Below are positions 1 to 64,000 of a DNA stretch of 64,000 bases, one piece after another. The stretch comes from Selaginella moellendorffii (Eukaryota; Plantae; Lycopodiophyta). The number at the start of each line of letters is the position of its first letter. Within the stretch, counting starts at the first letter, position 1. The stretch covers positions 496,001 through 560,000 of the forward strand of contig NW_003314332.1 in assembly GCF_000143415.4 (NCBI RefSeq), read 5' to 3'. Below the pieces are notes generated by a model that did no database searches, had not been told where the DNA came from, and saw nothing but the letters and a program-made list of their open reading frames with translations. The position numbers and the translations under genes are program-made.

Positions 1-1835
1 TAAAACTAGACACCTGATTTGATGTGATTTGGTTTGTGTTCAGGTTTCGTCATAGGTACTGGCAACCAGAGTATGCGGGTAGCCTCTCCAAATTATTGGG
101 ATCTAGTTCAGTAAGTGTCAATTTCATGTTTCTAATTTAACTTTTGCTGCAGGCTCTGGGTTTTGTGAAGAAAACAGAGCTGTCGTCGGAAGTGCTGAGT
201 GCTGCAAATATGCTGTTGAGAAGGGGTCAACTGGTGAGGACCAAAGCCATGAACTTTATGTTCCCTTCGCCTTTGCACCGTCACTATTTTGCATCTTTAT
301 GTGCCACTGCAACGTTAACGCTGCCGAAGCTTCAAACAATGTGCATTGAGAGCTTTCTGGTCCATGTGATTCAAAGGATGAGTGCGGGACGTTTGGTGTG
401 TTCTGAATCTCTTGCAACTGATGATGGGACAATATACGAGCGACAATACCAGAATGAGTTCTATCGGTATGTTGCTATTTATGTTGTGTTGGCCTAACTG
501 AAAATCTTCTGTTACAGTGCATACTGCACACTTTTTGATGTGCCAATGTTCCTGGATGTTGGTAGACTGTACGGTGCGGCAGGACATGTTGATTTTTATC
601 TCGCAGCTCTCAAATGGGCTTTCGAAATCGCTCGGGATGGTATCAAACTTGGGGAATTGAAGGGCCGCTACCATGCATTGATATCGAAGGGAGTGGTGAA
701 GAAGTACATGGTAGTGAACATGGATGCAAGTGGTGTTGTTTATGAAGATGAGGTAGGATTGCTTCAGGTGATATTTGCAGATGGTTACAAGTGTAATCTT
801 ACAAGCTTAAATGCTGTTTTATTATTAAATAAAAATTATATTTTCTGTAATAAATAAATAATATATTTTATATAGTTTAAAAGTATTTTTTGCTATATAT
901 TTATAATTTTAGAAAGATAAAATATATTAATTCTAAATAATCAATAGTCTATATATGTTTTTCTCAGTTTAAATTTGTAAAAACCTTAAAGATAATTCTC
1001 GAATATATAATTATATATTTAAAATATTTTATTACAATATTAAACATCATCTATAACTGGGATTAGATTAATTATTTTAATAACTTCTTAAAGTTATTTA
1101 ATTAAATTTATGTACAAATGAAAAATCTTGAAGTGTGACAAAGGTCTACAAAAATTGCTTTGTCACTATAAAACTGAAAGAAAAAAAGAATGTACTAACT
1201 AACTATTATAAATATTGACAACTAAAACCTAGAGATAGAGAGTGGCTAGAAAAAGCTTTTTCTAAGTTGCTTTTCCTCAAAATTATACAATCTAAAAATT
1301 TAAATGATCATATTCAATGTCTCGTTGGATGGATGAAGAATCTATAGAGGTGTCTTTTGAAGACTATTATAAAGATATGATACACTAAATACTACAAACC
1401 ATGTGCATAAAATCTTGATTTTAAGGTTGAAAATCCTTCTCAAATTTATTATAAAGCTCCTCTACCGAGAATATGTCTAGATCACCTACTATCCTTAACA
1501 TCTTTGTAGTGGACATTTGTAAAATCTCATTACTATAATTTGTGATTTGTTAATATTGGCTGCGTTCTCCATTTTCCTCCAGGTCAGTCAGCCCTAATAG
1601 TCAACCCTAATGGCCGCGGGATCCACGTGGCAGGGGCCGGCCGGCTCAGCCCAAGAGGCGGAGCAAAATTCCGCAAATTTTGAAAACGCGCGCGCAAGGC
1701 CCATGGGCGGGAGAGTCCCGGATCCATTGTTAGGGCTTGGGAGCCACAGCCCGGCTCGCCCTAGGGTTTAAGCAGGTGAGTAAGCTGGATTGCATCGCCA
1801 TCGCCTTGTGAGCTAGCCGCGCCGCCTCTCCCAGG

Positions 1836-3988
1836 ATGTCCGACTCGTGCCTGGATGTGGAGGGCTTTCCAGTCGGCCTCGACACGGAAATGCAGGCGCT
1901 ACCCGCCTACAATCGCAAGGAAAAGTCTCTGGGCCTCCTGTGCGAGAAGTAAGTCATCGATGCTCTTTGTACACCTCTTGCGCTAAGCCCAACTCCCAAA
2001 TTGCAGCTTCCTCAGCTTGTATGGAGCTGAGCAAGGCACCGAGTGCATCAGCCTGGACGAAGCAGCATTCCGGCTAGGTATGTCTTCTTCTTTGAAAACA
2101 CTCTCCAGAGGATTTTTTTCTCCAAAACAAAGCTCAAGAACAAACACTAGGAATTCAGAAAGATCAACTTTTATTCTGGGTCTCGTTCTATCAGGTGTGG
2201 AAAGGAGGCGCATCTACGACATTGTAAATATTCTCGAGAGTGTAGAGGTGAGTAGTATACCATTAGAAGCCTTTGGTGTCATTGCACTTGTGTGTCTTTG
2301 GCATGACCAGGTGCTGGTGAGAAAAGCCAAGAACTGTTACATGTGGTACGGGTTTACGAGGCTTCCGCAGGCTTTGAAGGAGATGAAGGTACACACAGGC
2401 TGAGATTGTTTACAGTCTGAGAATGCTGCTTGTAACCAGCAAGCGGCTCTTCGGGAATATGGACTGGATGGCTGGGGAAGCGACAAGCATGAGGTGAGTT
2501 TGTCACTTGTATCTCGCTTGTTCCTGCTAAGGCTGTTTTGTGGACTGGCCAGGAGCACCACCACGATGACAGCGCGCTTGGAACACAGGAGTCTATCAAC
2601 ATGCCTGATAGTTCTACTGCGTGTCCATATACTGAGTCGTACAGCTTCTACAAGCCCAAGAGCAAAGCAGGTGACCTTGGCTGCATTGCCTTTGCCGTTT
2701 CAAGTGTTTTTTCAGATTGTAGGCGCGAGAAATCCCTTGGTCTGCTAAGCCAGAAGTTTGTGCAGCTGTTCCTCATCTCTCAGGTGGTCTGTTCTAATGC
2801 TACATGCGGTCGCTAACCTTGGACCCTGTGTACACGCAGACACAGGTAGTTTCGTTAGATGAAGCCGCCAGAGTTTTATTCGGAGGATGCACTGACCCTT
2901 CGAAGCTCAAAAGTAAGCTGTGATTTTTGCTTGGCATCGTGGTGCTTGACTTTGGTTTGCAGCAAAAGTCAGGCGCCTCTACGACATTGCCAACGTGTTG
3001 ACCTCGCTTCAGCTGATTGAAAAGGTTGGCCTTCCTTGCTGTAGGCTGTGATTAACGCTTTTCACAGACTCACGGGACGGAGAACCGGAAGCCTGCATTC
3101 AAATGGCTTGGAGTGAGAGACAATGGCAAGTTCAAAAGTTTCTTACGTGGCTTACGTGGTGCTTATCTCTTCCAGGAGTCCTTTTCAAGAAACGCCAGTT
3201 CCGGCCGTGTAAGCCGACCGATCCGTTCGCAGCCAACGCCACCAAGCGGCAAACACTGAAGCGCGGGGCGGTACCTTACGAACAACACCACACGGGTAAA
3301 CGATCCAACTTGAAACCCTTGCAGCCCAAGTGTGCAAGCTTTGCAGGAAGCACTTCTCTTGCTTGTAACACTAGTGGTCATGCTGACGGAGTTGCATTTG
3401 TTGACGCATCATCCTATGCTGCTGCTGCTGCTGCTGCTTCTGCTTCTGCCGCTCCTGTCCCCCCTGCGGGCTTCCCATATAGTATGGTGCATTTTGGTGG
3501 TGCTGCTGCTCCTTGTGGATGGTTGCATGCGTGGGATGGTGGTGGACGTGATTCATGCAGGTGTGCGGATTATAGGTGCAGCCATTCATGCTCCATGTTG
3601 CCTTCGTTTGCAGCTGAGTGCTCCTGTTGCCTGAATGACTTGGTGGTGCCAAGATGTCCTCCGGCCAACCTTTGTCAATGTCCTTGTAGCATAATGCGTG
3701 GGCTGGGTGCAGGACTGGGTGGAGGTTACGGCACCAACAGCACCACCACCTCCAATCAGCAGCAGCTACAGCAGTGCCCACTCCACTTTGGGATTGCGGC
3801 TGCGATGCAGTACCAGAACGAGAGTGAGTTTTCACCAAGCTTTTTCTCGCTGTTAACCCGTGAAGTTGTGGCATGCAGCGTTGAACGGCGTGCTTGCACA
3901 CTACGTCGAGTGCTGGAGAAGTATGTGCTTTCAAGGCCAGCAGCGTGGGCTTGATCCCACGTCGTGTGATTCGGCATTTAAAAAGTAG
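1836..3988 (+). CDS. DEL1: Atypical E2F (DEL/E2FE-type) transcription factor, multi-exon
   Basis: Two E2F DNA-binding domains (YNRKEKSLGLLCE...GVERRRIYDIVNILES; RREKSLGLLSQKFVQLF...VRRLYDIANVL..L.LIEK, RKPAFKWLG) split by GT-AG introns. C-terminal YQNE.L....HYVECW motif. ATG 1836, stop TAG 3986-3988. Confidence 0.9.
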
Positions 3989-4041
3989 AAGAGCTGGCTT
4001 TCGAAGAAGAAGGCCCTCCTTTCAGTGCAGTCTAGTGCTCA

Positions 4042-4155
4042 AAGAACTGGTTGGAAAGAACTACTCCTGATGTTGGGGCGTGGAAGAACTTGCTGGGAGC
4101 TTTTGCTAGCTTCGCTTCGCTTGATCAATCGAGCGAAACTTGATGCTGTCCAAGG
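4042..4155 (+). pseudogene. Deletion-riddled remnant of the PPR-B 3' end / PPR-A 5' start junction
   Basis: AAGAACTGGTTGGAA..TACTCCTGATGTTGG.GCGTGGAAGAA..TGCTGGGAGCTT..GCTAGCTTCGCTT..GATC.ATCGAGCGAAAC..GATGCTG matches the reverse complement of 16540-16760, and TCCAAGG matches the start of the 8210 ORF. Confidence 0.75.
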
Positions 4156-4419
4156 AGAATAATCAAAGGAAATTCTCCGTCTAGTGATCCTAGTGATACC
4201 CAAAGGTGCTCCGATCTTCCCATCGTCGGATCCGGCCTGAATTGCTCCAGAGCTCTGGAGTGTGATCGGAGCGCTATACGAATTGGTCCGCACGGTTAGA
4301 CCACGAGTTATAATCCAGCTACGTTCGCCACCTTCTTCACGCACCTTCATCATTCAAATTGTAAACAAATCAAATTTCAGATTTTATTAAATTGTCTTGA
4401 ATGACAAAAGTTTTCAAAG

Positions 4420-5592
4420 CTAGTTTTCAGAGGGTGGCATTGGAATACCACACCCTGGAAGTAAATTTAATCTTGGAGAGATAAAATTGCCATGTAGAAC
4501 AAATTGAGATGATACCTCATAGAAATGTTGTGTGTAATGTGTGCCATCCCAAGTAACATGTTCTCCAGGATTTTTACAAGTAGTGCCATTTGTTTGTCCA
4601 CAACCACAAAGTGCTAAACCTTCACAATGATAATCATTTCCTGGTATACCACAACAAGCACTTTTATAGCTTTTAAATTTGTAGTGATGCATGTTCTTTA
4701 TCACATGATCAGTTGCTGCAAACCAATCAAAATGATATATGTTAATATCATCATTTTGGTAATTAATATCAATCACCATATCCAAAAGCTGTTTGTTAAA
4801 GGTTTCAAATACTTGTGTAACCTCAACAATACATCCAAACTGATCAGTATGTGTATTAAAGATATCAGCAAATTCTGTAAATGCAGATATATAACCTGGA
4901 GCACAATCTGAACGAGGAAGATTCACTACTAGGAAATTTCTTGCTCCAGATTCATATAAACTCAAAATACTGGATTTAATTCCCGATAGCACAGATGGAA
5001 TAGTGGTATTTAAAATATCTGGAAAACGTGGCATCATATAATTAATATCATTGCCCCCAATCTCAATAAAATAAAGTGCTTTGTTATATAATACATTTTT
5101 ATCCACTTCAGCTCCATCTTGATAATCTTTCACTTGTTCTTTGTGCCATAAAAAATCTGAAACTTGTGCAGATAATATGTGAGGTGTAGCAAAAGGATTA
5201 CTATAAACAGAAGGTGGACAAACAGTAGCTCCAGCATAACCGAAATTCAAGCTTGTAAAATAAGTACCATTATATGTTAAGCTAGGACGTGCAGAATCAC
5301 CGAGCTTGAGACCACGAGTTAAGAAATCAATAAGCAAATATCCATCACTATATCTCCCAGTAGGCTTTCCAATTGTCATTCCATATGGAAAAGATCCGGA
5401 AAGACTAGTATTACCAGAAGCAAGTGCTTCAAGATTACGATTTCCAGTGTCAGATAGTGAATCAGTAAGACTGAAGATTGCAGTCGGGCACAATACTGAT
5501 GGAAAATTTTGACGAGCATTAACTTGAAACATAAAAAACATCAAGAGAACCACAAATGACATCAAAGATATGGGAGCCATTGAAAAAGTCAT
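4420..5592 (-). CDS. GDSL esterase/lipase, intronless and AT-rich (copy 1)
   Basis: Signal peptide; FSLTDSLSDTGN, PYG...PTGRYSDG, NFGYAGAT, IEIGGND and WDGTH blocks. The ATG at 5580 aligns with the start of copy 2. Confidence 0.92.
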   Translation of the reverse strand: MTFSMAPISLMSFVVLLMFFMFQVNARQNFPSVLCPTAIFSLTDSLSDTGNRNLEALASGNTSLSGSFPYGMTIGKPTGRYSDGYLLIDFLTRGLKLGDSARPSLTYNGTYFTSLNFGYAGATVCPPSVYSNPFATPHILSAQVSDFLWHKEQVKDYQDGAEVDKNVLYNKALYFIEIGGNDINYMMPRFPDILNTTIPSVLSGIKSSILSLYESGARNFLVVNLPRSDCAPGYISAFTEFADIFNTHTDQFGCIVEVTQVFETFNKQLLDMVIDINYQNDDINIYHFDWFAATDHVIKNMHHYKFKSYKSACCGIPGNDYHCEGLALCGCGQTNGTTCKNPGEHVTWDGTHYTQHFYEVSSQFVLHGNFISPRLNLLPGCGIPMPPSEN

Positions 5593-5749
5593 GAGAATGA
5601 ATGAATTGTGTTTGAAGAATGATTATATTTATATGTGTGTGTGGTGTTATTTTTATTTCACTCTTGATATTTTTACATAACAAGGTTCACAATTATACAC
5701 TTCATTTCTATTTCTATCGAAATTAGTCTCAATCATAAATTCCTAGCAG

Positions 5750-6656
5750 CATGGTTGGTCCCGACCATTCCTAATGCCGACCGGCCGACCGTGGTTATCG
5801 ACCGGCTGTAAAAATGCCGAACGGCCGAATGGTTCACAAAATGTTTTTGAAAAAAAAAAAAAACATTTTTGTAAAACCACATTAATAAAAGTAGGAAAAC
5901 CAAAGCATTAAACCAAACCAAACTAAACCAACTACTACTCATCTTCTTCAATATCTTCAGTAAGTTCCTCGACATCTCTAGCATCTTTTTCAACAATCAC
6001 ATCTTCATTTGAAAAATTTTCTTCGGCTAAATCTTCTATACCAAGAGATTCAAGCCTAGCTTGCATCTTTACAATCCTCATCCATTGTGATTCGATTGTA
6101 ATTGTGTCGAGATCAATTTCTAGGAATGTCATTCCTTCACTTTCAATACGATCCACCACTCTAGTGTTATTATGTACATAAACCAACTTCTTCAAGTTTT
6201 CCAGAAGCAAGTGATTGCGTCGTTTGGTTTAGATCAAGTTCCAACTACTCTAATTTTGCTCACATAGAGAAGAGCACACTCCTTGGCTCAACACACGAAG
6301 TGCTAACTTCCTAAGCTCAGGCATCTCATATTCATAAAATTCCCACCAAGACATTGGGAATTTCCTTTTTAATTCGTTTCAGCGGACTGCCATATATTTT
6401 ACCACAATAATTACATTTCCAATGCCTAGCTCCTTTGCCGGAAGCATAAGGAGTGAGCTTAGTAACATGGGACCATGCCCAATCGGGTGCCATCGCTCAA
6501 TTGTGCCAGAATCGCTACGAATCGCTAGAATCAAATCTCTGAAATCACTGGAATCGTAATTTCCATTTTAGGGCAAAAATTTCATGGGAATCACCAAACG
6601 GAGCTGTCTGACCGCATTCGGCGGATTTCGGCCGAACGCAGTCAGGACCAACCATG
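5750..6656 (-). mobile_element. Non-autonomous hAT DNA transposon, copy 1 (907 bp)
   Basis: TIRs CATGGTTGGTCCCGAC / GTCAGGACCAACCATG; 8-bp TSD CCTAGCAG (5742-5749) / CTTAGCAG (6657-6664). Internal stop-interrupted hAT dimerisation-domain fragment (WWEFYEYEMPELRKLALRVLSQ...NHLLLENLKKLVYVH). Confidence 0.9.
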
Positions 6657-6800
6657 CTTAGCAGGCGAGAGAGCCGAGAGAGCCAATCGAGCAAAGACCC
6701 AGCAGCAGTGCCAGCAGCAGCATGATCGGGACTGACTTGCCATGGCAAAGATCTTCATTGGCAAACAATAGTATACTTCCAAGGTAGAGAATGTCGAGAG

Positions 6801-8019
6801 TATGGTTGGTCCTGACTGCGTTCGGCTGAAATCCCGACCGCCGCCAAACGCGGTTGGACAGGTCCGTTTGGTGATTCTGTTCAGCAAAAAAAATGGTGAT
6901 CGCACTAGGTTTCTGATGCTGCTGCGGCTATCGCCATCGCCACTACATCTCCACTGCTTTGCTGTTCTCCTGCTGCTATGGAGAGATCCATCCATCAGAT
7001 TCCATCCACGAATGCCCAGCCCAGCAAGCCTACATAGAATCCGACAAAGAGGGCTATAGCCTATAGGAGCTGCGTGCGTACCGAGCTCTATAGGGCGACA
7101 CTCTCCGGCCTCTGCTTTCGATTGAGCGTGGTGCAGCTCGCTAAGGTCTCGCAAATCAAATAGCCCATGAAATTTTTGCCCTAAAATGGAAATTACGATT
7201 CCAGTGATTTTAGAGATTTGATTCTAGCGATTTATAGCAATTCTAGCACAATTGAGCGATGGTGCCCGATTGGGCATGGTCCCATGTTACCAAGCTCACT
7301 CCTTATGCTTCCGGCAAAGGAGCTGGGCATTGGAAATGTAATTATTGTGGTAAAATGTATGGCGGTCCACTGAAACGAATCAAAAAGGAAATTCCTAGTG
7401 TCTTGGTGGGAATTTTATGAATATGAGATGCCTGAGCTTATGAAGTTAGCACTTTGTGTGTTGAGCTAAAGAGTGTGCTCTTCTCCATGTGAGCGAAATT
7501 AGAGTAGTTGGAACTTGATCCAAACCAAACTATGCAATCACTTGCTTCTGGAGAACTTGAAGAAGTTAGTTTATGTACACAGTAACATCAGAGTGGTGGA
7601 TCGTATTGAAAGTGAAGGAATGACATTCCTAGAAATCGATCTCGACACAATTACAATCGAATCACAATGGATGAAGATTGTAAAGATGCAAGCTAGGCTT
7701 GAATCTCTTGGTATAGAAGATTTAGCTGAAGAAAATTTTTCAAATGAAGATGTGATTGTTGAAAAAGATGCTAGAGATGTCGAGGAACTTGCCGAAGATA
7801 TTGAAGAAAATAAGTAGTAGTTGGTTTAGTTTGGTTTGGTTTGGTTTGGTTTAATGCTTTGGTTTTCTTACTTTTATTAATGTGGTTTTACTAAAAATAT
7901 TTTTTTTTTTTCAAAAAAAATTTGTGAACCGTTCGGCCGTTCGGCATTTTCACAACCGGTTGATAACCACAGTCCGGCGGTCGGCCGGTCGGTGTTCGGA
8001 ACAGTCAGGACCAATCATG
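6801..8019 (+). mobile_element. Non-autonomous hAT DNA transposon, copy 2 (1219 bp), inverted relative to copy 1
   Basis: TIRs TATGGTTGGTCCTGAC / GTCAGGACCAATCATG; perfect 8-bp TSD GTCGAGAG (6793-6800 and 8020-8027). Same hAT C-terminal fragment with stops; ~290 bp (about 6878-7164) absent from copy 1. Confidence 0.92.
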
Positions 8020-8181
8020 GTCGAGAGAGTGTTCGTCGTCATGCCGACGAGGAATGGGCTGCTCCCAGCGAACGGGAAGATCGCTGGGAGCGGCACCTTA
8101 GAGAGCTCTTCGATCAGATGGACGTGAAGGCACCATCGTCATGAGTCTTAACTCCTCCTCTCTAATATCATGAGAGGGTAG
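8020..8181 (+). pseudogene. Collapsed remnant of PPR-B (paralog of 16578-18500)
   Basis: Colinear blocks matching PPR-B: GTTC.TCGTCATGCC.ACGAGGAA, GGGCTGCTC, ACGGGAAGAT, AGAGAGCTCTTCGATC.GATGGA.GTGAAGG, CTCCTCCTCTCTAATATC.TGAGAGG.TAG. Confidence 0.85.
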
Positions 8182-8209
8182 CCTTTGCTCGATCAGTCAA
8201 GCGAAACCG

Positions 8210-10084
8210 ATGCTCTCCAAGGCCGAGTGCGTGGATCTCATCACTTCCGCCATGAATTCCTCGCAGGCGATCGATGCCCACTCGCGGATCGCGGTCGCCC
8301 AGAAGCAAATGCTGCCTGGCGATCGCTGCTACCTCTCCAATCTCGTCATCCTTCGCTATGGCAAGCTGGGCGAGATCCAGCGCGCACGAGCGGTCTTTGA
8401 TTCCATGGAGCGACGCGATTGCCACTCGTGGGTCATTATGTTCTTGGCACACGCCCAAGAAGGGCATCTCGCTGCTGCCAAGGAGCTCTTCGATCGGATG
8501 CCAAACAAGAACCTCGTGGCCTGGAATTCTATCCTCACAGCGCTCTCCCAGCACGGCTCCGTCGATCAGGCTAAGAACATCTTCGATTTCGCGCCCCTCC
8601 ATGATCGAATTTCCTGGAACGCAATGCTAGCGGCGTATGCCGGGATTGGGCATCGTATGCTCGCGCAGGAGACATTCGATGCGATGCCCGAGCGCGATAT
8701 CGTGTCCTGGACGGCGCTTCTCACCGCCCTCGCAAGAAGCGGCCGATCGGATCGCGTGGAGGAGCTGTTCGCGGCGATGCCAGTGAGGGATCTAGTGTCG
8801 TGGAATTCGATCGTCGGCGCATATGCCCTTGGAGGGCATCTGGAGGAGGCCAAGCGAGCGTACGATTCCATGCCCGAAAGAAACATTGTCTCGAGCACGA
8901 CGATGCTTAGCGTTTTTGCGCAAACCGGGCACATTGGCAGCGCCAGAGCGGTGTTTGATTCGATGCCCGAGAGGAACTTCGTGTCGTGGAGCGCTATGAT
9001 CTGTGCATATGCCCAAGCAGGGTATCTACGAAATGCGGAAGAACTTCTGGCGTGCTCGGCCGAGGTGAGCGTCGTGTCCATCAATGCGATCATGGCGGCT
9101 TACACGCGCAGGGGCGATTTCGATCAAGCTAAGCAGCTGTTTGATTCCATGCGCGAGCGGGATCTTGTTTCGTGGAACTCGCTTCTTGCGGCATTTGCCG
9201 AAAAAGGGGATCTTGATTCCGTAGAAACTCTGTTTTCTAGAATGAAAGAGATCGATGCTGTGTCGTGCAACACAGTTCTGGCAGCATACTCGCAAAATGG
9301 AAAGCTTTCCAGCGCTGTAAACGTATTGAGTTCAATGCCCGAGCGGCATCTTCTCTCCTGCAACGCTATGATCGCGGCCTTTGTTCAAAACGGGCATTTG
9401 GAGGATGCCAAGTGCTTGTTCGACGACATGCCCCAGAGAGACGTTTTCTCTTTCACGGCTTTGCTCTCCGGCTATGGCGGCCAAGGCTTTCTCCAGGAAG
9501 CGCGAGAGCTCTTCTTCCAAATACCCGAGCAAGACACAGTCTCTTGGAACGCAATGCTTTCGGCATTCTCCACGAAAGGGCTTCTTCCAGAGGCAAATCG
9601 CCACTTCGACACAATGCCAGACACGGATCTCGTGTCCTGGAACTCGATCATAGCCGCATACGCTCAGAACGGCCACCCCTCCACCGCTGAGGAGCTCTTC
9701 TTCGCAATGAACACGCAAGGGGTGACCCCGGACGAGACATCCTTCATTTGCATCGCTTTGGGTTACAGCCATGGCGGGGACGTTTCCTCAGCGTGCTGCT
9801 GCCTCGCTTCGATGGTAGCGGAGTTTGGATTGAAGCCCTCGAGGCAAGTCTACTGCTGCATGGTAGATTGCTTGGGACGCACAGGGCGTGTGGAAGAGGC
9901 CGAGGATCTTGTGAGGAGCATGCCTTACGAGCCAGTGTCCGTGGATTGGACGTGCTTGCTGGGAGCAAAGTCTAGAAATCGAGGACAAAGATCTCATGCT
10001 GTTCTCCTAGAACAAGCTTTGAGTGTAGATTCTAGGAATTCTTCTGCCTATGTTCTTCTGGCAAATAGCAGCAATTTTGTTTAG
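8210..10084 (+). CDS. PLS-class pentatricopeptide repeat protein (PPR-A) with truncated E domain
   Basis: Tandem ~31-aa repeats (FDSMPERNxVSW), YCCMVDCLGRTGRVEEAEDLVRSMP, and SAYVLLAN at the end; intronless. Confidence 0.9.
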   Translation: MLSKAECVDLITSAMNSSQAIDAHSRIAVAQKQMLPGDRCYLSNLVILRYGKLGEIQRARAVFDSMERRDCHSWVIMFLAHAQEGHLAAAKELFDRMPNKNLVAWNSILTALSQHGSVDQAKNIFDFAPLHDRISWNAMLAAYAGIGHRMLAQETFDAMPERDIVSWTALLTALARSGRSDRVEELFAAMPVRDLVSWNSIVGAYALGGHLEEAKRAYDSMPERNIVSSTTMLSVFAQTGHIGSARAVFDSMPERNFVSWSAMICAYAQAGYLRNAEELLACSAEVSVVSINAIMAAYTRRGDFDQAKQLFDSMRERDLVSWNSLLAAFAEKGDLDSVETLFSRMKEIDAVSCNTVLAAYSQNGKLSSAVNVLSSMPERHLLSCNAMIAAFVQNGHLEDAKCLFDDMPQRDVFSFTALLSGYGGQGFLQEARELFFQIPEQDTVSWNAMLSAFSTKGLLPEANRHFDTMPDTDLVSWNSIIAAYAQNGHPSTAEELFFAMNTQGVTPDETSFICIALGYSHGGDVSSACCCLASMVAEFGLKPSRQVYCCMVDCLGRTGRVEEAEDLVRSMPYEPVSVDWTCLLGAKSRNRGQRSHAVLLEQALSVDSRNSSAYVLLANSSNFV

Positions 10085-10167
10085 AACTACTGTGTAAGTG
10101 ATGCTGTTCTAGAACAAGCTTTGAGTGTAGATTCTATTAGGAATTCTTCAAATAATAGCAATTTTGT
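9996..10167 (+). repeat. Imperfect tandem duplication of the PPR-A 3' end
   Basis: ATGCTGTTCT(CCT)AGAACAAGCTTTGAGTGTAGATTCTA..GGAATTCTTC..AAATA..AGCAATTTTGT at 9996-10080 and again at 10101-10167. Confidence 0.85.
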
Positions 10168-10360
10168 GTCCTCGTGATTAAAGAGGTTCTTTGATAGATC
10201 ATGATGTTGTCACTATGATTAAGAGGATATTCTATGAGATACCCCATTTTGAATGGTTCTCATTTGTTCCTTGGTACGCTACAAGAGCTACTTTGTATAA
10301 AATACTATTGGGCGTTTGGATATAAATTTAGGGTTCTTGGAGGTTTAATGGCGCCCATCC

Positions 10361-11755
10361 ATGGAGGAAGAGGGGCGAGCGGGAGGAGCGGTGGATTCTC
10401 CCAGCGATGACGCCTGGCTGAGCAGCAATCTCCAGTGCAAGCGGCCATGGCAGGAGCTGAGCGGCTCGCTGGGCGACCTGGGGACGTTCATCCCGATCGT
10501 CATCGCTCTAGCTCTCGTCAATGGTGTGGATCTTGGTACGTCTCTCATCGCCACGGGCATCTACAACATCCTCACCGGCGTGCTCTTTGGCGTGCCGATG
10601 CCCGTCCAGCCCATGAAATCCATCGCCGCGGTGGCCATCACCGAATCCAAGCACCTCACTGTGGATCAGATCATGGCGGCGGGGATCACCGTGTCCGCGA
10701 TCGTGTTTGCGCTTGGAATCACTGGCTTGATCCGGGTCGTCGCTTGGATCGTTCCATTGCCGGTGGTTCGTGGGATCCAGCTCGCGCAGGGGCTCTCTTT
10801 CGCGGTCAAGGCTGTCAAGTACGTGATGAAGGATCAAAATCTCTCCAGCGACAAGGCAAAGGGTGATCGCCCATGGCTGGGCTTGGATGGGATTCTCCTG
10901 GCAGTGATTTGCTTCGCATTCATCGTGCTGGTGAATGGATCCGGCGAGGGATACGAGTACCTTGTGACGAACAGTGATGGTGGTGGTCGTCATCACGACG
11001 ATCGTGAAGAACATCGTGAGGAACATCAAGAGGGATCGTCAAAGCTCGTGAGGTTTTTCCGGAGGATCCCGACTGCCTTGGCGGTGTTCGTGCTCGGGAT
11101 CATCCTGGCGTTCGTGAGGAGGCCACACATTCTCAAGGAGCTTCACTTTGGCCCGGCCACGCCCCGGATCGCTCGAATCTCTTCGCACGACTGGAAGACT
11201 GGATTTGTGAGAGCTGCGATACCGCAGCTCCCTCTCACCATCCTCAACTCGGTGGTGGCGGTTTGCAAGCTCTCGAGCGATCTCTTCCCGGCCAAGAAGG
11301 ACGGCGTGTCTCCGACCAAGGTCTCGGTGAGCGTGGGGCTCATGAACTTGGTGGGCTGCTGGTTTGGAGCTCTCCCGGTTTGCCATGGCGCTGGAGGACT
11401 GGCCGGGCAGTATCGTTTCGGAGCCACGAGTGGGGTGGCGGTGGCCATGCTGGGTGTTGCCAAGCTTGTGCTGGGACTTCTCCTGGGGAGCTCGCTGGTG
11501 AGAATTCTCCAAGCTTTTCCAGTGGGACTGCTGGGGATCTTACTGCTCTTCTCCGGGGTGGAGCTGGCGATGGCGTGCCGGGATCAAACTAGCAGGAAAG
11601 ACTCGTTTGTGATGCTCAGCTGCGTCGCCATCTCGCAAGGATCCAATCTCGCGGTGGGATGTGTTTGTGCCATCCTCTTGTATGCGCTGCTCCAGGCCAG
11701 AGAGATGGATTGTTGGGCGATTGCAAACTCTTGGCCGCGAGGTTCCTCGAAGTAG
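10361..11755 (+). CDS. MOT1: Molybdate transporter (MOT1 family), intronless
   Basis: ELSGSLGDLGTFIPIV, PMPVQPMKSIAAVAI, RGIQLAQGL, IPQLPLTILNSVVAVCKLS and PVCHGAGGLAGQYRFGA signatures. Confidence 0.95.
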   Translation: MEEEGRAGGAVDSPSDDAWLSSNLQCKRPWQELSGSLGDLGTFIPIVIALALVNGVDLGTSLIATGIYNILTGVLFGVPMPVQPMKSIAAVAITESKHLTVDQIMAAGITVSAIVFALGITGLIRVVAWIVPLPVVRGIQLAQGLSFAVKAVKYVMKDQNLSSDKAKGDRPWLGLDGILLAVICFAFIVLVNGSGEGYEYLVTNSDGGGRHHDDREEHREEHQEGSSKLVRFFRRIPTALAVFVLGIILAFVRRPHILKELHFGPATPRIARISSHDWKTGFVRAAIPQLPLTILNSVVAVCKLSSDLFPAKKDGVSPTKVSVSVGLMNLVGCWFGALPVCHGAGGLAGQYRFGATSGVAVAMLGVAKLVLGLLLGSSLVRILQAFPVGLLGILLLFSGVELAMACRDQTSRKDSFVMLSCVAISQGSNLAVGCVCAILLYALLQAREMDCWAIANSWPRGSSK

Positions 11756-11813
11756 ATCGATTGGTTCCATTGAAATAAAGCTTCGATTTGTTTGAGAAGA
11801 TCATGGATCCACA

Positions 11814-13523
11814 CTAAGCTTTCGCCATAGCTAGCATTTGGCTGATGCCTGTATAGCAGCTATAATCTTGAGGCACAGCTATCCTCTTGAGAGTCTCGCG
11901 AACTACGGCCAAAACTTCGTCGCATCGGACAACACGCGGCACTCCCGGCACTCCGGTCACTTGCACAGGATCCAGGTGAGTGCCTCGAGCACCACAGACC
12001 TCCGAAACACTTTCGTCTTCACGGATCGCTACTCCGGCAACGCAAACTTCACTGAGGTTCCAGACGTGCTTGACTCGCAGCAGTGGGAAGCGACCATTCG
12101 CAGCCGGCAGGAAGAACCTCGTCTCTCCCTGGTACGTGATCCACACTGCAGCGGCGGGGTATGGATCTCGCACGATGGATCTCAGTGGTGGCGAAGAGAA
12201 GGCCTCGGAAGAAACTCGCCCGGCTACTGCATTCTCCACTGTCTCATGCGATAACTTGCAGCCTCGAGCTCCAAGTTCCCATAGCCACGGCTGGAAGTCC
12301 GGCCAAGCTTCGCAAGACAGGCCAAGGACGTGCTTTGCAAACTCGCCGAGAACTTCGCTCTCTCGCGCCAGCATCTTGGCGATCATCTCATCGTCTACGT
12401 AGTGATGGCGCAAGCCAGTGGACAGCTCGAGCAAGCAGGAAAGCAGCTTGTGGCAATCGGACGCGGCAGCTTCCTTGTTTCCGGAACCACTGTACAAGCT
12501 CTCCATCTCCACGCGATATGCAAGCTCGAGATCGATCAGCATGAACTGGTTCTCCGCAACGAGGACGATGTTCTGTGCTCGAACATCCCGGTGCTTGCGT
12601 CCCACGAGGTGAAGATGGTAGAGCGCCAAGAGCACGTCAAACGCTACCTTGCACAGCTTCTCCCCGTGAAGAACCATCCCTTCCACACGCCTCGTACCGC
12701 GCGGCTTGGTAACGATGCCGGAAACTTCACCATACTCGCGCTGCAAGCTCAAGCTTCCAGATGGGCGATAGAAACCACGACGTACCAACACTGGCAAGCT
12801 CCGGGACATGATCCCTGCGTCGCGCAGATCGGCAAGCGCAGCACACTCTAAGCCGATCTTGGCGCACAAGTTCCTGCCTGGATCGTAGTCTAGCTTGAGC
12901 ACAACTTCTTCGCCACCACCGGAGATCATCGATGCGCTATATACCGAGGTCGAGAAGGAGATGTGAAGAAGCTCACCGAGCTCAAGATCTAGCACGCCAT
13001 CGCTGCTGGCAAAGCTGCGAAACGAGCCAACGTCACCTTTGGAGAATGGACCGTAGTATCCTCGAAGCTGGAATGGTTCTTCGGGACTGCCCCTCCTCTC
13101 TGAAGAGCGCTGGACGTGGTCGATGAAGAGTTTGCCTTCTCGCCCAGCGCCCTGTATCCAAGCTGTCCACGGCCAGAGCCCAAAGTGACGAGCAATCTGC
13201 CATAGCTGGACCTGGCGATCGCCAGTGAGGGTGAAAGCAGCAACCTGCCTCGGGATTGTTTGGCAGTAAAACAGCTCTTGGGCGATGGCATCTGTGGCGA
13301 GCTCGCCTCGGATGATCAAGGGATCCTCGCGCGTACCTGTTCCACACCCCAGCTGCAAGAGATCTCTCATGCTGCTGCTCTCGCGAACCGCCGTGTTCTC
13401 GACGTAGACGGCGGCCAGTTGCCACTTGCGCTGGACAGCTGATAGCGGAAATGTGTTGTGGATCGCGCGCCAGAAGAAGCCCGGCTCGCCACCATAGCAA
13501 ATCCAGACCCGAGGATCATCCAT
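11814..13523 (-). CDS. Atypical protein kinase-like protein with three copies of an unrecognised ~65-aa domain
   Basis: VVLK, E in helix C (LECAAL), LYHLH...HRDVRAQNIV, FMLIDLELAY. The ATG at 13523 directly follows a telo-box; the ORF is open further upstream (ATG 13817). Confidence 0.7.
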   Translation of the reverse strand: MDDPRVWICYGGEPGFFWRAIHNTFPLSAVQRKWQLAAVYVENTAVRESSSMRDLLQLGCGTGTREDPLIIRGELATDAIAQELFYCQTIPRQVAAFTLTGDRQVQLWQIARHFGLWPWTAWIQGAGREGKLFIDHVQRSSERRGSPEEPFQLRGYYGPFSKGDVGSFRSFASSDGVLDLELGELLHISFSTSVYSASMISGGGEEVVLKLDYDPGRNLCAKIGLECAALADLRDAGIMSRSLPVLVRRGFYRPSGSLSLQREYGEVSGIVTKPRGTRRVEGMVLHGEKLCKVAFDVLLALYHLHLVGRKHRDVRAQNIVLVAENQFMLIDLELAYRVEMESLYSGSGNKEAAASDCHKLLSCLLELSTGLRHHYVDDEMIAKMLARESEVLGEFAKHVLGLSCEAWPDFQPWLWELGARGCKLSHETVENAVAGRVSSEAFSSPPLRSIVRDPYPAAAVWITYQGETRFFLPAANGRFPLLRVKHVWNLSEVCVAGVAIREDESVSEVCGARGTHLDPVQVTGVPGVPRVVRCDEVLAVVRETLKRIAVPQDYSCYTGISQMLAMAKA

Positions 13524-14177
13524 AAACCCTAATTCCGCAAAGTCAACGGTGGTCAACAAATTGGTCAAATTTGTGTGTTCTTGCCATGGAAATTGGAATT
13601 TGGCTTTGCAGCGCGTAGGAATGAGTGGATGAGGAGGTGGTGGTGTGTCCAGGGAGCTGCTATGATTGCCCGGGAATTTATTCCTGTGAAGAATGCATTG
13701 CGTCACAGCTTGAGAATTGGATGTGTAAGTCTCGATGCTAGCAATTGCTTTTTCCATAGCCACGGTGGAAGGATTCGAGTACTTTAGATGATCGATCAAG
13801 GACAAAGAGTGTTCCATGCTGGGTATTGCCAAGATTCCAATGAGAATTCTCCAGTGGGATTGCTGGAGATTTTGCTGTTCTTCTCTGTTAGCGTGCTGAG
13901 AGGTTCCAAAAGGACAGGAGCCTTGTACTCAGAATCAAGTCTCGAAGCATCATATTCTTACAAGAGTATAAATGCTGGCTAATAACAAATTGGAATCTTT
14001 GGATTTGGATTACGAGGAGAGAAAAGAAATCTTTTACGTCAACTCAAGAATTTAGTCAAGGTTCATGCTTTTCAAACTTCCAATGTAAATTCCTGTAGCA
14101 TGCAGTAAAATCTCGTCCATAAATTCATTCGACTCTTTCTTGGAATGGCTCTTTGCTGAAGGATAGTTTTTAGAATC

Positions 14178-16051
14178 ATGGAAGTTTGCTTGTTGCAAGA
14201 CATGGCGGTGGCTTCCTCGAGCTCGTTCGAAGGCATGGTTGTTTCAGTAGCAAAATCACGCTTTTGCTGTGACGAGCTCAAGCTGGCGGCAGCGTCTGAT
14301 CTCTTCCGTAAGATCTTTACCTCTGTCCGCCACACTGGAGCTCGGAACCTGTTTGTGGAGCTCAAGAACTTCCCAGGAGGCGCCCCAGCATTCAAAAAGA
14401 TTCTCAAGTTCGTGGAAGATCAATTTCAGGCCGACCACCTTGATCTCCACACATCCAGCTTCCCCACCTTGTGTGCTGCTGCCAAATACCTGGGCATGCC
14501 ACTGCTTGCTTCTTCTTGTGCTCGCTTCTGGAGCTCTCAGGTGGTGACGACCACGTCCAGCATTTTCGAGGTGCTGGCCATCGTCACCCAAGATCATGGC
14601 GTTGCCCTCTCCGCAGAGGAAAGATCCGAGGTTATCTCCAAGTGCTTCTCGGCGACGCTGCAAGCGCTAGGGAGGAGCAGTCTCCACGAATTCTTCGTCA
14701 ACATGGTGACGATTCTGCCTGTAGGTGGAATCTCTGTGCTCCTCAAGTTCCTCGAGAGAAGAGTGGATTTCTTCTCAATGCAAAGCAAGGTGTGGGACAA
14801 GGCAAGGTACGTAGTGCTTGCGTCGGAACTGATTTTCGTTGCTTGTCCGACCGGTGTCAAAGCTCGAGACGTTCTTCACAGAGCTGGGATTCTTGCCCGG
14901 TTTGTACTGGGTCTGTTTAGAGAGGGCCTCGACTATGCAAAGGACCAAAGGAAACATTGGCTCGTTCCATCTTTTGATGATCACCATGATCTCCACGAGA
15001 GTGTAGCTCTTCTTAACCTCCTTGCTCTCTGCGACTTTCTCCTGGAACAGGATAGTATCACCGCAGACACGAGTACGAGTGACAGGATCAAGGCGCAGGA
15101 AAAGAAGCTCTTCGCACTTTTAGCTGGCTCAGATGCACACTCCAAAGCGAGCACGATTCTTCTTTCGCCAGGATCGGCTATGTTACTGGCTTTCAACTTT
15201 GGAAAGCATCACGAGGACAAGAAGCAGCTCGCGGTGGAGTTTATAGAGCACTACCTGCAGCAAATCTCCCTCACGCAGCTGTCCCGGGAAGAGACTCTAG
15301 AGATTTGCAAGTTCATCTCGGCCCACTCGCTCTCGCACGACAATTTGTTCAACCATGTCTGGCGGGTAGTCACAAGGAGCACGACACTGTCCAGGAAGAG
15401 GCTCCAGGAGCTGATGGACACGATATCGAGCAGCAAGCTGTCTACGGAAAAGTTGATGGAGAAACTCCAAGAGGTTCGAGTTCTAAGCAAAAGGCTACAG
15501 CGAAAATGCAGCTACTGCATGGACATACCCACGAGCGAGGAGGAAGAGGGCGATCAATCGGAAAGAGAATCAAGCGGGGAAGAAGTCGAGCACCAGTGGT
15601 CGTTTACGTGGGATGATGATAAGCACAAAAAGAAAAGGAAGAAGGTACGTGAAACATGATTCTTTCAAGAGAGCTCATATAAGATTGTGTGTAGAACCGG
15701 ATGTGGATCACGGTCGTGGCACCGCAGACGTCAAGCTCCTTCTCTCTCATGGTCTCGAGCAACCGCAAGGTCGAGAGCATCGAGCAGAAGCTCAAGGCCA
15801 AGATGGGGATGCCCAAGGGGGACGCGTGCCAACTCACGTACAATGACAAGCTGCTAAGATCAAACAAGAGAATCAGCGAGTGCAACATTTCCGACTTCGC
15901 GACCTTGACAATCCGAAATACCACGAAACGGCCAAGGTAATTAATCTCTCCTCGAAACACCCCTCTTTGACGATTGCTTGAATTGCGCAGAGTGGAGGAG
16001 CAGCCACAAGCTCGAAAAATTCTAGTCACCTACCAGCGCCGCAAGAATTGA
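14178..16051 (+). CDS. Divergent BTB/POZ (NPH3-like N-terminus) protein, predicted to splice to a ubiquitin-like domain
   Basis: LKNFPGGAPAFKKILKF and LCAAAKYLGM resemble the NPH3-type BTB. In-phase 50-bp GT..AG intron 15645-15694 joins it to a Ubl (KVESIEQKLKAKMGMP...QLTYNDKLL..NKRISECNI); possible second intron 15937-15990, stop 16049-16051. Confidence 0.6.
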
Positions 16052-16094
16052 GAAGACCTCAAAGATCTCCGATGATCTCTCAACGATCTCCGCT

Positions 16095-16570
16095 TTATAA
16101 GGTTGCCACCTTTCTTATGTTGGAACTTTGTCCAAACTTTTCTCCGAATCTATGCCAAGGATCTGACTTTGAAGCTTTCCCATGATCTGTGACCACCCGC
16201 CGTCGATCTTCTCGCGAAGCAAGCTCGCGCAGGCGAGCAGCACGTCCGGGCATTTGGCTCGCACTCGCCAGACATCCTCCCCGTGTCCATTCTCTGGCGT
16301 ATCCCCCGCGCAGCAAACCGCATCCCTGTGAAGCATCGAGCCGAAAACCTTGAGAGCGTTCGCGTTCAGGATGACCATGCGTAGAAACCAGCTTCCATTT
16401 TCTCCCCATCCATATACCAGTGTGGTCGGAAGATCCAGAATCAAAGACCGCTCATACCGAAGGATGACAGGTCGCCGACCGCGATCCGCAACTGGGCTTC
16501 GATCGGACTTCGTCGCGGAAGTGATGAGATCCACGCATTCAGCATCGGTTTCGCTCGATCGATCGAGCAA
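16095..16570 (-). pseudogene. Remnant of the PPR-A 5' end followed by other PPR debris
   Basis: AECVDLITSA and VILRY are shared with PPR-A but separated by deletions; downstream scrambled PPR motifs (ALKVFGSMLHRDAV, ENGHGED). Confidence 0.75.
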
Positions 16571-16577
16571 AGCGAAG

Positions 16578-18500
16578 CTAGCCTCTCACGATATTAGAGA
16601 GGAGGAGATAAGGAACCTCGTTGCTGGGATCCATCTCCGCGGCGGCATTAGCAGCAACGTCGCCTCGATCCACATCGCCATGGATGCTACAAGCTCCCAG
16701 CAGATTCTTCCACGCACCAACATCAGGAGTAATAGGCATCCTTCCAACCAGTTCTTCACACTTGCCGAGCTCTCCGGCTCGACCCAAGATCGCCACCATG
16801 CACTGGTAGTGCTCGATCCTCGGCGTCACTCCATAGTCGGCCAGCATCGACGAGAAGTGGAGCTTGCTGGGACCGACGAGGCCGACGTGAGAGCACGCAC
16901 TAAGAATCGCCGTGAGCGTCATGTCGTCCTGTTGAATCCCATCTAGATCCATTCTCTGGAAGATCCCGAGAGCTCTCTCGTACTGCCCGAACTGGGAGTA
17001 GCCGGTGAGCATCACTGTCCACGAGACAACGTTCTTGTCCACCGGCATAGCGTCGAAGAGAGCTCGCGCTTGATCGAGCTGGCCAGCGTTGGCGTAGGCC
17101 TCGATCATCGTGTTCCAGGCCACCACGTCGGGCCTGGCGATAGCGTCGAAAAGAGCTCGAGCCTCGCGAAGCTTTCCTTCTCGGCCATACACCGACACCA
17201 TCGTCGTGAGTGCCACCGCGTCCTTCACTTCCATCCGATCGAAGAGCTCTCTCGCTGCTGCAAAGTCGCCGCTGCCAGCGTAACTCACGAGCATCGACGT
17301 CGTCACGATCGTCCCCCGGTCCGGCATGGAAGAGAAGATCTCCCTGGCCTCCGCTAAGTTGCCACAGTCGCCGTGAGCAGCAACCATGCTGCTACACGCA
17401 GCCTCGTCCCTCTGCGGCATCTTCTCAAACACCTCCATCGCCGCGGCAATCTTCCCGTGCTGGGCGAATCCAGCGAGCAGCCCGTTCCACGAGAGGACGT
17501 TCCTCGTTGGCATGACGAAGAACAGGCTCTCGGCTGCTACGACGTTCCCGGCCTGGCCGAGCGCCTGTACTAGCGCCGTCCATGACACAACATTCCTCGA
17601 TGGCATTCTTCCAAAGTAGGTTCGAGCTTCCCGGATGAATCCTCTGTGCGCGAGCCCAGACACCATGACACTCCAGGAGACGACGTTCCGGTTGGTCATC
17701 CTCTCGAAGATCTGCCGAGCCAGACTCATCTGTCCACTCTGCGCGTAGGCCGATAGCATCGCGTTCCAGGCGATGAAATCTTTCTCCGGCATCACGGTGA
17801 AGAGAGCCTCGGCCTCGGACAGATGCCCGGCTTGGGCATTCGCTGCCATGACGGTCGTGAAAGAAACCACGTCCACCGCCGCCATCTTTTCGAAAGCCTG
17901 CGAGGCTTGGACACAACAACCGTTAGCGGCATACGATTGCAGCAACGCGTTCCACGACAGGATGTCTCTTCTGTGCATCCGATCGAAGATCTTTCTGGCT
18001 TCCTCGACATGCCCGGCTTGGGCATACGCCGTAAGTAGCAGAGTCCACGAAACCACGTCCGGATCCGGCATTCGATCGAGCAGCTTGCGGGACTCCTGGA
18101 GATTTCCAGCTTGTGCGTATGCCGCGATCATGTGGTTCCAAGTTACCACATCGCGATCTGGAGCCTCGTCGAAGAGTTTCCTTGCCTCGTCAAGAGAGCC
18201 ATTCTGGGTGTAAGCCTTGACCATCATGTTCCACGAGAACTTGTTGGGCTCGAGAAGAACGTCGAACACTTTCCTGGCCTCGCCGGGGCTGCCGCATTTC
18301 CCATACATGTCGATGAGGAGGTTGCCAAGGAATCTATTCTCGAAGTGGCGGCTGTTTTGGATCTCGTTGTGGAGGAGCTTTCCCTGTCCCAAGTTCCTGG
18401 AGTTCGAGCACTCTTTGATCCTCTCGGCCAGCTCGGTTTGTTCGTCGTAGTGAGTGAACGCATTGTGAAGAGCTCTAGAGGCTTTTCTTCTCAGCTGCAT
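16578..18500 (-). CDS. PLS-class PPR protein (PPR-B) with truncated E domain
   Basis: LIDMYGKCGS, many SW-type repeats, ILSACSHVGLV, HYQCMVAILGRAG, WKNLLGACSIHGD, YLLLSNI. Confidence 0.92.
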   Translation of the reverse strand: MQLRRKASRALHNAFTHYDEQTELAERIKECSNSRNLGQGKLLHNEIQNSRHFENRFLGNLLIDMYGKCGSPGEARKVFDVLLEPNKFSWNMMVKAYTQNGSLDEARKLFDEAPDRDVVTWNHMIAAYAQAGNLQESRKLLDRMPDPDVVSWTLLLTAYAQAGHVEEARKIFDRMHRRDILSWNALLQSYAANGCCVQASQAFEKMAAVDVVSFTTVMAANAQAGHLSEAEALFTVMPEKDFIAWNAMLSAYAQSGQMSLARQIFERMTNRNVVSWSVMVSGLAHRGFIREARTYFGRMPSRNVVSWTALVQALGQAGNVVAAESLFFVMPTRNVLSWNGLLAGFAQHGKIAAAMEVFEKMPQRDEAACSSMVAAHGDCGNLAEAREIFSSMPDRGTIVTTSMLVSYAGSGDFAAARELFDRMEVKDAVALTTMVSVYGREGKLREARALFDAIARPDVVAWNTMIEAYANAGQLDQARALFDAMPVDKNVVSWTVMLTGYSQFGQYERALGIFQRMDLDGIQQDDMTLTAILSACSHVGLVGPSKLHFSSMLADYGVTPRIEHYQCMVAILGRAGELGKCEELVGRMPITPDVGAWKNLLGACSIHGDVDRGDVAANAAAEMDPSNEVPYLLLSNIVRG

Positions 18501-18752
18501 CAAACCAATTCGAGGCTGCCTGTAAGCAAGTTTCGTGCTAGACCTTTCATGGAATTCTATGATTGAAAAGACCTCCTAGTGTCGTGACATCGAAATGGCT
18601 ATTATATTTAGCCAATATAGATAGAAATAGAAATGAAGTGTATAATTTGTAAACCTTGTTATGTAAAAATATCAAGAGTGAAATAAAAATGACACCACAC
18701 ACACATATAAATGTGATCGTTCTTAAGATAATTCATTGTCATAACTTTTTCA

Positions 18753-19916
18753 ATGGCTCCTATGGCATCACTGTCATTTGTTTCGGTTCTTTTGATGTTT
18801 CTTGTGCTTCAAGTTGGTGCTGGGCGAAGAAGTTTTCAATCGTTCTTATGTCCTACTGCAATCTTTAGTCTTACTGATTCACTATCTGACACGGGAAATC
18901 GCAATCTTGAAGCGCTTGCATCAGGGAATTATAGTATTTCTGGACATCTTCCATATGGTATGACAATTGGAAAGGCTACTGGGAGATTTAGTGATGGATA
19001 TTTGCTTATTGATTTTTTAACTCGTGGTCTCAAGCTTGGTGATTCTGCACGTCCTAGCTTAACATATAATGGTACTTATTTCACAAGCTTGAATTTTGGT
19101 TATGCTGGAGCTACTGTTTGTCCATCTACTAATAATTTTTCTACACCTCACATATTATCGGCACAAGTTTCAGATTTTTTATGGCATAAACAACAAGTGA
19201 AAGATTATCAAGATGGAGCTAAAGTGGATAAAAATGTATTATATGAGAAAGCACTTTATTTTATTGAGATTGGGGGTAATGATATTAATTATATGATGCC
19301 ACATTTTCCAGATATTTTAAATACCACTATTCCATCTGTGATATCCGGAATTAAATCTAGTATTTTAAGTTTATATGAATCTGGAGCAAGAAATTTCCTA
19401 GTGCTGAATCTTCCTCGTTCAGATTGTGCTCCAGGTTATATATCAGCATTTGGACCATATGCTAATATTAATGGTAGTGGTATACATAGTGATAACCTTG
19501 GATGTATTGTTGAGGTTACACAAGTATTTGAAACCTTTAACAAGCAGCTTTTGGATATGGTGGTTGATATTAATGATCAAAATGATGACATTAATATATA
19601 TCATTTTGATTGGTTTGCAGCAACTGATCATGTGATAAAGAACATGCATCACTACAAATTTAAAAGCTATAAAAGTGCTTGTTGTGGTATACCAGGAAAT
19701 GATTATCATTGTGAAGGTTTAGCACTTTGTGGTTGTGGACAAACAAATAGCACTACTTGTAAACATCCTGGAGAACATATTACTTGGGATGGAACACATT
19801 ACACACAACATTTCTATGAGGTATCATCTCAATTTGTTCTACATGGCAATTTTATCTCTCCAAGATTAAACTTACTTCCAGGGTGTGGTATTCCAATGCC
19901 ACCCTCTGAAAATTAA
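18753..19916 (+). CDS. GDSL esterase/lipase, intronless and AT-rich (copy 2, inverted paralog of 4420-5592)
   Basis: Same TDSL, GRFSDG, GGND and WDGTH blocks; C-terminal third nearly identical to copy 1. Confidence 0.92.
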   Translation: MAPMASLSFVSVLLMFLVLQVGAGRRSFQSFLCPTAIFSLTDSLSDTGNRNLEALASGNYSISGHLPYGMTIGKATGRFSDGYLLIDFLTRGLKLGDSARPSLTYNGTYFTSLNFGYAGATVCPSTNNFSTPHILSAQVSDFLWHKQQVKDYQDGAKVDKNVLYEKALYFIEIGGNDINYMMPHFPDILNTTIPSVISGIKSSILSLYESGARNFLVLNLPRSDCAPGYISAFGPYANINGSGIHSDNLGCIVEVTQVFETFNKQLLDMVVDINDQNDDINIYHFDWFAATDHVIKNMHHYKFKSYKSACCGIPGNDYHCEGLALCGCGQTNSTTCKHPGEHITWDGTHYTQHFYEVSSQFVLHGNFISPRLNLLPGCGIPMPPSEN

Positions 19917-20284
19917 CTCTGAAAGTGATGATGTGATTCAAGACAGAAAGTAATAAATTCTGAAATCTCTTTTGCTTTTATGGATTCCCAGTAAGCTGAG
20001 TGATTGTAACAGCAATGAAGGTGGCGAGGACGAAACTCATTAGAAACTTTGCATCGTTTTTTTTACTTTTGGAAGGTCATAGAAGTTCTGGACAGGTATG
20101 GAGTGGACCTTATCGACAAAATTAAAGGCCGAGGACGGGATCTCTCCATGCACAGAAGATTGGAGTGAAAGTCACCACCTTTGGGTATGGCCACCACCCT
20201 GGACGAGTGCTTCTAGATAGCCGAGACGATTGGAGAATTTCCTTTGATTGCTCGCCATGCATTTACTCTTGGAGGAACTGGGGG

Positions 20285-22348
20285 TCAGCTCACTTCGCCT
20301 TCCACATATATGTTACACAACAGCATGTAGTGAGCCGCAGCTCGAGGATCCATCTCAAAAACCTTGCTTGCAACTCGCGATCCACGCTCCAGATCCCCAT
20401 GAGTTCTACAGCCACCGAGTAGAGTCGTCCATGGAACGCAGTCGGGCTCGAGTGGCATTCGAGTGACAAGTTCCTCAGCTTCCTCCAGATGACCCGCTCG
20501 GCAGAGAACGTCGACGATGCAGTGGTAGTGCTCCAGCGCTGGCTTCACCTCCGTTGCGTGATCGGAGCTCATTGATACGAACTGGTGCAAGCTCTTCTCC
20601 ACCATGCCGGTGTGACTACACGAGTGCAAGACGGAGATGAAGGTGATCTCGTCGGCATCAATCCCGTCTTGGTTCATCTGCCAGAATGTCTCCAGTGCCT
20701 CCTTGGACTGTCCGTTGCAAGCGTGAGCTTCGATCATCGCAGTCCACGACGACAGATCTCTGCTTTCCAAAGAGTTGAACAGCTCTCTCGACTGATCCAA
20801 GCACCCCTTGTGAGCGTACGCGACGATCATCGCATTGAGGTTCTCCCACTCCGGCATCTTCTCGAGAAGATCAAATGCGAGCGCTGGGTAGTGGTTCTGT
20901 GTGCAAGCTGCCACCATTACGGCCCAGCAGCTCTTGTCCCTGTGAACCATGCCGTCGAAGATCGCTCTAGCTTCGCAGACATGCCCGCTTTGGGCATAGG
21001 CGTGCACCATTGCAGTGCACGAGACGACGTTGTGCTCTGGAATCCTGTCGAAGATATCTTTCGAGTCGTAAGAGTTCCCAGCTCGAGCATAACCAGCGAC
21101 CAAAACCGACCACGGGATCACGCACTTCCTCGGCATCCGTGAGAACAAGTCGAAGGCCTCTCGAAGATAACCGTTCCGAGCGTACGCCTCGATCATAGTC
21201 GTCCAGGCAACCGAATCCTTCACCGCCATCTCGTCAAACAAGTCGCGTGCCTCGCGGACGAGCCCCGAGTCGCCACAAGCGGCGATCATCGCAGTCGACA
21301 GCATCACGTCGCGATGCCGCATAGAGTTGAAAAGAAACCTCGCTCGATCCAGGGAACTCGCGGTGATCATCGCAGTGCAAGCGTCGAGAGTGAGGTTGTC
21401 CACCGTGAGTGAGTCAAGCATCGCCTCGGCCTCGGCAATGTGGCCATTCTGCGCGTACACGATGATCATGAAGTTGGCCACGCCTTCTTCCTCCACTGGA
21501 ATTCGCTCGTAGAGATCTCTCGTCTCCTTGAGATGCCCGTTCTGGGCATATGCCGTGAGCATAGCCTTCCAGGCAACGACGTCCTTCTCGGGCATGGAAT
21601 CAAACACCTCTTTCGCGTCGAGGATCTGCCCACGCTGCCCATAAGCTGTGATCATCGCTGTCCAGGACACGCAATTCGCCTGGGGTGTGTTGTCCAGCAT
21701 CCCTTTTCCAGTATCAAGATACCCCCCTTGAGCAAATGCCACGATCATGGAGCTCCAAGACACCGAATCCCACTGCGGCATCCTCGCAAAGATCTGGGCA
21801 GCGAGAGGGACATCGCCGATCTGCGCGTAGGCGACGAGCAGCACCGTCCAGGAAACCACGTCTGGATGTGGCATCACATCGAAGAGGGCCTTGGCCTGAT
21901 CGACGAGCCCTGCCTTGGCGTATGCCGAGATCATCAGCCTCCAGCTGACGAGCGTGCGATCCGGCCAGGAATCGAAGAGATCTCGAGCTTGATCGATGTA
22001 GCCATTGTCGGTGTAGGCCTGGATCATGATATTTCCAGTGTAGCAGTTCTTGCTCGCCATCTCCTGGAAGATCTGCCTCGCTTCGTGGACGCGGCCACAC
22101 TTCCCATACATTGTGATGAGGAGATTGGAGAGAAAGACATTGCGGCGATGCTTGCCTTGGAGAATGCGGGCATGAATCTCTCGTCCTCGCGCGAGATCCT
22201 TGAGCTTGGCGCAAGAAGTGAGAATCCTGGCGCATTGCTGGACCTCCGATTCACAGGAGAAGCGATTCTGTGCAATGGCATCGCCGAGGGATCGCTTAGC
22301 CGGCTCTTCGAATCCCAGAGCCCTAGCAATCCGCCATAGCTGGAACAT
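20285..22348 (-). CDS. PLS-class PPR protein (PPR-C) with truncated E domain
   Basis: LITMYGKCG, tandem PPR repeats, HYHCIVDVLCRAG, WTTLLGGCRTHGD, HYMLLCNIY. Confidence 0.92.
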   Translation of the reverse strand: MFQLWRIARALGFEEPAKRSLGDAIAQNRFSCESEVQQCARILTSCAKLKDLARGREIHARILQGKHRRNVFLSNLLITMYGKCGRVHEARQIFQEMASKNCYTGNIMIQAYTDNGYIDQARDLFDSWPDRTLVSWRLMISAYAKAGLVDQAKALFDVMPHPDVVSWTVLLVAYAQIGDVPLAAQIFARMPQWDSVSWSSMIVAFAQGGYLDTGKGMLDNTPQANCVSWTAMITAYGQRGQILDAKEVFDSMPEKDVVAWKAMLTAYAQNGHLKETRDLYERIPVEEEGVANFMIIVYAQNGHIAEAEAMLDSLTVDNLTLDACTAMITASSLDRARFLFNSMRHRDVMLSTAMIAACGDSGLVREARDLFDEMAVKDSVAWTTMIEAYARNGYLREAFDLFSRMPRKCVIPWSVLVAGYARAGNSYDSKDIFDRIPEHNVVSCTAMVHAYAQSGHVCEARAIFDGMVHRDKSCWAVMVAACTQNHYPALAFDLLEKMPEWENLNAMIVAYAHKGCLDQSRELFNSLESRDLSSWTAMIEAHACNGQSKEALETFWQMNQDGIDADEITFISVLHSCSHTGMVEKSLHQFVSMSSDHATEVKPALEHYHCIVDVLCRAGHLEEAEELVTRMPLEPDCVPWTTLLGGCRTHGDLERGSRVASKVFEMDPRAAAHYMLLCNIYVEGEVS

Positions 22349-22700
22349 CCATTCTTTCGAGAGCTAGAGGCTAACGGAATATGCCACCGCACAGCTTCTA
22401 GCAGAATATGCCACGGCACATAACGCTAACGACAATAAGGGCCCGTGGGCAGCAAACCCTAGGGGGCCCTTGGCGGAGCGAGAAGGGGTGTGGCGGCGTC
22501 GATCACCGGTGAGTCCTGTGCCACATCCTGACTGCTGTCTCGCAAAGATCGCTGGTTAGATCGCCCGGAGAGTCTAGGGTTTTGTCGCTCTCCCCCTGTT
22601 AGATCTTCCTCATCGCGCCACTAGCTTGAGCGGCGGCGTCACTGCACTGCCTGATAGCGGTTTTGTGAAGCGATTCACCTGACGCAGCGTTCTTATCTCC

Positions 22701-24074
22701 ATGGGGAAGAAGAAGAAAAAGGTTTTTAAGGTGTGGTGCTACTACTGCGAGAGGGAGTTCGATGATGAGAAAATCCTCATCCAGCACCAGAAGGCCAAGC
22801 ATTTCAAATGCCATGTCTGTCACAAGAAGCTCTCCACTGCCGGAGGAATGGTTGTCCATGTTTTGCAGGTCCACAAGGAGTCCATCACCAAGTAAGGATT
22901 TCTCCTTCTCTTTCATATGTTCTCTAAATTTCTTTCGCTTCTTTGCAGGGTTCCAAATGCAAAACCGGAAAGGGAGTCCACGGAGATCGAGATTTATGGC
23001 ATGGATGGAATTCCTCCGGAGCTACTAGCTAATCACGGAGAGGACGGTTTTGATGGTATGAAATCTTTCATTTTTAAAGTTTACTCACACTCGTTTTCTC
23101 CTTTGTGTAGACGACGAGAGGTCTGGGAAGTATCCCAAGATCGATTACGGTGCTAATGCCTATGGCATGGTCTCGCAGCAACCAGTGTATCCTCCGGTCC
23201 CCTCGTAAGTTTTTCTTTTTCTTTCCTTGTCCAGAGCTTTATAACTTACGCACATCTCTTTTCTCGCAGCTATGGAGCTCAGCCGCCAATGATGCCTCCT
23301 CCTGCGACTTCACAGGGATGGTACTCCATGCCTATGCAGCCTCAGCCTCCTGGTCCACCTCCTGTGGGGAGACCTCCACAGCCGCTGTTTCCAATCCAGT
23401 CACAGACCCAGCTTCCATCGCAACCTTTGTTTCCGATCAAGCCAGTCACTCACATCCCGCCCGCTTATCCTGTTCCACAACCAGTGTCAGCCCCCTCGGA
23501 CGTCGTTGCACCGCCAGTTTCTTTGCCACCGATTACTCCAAGGCCTCCAGGAGCGCCGGCTGCGAATGAAGTTTATCTTGTCTGGGACGACGAGGCATTG
23601 TCCATGGTAAAGTTTCAGTTTTTCTTTGCTTTTCTGGACGATCTAACGTTGTTTGTGTGATTCATCTCAGGAGGAACGGAGGCTTTGCTTGCCACAATAC
23701 CAGGTTGTTGACGAGACTCTCCAGGTAAGTCGCCATTCACTTTGCATTCTAGAGTCGTTTCCTGTCCAGGTAAGTACTTAAAAAGCCTGTGTGTGAGGAT
23801 GGGAATGGTGGTTTGTGCTTGAGATAACGATTTGGCCCCGCGCGCGCAGTGATGGCACACGATGTGGAAAAAAAAATTGTATCATCCGATTAAGGTTCTT
23901 AGTTCCTCATTAGAACTAGACTCTAGCTTTACTGACAAAATGGTTTTTTTCTCGCGGCTGCGTTTGGCAAGACTGATCCTTTGGTTCGCTGTGCAGATGA
24001 ATTCTGTGGATGCAGCCATCGACAGGAGGATCTTAGAAGGGAGACTGGCCGGAAGGATGGCTTTCAAGGTATAA
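22701..24074 (+). CDS. SUF4: SUF4 / ZNF207-like C2H2 zinc-finger protein, multi-exon
   Basis: [85 protein letters not shown]. Confidence 0.93.
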
Positions 24075-24140
24075 AACGCGAGAAAGAAGCTCTCAGTCTA
24101 AAATAACCTTTGATTTATTAAGTGGAAGAGTAAACCTATA

Positions 24141-24252
24141 TGGTCCGTCGGATTCGCCTCGTTTAGAACCGTCGGATTGGTCAAGTTTGACGTCAAATGT
24201 GGTCTGTTGGTCCGTCGGATTCGCTACGTTTGAAACCGTTGGATTGTCAAGT
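24141..24252. promoter_or_regulatory. Duplicated 46-bp unit (period 67) with CCGTCGGAT/CCGTTGGAT motifs and a TTTGACGTCAAA palindrome
   Basis: TGGTCCGTCGGATTCGC..CGTTT..AACCGTYGGATTG(G)TCAAGT at 24141 and 24208, lying 35 bp upstream of the ATG at 24288. Confidence 0.6.
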
Positions 24253-24287
24253 CATGTTTGCCCTAATCCTGGAAGGGTGATTGGAGA

Positions 24288-24568
24288 ATGCGACGAACAC
24301 CTCTGCCTCTCATCGCCGGCGCGGTGCTGTAAGTGAAGCAAATGCGTGATTGATTGATGGCTTTGGGAACTCTAGGGCGGGCGTAGTGTCGGGGAATTAC
24401 GTTTTCAAGCAAGATCTCCAGCGATACTGGAGCGAGAAGAAAAAGGAAGCACTGGAATCGCCCACTAGCGATCAATCCCAAGGAGGTAGCGACCCATCGC
24501 AAGAACACAGCGATGAAGCGCTCGAAAATTCGTCCCCGGCGCATCAATCGCAGAAGACGATGGCATAA
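24288..24568 (+). CDS. 77-aa single-pass membrane microprotein (PIGBOS1-like), two exons
   Basis: ATG 24288, GTAAGT donor 24329, TCTAG acceptor 24375 (47-bp intron, phase 2), giving MRRTPLPLIAGAVLAGVVSGNYVFKQDLQRYWSEKKKEALE...KTMA*. Confidence 0.7.
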
Positions 24569-24834
24569 ACCCTAAAGCCTGCCAGCTGGCGTTTTGTACA
24601 CGTGGCGGAAGTCTAGTGGAGGCATCATGTGTCTCTTTTACCTTTTGTCTTTGCTCTCTTTTTTTCATCATCGGCGAAACCCTAAGGCAAATTTTCAGGG
24701 ATCTGGGACGGGGCGCTCCATCCTCGTCGATCGACCGGCGAGAGCTCAAGGTAGCGTGAATTCCCCCCTCCGCGACGATTGCTGGATTGGCGTGCGAGAG
24801 TTTTGGGAGATTTCTCGCTCAATGCGAGAGTGAA

Positions 24835-26910
24835 ATGGCCATTAGGGAAGCGAGTGAATCCAGAGCAAGCATTCTATCGAGCCGGCACCACGAGATTCTG
24901 GTCAGATTGATGGTGAGGTTGAGTGAACAGTATCTTCGATCCCAGAGAAAGAGGGAAGAGGTCTCGGCGGAGGCGAGCGACTGTCAGGTGGCGGAGTGGA
25001 CGGGCGACGATGCGTATTTCTTGCGCGATCGCGAGAGCGGCAGTCACTGGAAGAGGACCAAGAGCAATCACTCCTGCAAGAGGCCGAGAATCGACGAAGA
25101 GGTGGGCAGTAGCTGCAGTAGTATGGATGGAATTCCGGACGAAATCCTGGTAGTGATATTTGGATCGATCCTCTCGGCTCGAGACCGCTCTAGCTGCGCT
25201 TCGGTGTGTAGAAGATGGCTCATGCTACTTACGCATATGCCTCGGCAAGAACTTCCGCGAGAGGTATGTTCAGAGGACTCGGACGACGCAGTGAATCAGC
25301 CGTGTAGAGCAGGCTCGGCTCCACAGGAAGAAGTTTGGACGCTGGAGAAGCAGCCTCACTGGGCTCTCGGTGATCTCTCTCGGTGTCTGGAAGGAAAAAA
25401 AGCCACAGACGTCCGGCTGGCCGCCATCGCTGTTGGAACAGGTGCTCACGGTGGTCTCGGAAAGTTGGTCATTCGAGGAGGACCTGGTGAGCGCTCTGCG
25501 AAGGGTGTCACTGATATCGGGCTGACGACCATCGGGATTTGCTGCAATGCTTTGAGGGGGCTCACGCTGTGGGATTGTCCAAACGTTGGAGATAGCTCGC
25601 TGGAGAGCATTGCTAGAGGTTGCCGGCTTCTCCAGAGCCTGGACCTTCTCAAGTGTCCCAACGTCAGCGATGCTGGATTGGAGGCGGTGTCCAGGGGATG
25701 CTTGCGGCTGTCCAACTTGAGCATCGAGTCTTGCGACGGGATTGGGAATGCCGGTATCAAGGCGATTGCGAAGAGCTGCTGTTACCTCCAGACGCTCTCG
25801 CTAAGCAGGTGTTCCAACATCAACAGCCACGCGATAACGTCGGTAAGCAAGCACTGCGTAGCTCTGAAAAAGCTCAAGCTGGAAAAGATTGGAATCAACG
25901 ACCGGGGCCTGGCATTTCTTACGCATCACTGCAAGTCGCTTACAAAGCTGGTTTTTTCGGGGCTAGACGTGACGCAGGAAGGTTTCATCAGCCTTGCACT
26001 TCCGGACGGCCTGAAGTATCTCAAAGTGATCGTGCTAAATGCCTGCCATGGAGTCACGGACCAGTTTTTGTCGAGCCTGGGAAAATCATGCAGCTACCTG
26101 AACAGGCTGCTGCTCATCGACTGCGACAACATTACCGATCAGGGACTTTGCGCATTCGTGGATGGCTGCCAGCGTTTGAGGGGACTGCACATAGAGAAGT
26201 GCCGGAGCATCACGTATGCTGGCCTGGCTTCCGTCCTCACAACCACCGCTGAGACGCTCAAGAGTCTCCAGGTTTGCAAGTGCTCTGGGATTCAAGACTC
26301 CAGCTTGACGGCTTCCGCATCGTTCAAATGCTCCGGCCTCAAGTCGCTGGTTGTCAATCACTCGGAAGGGATCGGAAACAGGTGCCTGGAGATGGCTGGA
26401 TTCGTCTTCCCTGCGGTCCAGCACTTGGACCTTTGTGGGATCAGCAAGCTCAGCGACACGGGACTGTTAGCGTTTCTAGAGACCAGTGGCTCGAGCTTAG
26501 TCTTTCTCAACCTTAGCGACTGCGTTGAGCTAACAGACAAGGCAATAGTTGGCGTCTCGCGGAAGTGCTTCGAGCTACAGACAGTGATACTGGACGGCTG
26601 TGTCAAGGTTAGCGACAAGAGCGTGGGGGTCTTAGCCAGCCAGTGCAGGTCTTTACAAGAACTGGACGTGTCCAATTGTTCCATCACCGACGATGGTATT
26701 GTCGCGGTGGTGATCTCCGTCGGGCCGACTCTCAAGACGCTGTCCTTGTCCGGTTGCAGCCGCGTGACGGACGAGTCACTGCCAACGATCCAGAAGATGT
26801 GCGATTCTTTGACAGCTCTGAATCTCAAGAACTGTAGCGGCTTTACAGCGGCGGCCCTGGAGAAGTTCGAGTCGGATCTGGGGACGCGTTGTGACATACT
26901 CATGCCGTAG
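24835..26910 (+). CDS. EBF1: EIN3-binding F-box/LRR protein
   Basis: F-box (IPDEILVVIF...RSSCASVCRRWLML), LSRCLEGKKATDVRLAAIAVGTGAHGGLGKLVIRG, cysteine-containing LRRs, ends in RCDIL. Confidence 0.93.
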   Translation: MAIREASESRASILSSRHHEILVRLMVRLSEQYLRSQRKREEVSAEASDCQVAEWTGDDAYFLRDRESGSHWKRTKSNHSCKRPRIDEEVGSSCSSMDGIPDEILVVIFGSILSARDRSSCASVCRRWLMLLTHMPRQELPREVCSEDSDDAVNQPCRAGSAPQEEVWTLEKQPHWALGDLSRCLEGKKATDVRLAAIAVGTGAHGGLGKLVIRGGPGERSAKGVTDIGLTTIGICCNALRGLTLWDCPNVGDSSLESIARGCRLLQSLDLLKCPNVSDAGLEAVSRGCLRLSNLSIESCDGIGNAGIKAIAKSCCYLQTLSLSRCSNINSHAITSVSKHCVALKKLKLEKIGINDRGLAFLTHHCKSLTKLVFSGLDVTQEGFISLALPDGLKYLKVIVLNACHGVTDQFLSSLGKSCSYLNRLLLIDCDNITDQGLCAFVDGCQRLRGLHIEKCRSITYAGLASVLTTTAETLKSLQVCKCSGIQDSSLTASASFKCSGLKSLVVNHSEGIGNRCLEMAGFVFPAVQHLDLCGISKLSDTGLLAFLETSGSSLVFLNLSDCVELTDKAIVGVSRKCFELQTVILDGCVKVSDKSVGVLASQCRSLQELDVSNCSITDDGIVAVVISVGPTLKTLSLSGCSRVTDESLPTIQKMCDSLTALNLKNCSGFTAAALEKFESDLGTRCDILMP

Positions 26911-28363
26911 AACACGAGGATCAACAAGCAGCACACCACCACACAGAGGTGCGTCTTCTTTTTACTTGTTTTTCTTTCGCAGCTCCTGATTTTTCCTCTT
27001 TGCTTTTCTTTAGTCTGTCTGGAGCAGAGCAAGCAGCAGCAGCGAGCAGCGAGCAGTGACAACTTGATCGTCTCCGTGCGACGCGAGCAAACACCCTAAG
27101 CTATGTTTTGCTGCGTTCATCCACATGCTCTTCCTTGCATTTGAGCAGGCACTCCTGCTGTCTTGTGACGTCGTGGTGCTGTACAAAGACTCCAGGCTTT
27201 TCTCGTACAGATTACACAGGCTATTAAACATCAAAACAATCGATTTGTTCAGCTTAAGCAAGAAGAAGCTTCGTAAGCTCTGTAAGTTTTTTTCTTCTTT
27301 GGAGCTTTACATTTCCGTTCCAGCAGAGTGTCTAGTTTTCGTCACAACAACCAAACAACCACCAACAAATCTCACGCTTTTTGTTTTTTGTTTTGTCCAG
27401 GGGCCCGAGAAGAAGAAGAAAAAGAGTCCGAGGTGGAGAGTCCGAGCTCGTCTCGGCCGAATGGAAACAAACAAGCACTCATGCGAGTTTGACTCCATCC
27501 AACTCCAAGCGAGTTAAAAAAATGCCAAGAGTTTCCATTGTCCAAGGCGGCGAAGACGATGCATTGCCAACACGCTATGGATTTGACGACAAGAGTTTCT
27601 TGCCACGAGTGAACAAAGGCAAAGGCTAGCTCTAGGAAAATGTTAGAAGGGCCACGGATATTCCCCTGCGTGGGCCAGGAAGATTCGATCTTTCACCACC
27701 TTTCAATGGTGGGCGCCCAAACATTTAAGCACCACCACCGAGGATATAAAAAATAAAGGCTCGCAAACCATGGGTGTGGCAATGATGAATTCCATTCGAA
27801 TATTTTCCATTCCATCCATTTAAATGGGGTGGAATTGGCGCCGTACGAGCATGGCCATGAATGCCACTGGCCCAAACTCCACCAAACCTACAGCGTTCTT
27901 TGGAGTCAGCGCACCGAGCTCTGGGCAAATTTCTCGCAGTTCTTCCTCTCTTTCCTTGTTTGTTTCCACCGAGATTCGCTTGGAATGGAAGCGAGCGAGA
28001 GGAAAAAATGGGAGATTCGCGGCCTTGCTTAGCAATGTGGTAAGCGAATCACGCCATTCGCATGAGAGATTTCTCGGCTGCTGAGCTGTTCTCCATTGTC
28101 TCGCCGCTGTTAGGGTTCTTGACGAGAGGCGCTGGGATTGCCGACTCAGGGCAGCGTAATTCGTCCATTCCGCCAGCGCCATTCAATCGCATTCAAAGAG
28201 GGAGGCTCGCGAGGTCCAGATCGATCGGATTTATGAGAGTTTGTGCGAGGAATTGACTCCAGTTCGTCGGTAGCGCCAGAGCGGAGACAGGAGAAAGGGA
28301 AGCCCCAAGCCGAGGGCTCACGCTTCTCTCGTTTCTTGGAGCTCCGGTCGGCCGGGGGATCCC

Positions 28364-28540
28364 GGCGCTCGGCGGCGCCAGAAATTTCGAGGCATCGATC
28401 CATCGGCAGCGATATTTCCAGGGAATTCGGGAAGAACACAAGGGGGAGAGATCACCCCTCCAGGCGCGCGGCGGCGCCAGAAATCGCGAGGCATCGATCC
28501 ATCGGCAGCGATATTTCGAGGGATTTCGTCGCAAGAACAA
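28364..28540. repeat. Direct repeat (~75-bp unit, period 99) upstream of the kinase
   Basis: GGCGGCGCCAGAAAT..CGAGGCATCGATCCATCGGCAGCGATATTTC.AGGGA.TTCG at 28371 and 28470. Confidence 0.85.
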
Positions 28541-28625
28541 GGTAGGAGCGCCAAAGAATCAATGCAACAGTCGCGAGGAGCATGATCTTCGGCGACGCAT
28601 CGGCAGGCACAGAAGCATCGTCGCC

Positions 28626-31484
28626 ATGGCTCGGCGGATCATCGCCGCGGTCCACCAGCACCGCAACGCTTCCAGCGCCAGGCTCGGGCAGCACAAAGAA
28701 TCATCGTCGCCGCCGGGGCTCCTCGAGCAGCAGGCGGCATCGAATCAGCGCCGCAGCCAGCGGCGTCCCACCGCGGCAATCGTGTCGTCGGCCGTGGGGG
28801 CGGGATTTCTCCTCCTGGTGCTCGTCCTCGTGATCTTGGTGTACCGCCGGGTGAAGAGATCCAGCGCCCGGACGATCAGCCCAGCGTCGGAGCAGCAAAG
28901 CCCCATCCGGCTGCGGCGATTCTCCTACCGCGAGCTAAGATCCGCGACTGGACGATTCAGCGACAGCCACAAGCTCGGGCAGGGAGGATTTGGCTCGGTG
29001 TTCAAGGGGACGCTCAAGAACGGGCAGCACATCGCGGTGAAGAAGCTCGACACGGCATCGCTCCAGGGCGAGCGCGAGTTCATGAACGAGCTGTCGATCA
29101 TGGGGAGCATGGCCAGCAGCCCGTTCGTGGTGGGATTGATCGGCTTCTGCGCGGAAACCAAGCGCAAGATGCTCGTCTACGAGTTCATGGCCAACCGGAG
29201 CCTCCAGGAGGTCCTCTTCGACGAGAAGCACAGCGTGGTGCTCCAGTGGGAGCGGCGGGCCAAGATCGTGGCGGATGTGGCGAGGGCGCTGGCGTTTCTT
29301 CACGGGAAATGCGAGCCCCCGATCGTCCACGGCGATGTCAAGCCCAGCAATGTGCTGCTAGGGGCGGATTTCGGGGCCAAGCTCGCGGATTTTGGGCTGG
29401 CCAGGGTCAAGACGCAGGAATCGGCGGCGGTGGACGAGCGGGAGCGCGTGAGATCGCAGCGCATCGCCAGGGATCGAGAGAGGAGGAGGAAGAAGGATCA
29501 TCACCAGTCTAGGGCTCATCCGGCAACTAGGGTTCTTGAGCAGCACGAGGACGAGGAGAGCGATCCACCAGTGCTTCCAGATCGTGGAGCTCCTGCCGCT
29601 GCCGCTTCTCCAGATCCGGTTGGCTCCACCGACCACACGACGATCAAGAATGTGGAGGGCGACGAGAGGACGACCAACGAGAGATCTGGCGAGGAGTCGC
29701 AAGGATCGCCGGAGCTGCAGGCCGGTGATCCCGGCAGCAGCGACAGCAAATCTCCGGTGCTTTCGCCGAGCAAACAGGCCGCCGCGGATCACGAGAACGA
29801 CGACTTTGGCAAGCTCTCTCGGGGCGGAGCTGCGACGCCGAGTAGCATTGGAGGCGGGCAGGACGACGACGAGGAATGGAGCAAGCTGAGCCAGTCGGCG
29901 TATGGGACCGAGGCCGATACCTGGAGCAAGATCAGCCCCTCGGAGATCGATTGCCGGTCCGAGATAAGTTTCGATGGCACGGGGCAGGGACAGGCCGGGA
30001 TCAAGAACTTCCTGGGAAGGAAGAAGCCTTGGGGGCAGAGGAAAGCGTCGGCTTCGCCAAGCTCTGGGAATGGGAAGAACAGTAACAATGGGAGCCGAGA
30101 CTGGTGGTGGAAACAGGAAAGCAGTGGTCAGCAGGGTGGTGGTGGTGGGGAGTTTAGCATCCGGGAGTATATCGTGGACTGGGTCTCGTGTGAGAACCGG
30201 CGAGGGAGGTCGAGGACTCGCGAGTGGCCTTGGAATGCAGCCAGCTCCGGTACCGCTGGTGCGGCGGCGGCTGGGACGAGCAGCGAGGGGAAGAACAACG
30301 TGAAGAAGAAGAAGAAGCAGGCGAGGTCCGGGAGCTTGGAGTGGTGGGCCGAGTGTGACGACGATGACGAGCTCGCGAAGAGGATCAAGGCGGAGCAGAA
30401 GCGGAAGAAGAAGTTGCGGAAGGAGCAGGAGAAGCTGGCGATGAGCGTGAGCAGGGAGAGTAGCAGGGATTGGTGGAGGAGAGATCGGGATCAGCCTGTG
30501 GAGTATCATGGTCCGGACGAGTTTAGCGGGGAGATATTGAAAAATGGTGGTGGAGGCATCAAGCGGAGGAGCATGAGTGAGGAATCGTTTACTTTTTATC
30601 ACTCCGGTGATTTTAACAGCAAGGCCGCCACCAACAGCGACACCAACATCAACACCAACGACACTAACAGCAACACCAACAATCCAAGCAATAGCATGGA
30701 ACTGCTAGCAACCTTGGGCAACTCCGGTGGTGGTGGTGGTGCTCTTATCAACAGCGATGATCACAGCCGGAGACGGGTTAGAACTCGCAGCCGAGAGTGG
30801 TGGAGTGGTGAAATGCAGCGCGGCAAAGAGTGGTGGTCTGGAGAACTAACGAGCAACGAGACCAACAACAACAACAGGAAAGGTGGTAGGCTCTTTGAGA
30901 CTTGGAGCAGGGAGTCACTGAGCGGGGAGCTAACGAGGCGCCGCCGCCGCGAGAGGTCGCGGTCGCATTCCCGGGACTGGTGGTCTGGCGATCTCGTCAG
31001 CCGCGTGAGCTCCACGCCGAGCATGCGCGGCACCGTGTGCTACGTCGCTCCAGAGTATGGTGGCGGTGGGGTGCTGACTGAGAAGTCGGATGTTTACAGC
31101 TTTGGGGTGCTGCTCCTAGTGGTGGTGTCGGGGCGGAGGCCATTGCAGGTGGTAGCGGCGCCGCTGAGCGAGTTTGAGCGAGCGAATCTCATATCCTGGG
31201 CTCGCCATGCTGCTCAAGCGGGGCGGGGGTTGGATCTAGTGGACCCTCTTCTGGCCGGAGCCTACTCCAAGGAACAGGCAACGCTGTTTATATCTCTGGC
31301 GCTACTGTGCCTCCAGAGGGTGCCGTCGCTCAGGCCTTCGATGAGTGACGTGGTGAAGATCTTCTCGGGAGAGGCCGAGCTGCCGGCTTTGCCGTTTGAG
31401 TTCTCACCTTCGCCACCGGGCTGTGGTTTCAAGTCGAGGAGGAAGGCTTCGGCGGAGCATGTCGCGGTGGACATGCCGTCGTGA
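28626..31484 (+). CDS. Membrane-anchored receptor-like kinase (RLCK-XI type) with a very large activation-segment insert
   Basis: TM helix, RRFSYREL, LGQGGFGSVFKG, IAVKK, HGDVKPSN, DFGLAR; then ~530 aa insert before STPSMRGTVCYVAPEYGGGG. Confidence 0.92.
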   Translation: MARRIIAAVHQHRNASSARLGQHKESSSPPGLLEQQAASNQRRSQRRPTAAIVSSAVGAGFLLLVLVLVILVYRRVKRSSARTISPASEQQSPIRLRRFSYRELRSATGRFSDSHKLGQGGFGSVFKGTLKNGQHIAVKKLDTASLQGEREFMNELSIMGSMASSPFVVGLIGFCAETKRKMLVYEFMANRSLQEVLFDEKHSVVLQWERRAKIVADVARALAFLHGKCEPPIVHGDVKPSNVLLGADFGAKLADFGLARVKTQESAAVDERERVRSQRIARDRERRRKKDHHQSRAHPATRVLEQHEDEESDPPVLPDRGAPAAAASPDPVGSTDHTTIKNVEGDERTTNERSGEESQGSPELQAGDPGSSDSKSPVLSPSKQAAADHENDDFGKLSRGGAATPSSIGGGQDDDEEWSKLSQSAYGTEADTWSKISPSEIDCRSEISFDGTGQGQAGIKNFLGRKKPWGQRKASASPSSGNGKNSNNGSRDWWWKQESSGQQGGGGGEFSIREYIVDWVSCENRRGRSRTREWPWNAASSGTAGAAAAGTSSEGKNNVKKKKKQARSGSLEWWAECDDDDELAKRIKAEQKRKKKLRKEQEKLAMSVSRESSRDWWRRDRDQPVEYHGPDEFSGEILKNGGGGIKRRSMSEESFTFYHSGDFNSKAATNSDTNINTNDTNSNTNNPSNSMELLATLGNSGGGGGALINSDDHSRRRVRTRSREWWSGEMQRGKEWWSGELTSNETNNNNRKGGRLFETWSRESLSGELTRRRRRERSRSHSRDWWSGDLVSRVSSTPSMRGTVCYVAPEYGGGGVLTEKSDVYSFGVLLLVVVSGRRPLQVVAAPLSEFERANLISWARHAAQAGRGLDLVDPLLAGAYSKEQATLFISLALLCLQRVPSLRPSMSDVVKIFSGEAELPALPFEFSPSPPGCGFKSRRKASAEHVAVDMPS

Positions 31485-31675
31485 GAAGGGATTGATTGCT
31501 CGAGTGCTGCTACTTGCTGCGCGGATTCACAGCCAAACTGCTCGCTCGTCCACCAGGTAGAGTTTGTTTTTCGGGTTGGATGTCTCCACTGGTGCTAACT
31601 ACTCCGTGTGGCAGGTGTTCTTCGAGTACCAGTAGTGAAATGACTGGATTGGCCTCCACGCACTCGAAGAGTCGT

Positions 31676-33490
31676 CTACCAGTAATCTCCACAAGAACAC
31701 ACGCCGTCTTTGAAAAGGTGAAACCTGCTAGTGTCCCGGACGATGATCTCGCGACCTTCCATGGTCCTTGACACGAACTTTGTGAACTCGTGGCAGTCCC
31801 GGCACACTCTCAGGTTCTTTATAATATGAATGGGAGAGTTTCTTTTACCAGGAACGCTCATTGCTCCAAATGCCAGTGCCAGTCTCTCGCTGTGGAGCTT
31901 CCTCTCCACGCTCCCCAGCAGCAGTGGCCGCGTGTCCGGGACGTATCCCAGCTCGAGAGCTCGCGCGTGGAGCTCGTCCAGGTACGAGTAAATCTCTTTC
32001 GCCTGTGGATGCCACTGACTTCTTACGCAGAACTCGTGAACTCGGCCTCTCACCACGATCTTGCTCGAGCCCGGCTCTTTCTTCGGGCACCGGGACTCCA
32101 TGAGACGAGCAACGGCCTCGGCCTCCTCCGGCATCCCTGCGTCGGTGTACATGCTCGCCAGCGTCAAGTATCCCGCTCGGCAGTGAGGAAGAAACTCAAA
32201 CACCTTCTCGGCAGCGCGCTTGCCTCGCTCCAGATCGCCATAGCTCCGGCACGACCCCAGGAAGATCGACCATGTTATGGCCTCCTCCTTGACGGGCATT
32301 CGGGCAATGAAACTCTCGGCCTCTTCCAGCTTCCCGGCTCGTCCCAGCATATCCAGCATGCAGTGGACGTGGTGGGCAGTGGGTCTCAGCTCGTGATCTC
32401 TCACCAGCGATGCGAAGTGGAAGCGGCCCTCGGGGACGAAGCCGCCATGGCAGCAAGCTTCGAGCACTCCCACGAAAGTTACGTCGTTGGGTCTCACACC
32501 CTCCTGCTGCATGAGCGTGAAGAGCTTGAGAGCTACCCGAGGATGGCCGTGCCGGGCATACGCTTCCAGGATGGCGCTCCACACCACCACGTCTCTCTCC
32601 GCGAGCTTGTCGAATATCTTCTTGGCTTCCGCGAGTCCGCCACACTTGCCATACATGTTGAGCAGCGCGGTGCCGAGCACGGTGTTGCTCTCCAGCCCGG
32701 CTTCGATGATCCGGCAGTGGATGGTCCGCGCGTCGGTGATCCGGGCCACGAGAACGCAGGCGTGAACCACGGTCACGAAGGTGATCACGTTGGCTTGGAT
32801 CCCCTCGGCGTCCATTCGGTGGAACATCTCCAGGGCCTCGGTGCCGTGCCCGGTCTGGGCATACGCGGCGATCATGTTGCTCCAGCTGACAACGTCTTTG
32901 ATCGCGAGCTCGTCGAAGACTTGGCGCGCTCGATCGATGCTGCCTACCTTGCTGTACATGTTGAGCAGCGCGGTGGCGACGACTGGATGCGATCCAAAGC
33001 CCACCTCGAGTGCCAGGTCGTGGACGAGTTTTGCCCAGCGATGAAGCTCCGGCCCGGCGAATGCGTTGAGCACCGACGTGAAGGTCACGTAGCTGGGCTG
33101 GATCCCGTCCAGGAGCATCCGGAGGAAGATCACGATGGCGTCGCTGGATCGATCGTTCTGTGCGTAGGCGGAGATGACGGCGTTCCACGAGACGATGTTC
33201 CTTCTCTTCATTCCGGAGAATGCCCGAGAGAGATCTTCCATGCCCCCGCATTTGCCATACATGATGAGGATGTGATTGGCGAGGAACATCACGTCCTGGT
33301 GCCCGGTGGCCACGATCCTGGCGTGCAAGCGCCGGCCATTGCCCAGATTCTTGCTCCGGCCGCAGGCGAGGAGGAGATCTAGGTATTCTGTGACCTCGCG
33401 GCTGCCTTGATCCAGACGGAGAATGTAGCGTGGCCGTCGGGAAGTATCGATCGCCGTGGAAATTCTGCTGCTGCTGCAAATGGAGATCAT
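31676..33490 (-). CDS. PLS-DYW PPR protein (candidate C-to-U RNA editing factor)
   Basis: PLS repeats, E/E+ region (KKEPGSSKI), GYVPDT, HSERLA, KNLRVCRDCH, ends CSCGDYW. Confidence 0.95.
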   Translation of the reverse strand: MISICSSSRISTAIDTSRRPRYILRLDQGSREVTEYLDLLLACGRSKNLGNGRRLHARIVATGHQDVMFLANHILIMYGKCGGMEDLSRAFSGMKRRNIVSWNAVISAYAQNDRSSDAIVIFLRMLLDGIQPSYVTFTSVLNAFAGPELHRWAKLVHDLALEVGFGSHPVVATALLNMYSKVGSIDRARQVFDELAIKDVVSWSNMIAAYAQTGHGTEALEMFHRMDAEGIQANVITFVTVVHACVLVARITDARTIHCRIIEAGLESNTVLGTALLNMYGKCGGLAEAKKIFDKLAERDVVVWSAILEAYARHGHPRVALKLFTLMQQEGVRPNDVTFVGVLEACCHGGFVPEGRFHFASLVRDHELRPTAHHVHCMLDMLGRAGKLEEAESFIARMPVKEEAITWSIFLGSCRSYGDLERGKRAAEKVFEFLPHCRAGYLTLASMYTDAGMPEEAEAVARLMESRCPKKEPGSSKIVVRGRVHEFCVRSQWHPQAKEIYSYLDELHARALELGYVPDTRPLLLGSVERKLHSERLALAFGAMSVPGKRNSPIHIIKNLRVCRDCHEFTKFVSRTMEGREIIVRDTSRFHLFKDGVCSCGDYW

Positions 33491-33761
33491 TGCCGCCCTG
33501 GAACGCTGTCCATAGCCGCGAAGCTGGGAACCAAGCGCCAGCGCCCTAGAAGCCTAAAAGCCCTAAATTTTGGCGCCAAATTGCTCGTTAAAAGCTAAAA
33601 GATTCTTTCTCTCCGCAAAGAATATGCTCTTTTACCAATTTATTGGTTTTATTAGGGCACCCCTTGCTATAATTATATCAATTGCCTAGATTTGATCCCA
33701 GCATTTTAGGGTAGAAGAATATAAATAAAAATAAATTATAATTTGTTATTATTAAAACAAG

Positions 33762-34619
33762 TTACATACTGTTTAATGCCCACCACACACTAGTTTCAGC
33801 TAATGCTTTATAAATTACTATATTACAGTCATTTTGAATAATAAGATAAGTAAATAAAAAGCACTTTGGTTGCTGATTACAATATTTATTACTTGACCAT
33901 AACACTTTTCTTTCTTCTGTATATAGTACTAAATTACCATCATTTTGAAGATTAAGAATGCAATAGCCATTATAATATTTCTCATTAGGGGATTCCCATA
34001 TAACATTTTTTTCAGAAAACAAAGCAAGTTTACAACTATATTGTAAATATAATATGATTTTACCATTTGGTGAGGTTAAAAATTGACCTCTATACAAAAT
34101 ATTATCAGAAAAACCTGCATTTAAAGTTTTTTGAGCAATTTGACAGTCTTTTTTATACTCGCAATCTATATTTATGTTTGTAGTAATATTAAAAGGTTTC
34201 CAACGAGTTACTAATGCATAACGAATTGAATACTTATTAGATATAATTTTACATTCATCAGACCGTGCTTTAAGTAAATCCTTTGAAAATTTTGTTAATA
34301 CTTCTTTCATTGACCTTCGTAGAGACCCTCCAAATATAGAATTATCTTCTGTATTTCCATTTGAACAATGTCCAATAGCAAAACGTTGTACTCTTATTAC
34401 AACACCTCCTCCATCAATATCTATTAAACTTGAGTTAATAAAATTTGATGGATATTGTTCCCATTCTTGTAGTTGAGATAAAAGTTTTTCATATTCAGTG
34501 ATAATGGTGTTAATATCATTTTCAGTAAGTGTATTATTTTTCCCCCATTCTACATTTGTTGCTCCTAAAACCAGTTTTACTAGAATAAATAAAAGTAGTA
34601 TTTTATAAAGATAATCCAT
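33762..34619 (-). CDS. Secreted protein with a C-terminal bulb-type (B) lectin domain; very AT-rich
   Basis: Signal peptide; NILYRGQFL, QNDGNLVLY and QNDCNIVIY (QxDxNxVxY mannose-binding motifs), LWSSN. Confidence 0.85.
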   Translation of the reverse strand: MDYLYKILLLFILVKLVLGATNVEWGKNNTLTENDINTIITEYEKLLSQLQEWEQYPSNFINSSLIDIDGGGVVIRVQRFAIGHCSNGNTEDNSIFGGSLRRSMKEVLTKFSKDLLKARSDECKIISNKYSIRYALVTRWKPFNITTNINIDCEYKKDCQIAQKTLNAGFSDNILYRGQFLTSPNGKIILYLQYSCKLALFSEKNVIWESPNEKYYNGYCILNLQNDGNLVLYTEERKVLWSSNKYCNQQPKCFLFTYLIIQNDCNIVIYKALAETSVWWALNSM

Positions 34620-35350
34620 TTACACATATAAACGAAGAAAAATAGATCAAATCAATATCATGTTAAAATTTAAAACTTTAATTTGAGTTTTTACTAAGAA
34701 CATAAATTAGTCCTTTACAAATGTTTTTAATTAAAATAATCATGTCTAAATTTATTTAGAAGTCCAATAGAATATTCATATTGTATAAAGCCATTCCAGA
34801 TTTATTTGGGTTTATGGAAAATGATTCGTTTTGTTTTTTCTTTTCTTTTTTTGTTTTACTGAGGATTATATTCTCTTATTTAGTGGAAAGAATACTCTAG
34901 ATTTGGACATTCCTAAGGAATATTTTGAGTGAAGAGGAATCAGGATCTAGAGCTGAAGAAAAGCTCCATAGAGTTTATGTAGAGTTTAGGGTGCAAAACT
35001 CTGTTCTTTACATCTTTCCACCTCTAGTCTACCATTTACCCCAACATCTTAGAGACTTCTCTTTTATTGGAAATGGTGCGTGCTACAAATCTATATTCTA
35101 AGTCCAATTTCTTCTTACAAAGCACAATCCCATGTATTTATATGAACGCATGCCATTCTCTAGATCCCAATTCCTTGCATCTTTCCTTGAAAACTCCTTT
35201 GGAGATGAACTTTAAGGTTTAGATGTGTAACAAGAAAGAAAAGGAGAAATAACTATTTATTTTAAGTAAGCTGTCCTAATCATTATTCTCTGTCACTCTT
35301 TCCAATTCCATAATCTTCCAAAGATTCATTTCGTTGAGAATGAAGTTGAT

Positions 35351-35743
35351 GAAGATCCTCTGGACTGCGGCTGCGACTCCTGTACCTGGCGCTTCTTCCA
35401 CCATCACCAGACCTGTCTGGAGATGGCGTATGGTAGCGCCGAGCATCCGAGTAAGCCTGGCTAAATCCTCTACCTCGGTGGATTCTGCCTTTCCGATCGG
35501 GGGGTGGTGGGCTTCGGCATGATGTGCAGCGTGGAGGTGATGGGCTCCCGATGCGCGCCAAAGGTGGTGAACTCTGACGCTGTGGACTCCGACGATGACG
35601 GGGAGGTGTTCCAGTTGGACCAGGTGGAGGTGTTGGACTCGGACTTGTGTGCCGCAGAGGTGTCACACTTCGAGCGGCTCGCTTTGCAGGGCTTCGGCTT
35701 CTTCGGCTCGTCCTCGCCACTGCCTCCATCACTTGAAATTGAC
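35351..35743 (-). pseudogene. Diverged duplicate of the cyclophilin RS-domain 3' exons
   Basis: [41 protein letters not shown] and [10 protein letters not shown] match 37240-37890. Confidence 0.8.
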
Positions 35744-35915
35744 CTAAAGAGGAGAAGTTTATCAAGTATATATATACACGTAAAAGGGTGATCTTGAAAG
35801 CTCTTAAACATAGGTTTCAATCTGAGAGCACGAGAATATAAGCCACGCTCAAGGTCTTTTCGTAGTCTCCGTGACGAGTAAAGAAGAGAATCCTTTGAGA
35901 AAAGTCAAACGAATC

Positions 35916-36830
35916 ATGGAAAAGGAATTGCCCATTCTGGGATCATGGGCGACAGAGCTGCCTGGATGGCATCGGTGGGGATGCAAAAGAGCCTGGCCGT
36001 ATGTTCCAGAGGTGGGCACCTCCAAACTTTTGCAACAAATCGAGGGCGTGCATCCCAAGCTGTCGGAGGCCCCTGACCCTGAGCTTGGAAAGCAGATGCA
36101 GCTCTTGGAATTCTTGGACCTGTGTGTGGCTCCGCGAGCGTTTACGCTGGAGCCAGGCGCCACCAGGGCCAGGATGCTACGTTTAAATTACGACCCCAGG
36201 GAAGGTCCCCGCGCCATCCCTGCGGGCTTGGTTGCTGCTGCAGATTACATGGATACGAGGCAAGAAAAGGGAGGCCTCATCAGCCTGGATGATGTTGTCA
36301 AGGTGCACAAGCTTGTGATGATGAATCACGGTAGTGGTGAAGAAGCTGAAGATGAAGCTGATACTGATGCCTTGGGCGAGTATATTGATGAGCTCCACAC
36401 CAAGCTGGGAGCTCTCGAGGATGATCCGAGCCTCAGTTGGCAGCAGCGCGCCCAGCGCCTGATAACAATCGCTGCGGAGACTTTGCTGTGGTTTTTCGGC
36501 CGCAGGCCATTCAAAGACGGCAACGCGAGGGTGGCGGAGGTGGTGTGCGTGTGGCTCTTGGAAAGCCTGGCGCCCTGCGTGCCATTCAGCATCAATCTGT
36601 GGCTTGCGCTGGATGAGGGGAAGATGGGAAGTTTAGTTGGCTGCCAGAAGCGGACTCACAGGGAGCGCTCATTTACGCTGCCACCGTCGGGTGTGGAAGA
36701 CGTAGTAGCATATATTGTGGAGAGGCTGTGGGTGGCTTGGAATAACGTGCTTCGTTTTGATTCTGGCCCGGTTGAAGACGAGAATCCCTTAGAGAGTTTC
36801 TCAAAATTGCTGTGCGACAGTTCTTATTAA
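35916..36830 (+). CDS. Fic/Doc (Fido) domain protein with a degenerate catalytic motif
   Basis: ISLDDVVKVHKLVM helix and AAETLLWFFGRRPFKDGNARVAEVV, resembling HPFxDGNGRxxR; intronless; first ATG at 35916. Confidence 0.75.
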   Translation: MEKELPILGSWATELPGWHRWGCKRAWPYVPEVGTSKLLQQIEGVHPKLSEAPDPELGKQMQLLEFLDLCVAPRAFTLEPGATRARMLRLNYDPREGPRAIPAGLVAAADYMDTRQEKGGLISLDDVVKVHKLVMMNHGSGEEAEDEADTDALGEYIDELHTKLGALEDDPSLSWQQRAQRLITIAAETLLWFFGRRPFKDGNARVAEVVCVWLLESLAPCVPFSINLWLALDEGKMGSLVGCQKRTHRERSFTLPPSGVEDVVAYIVERLWVAWNNVLRFDSGPVEDENPLESFSKLLCDSSY

Positions 36831-37055
36831 TCTAATTGATCAATTGAGAGTTCATAATTATACACATGTTTAAAAATATAAACAGAAGAAAATATACTAG
36901 GAAGTGTTTAAGAAAGTTTATAGATTACTACATAAAACTAATTTAAATGAATAACGACCATTAGATGGTAAAATATTTTAAAATATCCAAGCTTAGCAAC
37001 TACATTTTCGCTTCACAAAACAAAGAACACAAGATTCACAAGAAAAGAAGTTTTC

Positions 37056-37328
37056 CTACGGACTGGTATCACCGTACGATACTAGGCTCCGCGGGTGAGG
37101 CTGTGCTGGCGACCGCGACCTCCGCGAGCGTGGTGCTGGCGACCGGGAGCTTCGCGAGCGTGGCGGCGGCGTCCGAGATCTACTCCGAGTCGGCCTCCTG
37201 GGAAGCTGGGATCCATTTCTTCGAGGGCCAAGTCGATGGCGAAGATCCTCTGGACTGCGGCTGCGACTGCGGCTAGAGCTTCTCCGGTACCTGGCAATCA
37301 AATGGCCACCCACATTCACCACCAAAGC

Positions 37329-37368
<40 letters not shown>

Positions 37369-39436
37369 CAAGAACTGACCTTCTTGGAGGACTTCTGGGC
37401 CTTCGGGCTGGAGAATAGTGCCTGTAGTTCCTGCTACAAAGAGCTCAGAGGAGAAGGAAAACCAAAAAGCTGGGAATGAGCTTACCTGTTGCTTCTTCCG
37501 CCCCCATTGTATCCACGAGACCTGTCCGGTGATGGCGTGCGGTAGCGCCGAGCGTAGGAGTAAGCCTGACTAAATCCTCTACCTCGACGGATTCTGCCTT
37601 CTCGATCGGGACTAGCACGGCGTGGAGCTGTCGGGCTTCGGCGGCGTGGAGGAGATGGGCTCCGGCGGCGCGGCGAAGGTGGTGGAGTCTGACGCTTTGG
37701 CGCAGGACTCCTACGTCGTGGAGGTGATGGAGGACTCCGATGACGGCGAGGTGTTGCACCTTGATGAGGTGAAGGTGTTGGACTCGGACTTATGTACCGC
37801 GGGGGTGTCACACTTCGAGCGGCTCGCTTTGCAGGGCTTCGGCTTCGGGATTTGCTCGGACTGCGGCTCCGCCTCGCGACTGCCCCCTTGTGATGGACGG
37901 GACTAGCACTTTGACTCCTGTCTTAAAATGTTAGCCAGACTAATTGTCTATCATCTTTCTACCTTGATGACTTTGGAGGTGGCGCCTCTGCTCGACCGGC
38001 CTTGTTCTCCTCGGCACGAACACTGATCACATCCTGACGCTCTTTGCTGGCTTTTCCTCTCTTATCCCGCTCCTTTTCCGCGTCACTCTCCGATTCTGCA
38101 CTGCTTCCTGCTTCACTGTCCGACCTGAAACAAAGCAAGTAAGCGTACATTCCTGGAGAGGACGAGGTAGACCAAACCTATTGGGTTTTCGGCGTTTTCT
38201 ATCTTTGTGTTTCCGCTTTTCCTTTCTTTTCTTCGATTTCTCCTTTTTTGAACGCCTTCGCCTTCTGCGCCTTTCCTCCTCACTGGATGTGTCTGACGAC
38301 GACGGAGAGAGCTCAGATTCGCTCTCCGAATCTGTGTCGGAATACCGATGGTTTTTCCTCTTCTTCTTGTCTGAAGTTTTCCGGCGCCTTCTCCTCGATC
38401 TTCTGTCGTCCTCACTTTCGTCGCTGGATGAGTATTCGTTGACCTTTTTATGCTTCTTGCTGGCTTTCTCGTTCTCTACGAAATAGAGAGCATTAAAACA
38501 ACTGTGCAAAAGAAACACCGTTATACCTTTTGCTGCAACTTTGTTCTCAGAGACTTCCCCACAATCAACAATCTTGATCGTATCAAAAGGTCTGTTCGAC
38601 ACCGGCTTAACAGGCTGTAACTCAATTTTTCTGAGCACTTCGAGACCCTCTACGACACGGCCGAATACCACATGCTTCCTGAATAAAAATTCATGAAAAC
38701 AAAACAGCGCAAAAGAAGTAAACGCACCCGTTAAGATGTGGCGCAGGTGCAAATGTGAGGAAGAACTGTGACTTGTTGGTATTTGGCCCGGCATTCGCCA
38801 TGGATAAAACTCCAGGCGTGTCATGAGTGCAAACGAAGGACTCGTCTACAAGAGCCAGAATGGAAAAAAATTAAAGCACGCTAGGAAAAGAAATACAAAC
38901 CATTGAATCTGCCACCGTAAATACTTTCTCCACCAGTTCCTGCAGGAATCGGAGATGAGAAATGGTCGGCTACATCGCAATGAACAAGTGTGTATTACCA
39001 TCGCCCTTGGTAAAATCCCCGCCCTGCTTGCCATGCACTAAGTCACACACAGCCGAAAAGTAGAACAAAACCACATACCTGAGCCATGAAACCTTTGATA
39101 ACTCTGTGAAAGATAGAGCCTTTGTAATGTAGTCGCTGTCCAGTTTCTTTGCCTTTGCCTATCTCGCCTGTGAGGAAGTCCCCCCCAAAAAAAGAATGAG
39201 AATCGTTGATCTTCGCAGAGCGCGATGCGATGGAGACTTACCCGTGCACAGAGCGCGGAAGTTTTCCGCGGTGCGAGGAACCTTATCGGCGAAGAGCTGC
39301 GTAGAAAATGCGCCCACATTAGTAGAAGAATCGATGGACGCGCACTAGGAGCTCTCACCTCCATCACAACCCTTCCGGCGGGATCATCAGCGATGGTAAT
39401 ATCGAAGAACACTCGCGGATTCGGCTTCTTCCCCAT
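37056..39436 (-). CDS. Multidomain cyclophilin with an Arg/Ser-rich C-terminus (CYP63/CYP95-like)
   Basis: [57 protein letters not shown], Lys/Ser-rich linker, [23 protein letters not shown]. Confidence 0.93.
37330..37366. repeat. (AG)n microsatellite in a cyclophilin intron
   Basis: About 18 uninterrupted AG units. Confidence 0.95.
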
Positions 39437-39550
39437 GGCGCCAAGGAGATCGCGTCACGCCGCCGCCCTCGCCAATGAGATAAACCCTAAAACTTTTAAC
39501 CTTTTTTTTACCTCCAAGAAAGTAAGGCATGTTATTAGGGTTTATCGGCC
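39437..39550. promoter_or_regulatory. 114-bp bidirectional promoter region with opposing telo-boxes
   Basis: Divergent ATGs at 39436 and 39551; AAACCCTAA 39482-39490 and TTAGGGTTT 39535-39543. Confidence 0.6.
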
Positions 39551-40711
39551 ATGGGATTTCATGGAAGGCTCCCCGCGCTGCTCGCCATTCTCTTCCTCCT
39601 GTGCATTGCCGGCGCAGCTCAATCGTCGCGCAAGGCTGGATCAGGCGATGCTAATGGCGATGTCGAAGGAGGAGGCCAAGATCAAGATCATCAGTCGCCT
39701 CCTCCACCGCCATCGCCATCGCCACCGCCGCCGCCGCCGCCGTCCAAGATCGAGTCCAAGGTAAGATTCTTGTAGGAAAATGCCAAGGCGGTGAGAATGG
39801 ATTCTGGATGCTACAGGAAGATTTCAATGCTACTGCCGGTTCTTCCAAGAATCAGACCAAGGAGGAGGATCCGCCGCCATCGACGGGAGCTCAACCTCCA
39901 CCGGAGGCCGAGGAAGAAGATCCTGGTCACTGTTGCGGTCTTAAAATGCGTGCTTGCCTCTCTTCTCCCGGCGATTCTAGCGATGGTAGGCAAGAATTTT
40001 CTTTTCTAGCTTAATAGTTCTTTCCTTGATTCTCGCAGGAATGCTCTCTCTTGTGATCAAGAGCCACGAAGTCGTCAAAGTGGAAGTGATCACACCGAGC
40101 TTCTTGAGCGCCAATCCTTCGGAGTTCACAACCACAGCCGATGGAAAAGAGATCCAAGTAAGTCTTAGATAGTTTTTTTTCTCTTTTTTCATGCTCTCTA
40201 TCACCATCTCTTCCAGGTGAAGATAGAGATGGTCGATCCAGAAGCTGCCAAGCTCCAATCTTCCATCCAGATCACAGTGAAATCCAACACCGAGTCGTGC
40301 AAACTCCCAGTTCCTTCTCACAATCTTGGATACAGCGATCAGAAGAAAGCGCTGCTGGGTGGATTCCGCTACTCGCCCCTGAGAACTCCGGTGGTGGGAT
40401 TGAGTATGCTAGCCGCGGCACTCGTTCTGGTGATGGGATCTTGGCTCTACTGCCGCTACAGGGTGAAGAAAACGGGACAATCGAGCGCGGGCGAGCACAG
40501 ATATGTGGAGCTGGAGATGGGAGCTCCAGATCGAGATGGAGCTGGGACTGCGCTAGAGGTGGAAGACGATGGATCGTGGGACAAAGTCTGGGACGAGGAG
40601 TGGGACGATGGCGAGGAAGCGGTGGGAAGTTCTTCCTTCAAGCTGACCGAGAGCTTATCGGCCAAAGGCCTGGCGCCGCGAAGAACATCGAAAGATGGCC
40701 GGGTGGATTAA
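39551..40711 (+). CDS. Type-I membrane protein of unknown function (conserved plant family), multi-exon
   Basis: Signal peptide, Pro-rich stretch, MRACL motif, TM helix, then YVELEM, WDKVWDEEWDDGEE and GLAPRRTSKDG. Confidence 0.75.
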
Positions 40712-40887
40712 ACGGTAAAAAAAGAGAATTCACTCGTTTGAGAGTGGACGATTTTGCTCACTTTACTCATGTAAATTCTTCTCGCTTTTATACTGACGAG
40801 GTTAAACTTCTTTCGCGGTAATGTTTGAAGATGTCCGTACAACAAACTCTGCATGCCGTACAACCCTGGAAGGGGTTTAGGGCTTTC

Positions 40888-43800
40888 ATGGAGGTGCCGC
40901 TGGTGGGAAGCGAGGCGACGCGATGGACGAATGCCAGTGTTCCGGGGCCGAGGTTACCACGGGCGGCATCGTGCTGCTGCCCTGCGCCGATCAATGCCGC
41001 TGGCGCCGCGCTCGTTCCCAGCGCGACCAGCAAAGCGCGGGACTGCTTCATCATCTGGTAAGAGAGTGTGGGATCTCCTTCTCCTTCTTCTTGAGGCTGC
41101 ATTCGCTGTTTCTGCTAGGCGCATTCATCAATCCTCGCCCTCGGCAATGGAGATCGTGCAGTTCTCGCCCCAGCAAGATTTCCCGGGGTATGGCCTACGG
41201 CTTTTGTTTAGCGAAGCTTTGTGTCCTTTCGCTGGAATATTTCCCATCGAGGCAAGTTTCCAAAGGGAATTCTCTCGTTCTTCTCAGGAGCTAAGAACTA
41301 CTCTCTTACAGGTTAACAATGGCCAGGGCCTCAACTTCACTATCACCATTGTGGCTGCGTCGGGTATCGTGTACGTCGTCAAGCTTCCAGTGGCGATGGA
41401 GCTGTGGAGCAATTTCGTTCTATCAAACTCCACTTTGATGGTTCGGGATCTTTCCAGCGAATTCACCAGGCTTCATGAAGTCACCTCCTTTACAGCCGCG
41501 AGAAATATCCTGTTCGTTGGGGGACGAAATGGCTCTGTGCTTTGCTTCTCTCTTTTCACCGATCTCGCGCAAGGTACGATGTTTTGTGACCAACGGAAGC
41601 TAACGCTCTGTGATGTAGATATTTGTTACGAACTCAAAGGTGGTGATGCTGGAATTGGACGTCTTTGGGGACTGGTTTCCAGGTAGAGTTTGTTTTCTGA
41701 GGGTTTTGACACTGGCTGATTAGCGAGTTTCCAGAAACAAGTCTGCGGCATCAGTTAAAAGTCTGGCAGTTCAAGAAATTCACAACAAACATGTGCTTCT
41801 TGTGCTTCATGAGGACGGGACCTTGCAAGCTTGGGATCCCCTTCAACACTTTCGACTGTTTAGTCACAATATCTGCCCATCTCCGGAGTTGACAGGCAAT
41901 GGTTTAACGTTTATGCTTACTTGGTCTTAGAGCTAAGCATTCTCTCAGGTTCATCTGCATCACAGATGTGGACGGAAGACGGCGTGTTTGCAGCGTCTAA
42001 GCAGCTAGCTGTCCTGTTTACTGAAGCTTCGCTGGTAATGTTTTCTGTGCATCGTAAACTTAACATTCTTTTCTATGTTCTTTGCATAGACAAAGACAAG
42101 GAGCACCGTATGCATTTACACCATGGACCCGCAGCCGTCCAGTGGGCTTCAACTGGGAATGCCTACATTGCAGCAAGTTATCCCCGTCGAGCAGGTACTT
42201 AGATCCCAGCGCATAGTATATAGCTAATTGCTTCTTTTAGGGAGTTGTTGTAGATGTGATGCTGGTGCAAGGAAGCTTATGGATCCTTACTCACAATACA
42301 GTGGACTCTTACGATCTTATGCATTTAAAGCTTCAACTGTACGCCGATTTTGTTTTTATTTTTATTTTTTATTTCTATTTTCTGGACGTAGCTCACATAA
42401 ATTGCAGGGGAGTGCTTCCGCAGCATTCTGTTTTGCAAGAAACGGAGCTAGATGAGCAACTCGTCGTCGGCGACGGCGATAATATCCCGCTCCTGCCAAC
42501 TGTAACTAACATTCTAAAGCTTCTGGTTTATTTTTATTTAACAACGAGTTTCAGGAAGGAACCATAACGGAGATACTGATAAGAAGACTTCTGCAACCAG
42601 GATTTTTTCACCACGAGACAGCCCAGCAAGTTCTTCAAGGGCGTGGTGTCATTGTCAACGATTCTAGTTTACGAACTTCTGTGGAAGAGGACTGGCGGCG
42701 AGATATCTCTGTAGCGATCAAGGTGGGAAGAATCTGTGAGCGCTTTCAGCTTATCGTTTGTGTTACTTTGCAGATCACAGACGAGGCTAAACAATTTGAG
42801 CAATGGAATAATTTTGTAACAGAGTACACGAGGGCATGGAAGAAGAACCACAGTCCGTATGTTCTCCTGGCAGATGCAACCACTGGATGCGTCGGCTTAG
42901 TGAGAAAGTCCTCCCTGTCTTTGATTCGCTCACAAAGCAGTGTCGAAAGAACAACATGGAGTAAGCGTGATAATTTTGATTGAGTTTCCATTTTAATCTC
43001 TTCCTGTAGGAAATGATAGTGAAGTTCTCAAGCGCTTCATGTCATGTGTGCACCTGGTTATTACTCACATTGGAGAACTCCCGCTGGCTGTATTCGATGA
43101 ATCGCTTCTGCAACGCAAGGGTGCTTCTATTGACCAACTAGTAGCTACCTGCGTACACAATCTCGATGTCGGCTCTCAGCCGCGGCAGGATTTGAGCATC
43201 GGCGTGGATGCTTTACGTGAAAAGGAAAAGGTGCGGCACACAAAGCAAAGGCTATTCAACTTCAAAATCTGCCAAGAGTTATTGGCTATCAAGGACGTTG
43301 CTGGTAATTGGAGCAGTGTATTGGACAGCATTGCAAACTACGAGCGATGCCTTTTGTTCGGCTCCACACAAAAGTCTTGCGAAATTCCACCGATGGGAAA
43401 CGCTTTCACAAAGCTGATCACGCAGGCAACCTCTCAGGTTTTATGGGCTCATTATCAGGAATGCCGCAACCTGGTTTTGCTTTTGAGCTATGTCATCAAC
43501 ATGAAATCACAGGCAAGCATAGAAGTGCTATTCCATTGACCGCATTGTTTATTTACCTATTCAAGCAGGTAAATCTTACTGGAAGCGAGGCATCAAGAAT
43601 TCAGCTGCAAATCTTACCACGTCTTAAGAAAGCAATGCTTATCAACTTGCTGCTATACTGGTTAACAGTAACTCCTGGCGAAGCCCCAGATTCGGATGAT
43701 TTTAACTCGCTATTGGCATCTCTAAGACTCGGTACGTGTTCATACACATATCGCTCTGCCTGACACATTTTATAGATGGTGCTGCCAACACTGCCTGGAA

Positions 43801-46508
43801 AGGAGGTCTGGGATTTGGACAGTTTACTTTGGCAGAAATCCTGGGGGCATCGTTTTTTGAAGCAGCACCCGTGACCTTTCGCAATCACAGTGGAGCTTTT
43901 GTGGAGAAAGGAGATCTTCTTGACTATGCAAGGGGTTTTATTACGTGGTTGTCGGTGGGCCAAGATAGTCGTCTGAACTTTCCGCGGAGAATAATAGACC
44001 TCTCGGTGATCCTCCTGAAACATGGGCAATACCGCGGTCTTGAGGTGCGCTTTTAAAACATTTTTTCCCTTTTTCGCAACCGAACATTCACGTTGCATGT
44101 CGTAAACCAGAGTCTGCTGAGCATTGTCGAAAGGCACTCGAACGAACAAACGTTCCTAGACGACGTGTTCGCTGCCGATGGTGAGTGCAGCGCCAGGCTG
44201 CATTTGCTAGGATTTTGTCGCTTGGCTCGTGCGTGCAGCGGGAATGGATCAAACAAATCACAGGAAATAAAAGACGCAGCTTCCTGCTTTTTCAGGTATG
44301 TCTCAGGTGTCTTTCCAGTATCCCGTATCCTGGTATTTATTGTGGCGTTACAGGGCTGCAGCTACACTGGGAGATTCCGATGAGAGGTTTCATTCGCTTT
44401 TTCGAGGAAAGAGTTTGTTGCCTGAATCAACTGCTGCCGCCTGGAAGCTTCAGTACTTTGAATGGGTGATGCAAATTTTTGAGCAGCACAACCTCAGTGA
44501 AGGCGCGAGTCAATTTGCTTTGGCAGCACTTGATCAGGTTGATCAGGCTGGAAGCGACAGGAACACCATTGGGACAAAGGGACGGCTGTGGGCCAACGTT
44601 TTTAAGTTCTCGATGGATCTGGAACTGTATGGTGAAGCATATACTGCAATCGTCTCTAATCCGGATGAGGAGGTCAAACTTACGTGCTTGCGGCGATTCG
44701 TGGTGGTCCTTTGCGAGCGTAAAGCTACGCAGGTACGTTTTACCTGGTGTAGAAGCAAGTTTCTTATTGTGTTGTGAAGCAGATTTTATGTGGTGGAGAC
44801 CTTCCGTATGCTGGTTTACTTGACACTGTTGAGCAGGAGTTGGCTTGGAAGGTGAGCATGAATTTTACGTTCGATATTTGTTTATTGTGCTTGCATTTAC
44901 AGGCAGAATACTCTGACGTGAGCGCAAAACCAAACGTCTACAAGCTTCTGTATGCCTTTAGCCTTCATCATCACAACTACAGACGCGCAGCTGGGTACAT
45001 GTATCGATATGCTGCGAGAATGAGGGACGAAGGTGTGTCCAAGTCTCGTCTTCAAGTTGCGGTTGCTTTTCAAGAGCAGGTGAACGGGCTTGCTGCGGCA
45101 ATCAACACTCTCAGCCTTGTAAGTCCGTCCTCTGCGTGGATAGATTTGCAATTTACAATTGCTGATGAGAAGTCCAGCTCTTCTCCCTCAAAACGCCCTC
45201 GTTTGGCTGGTACCGGAGGTACGCATATAATGAACGGTGTTGGCGATGGACTGACATGTTTTCGTTTTCCTTTTCAGTCGTGAACTACGTTGCGGTTGTC
45301 AGAGAAGAGAACGTTGTCGATATTGAAGAACTGGACAAACAATACGTTCTTGCTGTTGCCAAGTTGGAGCTTGTACAGGCAAGCATCAAGCATCCGACAA
45401 TAGGTACTTGTTGACCGCGTACGTTAAACTTGTTAAAGATTTGATTGTTGCCAGGAGAGCTATCCCCTTCAGAGGTTGTTCATCTACTTGTTCAGTATGG
45501 TTTGTACGAGAGCGCATTCTCTACGCTGTTTAGACTGTGGAAAGGCTCTGTATTGAAAAGGTAAGGACCTGCGACTTTTGACTATGACTTCGACTATAAC
45601 ACGAGTTCATTCTTTAGGGAGCTTGAGAAAACATTTGAGCTGATTGCGAGAAATTGTTGCAGCCAACAGACAAGCCTCAGGTTGTGACATTCCTCCTTTG
45701 TCATTTGCTCATCAGTTCTTTGCAGGCCACCGAATGGGAAGCTTTTGATGCTTACTGGTGTAGACAGCACAGATGGCGAGCTTCCTGCAGCTTCTAAAGG
45801 GGATTGGCAATCTTTGCAGCGGAATCTGGTAATTACTATTCACAATGAACAAACCTGAGAAATATGTTTCTACTTTAAATCAGGAGAAATATCGACCAGT
45901 GCATCCTCGTCTTCCGGTTGTCGTTGCGGAGACAATTATTTCCGTGAACAAAAACATGGAGCTACCGCTTTGGCTTACTGACCTTTTAAAGGTAAGAAAC
46001 ACCACAAGGATTTAATTTTTTCTGTGCTTGACTTTGGCATTTATTGCAGGGAGGCAAGTCTGTAAATCCTTTCGGAATGGCAGGGCAGGATGGAGATCCC
46101 GCGGCCTTACTCAGGATTTACGTGGATAATGGACGCCTGGTAGAAGCTTCAACTTTGATCCTAGACTATCTCCGAGCATGGGCTAACATGGTACGCATTA
46201 ATAGTTCGTCGTGCTCGCTGTTTCAAAACTCTCTACCTTCATCCAGAGACCGACTGACGTGATCAAGCGCAAGAAAGTGTCTGCGGCCTGGTTTCCATAC
46301 GCACTGATCGATCGTCTCCAGCAATCGCTAGCGGAAGTTAGCGATCGGGACTCGCGGTGCAAAGAAATGAAAAGCTCCCTCCAGGCAGCTTTAGAGCGTC
46401 ACCTTAGTCAGGTAATTCGTCCATCCATGGATCTTCTTCTGGCGATTTGATGGATTTTCTTTCCAGATGAAAGACGATTCAAACGATATCATCTCCTCGC
46501 AGGCTTAA
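40888..46508 (+). CDS. NUP160: Nucleoporin NUP160, many exons
   Basis: MEVPLVGSEATRW start, GGRNGS, LWGLVSR, WKLQYFEWVMQIFEQ, GRLWANVFKF, CLRRFVVVLCE, YKLLYAF..HHHNYRRAAGYMY, ELPLWL, DPAALLRIYVDNGRL, WFPYALID. Confidence 0.92.
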
Positions 46509-46748
46509 ACTCTAGCACCATTGAAAAATCGAACACAATGTATCTATCAGCAAATTCTTGCAAATCCAGGCACCTTTAAGAGCTTACTTTTACATTAATG
46601 CTAGGCACTTTTAAAGGTAGGGCAAGCCATCATAGATAAAAGGCCAACTTCAAGCGTGAATAGCGTGAAAGAGATTTTATTTTTTGTTTTAGGGTTGATG
46701 AGAAGGAGCCTTGGGTTGAGGGCTTTGGTAGAAGGCGAAGATCTGAGA

Positions 46749-47939
46749 ATGGCGGGGCGAGCTCGCAATCCCGTGCAGGGCCTTCTTCTCTGGCTCCGCC
46801 GCCAGCCGCCCAAGGTGAAGACGGCGCTGGGCTGCGTCGGCGCCATCGCGATGCTCGTGCTTCTTAGGTTTCTCGTCGTGGATCACGACAATCTCTTTGT
46901 TCTCGCGGAGGCGATCCATTCCGTCGGCATCATCGTGCTCATCTACAAGCTCCAGAAGGAAAGAACTTGCGCTGGTGAGTGAGCGACTCCAAAGATTGGT
47001 TTTTTTGTTCTTCCGATCGAAAATTCCCCTTCGTGCTTTCGCCCCAGGCCTGTCGCTGAAATCGCAGGAGCTCACAGCCATTTTTCTCGCTGTGAGGCTC
47101 TACTGTAGCGTGGTAATGGAGTACGACATCCACACCCTTCTCGACACGGCAACTTTGGCCACCACGCTGTGGGTGATTTACATGCTGCGCTTCAAGCTCA
47201 AGTCGACTTACATGGAAGATCTCGACAACCTCCCGTCATACTACGTGGTTCGTCCTCTTGTCGTTACCATTCTCCTCAATTTTTTCCATTCTTTTGTTGG
47301 ATTCCTTGTCTTGAGTTTCCTGGCTGTGTCCAGATCATACCGTGTGCCGCTCTTGCTTTTCTCATTCATCCTTCTACAGCGCATCACGTCGTCAACAGAA
47401 TCCTTTGGGCGTTTTGCGTCTACTTGGAGGCTGTCTCGGTGCTGCCTCAGCTGCGAGTTATGCAAAACACCAAGGTACACGCGTGGAAATCATCGTTGCT
47501 CTTTCTTGTCGTGGTTTCTTCTTGTTCTGTCATGACTTATTCGTTGTCTTTCCTTTGCCAGGTTGTAGAGCCCTTTACCGCGCATTATGTGTTTGCACTT
47601 GGTGTGGCCAGGTTTTTGAGCTGTGCGCATTGGGTGCTCCAGGTAAAAACTTTGATTTTTCTTTTGTTTCTTCTCTTCAAAGTTTGAGCAAGAAGTTGTG
47701 TTACAGATTATAGATGGCCGGAGCTATTTGATCAATGCCTTGGGCTATGGATGGTGGCCTTCCATGGTTCTTCTTTCCGAGATCGTACAAACGTTCATCT
47801 TGGCTGATTTTTGCTACTACTACGTCAAAAGGTCTCACTCAAATCCCTCACTCTTTGATGATTTTCTAATTTTCTTTGTCGTTCTCCCAGCGTTCTTGAG
47901 GGACAATCCATTGTGCGACTTCCTTCCGGAGTTGTCTGA
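46749..47939 (+). CDS. ER lumen protein-retaining receptor family (ERD2-related) protein
   Basis: DHDNLFVLAEAIH, KERTCAGLSLKSQELTAIFLAVRLYCS, YLEAVSVLPQLR, VEPFTAHYVFALG, QTFILADFCYYY. Confidence 0.93.
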
Positions 47940-48040
47940 TCGTGAGTTTAAATTAACTGTTGTTTCAGAGACTGTATTTCTAACGCAAAAAAGAGAAACG
48001 CAGAGACTTTTTCGTGTAAGAAAAACTTTTTCTTTTCCTC

Positions 48041-50327
48041 TCAAAATTGCTTTCCCAATTCAATCTTCTTCACCATGCGCATTGCACCATGCAGCATTGA
48101 GTCAACAATCCCCGCCACCTAAATGAAAAAGGTCTCTCAAGTGAAACATAAACCAAACTTAAGACTTACAGTGAATACACCGCCGATGATCGCACAGACA
48201 TTGGTGATGAAATGTGAAAAGGATTTTGGGTTCTCCTTCACCAAAACCTGCGAAGCACGAAACCTAGATAGTTTAAAAGCAAGTCTTGCATATACAGCTT
48301 ACCTGCATTGGAGAGAGTTCGTAATGGAACTTTGCAACTGGAACGTTCGTGTTTTGGACAGTGTTGCTGTGCGATGTATAGTCGTACTGCTCCAAGAGGC
48401 TAAACTCCTTTCTCTTTTGAAGAGAGACAACTTCCGTTTTGACGACTTGCAAGTAATGATCATGCTAAGAAAAAAAAAAAAAAAAAAGTTTCTGTAAGTT
48501 ACAGTAGAAATAAATGGAAGAGAGATCTCTTACCGTGATGTTCTCGTGTTGTGAGACGTATATCCTGCCAGTGAGATTAGCTTCCACTGTGTCGTACACT
48601 GATGCTAGATGAGGATATATGCGATAGAGCTCCCTTCGCATCCAAAAATTGAGCTCCCGCCCAAATGAGAACTGGCTAACGTAGTGAGTCATGTTCATTG
48701 CCGAAGCATCGAAGGAATGTGACCCTGAGTGTGCCGAGATAATAATATTTCCTGGAACCTGGGAACCAGAAGAACCAAGTTTTAGCGGTAAGTGTAGATA
48801 GCAACGACAAAAACCTTCTTTGCTCTAATGAATCCCTCGATCCTACACCCTCCCGCACGCGGAGCTGGCCTCTTTACGGTCCCATTGGTTTTGTCCTCCA
48901 GAGCAAGAGTAGTCTCTTTAGGTACAAGCGCCTCCATGGCCTGATACACGATGATAAGCTCCTTGTAAGCTGTTTGATCCAGATCTGATAGTTTACCTTG
49001 ACAAGAGAATCAGTGTCACGCTCGCCATAGTAAGAGTCGTGTTCGTGATGACCGTGCTCGTCCCTGAGCGTAAAATTGATACTTTGCGAAAAACCATTTA
49101 CAAGCTTACCCCCTGCACAAAGAGATTGATCATTAGAGTCGTCTCTACAACCAATATAGTAAAATCTTACTTCAGGTCGTGGCCCTTGCGAAAAATTCTT
49201 ATCGATGGAAATCCTTGAATATGATGCCTGTAAGACCAGAAATCGATCACAATGCGAGGAAAGGAAAATACTTTACTTTCTGCAGAGATCATTGTTGTCA
49301 GTGCAATCCACCTTTCCAAGTAGAATTCTTCCGGTATCGGGATGATACCTGGAAACAAAAAATAAAAATAAAACCGCTGCCTGAATGACAAAACCTGACG
49401 ACTTACTTTTCAGCAATAATTCCAGCCGCTTTATCCCAGGATGGTTTCTGGATGCACAAGCACAAGTCACAAAACAGAATTTTTTGCAAGCCCGGAGCTT
49501 ACCAAACGAGCGCTCCAAATGCACCAAGGAGCATAGAAGTTGACGACCAAAACCGAATACCTGGAGGCAAACAATATTGCACGGGCCAAAACATAAGCCA
49601 AAAAAGCAATGTCGCTACTTACCGGCGTGCATATTCATCAAAAGTGCTGCTCGTAAGGACGTGAGCGCCCTCTCCTTCGTGATCGTCGTCACCGTGACTT
49701 GTTGGATTGGGAATAGGACCGGGATGAAACTCAGGTCCGACAATCTTTAGATTTGGATCAATCGGGTACTTTCTCACTGTCTTGGTAAGATTATATCTAT
49801 TCTGCAAACCGGTCGTGAGCAGCGTTGCAATAGAAACCAGCAGCAGGCTACTTACAGTTCCCAGTGCGTCGCTCACATCAACCGAAGCAAATTCGCAGGA
49901 CAAAGCAGGAAAACTACAAAACCATTTCGAAGTTTATAGAACCCCAAAGGTAAGATCAAACCAAAGGAGGAAAAACAAAGGGACTAGAAAGTACCTCATA
50001 TTGAATTGTATGCGCAAATATTCACCATCTTTGCTTCTATCCACCACAACGTTCGTTGTGCTCGACACAGTCAAGTAATTGTTTAGCTCCTACAAGAGAA
50101 GAAAATAAAAACTAGCTTTTCTCACGAAAAAAAAGAAAGGCTTACCATTCCAAACAAGAAAATCATCGCAAAAGCAGCGATCAGCGATAGTCCAGCTCCA
50201 GAGAGCGATGCCTCGGTTAAATCTCTCGGAATTTTCCTGGCGCGCGTGTTAGAATCGCTCAAGACATGACAGGAGGGCCACAATACCTATAGAAATCGAT
50301 CGATTTGATCTTGCTGGTGGTCGTCAT
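48041..50327 (-). CDS. PDIL5-4: Protein disulfide isomerase-like 5-3/5-4 (thioredoxin plus ERGIC domains)
   Basis: MTTTSKIKSIDFYRKIPRDLTEASLSGAGLS, NFYAPWCIWS (CxxS), HHIQGFPSIRIFRKG, NMTHYVSQFSFG, ends KKIELGKQF. Confidence 0.92.
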
Positions 50328-50601
50328 GGCTGGAATTCGCGCAATACCTAGTCACAAATCCATCGCCAGCGCTGGCGCCTCGTTGTGATCGAAGAAATGG
50401 GCAGATCTAAGCGCACGCCTCGCCTCGGCGTCGCCGTAGTAGCTGCCCCGACTTCCCAAGACCTTGTAAGTGAATATTCTATTCCCTTTCCTATTTTGCC
50501 TCAGGAATATGCCTCGTGCTTAAGTCACTGCGTGGTGGTCTGGAGCTCGAATCCGGGGAGGGAGAACTAGGGTTTTCAGGGTTCCGGAGTGCGCGTGAAC
50601 G

Positions 50602-53168
50602 ATGACGGACTTGGATTCATGGGAGGAGATTGAATCGCCGGCAGGGTCACAGGCGCCAGCAGCTCCAGCGGCGTCACGGCTCAATCCATCGGCGCCTTCC
50701 TTCACATTCAATCCGTCGGCGCCATCTTTCATGCCCAGAGCTCCAGCGCCGCCGACACCAGCTCCAGCTCCACAGCCGGCGCATCAGCCTGGATTTGCAA
50801 TCCCGGTCCGAATTCCAGTCCCTGAGCCAGAGGATTCGGCGCCGTTCGACCAGGCCAATGGAATGGAGGTGGATCCTCCCAAGGAAACAAAGAAGGAGGA
50901 CCCTCTTCCGGGTGAGTGATCGAATTTTCTTGGCATTTTCTCTTCTCACCTGGTCACCACTGTCAGAGGAAATTGTGGAGAAATTCGAAGCCACCAAGAT
51001 CTCACCAGGTTTCTTTCCTCTTAGTTTCTTCTTTTTAGTGTTGCTAATCGTGTATCCCAGATGTAGAAACTCGCGACGAGATGGATGCGGAACCAGCACC
51101 AAGCAAGGAAGATTTTCCCGAAGATGTTACTGACACTCGATCGCACTTGAATGTTGTGTTCATTGGTCACGTTGGTATGAATCAAGTTTTCGCTTTTGCT
51201 GACGAAGTTAGCTCACTGTTGTCTCACTGTAGATGCTGGCAAGTCCACAATCGGTGGACAGATTCTTTTTGTGAGTGGTATGGTGGACGAACGCACCATA
51301 CAGAAATACGAGCGGGAAGCCAAGGAGAAGAATCGCGAGAGCTGGTCGGTGCTTCGTTGTTTTTTATTTCTCCTCTTCGGCCATAACTGATTGTCTCTTG
51401 TTTCTCAGGTACATGGCCTACATTATGGATACTAACGAAGAAGAGCGTGCGAAGGTGCGCACTTTCTTGCACTTTGTGAATGTTTTCTTGCCGGTTTTAT
51501 TCTGGTGTGTCTTGTAAATATAGGGAAAGACGGTGGAAGTTGGCAGGGCTTCCTTCGAAACGGCTAAAACGAGGTTCACGATTCTGGATGCTCCCGTAAG
51601 CTGTTTTCTACTCTCGTTTTTTCTGTTCCTTTGTCTGAAAGTGCTTTTTTTCAGGGGCACAAAAACTATGTGCCAAATATGATCAGTGGTGCTTCACAAG
51701 CGGACATTGGCGTGCTGGTAAGTGTCACGATATTTTAGCGCTACATTGTCACAAGATAAAACTATGCAGGTTATATCCGCTCGCAAAGGTGAATTTGAAA
51801 CGGGATTCGAAAGAGGAGGCCAGACACGGGAGCACGCTCAACTTGCGAAGACACTCGGTGTAGCGAAGCTCTTGGTTGTTGTAAACAAGATGGACGATTC
51901 TTCCGTTGGGTGGGAGAAGGAAAGGTATTTATCTCGACTCCTTGTCTGCTACTAATTCTCTCTTAGGTTTGACGAGATTGAGAAGAAGATGACTCCATTT
52001 CTGAAGTCCTGTGGTTATAACATCAAGAAAGGTTTTGTGCTATCTACTTTCTTTGTCTAAAATGCTTATACTTCTGATTGCAGATGTCCAATTCCTTCCA
52101 ATCTCGGGGCTTTATGGAACAAACCTCAAAGAAAGAATGCCGACGTCTGTATGCTCTTGGTGGGAAGGACCTTGTCTGTTTGAGGCATTAGACAGCGTGG
52201 AGCCGCCTCAAAGGGACGCTACTGGTCCGTTCAGGTATTGGAGTGTCCTAATAAACGGTGGACTTGACAGTGTTACATTTGCCGTTCCCAGGATGCCGAT
52301 CATCGACAGATACAAGGACATGGGCACGGTGGTCATGGGAAAGATAGAAGCGGGATCCGTGAGGCGGGGCGATAATTTAGTGGTCATGCCCAACAAGGTT
52401 GGCATGATATAAATAATCTGTTTACTGACATTGTTTGATTCTGTACAGGCTCCAGTGAAGGTTATCACCATCTTCCGTGACGCTGATGAAGTCAATCAAG
52501 CCAAACCCGGAGAAAATCTAAGAATACGGCTGTCTGGTCTTGAGGAGGATGACATTTCATCTGGTTTTGTGCTCTCCAGCAGCAGTAAGCTTTTCCCTGA
52601 CTGATATTTTGTTCTCTTTCCTTACCCTCGTTATCCAGGCAGCCCAATCCCCGCTGTGCTGGAGTTCGATGCTCAGCTTCAAGTGTTGGAACTTCTCGAT
52701 CACAAGGTAGGCATTCTGCAATTGCGTAAGCTGGTCTTACAGCTTCGATTTCATGCAGGCTATATTCACGGCTGGATATAAGGCTGTTCTCCACATCCAC
52801 GCGGTCGTGGAAGAATGTGAGATCATGGAGCTCATGCAACAGATTGACCCAAAAACCAAGAAGCCAATGAAGAAAAAAGTGCTCTTTGTCAAGAGTGGCG
52901 CCGTTGTCGTTGTCAGGATTCAGGTAAGCTGTTTCTTTTTTTCCCTCCTCTCGAGCCGTTTATATTCACAAAACCATACCAGGTTCCTGCTCCAATCTGC
53001 ATTGAGAAGTTTCAGGACTTTCCACAGATGGGCCGTTTCACTTTGCGTGACGAAGGTGCTTGTCTCTCAACTTCTGTTACTATGCTACTACTGAGATTTG
53101 GTGTTGTGCTTCCCATTCCAGGCAAGACTGTCGCCATTGGCAAGGTCATTAAGCTGAGGCAGGAATGA
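50602..53168 (+). CDS. ERF3: Eukaryotic peptide chain release factor GTP-binding subunit eRF3
   Basis: PAM2-like [77 protein letters not shown]. Confidence 0.95.
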
Positions 53169-53460
53169 CTCAGAGTGACTTGTAGCGACGCTTTGGTTCG
53201 TGCTGCTGGCCTGAATCTGCGGTAAGCCCGCTCTTGCAAGTTTTCTTCTTGCTCACCAAAGCCTCTTTCTTGCGCAGATGAATTCAACGCAATGGCCTAT
53301 ATTTTTGTTTCTCGCGTATCTCCATATCATCGAACTGTATTTTGGTGAGCTAGCAAGCACGACAAACGTATTGACACGTTTCTTAATCTACGCAAGTTGT
53401 TTTCGAGAATAACAAGGTTGTTACAACATTAGTCCAGCCGATCTTACGAAAACCCACACG

Positions 53461-54772
53461 CTAGTACTGATCGTGGTAGTACTGCTCCTGCGATGTTACT
53501 GCCGCTGGCGCAGGCTGAGGCTCCGGATACTCGTACGCATTCTGGAGCTGGAGTAAACTGTTGCTGCTGGACGCTTCGTCTTTGCGGAAAGGCACGGATC
53601 CCATCCTCTGCGGATCCATCGAAGGGTAGTAAGGATTGTCCGAGAGCGGCGCCGGAGGAGGCAGGTAGTAGGCCGCTCCGCCATCCTGCTCCGCCGCTCC
53701 GCCATCTTCGTTGCTCTGCTCCTCCTGAGCTCCACCACCGCTGCTCAAGTCCGACTTTGCTGCTTGAGGCTTCCCCCACATGAGCTTGAGCCTGACTCCG
53801 TTCACCACGAGCTTGTGTGCGAGGTCCTCGGCAGCTTTCTCGGCGTCCTCACGCGTGGTGTAAGTGATGAAGGCGCAGGCCCTCTGCGGGACGAGCCGGA
53901 GCGATTCGATCTCTCCATACGAGTAGAAGTTGTCTTTGAGATCCTCGGTGGTGACTCTCTCGTCGAGGCCACCAACGTAGAGCGTCCTCACGGTGGTATC
54001 GTCGGGAGGAGTGAGCGTCGACATCTCCTCGGCCTTTTTCAGGAGCTTTGCAGCAACGGGATCATTCAACCTGCAAAGAAAAGAACTCTCAAAGTGAGAA
54101 GAAACGCGAAGAAGAGAACACAACTTACCCGTAGTAGCGGTCCTTGATGTTTTGCTGTGAGAGCTCGCCAGTGACTGGCATCTCGTGCCTGTAGGGACAA
54201 GCATCACCTCTTTGGCATCCACCGCGGACAAAGAAGCTGCAAATGTGTGCTCGGTTGCGCTTGTAGTATGGGCTCGTCCTCTGGAGCTTGAGGATCATGT
54301 CATTCGGCCGGACTTTACCAAAGGACGACTCGTGATCCACCTTGCGGTCGTGTTCTTCCGCAAAGTACTCGCGATTGACATCGCTCTTGGGTATGACATC
54401 GTTGGTGTCGACCCCCAGGGCGCTATCCCGGGCCTGGACGGGCAGCCCATACTCGAGATCCAGCACACAGACCTGGCACACATTCTTGAGCTTGCTACAC
54501 GTCTGGCAAATCTCAGTCTTCTTGTATCGCGAGTCGCGGCCGGCCTTCCAGCGAAAGACGGTGAAGGGCCTGGCGCAAATCTTACACTCCTTGTCGAAAT
54601 TCGCCTTGGTCTGTGCCCAAAAAATACAAACAATGTGAGCTCCTCGGTGAGGAATCGCGGCGCTTACCATGCGAACATAGGGATTATCCCCCAGGCACGT
54701 CTCGCAGATGATCGGGAAGTCCGAGCGCTCCCACCCATCGGCCTCCAGATCGCGCAGCAGCCTGTGCGCCAT
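53461..54772 (-). CDS. RBM22: RBM22/MAC5-type CCCH zinc-finger plus RRM splicing factor
   Basis: [76 protein letters not shown]; two short introns. Confidence 0.95.
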
Positions 54773-55850
54773 AGCTCAACCCTAGCCCTAAAACTCGTGG
54801 ATTAGGTTAACTGGTATTTAGTGATTTATAGGCCTAGCTCAATGAAACTTTGAAGAGATGGTTGATCCTATGACGGGGATGCCATACTCTCAATCGAGCT
54901 ACGTTTCTTGAGTATTTCAATGACAATCCCGGTAATGGTTTCTATCTTCTGCAAACCATCACATATCCAGTACAACCTCAACGAAATTCTTTTTTTCAAG
55001 TCTTAATTGCTGAGTTATCTGCAACTGAGGGAATGGTATCAGCCTTATTGGGTTCTTTGCTGATATGCCTGCTTGTTTCCCACCGTTTTGAGTTTTGCTT
55101 GTAACTCTTGTTCATATAGATTCCCACTGCTGGCCCAGATTGTCGAAATTTTAGTGTCCTGAATTATGCGTGTTCTTCAGAAAACCGGGAACCACAACTT
55201 AGCTACAAGTTATGACAATCTGGTAATTCACTACTGGAACTTATAAGTACAATTTGCTCGCCACAAGAGCTAGACATGCAAAGCTTTTGTGCATTGGACT
55301 GTAAGCTATTCATTCATTTCAATGTTGTTGCATGTTTTAACTTGCTCTTCTTGTGCAGGCTCTACATTTGAGGTTTTTACTCCACTCGCAAGCTGAAATA
55401 ATGAACAGTGATTGGAGCGCTTGGCAAGTAGATGTTCTCTATTTGGCACAAGAATGTGTGGAGTCACTTACAAGGTGATATGCAATAATCATCGAATCCT
55501 GGCACAACTGGAGGAGATACCAAGATGACATTTGTTATGTGGATCTTTGTAAACTTTGGGGGATGTGTGTTCACAAAACATTTGCTTGTAGCCAGCCACA
55601 GGATAAGTTCATTTGGAGCATAACATTAGAGATAACTTGAACGAGTGGAATCTGCTTGTGTTTTGCACCAGCTCAAAGGCACTTGCTACAACGCTATTGT
55701 CTGATTTTCGAGAAGAGGAGCAAGCTTACATGGGAATGCCATTTCATGAGTTTGGCAATTGTAGGTTATCTTTTAGAATTCGTAATATTTGCCTTATTAT
55801 TTATATTTTGCAATATAAATTCCAAATAATCAAATTTCAAAAGTTTATTC

Positions 55851-56025
55851 TGTGAGGGCCAAGTGTACGGTTACGATGCCGTATACTAATATTACCATAG
55901 TGGGATTTTGGTAGTCGTCGAATTGGTTTCAATCTGGACCACTCACTTCTGTATATAAGCTAGGGTTTTTGGGCTAATTGATATGCACATTTCTATATTC
56001 CCTTTCCATATTCCAAGCACTCACA
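55851..56025 (+). repeat. 5' LTR (175 bp)
   Basis: TGTGAG...CTCACA termini; differs from the 3' LTR at 7 positions, all transitions; contains TATATAA and TAGGGTTT. Confidence 0.97.
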
Positions 56026-56255
56026 TTGGTGGAGGTGAGGGGCACCTTTGATTGTCTTTGAGGAGTGCTTGGATTTGGGATTTTGGTTTAGATCTAGCTT
56101 TTGCATTGTCTAGATTTAGCTTTTTCCATTTCCTTCTTTTTGTTCTTTCCTTTCAGGATTTTGGTTTAGATCTAGCTTTTTGTATTGTCTAGATCTACCA
56201 TTTCCTTCTAGCTTTTTGTCATTTCTCTTCTTTTGCTCTTTCTTTTTCATTCTCT

Positions 56256-57188
56256 ATGGCAGATCAGCAATCTCCTCCTTTGACTCTCGAGCAGCAGTTG
56301 GTCCAATTGCTTGATGCTATGCACTTGCAATTGAACAACCAAACTCAATTGATGGCGGCATTCACGGCACATGGTCCAACTCCTCCTGCTCTTGGTGCCA
56401 ATCCTCGTGTTCGGCCGGAGTTCTTTCGTGGGAATCCTGGGGATGATGTGTACCATTGGTTTGATCACTTCACGATGATTGCCACATATCATTCTTGGGA
56501 TGATACTCGATGGTTGCCTGAGTTTCCCACATGTCTCCAAGGGACGGCATTGCAGTGGTACAATGGTTTGAGCGCAGCCACTCGTGGGGATTGGAGTGTT
56601 CTCCTGGACGTCTTCAAACGCGCCTTCGGACATGGCGATGATTGTGATGATGCTTTCCAACAATTGCATCATCTTCGCCAAGGGCCATCTGAGTCGGTGA
56701 TGCAATTTGGCGTTCGTTTCCGAAGTCTTTTGCTTCGTGCGGAGCCAAATATGTCGGAGCGGATCAAACTAGGAATGTTGTGGCTAGCACTTTGTCAAGA
56801 TCTTGTTGGACTTATGCATGCACTTGCTCCTGCCACCCTTGACGATGCTCTTCGCTTGGCACAATGTTATGAGACGTCGCCTCTTCCACTTCTCGCTGCA
56901 CGTCCTTCTGCTCCACTTCCTATGGGTGATGGTCCTATTCCAATGGAGGTTGATGCTGCTGCTGCTCGAGTCCAAGGACAAGCGCGAGGACGTGGTCGTG
57001 GCCGTGATGTTCGCTGCTGGGCGTGTGATGAAGTTGGTCATACTTATCGGCGTTGCCGTCGTTTTCTGGATTGGCGACCTCCATTTCCTAGGTGGAGACC
57101 TTGGCATCAGCAACGTCCCGTGGGTGCTGCTGTAGTGGAAGGTCTAGACACCGAGATGCATCCGGGAAATGAGGAGTCGCGCGAGTAA
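56256..57188 (+). CDS. gag: Retrotransposon Gag
   Basis: PEFFRG, LQGTALQWY, LRQGPSESVMQF, PIPMEVD, zinc knuckle CWACDEVGHTYRRC. Confidence 0.92.
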   Translation: MADQQSPPLTLEQQLVQLLDAMHLQLNNQTQLMAAFTAHGPTPPALGANPRVRPEFFRGNPGDDVYHWFDHFTMIATYHSWDDTRWLPEFPTCLQGTALQWYNGLSAATRGDWSVLLDVFKRAFGHGDDCDDAFQQLHHLRQGPSESVMQFGVRFRSLLLRAEPNMSERIKLGMLWLALCQDLVGLMHALAPATLDDALRLAQCYETSPLPLLAARPSAPLPMGDGPIPMEVDAAAARVQGQARGRGRGRDVRCWACDEVGHTYRRCRRFLDWRPPFPRWRPWHQQRPVGAAVVEGLDTEMHPGNEESRE

Positions 57189-60100
57189 TGGAGGGACCTT
57201 GCGCAAATAAGTTAGTGACCCCTCCATCTTTCTTTCAGGAGTATCATCAAGGGGTTCACTCGGCACCGGTCCATCCAGTGTTTACTTTCCAAGCTCGTTT
57301 TTATAACAAGAGGTCTCCTATTATTCTCTCCGTGTTGGTTGATACAGGTTCGAGTTTATCTTCTATTGCTCGACCTGTTGCCACATATTGTCGTTTACAC
57401 TTGCGTTGTGCGGCAGAACCAATTTTCATTCTTTATGGCAATGGCCGTACACATGCATGTGCACGGGATGAGGTGGACCTGGTTGTGCGTGTGGGCAATC
57501 TCGAGCTTGAGTTGCAGCCGTTGCGGGTGGTGCCGAGTCAAGCTTTTGACCTCATTCTTGGTATGGATTGGTTGCAGTGCAATCATGCCAAGTGTGACTT
57601 TGAGGCTTCTCCCCCTTGTCTCATACTTCCTTATGTTTCATCCATTCCTTTCACTTCCATACCTCTTCGTCCCTCTACTTCTACCTTTGCTTCCATTACT
57701 TTTGTTCCCCCACTCTTTCCTTTTGTGTTTCCATCTTGTTCTGCTTTTCCCTTTTCTGATCCCTCTGACGATCTTTGTGTTGCAACAGTTGACCGGCTCA
57801 TGAAGGAGTATTTTGATCTCTTTGAATTTGACTTATCGTCTGGGGCCAAGATTACCACACGTCATCCGATTCCAACCGGGGATGCTCATCCAATCAAGGT
57901 TCCTGTTCGTCGTCGGTCACCTAAGGAGATCAAGATTTTACGAGCAAACGTCAAGGAAATGCTGGAGAAGGGTGTTATTCGGAAGTCGCGGAGTCCTTGG
58001 GCATGTGAACCTCATCTTGTGACGAAGCCTGATGGGAGTATTCGTTTCTGCATCGACTATCGTCCGTTAAACGAAGTAACGATCCCAGATGTGTATCCTC
58101 TTCCTCACACTACTGATCTCTTGGATCGTCTAGGGCGAAGTCGTTGGTTCACCAAGCTAGATCTTGCTTCTGGGTATTGGCAAGTACCAATGGCCGAAGA
58201 AGATATTCCTAAGACTGCTTTTCGTACACCATTTGGTTTGTACGAGTTCTTGGTGATGCCGTTTGGTTTGAACAATGCTCCAGCAACTTTCCAGCGGATG
58301 ATGGACGAGGTTCTTTGCGATATGCCGGAGGTGACTGCTGACTTCATTGATGATGTCTTGATCCACTCGGAGGGGACGTGGGAGGAGCACATTCGTGATG
58401 TTTGTAAAGTGTTGGATCAGCTACGCGACGTTGGTTTAAAGCTGAAGCGGTCAAAGTGCATGTTTGGGTCCAAGGACACAACTTATCTTGGGTACCGTAT
58501 TTCTCGTGAGGGTTTGAACAATGCTCCAGCAACTTTCCAGCGGATGATGGATGAGGTCCTTTGCGATATGTCGGAGGTGACTGCTAACTTCATTGATGAT
58601 GTCTTGATCCACTCGGAGGGGATGTGGGAGGAGCACGTTCGTGATGTTTGTAAAGTGTTGGTTTAAAGCTGAAGCAGTCAAAGTGCATGTTTGGGTCCAA
58701 GGACACAACTTATCTTGGGTACCGTATTTCTCGTGAGGGTTTGCAAGTTGATCCTGACAAACTTGTGGCTGTTCTAAAGTTCCCTACTCCGAAGTGTGTG
58801 AATGATGTGTAGTGCTTTTTGGGTAAGGTGCAGTATCTCGGTCGTTTTGTGGATCATCTTTCCAATCGCACTACACCATTGCGAGCATTGTTAAAGTCAT
58901 CAATGTCATCTTTCATCTGGTGTCTGGATTGTGAGCGAGCGTTCGTGGATCTCAAAGAACTATTGACGACTCCTCCGGTTTTGGCATATCCTGACTACAC
59001 TCGACCTTTTATTTTGCGCGTGGATGCTTCTAACATTGGTCTTGGAGGTGTGTTGATGCAAGAGAGCTCAAGTGTGCCGGGTTAGCGCCATCCCATTGCA
59101 TACATAAGCCGTACATTACAACCAGCGGAGATGAACTACTCCACGATGGAGAAGGAGTGTTTAGCAACAATCTGGGGTTTCGAGAAACTTCATGCCTATC
59201 TACATGGTTCTCGGACGTTACTTGAAGGTGACCATGCTGCTGTTACTTCATTATTGAAGCGGAAGAACATGGTTAGTCGTACGGCTCGATGGGCTTTGAA
59301 GCTTCAGATATATAATTTCGATGTTGTTCATCGCCCAGGGAGTTCTATGGCTGATGCTGATGCCCTTTCTCGAGCTCCTCTTCCTTCTCCACTCACTTCT
59401 CATGTTTCTGACGAATCTGTTGTTCCAGCATCTGTGGATTTTCTAGATGAGGATTCTGTGCCGTCGGCGGTTGCTGTCCTTGACGTTCAGTGTCCACAAG
59501 GTGCAGAGAAAGATCTACCTTCTCTTGATGAGGTTCGCGAGGCTCAAAAGATTGAGCCGTGGATTTGGAGGCTTCGAGATGGGTTTGAGAATCCTACATC
59601 ACTTGCTGATGACTTGCCTTTCTGGCATTTACATTCTCAATATCGCCTTGACGATGGCCTTCTTTATTTTGTGGGGACGGATCCTGATGATCATTTACGG
59701 CTGGTGGTGCCTTCGGTGTTTATTCCGCAGTTTCTCCATGCCTACCATGATTCTCCTGTTCTAGGTGGGCATATGGGACACCGTCATGTCACCGAGAAGC
59801 TGTGCAGGTCTTTCTATTGGCCAGAGATGCGACGTGATATTATCTGGTATGTGCGTAGCTGCGTTTAGTGCCAAGCTCGTAATACTCCCCCTCGTGCTAC
59901 GGAAGGACAGTTGGAGTCAATTGCGGTTTCCCGTCCGTTTGAGTTAGTGGCGTCTCTTCGGTATGCATATGTTACAGGGATGCAGAGTTCTGTTGGTGCT
60001 TCACCATATAAACTCCTATATGGTCATGATCCAATATTACCAATGGAGCTGGGTTTACCTTCGCGATTGCCACGTGCTGCCGATGCTAGATCATGGGATC

Positions 60101-60507
60101 AGTATTTGACGAGCATTCTTCCACTTGTCCGAGCAGAGTCTGCCGAACACTTAGGCCGCGTACAAGTGGGACAACAACAGCACTACAACTCTCATCATTG
60201 TCTACCTGTGGAGTACAAAATGGATGATTTGGTGTTAGTTCGTTTTCCCCATCTTACGGTACGTGGTTTATCTAAGGGGCTTCTTGCGCAATGGAAAGGA
60301 CCGTATCGAGTGTTGCGACAAATTGGACCACAAGTTTATGAGGTTCGGCATGACGTTCAGCAGGCCGATCCTTCAGAGATTGTGCATGTGCAGCGGCTAA
60401 AACACTTCATACAAAGGGATCAAGAGGAGTTAATACCACCTACAGATCCACCGATGCCTCCTCCTGACGTTCCTCCGGATCCCGGCCCATCTTCAAGAGA
60501 ACCCTGA
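57188..60507 (+). pseudogene. pol: Retrotransposon pol (protease, RT, RNase H, integrase), disrupted
   Basis: VLVDTGSS, RFCIDYRPLN, KLDLASGYWQ, MPFGLNNAPATFQ, FIDD, DASNIGLGGVL, NYSTMEKECLA, H..GGHMG, WKGPYRV; multiple stops, an internal duplication and a missing integrase core. Confidence 0.93.
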
Positions 60508-60539
60508 TGGTCTTCCATTATCCCGAGAGGAGGGGATGA

Positions 60540-60714
60540 TGTGAGGGCCAAGTGTACGGTTACGATGCCGTATACTAATATTACCATAGTGGGATTTTGG
60601 TAGTCGTCGGATTGGTTTCAATCTGGACCACTTGCTCCTGTATATAAACTAGGGTTTTTGGGCTAATTGATATGCACATTTTTGTATTCCCTTTCCATAT
60701 TCCAAGCACTCACA
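60540..60714 (+). repeat. 3' LTR (175 bp)
   Basis: Direct repeat of 55851-56025, preceded by a polypurine tract. Confidence 0.97.
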
Positions 60715-62049
60715 ATTCTATTTTTCAATTGATTATTTGCAGGTGTGTGCTAAATTCTGGATCTTGTTCAAATGACAGATCCGTAGTACTTGTGCTGAAG
60801 TTGTCCAACTCGCTGTTGATGCTGGTTTCACCAAGTGTGAGCAAAGGTAGACTTTCTTCTTGTTATGTTTTTTAGTCTAGTTTTACGTTTTTAATTGCAA
60901 TTGCCAGGCTCTTCTATGTATCCCATAGGACAAAGTCCAATGCCGTGTTATGCAGCCTGGAGTGAAAGATAGTCTTGGCTGCATGGGTGTTGATTCCATG
61001 GAACAGCCTGCAACTGACATGGACCTCCAAGCAATGGTATTTTGCAAACTTTTGACTAGTTTATTTTTATCCTTTTTAACATTGTGTTGAATGACTAGCG
61101 AACTTTGTTGGCCTGATCTATCACCTTCCATGCGATTCCACTCTCAGTTGTGTTGGTAAAAGGCCTATATTTCTACACTTGGTTCATCAATGGTTTTCTA
61201 TCTTCTCATGTAAATCTCTCCAATGCTATCACTTCTATGAAGAATTTGCCAAAAGTTTGGGCCTGTAGTAATCTAGATAGTTATCATCTTGAAAAACTCA
61301 AGGTTGTTGTCAAGACGGTGCTACAATAGCACAAATCTTGAAGGATGAGTCAGGAATTGTGTCATGCACGATCATCCAGGATGTTGAAGAGATGAAAGAG
61401 GTGAACACACAACTCTTCTTCAGTTTACTTCAGTGAACACGTCTGGACTCTAGCATGGAGGCTTTTCTTGACGCAAATTGCGTCACTGAGTATCAAGAAA
61501 CAATTCTCCACGAAATGAATGAAATTACAATTTTGCATGCAGAAAACAAAACAATTAAGGAGAACTTCAATGAAGATTTCATCAAGTCTCACTGCAAAAA
61601 TAAAATGGTAATTTTCCTAAATGATTAATATCACACAATCTTTCCCATATCCAAACACAGATCTGTAACCAGCCTTCATGGGGGGTGTTGTGGTTGATTG
61701 AAATTGAATTGATCGAGATCAAAACAACAAAAGAAAGAATCCCCGCATGACGTGTCAGCCACGTGGCTATCCCCCCTGTGCGCAACCATGCCACTTCCTT
61801 GTAACTAAATATCAACACACGGCCAGAGCTTCATTGCAATCCACACATGGACCACTTTGTAGCAGCACCCTATAATATTGTGTAAGGAAAAATAGTACGG
61901 AGCATATAACCTCTCTCTTGCTCTTCCCTTTCCTTTCATTCTGGCTGCTTCTTCTCTTCTTCCATGTTCTTCATTCTGGTGTACATGGGACATTGTCTTA
62001 CAGCAGCTGGAGATTTTGTGCTCATGGTCAATCTCGCAACATGTTCATT

Positions 62050-62400
62050 TGCCAGGAATACCTCGGCTTCTGGATCATAGCTGGGCAGATGAAACCAGAC
62101 CCAACGAAATTGGATGCAATCCAAAACTGGCCAGTGCCTGCTACAATGAAACAACTCCGAGCATTCTTGGGATTGTGCAATTACCTCCGAAAGTTTATAG
62201 AACGCTACGCCAACGTTGCCGCTCCGTTGACAGACATCATTGGAGTAGGCCTATTCTTTTGGAGTTATGACACTCGACAAACTTTCAACAGACATTCAAC
62301 AGACACAAATGTCACATTCTTGAGGTGCCAGTGCTCTAGCTGCTGGATTTCACCGGAGGTTTGTGGTGGAAACAGTCCGATGCAGCAGTAGGAGTGGTTC
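62050..62400 (+). mobile_element. Degenerate Ty3/gypsy RT-RNase H fragment (a different element)
   Basis: EYLGFWI...MKPDPTKLDAIQNWPVPATMKQLRAFLGLCNYLRKFIERYANVAAPLTD. Confidence 0.85.
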
Positions 62401-64000
62401 TCACAACTTGATTGCTTTAGAGAGCAGGAGTTTTAAGGCAGCCAACATATGAGCAGGAGAGGATAATTGCAGTAAGGCTGCAGCGATAGTGTTAAGAAAC
62501 AAGTGTAAGTTTTTTGCATCTCTTTTTCTATTTAGGCTAAATAGAATGAAGCTGTGTAATGGCTTTTGTACCGAAGAAATCATTATTTGTCTATACTGTA
62601 TAATATATGCTGATGAATGGCCATAGGTTTTAACTACCCAAAATTGCCAATCTCAAAGTCAAGCACATTTTCTAGGCATTGGACAACATAAAAATTCCAT
62701 TTTGCCCCCTGAAATTCGGTAGCTATAAAGTCAAGATTCATGATGCAGTGAGAAGTATGCTAGTGAATCACCTTGGCAAACTGTTTTGCAGGTTCTAGGA
62801 GGATGGACCTTATTTGCCCTAGGAATCTCATTGGAAGCAGGAGTCCTTTTCAAGAAGGATGGATATTGATTAATGCCAGGTGGGATCATCGTGGCGTGTT
62901 GCTTCCACCTAGGGTGTTGTTTGGGTTGTCAATGTAGCATGTTAAATTACATTGACTCAATTTGACTTGCACTTCACATACATTCTCAGGGCAACTTATG
63001 TAGAAATACTGCCTGCCAAGACAACTTGCAGCAGCTCAGCTTCAAGGCAAAGGCCTGGATGAGGAAGTGTGGGTAAGTGTTCTTCAATGGCAGGCAGGTT
63101 CTTTTTTGTAATCCCTTTTCTTTTGAATGGCAAGGTGTAGCATGTGAGGTCACGGCCATGGGCGAGGGCAAGGGCGAGGGAGTGGATTAGTTCCTTCTTC
63201 TGAGGTTAGTGCAAGCATATCATAGGGTTTACAGCTTTCAGAATAGTAGCTGCCGTTGCTGTCTCTCTCACAACATTAGGATCCAGAGCTTGGGTGTGGT
63301 TTTCCTTCTCAGCTAGGCCAGCAAGGCGGGCATGGTTTAGGATCAAGGGGAGGCTTGAGAGCAGTGCATGGGGTTGTGTATATGTTGATACGGAAAATTT
63401 GGAGCAGAATGCTTGCAACAAAATGACACCTTAATTTTATTCCAACAAAAAGATTGAGGTGTGGAGGGACTTGGTCCAATGCAACATTTTTCACGTATCA
63501 ATAAATGACTAGGGCCTGACAGGAATCATCAAACACCTTGTTGGAGTTGTGCCACCTCAACACCGTTGCAAAGTTAAGGACACTACAAAAGGTCAGAAAA
63601 GGACAAGATGCTTTAAGTGTTGGATGCTCAAACATAGTGTCTGGAGATGGATCATGTCCAAAGAGGCTTCACTCCAACTACTATATACCTCCAAGTGGTG
63701 ATGTTGAGGGCTGGGAATGGATAAATCACATTCTTGAATTTGAAAGATAGGAGGCTGAATGGTTATGGTGAGAGAAGCAGGATTTAGAATTATGAACTGC
63801 AATAGGTACTCCAAATACCATGTGAGTCAAGCTTACCGGGGATGCTGGAGAAGCTCAAAATGTTCAGTGACAAACAGAGATTGCATTTCTAAGTTGTCCT
63901 GATTTTAGCAAGCCAATGCTTCTAACACAAGGGCGTTGGCTATGTCTAGGTGGTTGATAAACTGGACACCAAAAGAGCTATAGGTGGAGCACAAATGGTT

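Follow-up and report, generated by a model that had tools for sequence, protein, structure and literature searches.

A predicted ubiquitin-like domain family combined with a minimal protein-kinase-like domain in Selaginella moellendorffii

A gene of Selaginella moellendorffii (assembly GCF_000143415.4, contig NW_003314332.1) encodes a protein in which a minimal protein-kinase-like domain is combined with three copies (R1, R2, and R3) of a domain predicted to have a ubiquitin-like (Ubl) fold. The protein looks like a variant of the kinase-plus-Ubl design that draws on an uncatalogued beta-grasp family and is hidden by an apparently wrong gene model. We consider that it may be a soluble, active kinase whose three predicted ubiquitin-fold domains serve as non-conjugated docking modules, and we put the probability of this reading at roughly one half. 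All positions are relative to the window, i.e., the whole stretch of 64,000 nucleotides that was analyzed (496,001-560,000 of the forward strand), and the features of the gene are collected in Table 1.

Table 1. Features of the Ubl-kinase gene, with positions in the window.
Feature	Positions	Strand	Basis
Whole ORF, 569 aa, Ubl(R1)-Ubl(R2)-kinase-Ubl(R3)-tail, intron-free frame	11814..13523	-	Translation
R1, predicted ubiquitin-like beta-grasp domain, subtype B, aa 4-73	13305..13514	-	AlphaFold2 model, fold searches
R2, divergent copy, subtype A, aa 83-155, inferred fold	13059..13277	-	Alignments, profile test
Minimal protein-kinase-like domain, about aa 178-430	12234..12992	-	Pfam Pkinase (27.5 bits), motif positions
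407-base GT..AG intron of the public 290-aa model	12291..12697	-	Splicing gives P0003 exactly; unsupported here
R3, subtype B copy, aa 458-524	11952..12152	-	Sequence match to R1
C-terminal tail, 45 aa, without a family	11817..11951	-	No Pfam match at E 10
In-frame upstream extension, 98 codons, probably an untranslated leader	13524..13817	-	GC3, insertion, no Pfam match

The first-pass annotation had placed on this stretch an orphan kinase bracketed by three copies of an unrecognized domain, and its position was correct: the minus strand from 13523 to 11814 reads as 569 codons, and the strings quoted for R1, R2, and R3 were all found in the translation. From base composition alone, the chance of a frame this long is about 5e-10. 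Upstream of 13523, the frame stays open as far as an ATG at 13817. The start at 13523 is the likelier of the two because it is common to both public gene models, GC3 is lower in the upstream extension than in the ORF (0.49 vs. 0.63), and run X8, alone among the runs, carries an 11-base insertion at 13615, within the extension; a Pfam search with the extension found no match. The window is gene-dense plant DNA, with PPR genes, GDSL lipases, a MOT1 molybdate transporter, a BTB protein, an F-box/LRR protein, NUP160 pieces, and an LTR retrotransposon, and no further copy of the repeat or the kinase was found elsewhere in it. An origin by contamination was ruled out, since the flanking genes are plant genes. 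The protein is probably soluble because it has no strongly hydrophobic segment, the best 19-residue mean being 1.5, within the kinase.

R1 and R3 are clear copies of each other, as had been proposed, with a local BLOSUM62 score of 120 that was reached by none of 5000 shuffles (22 ± 4). They share 37% identity as protein, and at the DNA level the match extends over just 24 bases (E 0.021), which points to an old duplication that has been maintained at the protein level. R2 had been described as a weaker copy, and this part of the description stands only as probable and at the profile level: the pairwise likeness is not significant and is weaker than had been implied, because the score of R2 against R1 was equaled by 527 of 5000 shuffles and that against R3 by 845 of 5000. 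R2 is closer to the N-termini of the relatives P0005 and P0006, for which the scores were reached by 2 and 1 of 1000 shuffles, respectively. The alignment with P0005 places the start of R2 at about residue 83, some 10 residues before the start quoted earlier.

Two subtypes of the domain were distinguished. Subtype A comprises R2, which stands directly before the kinase, as does its counterpart in the relatives, and subtype B comprises R1, R3, and the C-terminal copy of the relative P0004 (z 13-16). A profile of subtype A gave 10.7 bits for R1 and 6.0 bits for the P0004 copy (0 of 3000 shuffles as high in either case) and 3.0 bits for R3 (73 of 3000), and a profile of subtype B (the R1/R3 type) gave 4.5 bits for R2 (22 of 3000). 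Comparison of the two profiles scored 27.8, above the 18.1 that was the highest of 200 column shuffles; the probability was 66% and refers to the last 27 columns only. This comparison was used in place of a leave-one-out score for R2 (8.0 bits, 0 of 2000), which was discounted because the profile contained the positional equivalent from P0005. The domain boundaries in these tests were set by eye, and R2 is therefore graded as a probable, not a certain, copy of the R1/R3 domain.

The domain itself is indeed unrecognized, since none of the five copies searched, nor the extended R2, matched a Pfam family at E 10, and a PDB sequence search with the domain profile gave no match. R2 may also resemble the N-terminal domain of the conserved plant protein At3g07150, with a like arrangement of helix and loop and, at the end, a G-x-x-x-x-P/A-x-x-V/I-x-G strand.

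AlphaFold2 modeled R1 from a five-row alignment with a pLDDT of 88 and a pTM of 0.73, and three of the five models exceeded 84. The model has strands at 5-10 and 13-18, a helix at 27-34, a strand at 39-41, a helix at 52-58, and a strand at 69-73, which is the beta-beta-alpha-beta-(alpha)-beta order of the ubiquitin-like superfamily. Run on R1, the check by AlphaFold and Foldseek that the first-pass annotation had proposed thus returned a beta-grasp model and ubiquitin-like chains: Foldseek found nothing at E 0.001, and its rows were ubiquitin, SUMO, Elongin B, and RAWUL chains. An independent search of 48,161 chains placed the ULD of TBK1 first (Z 6.5, rmsd 2.8, 69 residues aligned), nearly tied, within 1 Z, with Elongin B, polycomb ULD/RAWUL, Atg12, BAT3, and a PB1 domain, and SUMO was also among the top rows. 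In this search, 28 chains reached Z 5 and none reached Z 8. Among its best 50 rows, 46 were ubiquitin-like by title or by the identity of the chain, and 4 could not be placed. A second structural comparison gave Elongin B a Z of 6.7, with 62-69 of 74 residues aligned overall, and a search of a viral structure library with the same model returned mostly ubiquitin-like proteins.

Scores of 6.5-6.7 may reflect merely a common arrangement of elements, and a shared fold says nothing of function. Because the Z scores are middling, the beta-grasp claim rests on the uniform fold class of the matches. Identity to solved Ubls was mostly 5-15% (9% to the ULD of TBK1), and Crinkler, DIX, and TDP-43 N-terminal domains were absent among the fold matches listed. 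R1 is therefore predicted, on its model, to be a beta-grasp domain of no particular known subfamily, a prediction that may also hold for R3, on the strength of its sequence, and for R2, through the weaker profile link. For larger units, AlphaFold2 on the whole protein from a single sequence gave a pLDDT of 34, and a prediction of an R1-R3 complex gave a score of 0.09 (mark 0.34), which counts neither for nor against such a complex.

A terminal Gly-Gly was absent from all seven domain copies tested, which makes it unlikely that the repeats are conjugatable modifiers. A regular-expression search for the OPCA motif of PB1 domains (D-x-D/E-G-D) was likewise negative in all seven, a result that rules out types I and I/II only; type II PB1 domains lack the OPCA motif. 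The copies could alternatively mimic ubiquitin and thereby link the kinase to receptors or shuttles of the ubiquitin-proteasome system, comparable with plant UbDK/PI4K-gamma. Such plant UBL-plus-kinase proteins have protein kinase activity and bind UFD1, according to the available part of PMC3741686, and in the window a BTB gene and a ubiquitin-family ORF adjoin the kinase gene. However, a gene neighborhood is weak evidence in plants, no copy matched a Pfam ubiquitin family at E 10, and the identity to solved Ubls is as low as given above. UbDK and type II PI4K-gamma resemble the present protein in being plant proteins with N-terminal UBL(s) and protein kinase activity (available part of PMC3741686), but they have a kinase of the PI3/PI4 type and a UBL that can be aligned with ubiquitin, and neither profile matched here (no PI3/PI4-kinase Pfam at E 1). 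We therefore regard mimicry of this kind as improbable and favor docking by non-conjugated domains.

The residue pattern of the short kinase reported between R2 and R3 was confirmed, with K210, E226, H311-R-D313, N318, and D331 (followed by LE) present and with GxGxxG and APE absent. Further landmarks are a KPxG hinge at 273-276 and D356, and the regular-expression matches to GxGxxG and APE at 125 and 146 lie inside R2, outside the kinase part. None of the four family members has GxGxxG, DFG, or APE in its kinase part, while the window's own receptor-like kinase, which served as a control, has them. All four full kinases (P0002, P0004, P0005, and P0009), which are 34-43% identical, retain the beta3 Lys, HxD, Asn, and Mg-binding Asp, and K210, E226, D313, N318, and D331 together make up the residue set expected of a catalytically competent protein-kinase-like fold.

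No family cut-off was reached by the kinase. Pfam Pkinase gave 25.2-27.5 bits (best E 2.6e-6), below its cut-off of 31.7, so that neither this cut-off nor the motifs of the standard plant ePKs (RLK/Pelle, MAPK, CDPK) were found, and blastp against the window's receptor-like kinase gave E 7.8; the view that this is not a standard plant signaling kinase was thus upheld. Pkinase_fungal (PF17667) gave 17.7-18.2 bits, below both its cut-off of 24.1 and the generic Pkinase score (E 0.0011 for P0002), over about 60 of 387 profile positions. The same profile gave 11.2 bits for P0005 (E 0.14, aa 188-263, including the KPxG hinge) and no match for P0004 or P0009. The nearest ESM Atlas clusters for P0005 were fungal protein kinases at 0.80, a score of 0.8 being reached by a third of shuffled proteins, and an Atlas search with residues 1-160 of P0003 gave nothing usable. 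These results suggest a weak leaning of the kinase toward FunK1, whose weak profile match covers the catalytic core. We take the P-x-G hinge and the non-DFG Mg-binding loop to be FunK1-like as well. Matches in NCBIfam, PADLOC, and PHROGs (LanKC/LanL, MAD6, PD-T4-6, Bud32, and Kdo) were rejected as family assignments because they covered mainly the generic catalytic-loop stretch, those in NCBIfam being far below the cut-off. PDB sequence matches were also limited to the catalytic-loop stretch, and TBK1 was not among the 60 rows listed in either search.

The first-pass annotation had likened the protein to fungal-type or Crinkler-associated effector kinases with header domains. The likeness stands in one respect, since R1 has, according to its model and as a fold class only, the N-terminal ubiquitin-like header of Crinkler/RHS-type (CR) proteins; membership in the Crinkler or FunK1 families is not supported, since the searches for the motif, a nuclease-like segment, and a Crinkler Pfam match were negative and Pkinase_fungal fell short of its cut-off. 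CR proteins often couple a kinase to a restriction-endonuclease-like (REase) domain and have Ubl headers (available parts of PMC5289972, PMC6131194, and PMC12957317), so that an N-terminal beta-grasp domain, a divergent kinase, and modular shuffling are common to them and the present protein. The latter, however, has no LxLFLAK motif, REase, NTPase, or Crinkler Pfam match, and it also has a Ubl domain after the kinase, which is hence not only a header.

A gene of CR origin, with a fungus or mobile element as its possible source, would encode a Ubl header and a CR- or FunK1-type kinase that has lost its nuclease and acts as a cytotoxic or defense effector. The occurrence of CR proteins in land plants and the kinase-bearing forms that make up about one sixth of CR C-termini (both from the available part of PMC5289972) would fit this origin, as would the weak Pkinase_fungal matches of P0002 and P0005 and the Atlas clusters, the last as a mere lead. 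Against it, the LxLFL motif was missing by regular expression from all seven domain copies, although atypical CR headers without LxLFLAK are described in the available part of PMC5289972. A PD-(D/E)xK-like pattern was absent from the four linker and tail segments (a simple regular expression and thus a weak test), the linkers before the kinase, 8 and 24 aa, are too short for a nuclease, and the post-kinase part and tail had no Pfam match. In view of this evidence, and of the frequency with which shuffled proteins reach the Atlas score, we judge such an origin unlikely.

Among known systems, TBK1/IKK-epsilon shares with the present protein a non-conjugated Ubl domain beside a protein kinase, and the ULD of TBK1 topped the wide fold search with R1. 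TBK1 differs in having one Ubl domain, after the kinase, together with a scaffold coiled-coil, whereas three Ubl domains on both sides of the kinase and no such region were found here. The canonical kinase and the scaffold dimerization domain that accompany the ULD in the TBK1/IKK family are not seen, and order and motifs differ; the parallel is an analogy and not membership. These comparisons suggest that a plant lineage has independently reached the kinase-plus-Ubl design of TBK1, UbDK, and Crinkler proteins. The present gene adds to this design a predicted, uncatalogued ubiquitin-fold family with two subtypes in a Ubl-Ubl-kinase-Ubl layout. No description of this layout or of the Selaginella family was found in the literature searched, with most subscription papers lying outside its scope, and the available part of PMC6119762 contains nothing on a Selaginella Ubl-kinase family.

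The Ubl-kinase family is real. A search of 1.84 billion representatives found five relatives at E up to 0.001, with one sequence and not a profile as the query, and all five are Selaginella moellendorffii models. The protein had been suspected to be lineage-specific and, within the reach of the searches, it is, with relatives solely in this species; the family is thus provisionally regarded as lineage-restricted. The number of Ubl modules varies between its members: P0005 and P0009 have a single N-terminal Ubl and the kinase, P0004 combines the kinase with a partial copy at the N-terminus and a further copy at the C-terminus, and the present gene has three modules. Two of the five relatives, P0006 and P0007, contain only broken pieces of the family, joined in the models to coatomer-like sequence, and they look decayed. 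A word-indexed homologue search with P0002 found none among 7992 candidates, an insensitive test in which even P0004 was missed, and similar searches with the domain alignment (3 of 7997) and the whole-protein alignment (2 of 7996) returned only known sequences, which is weak evidence of absence. Pattern scans, likewise insensitive, gave no relative: 0 of 283 stretches from metagenome contigs, 0 of 132 from viral contigs, and 0 of 152 from prokaryote genomes qualified.

In the preferred reading, the Ubl modules would hold the kinase in position and recruit it to partners or substrates. Subtype A pairs constantly with the kinase, which suggests a regulatory or structural role; R2 and the kinase may thus form a fixed core in which R2 packs on and regulates the kinase, comparable with the ULD of TBK1, which binds its own kinase domain as well as substrates (available part of PMC8994244). 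Subtype B has been gained at either end, which suggests partner selection, and R1 and R3 may be mobile add-ons that choose the binding partners. Without an APE-type segment, switching of the kinase would presumably depend less on a canonical activation loop than on the binding of partners or on clustering. A fast-turnover stress or defense pathway would be the likely biological setting, which is the least supported step of this scheme. If the reading as a defense protein is right, the gene would provide a small, soluble immune module from a non-seed vascular plant that is open to testing.

A bolder version, to which we give little credence, is a lycophyte-specific sensor kinase with the Ubl domains as integrated baits for effectors that bind or cleave ubiquitin-like proteins. 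Effectors engaging R1 or R3 would then cluster or release the minimal kinase, and defense would be triggered. If true, an immune receptor of the kinase-fusion type would have been built from a new Ubl family, independently of both NLRs and the tandem kinases of angiosperms, and would so far have been concealed by a wrong gene model.

The closest stored protein is SELMODRAFT_425023 of Selaginella moellendorffii, with 99% identity across 277 residues. Splicing out 12697-12291 from the present ORF yields the public 290-aa model P0003 exactly. With the intron thus assumed, the catalytic loop is cut out and the reading frame changes ahead of R3, which is lost. The public model therefore appears to lose the catalytic core together with R3, and kinome surveys that use it would overlook the gene because of this loss. 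Among the assembled reads, ungapped single contigs from X1 (11699-13538), X2 (11639-13671), X6 (11699-13590), and X14 (12160-12957) run across 12291-12697 unspliced, and no splice joint was listed in the gene region of the assembled read contigs. X1, X2, and X6 were guessed by the tool to be RNA, and none of the runs is on record as RNA. These three have no cover at about 13700-15400, including the BTB neighbor, where the DNA-guessed X8 is covered, and their contigs end at 13538, 13590, and 13671; gap and contig ends are a weak hint of an RNA origin. If the runs are RNA, transcripts of the gene are unspliced and the public model is in error, and if they are DNA, they are uninformative on splicing.

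The read contigs also provided variants. Twenty-five sites were listed, and the exclusion of four outside the ORF left 21, comprising 15 nonsynonymous sites, one of them a stop two codons before the end, and 6 synonymous sites. The resulting pN/pS was 0.79, or 0.90-1.02 with transition weighting, and the comparison with neutrality gave p 0.39-0.60 (n = 21); 21 sites offer little power, and within-species ratios tend to be high. Six of the 21 sites came from contigs of X20 alone, at a depth of 2.6-5.2. The variants are consistent with relaxed or diversifying selection and do not demonstrate purifying selection. A within-species pN/pS of 0.79 on 21 sites is also compatible with a dN/dS near 1, which the first-pass annotation had held would speak against its proposal.

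These ratios bear on another explanation, namely that the gene arose recently by shuffling or is decaying, perhaps as a pseudokinase, and drifts without a selected function in a birth-and-death family. Such drift would also accommodate the differences between the two public models (4 of 290 residues), the broken pieces in the coatomer-like fusions of P0006 and P0007, and a kinase without GxGxxG, DFG, and APE. However, the ratio carries little weight given the power and the low-depth sites just described, all 569 codons are intact in the window, and no indel within the ORF was listed in any of the four runs. The retention of the catalytic residues by paralogues at 34-43% identity and the likeness of R1 and R3 as protein, with barely any as DNA, likewise argue against it, and we hold drift to be rather unlikely. 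An active kinase with docking modules is the reading we prefer, and K210, E226, D313, N318, and D331 were untouched by all 21 variant sites.

The family of the kinase gene has additional members. Short contigs from two sequencing runs, X2 and X20, partially matched R3 or R2, two of the small predicted ubiquitin-like domains of the kinase gene, and diverged from the window beyond the match. By eye, one of these contigs kept its reading frame past the match and ran into G-T-x-x-D-P, the motif of subtype B (the R1/R3 type), and one was similar to P0007, a related protein model of Selaginella moellendorffii. These continuations show that the family has further members. In both P0007 and a second relative, P0006 (public models SELMODRAFT_423524 and 413371 for P0006 and P0007), degenerate pieces of the kinase family were fused to coatomer-beta-like sequence, and the two models are probably pseudogene fragments that were merged by gene prediction.

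The kinase gene and the MOT1 molybdate transporter gene were convergent, with 58 bases between their stop codons in the window. Contigs covering the whole kinase gene, which carry no strand information, reached 11699 or 11639 and so overlapped the last part of the MOT1 coding region. Additionally, many variant contigs matched the MOT1 stretch, which suggests that MOT1 has several paralogues. The kinase gene also formed a head-to-head pair with a BTB/POZ gene, which was followed by a small ubiquitin-family ORF.

Features of the window and their coordinates
Feature	Position	Strand	Detail
Ala/Cys/Gln-rich ORF	3103-3954	+	283 codons
Two GDSL lipase genes (long, single-ORF) and four PPR genes	4423-5622, 8174-10084, 16578-18575, 18732-19916, 20285-22363, 31676-33553
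MOT1 gene	10361-11755	+
Kinase gene/MOT1 end junction	11639-11814
Partial contig matches (X2, X20)	11990-12049, 13158-13193
BTB/POZ gene	14178-15659	+	one ORF
Small ubiquitin-family ORF	15695-15940	+	35.4 bits
Receptor-like kinase gene	28626-31484	+
Fic/DOC gene	35916-36830	+	single ORF; Pfam 30.2 bits (cut-off 24)
LTR retrotransposon	56193-60504	+	four ORFs

The Ala/Cys/Gln-rich ORF, which had no Pfam match, could be one exon of a longer gene. A DYW domain was present in one of the four PPR genes, and the PPR gene at 8174 was assigned from its translation only. Pieces of gag, protease, reverse transcriptase, RNase H, and integrase were spread across the ORFs of the LTR retrotransposon. In the receptor-like kinase, which served as the control for standard kinase motifs, a low-complexity insert of about 500 residues interrupted the kinase domain between the DFG and APE regions. 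The Fic/DOC gene had no match in NCBIfam or PADLOC, and its Fic motif carried Arg where the canonical motif usually has the catalytic His; such a gene is uncommon in a plant.
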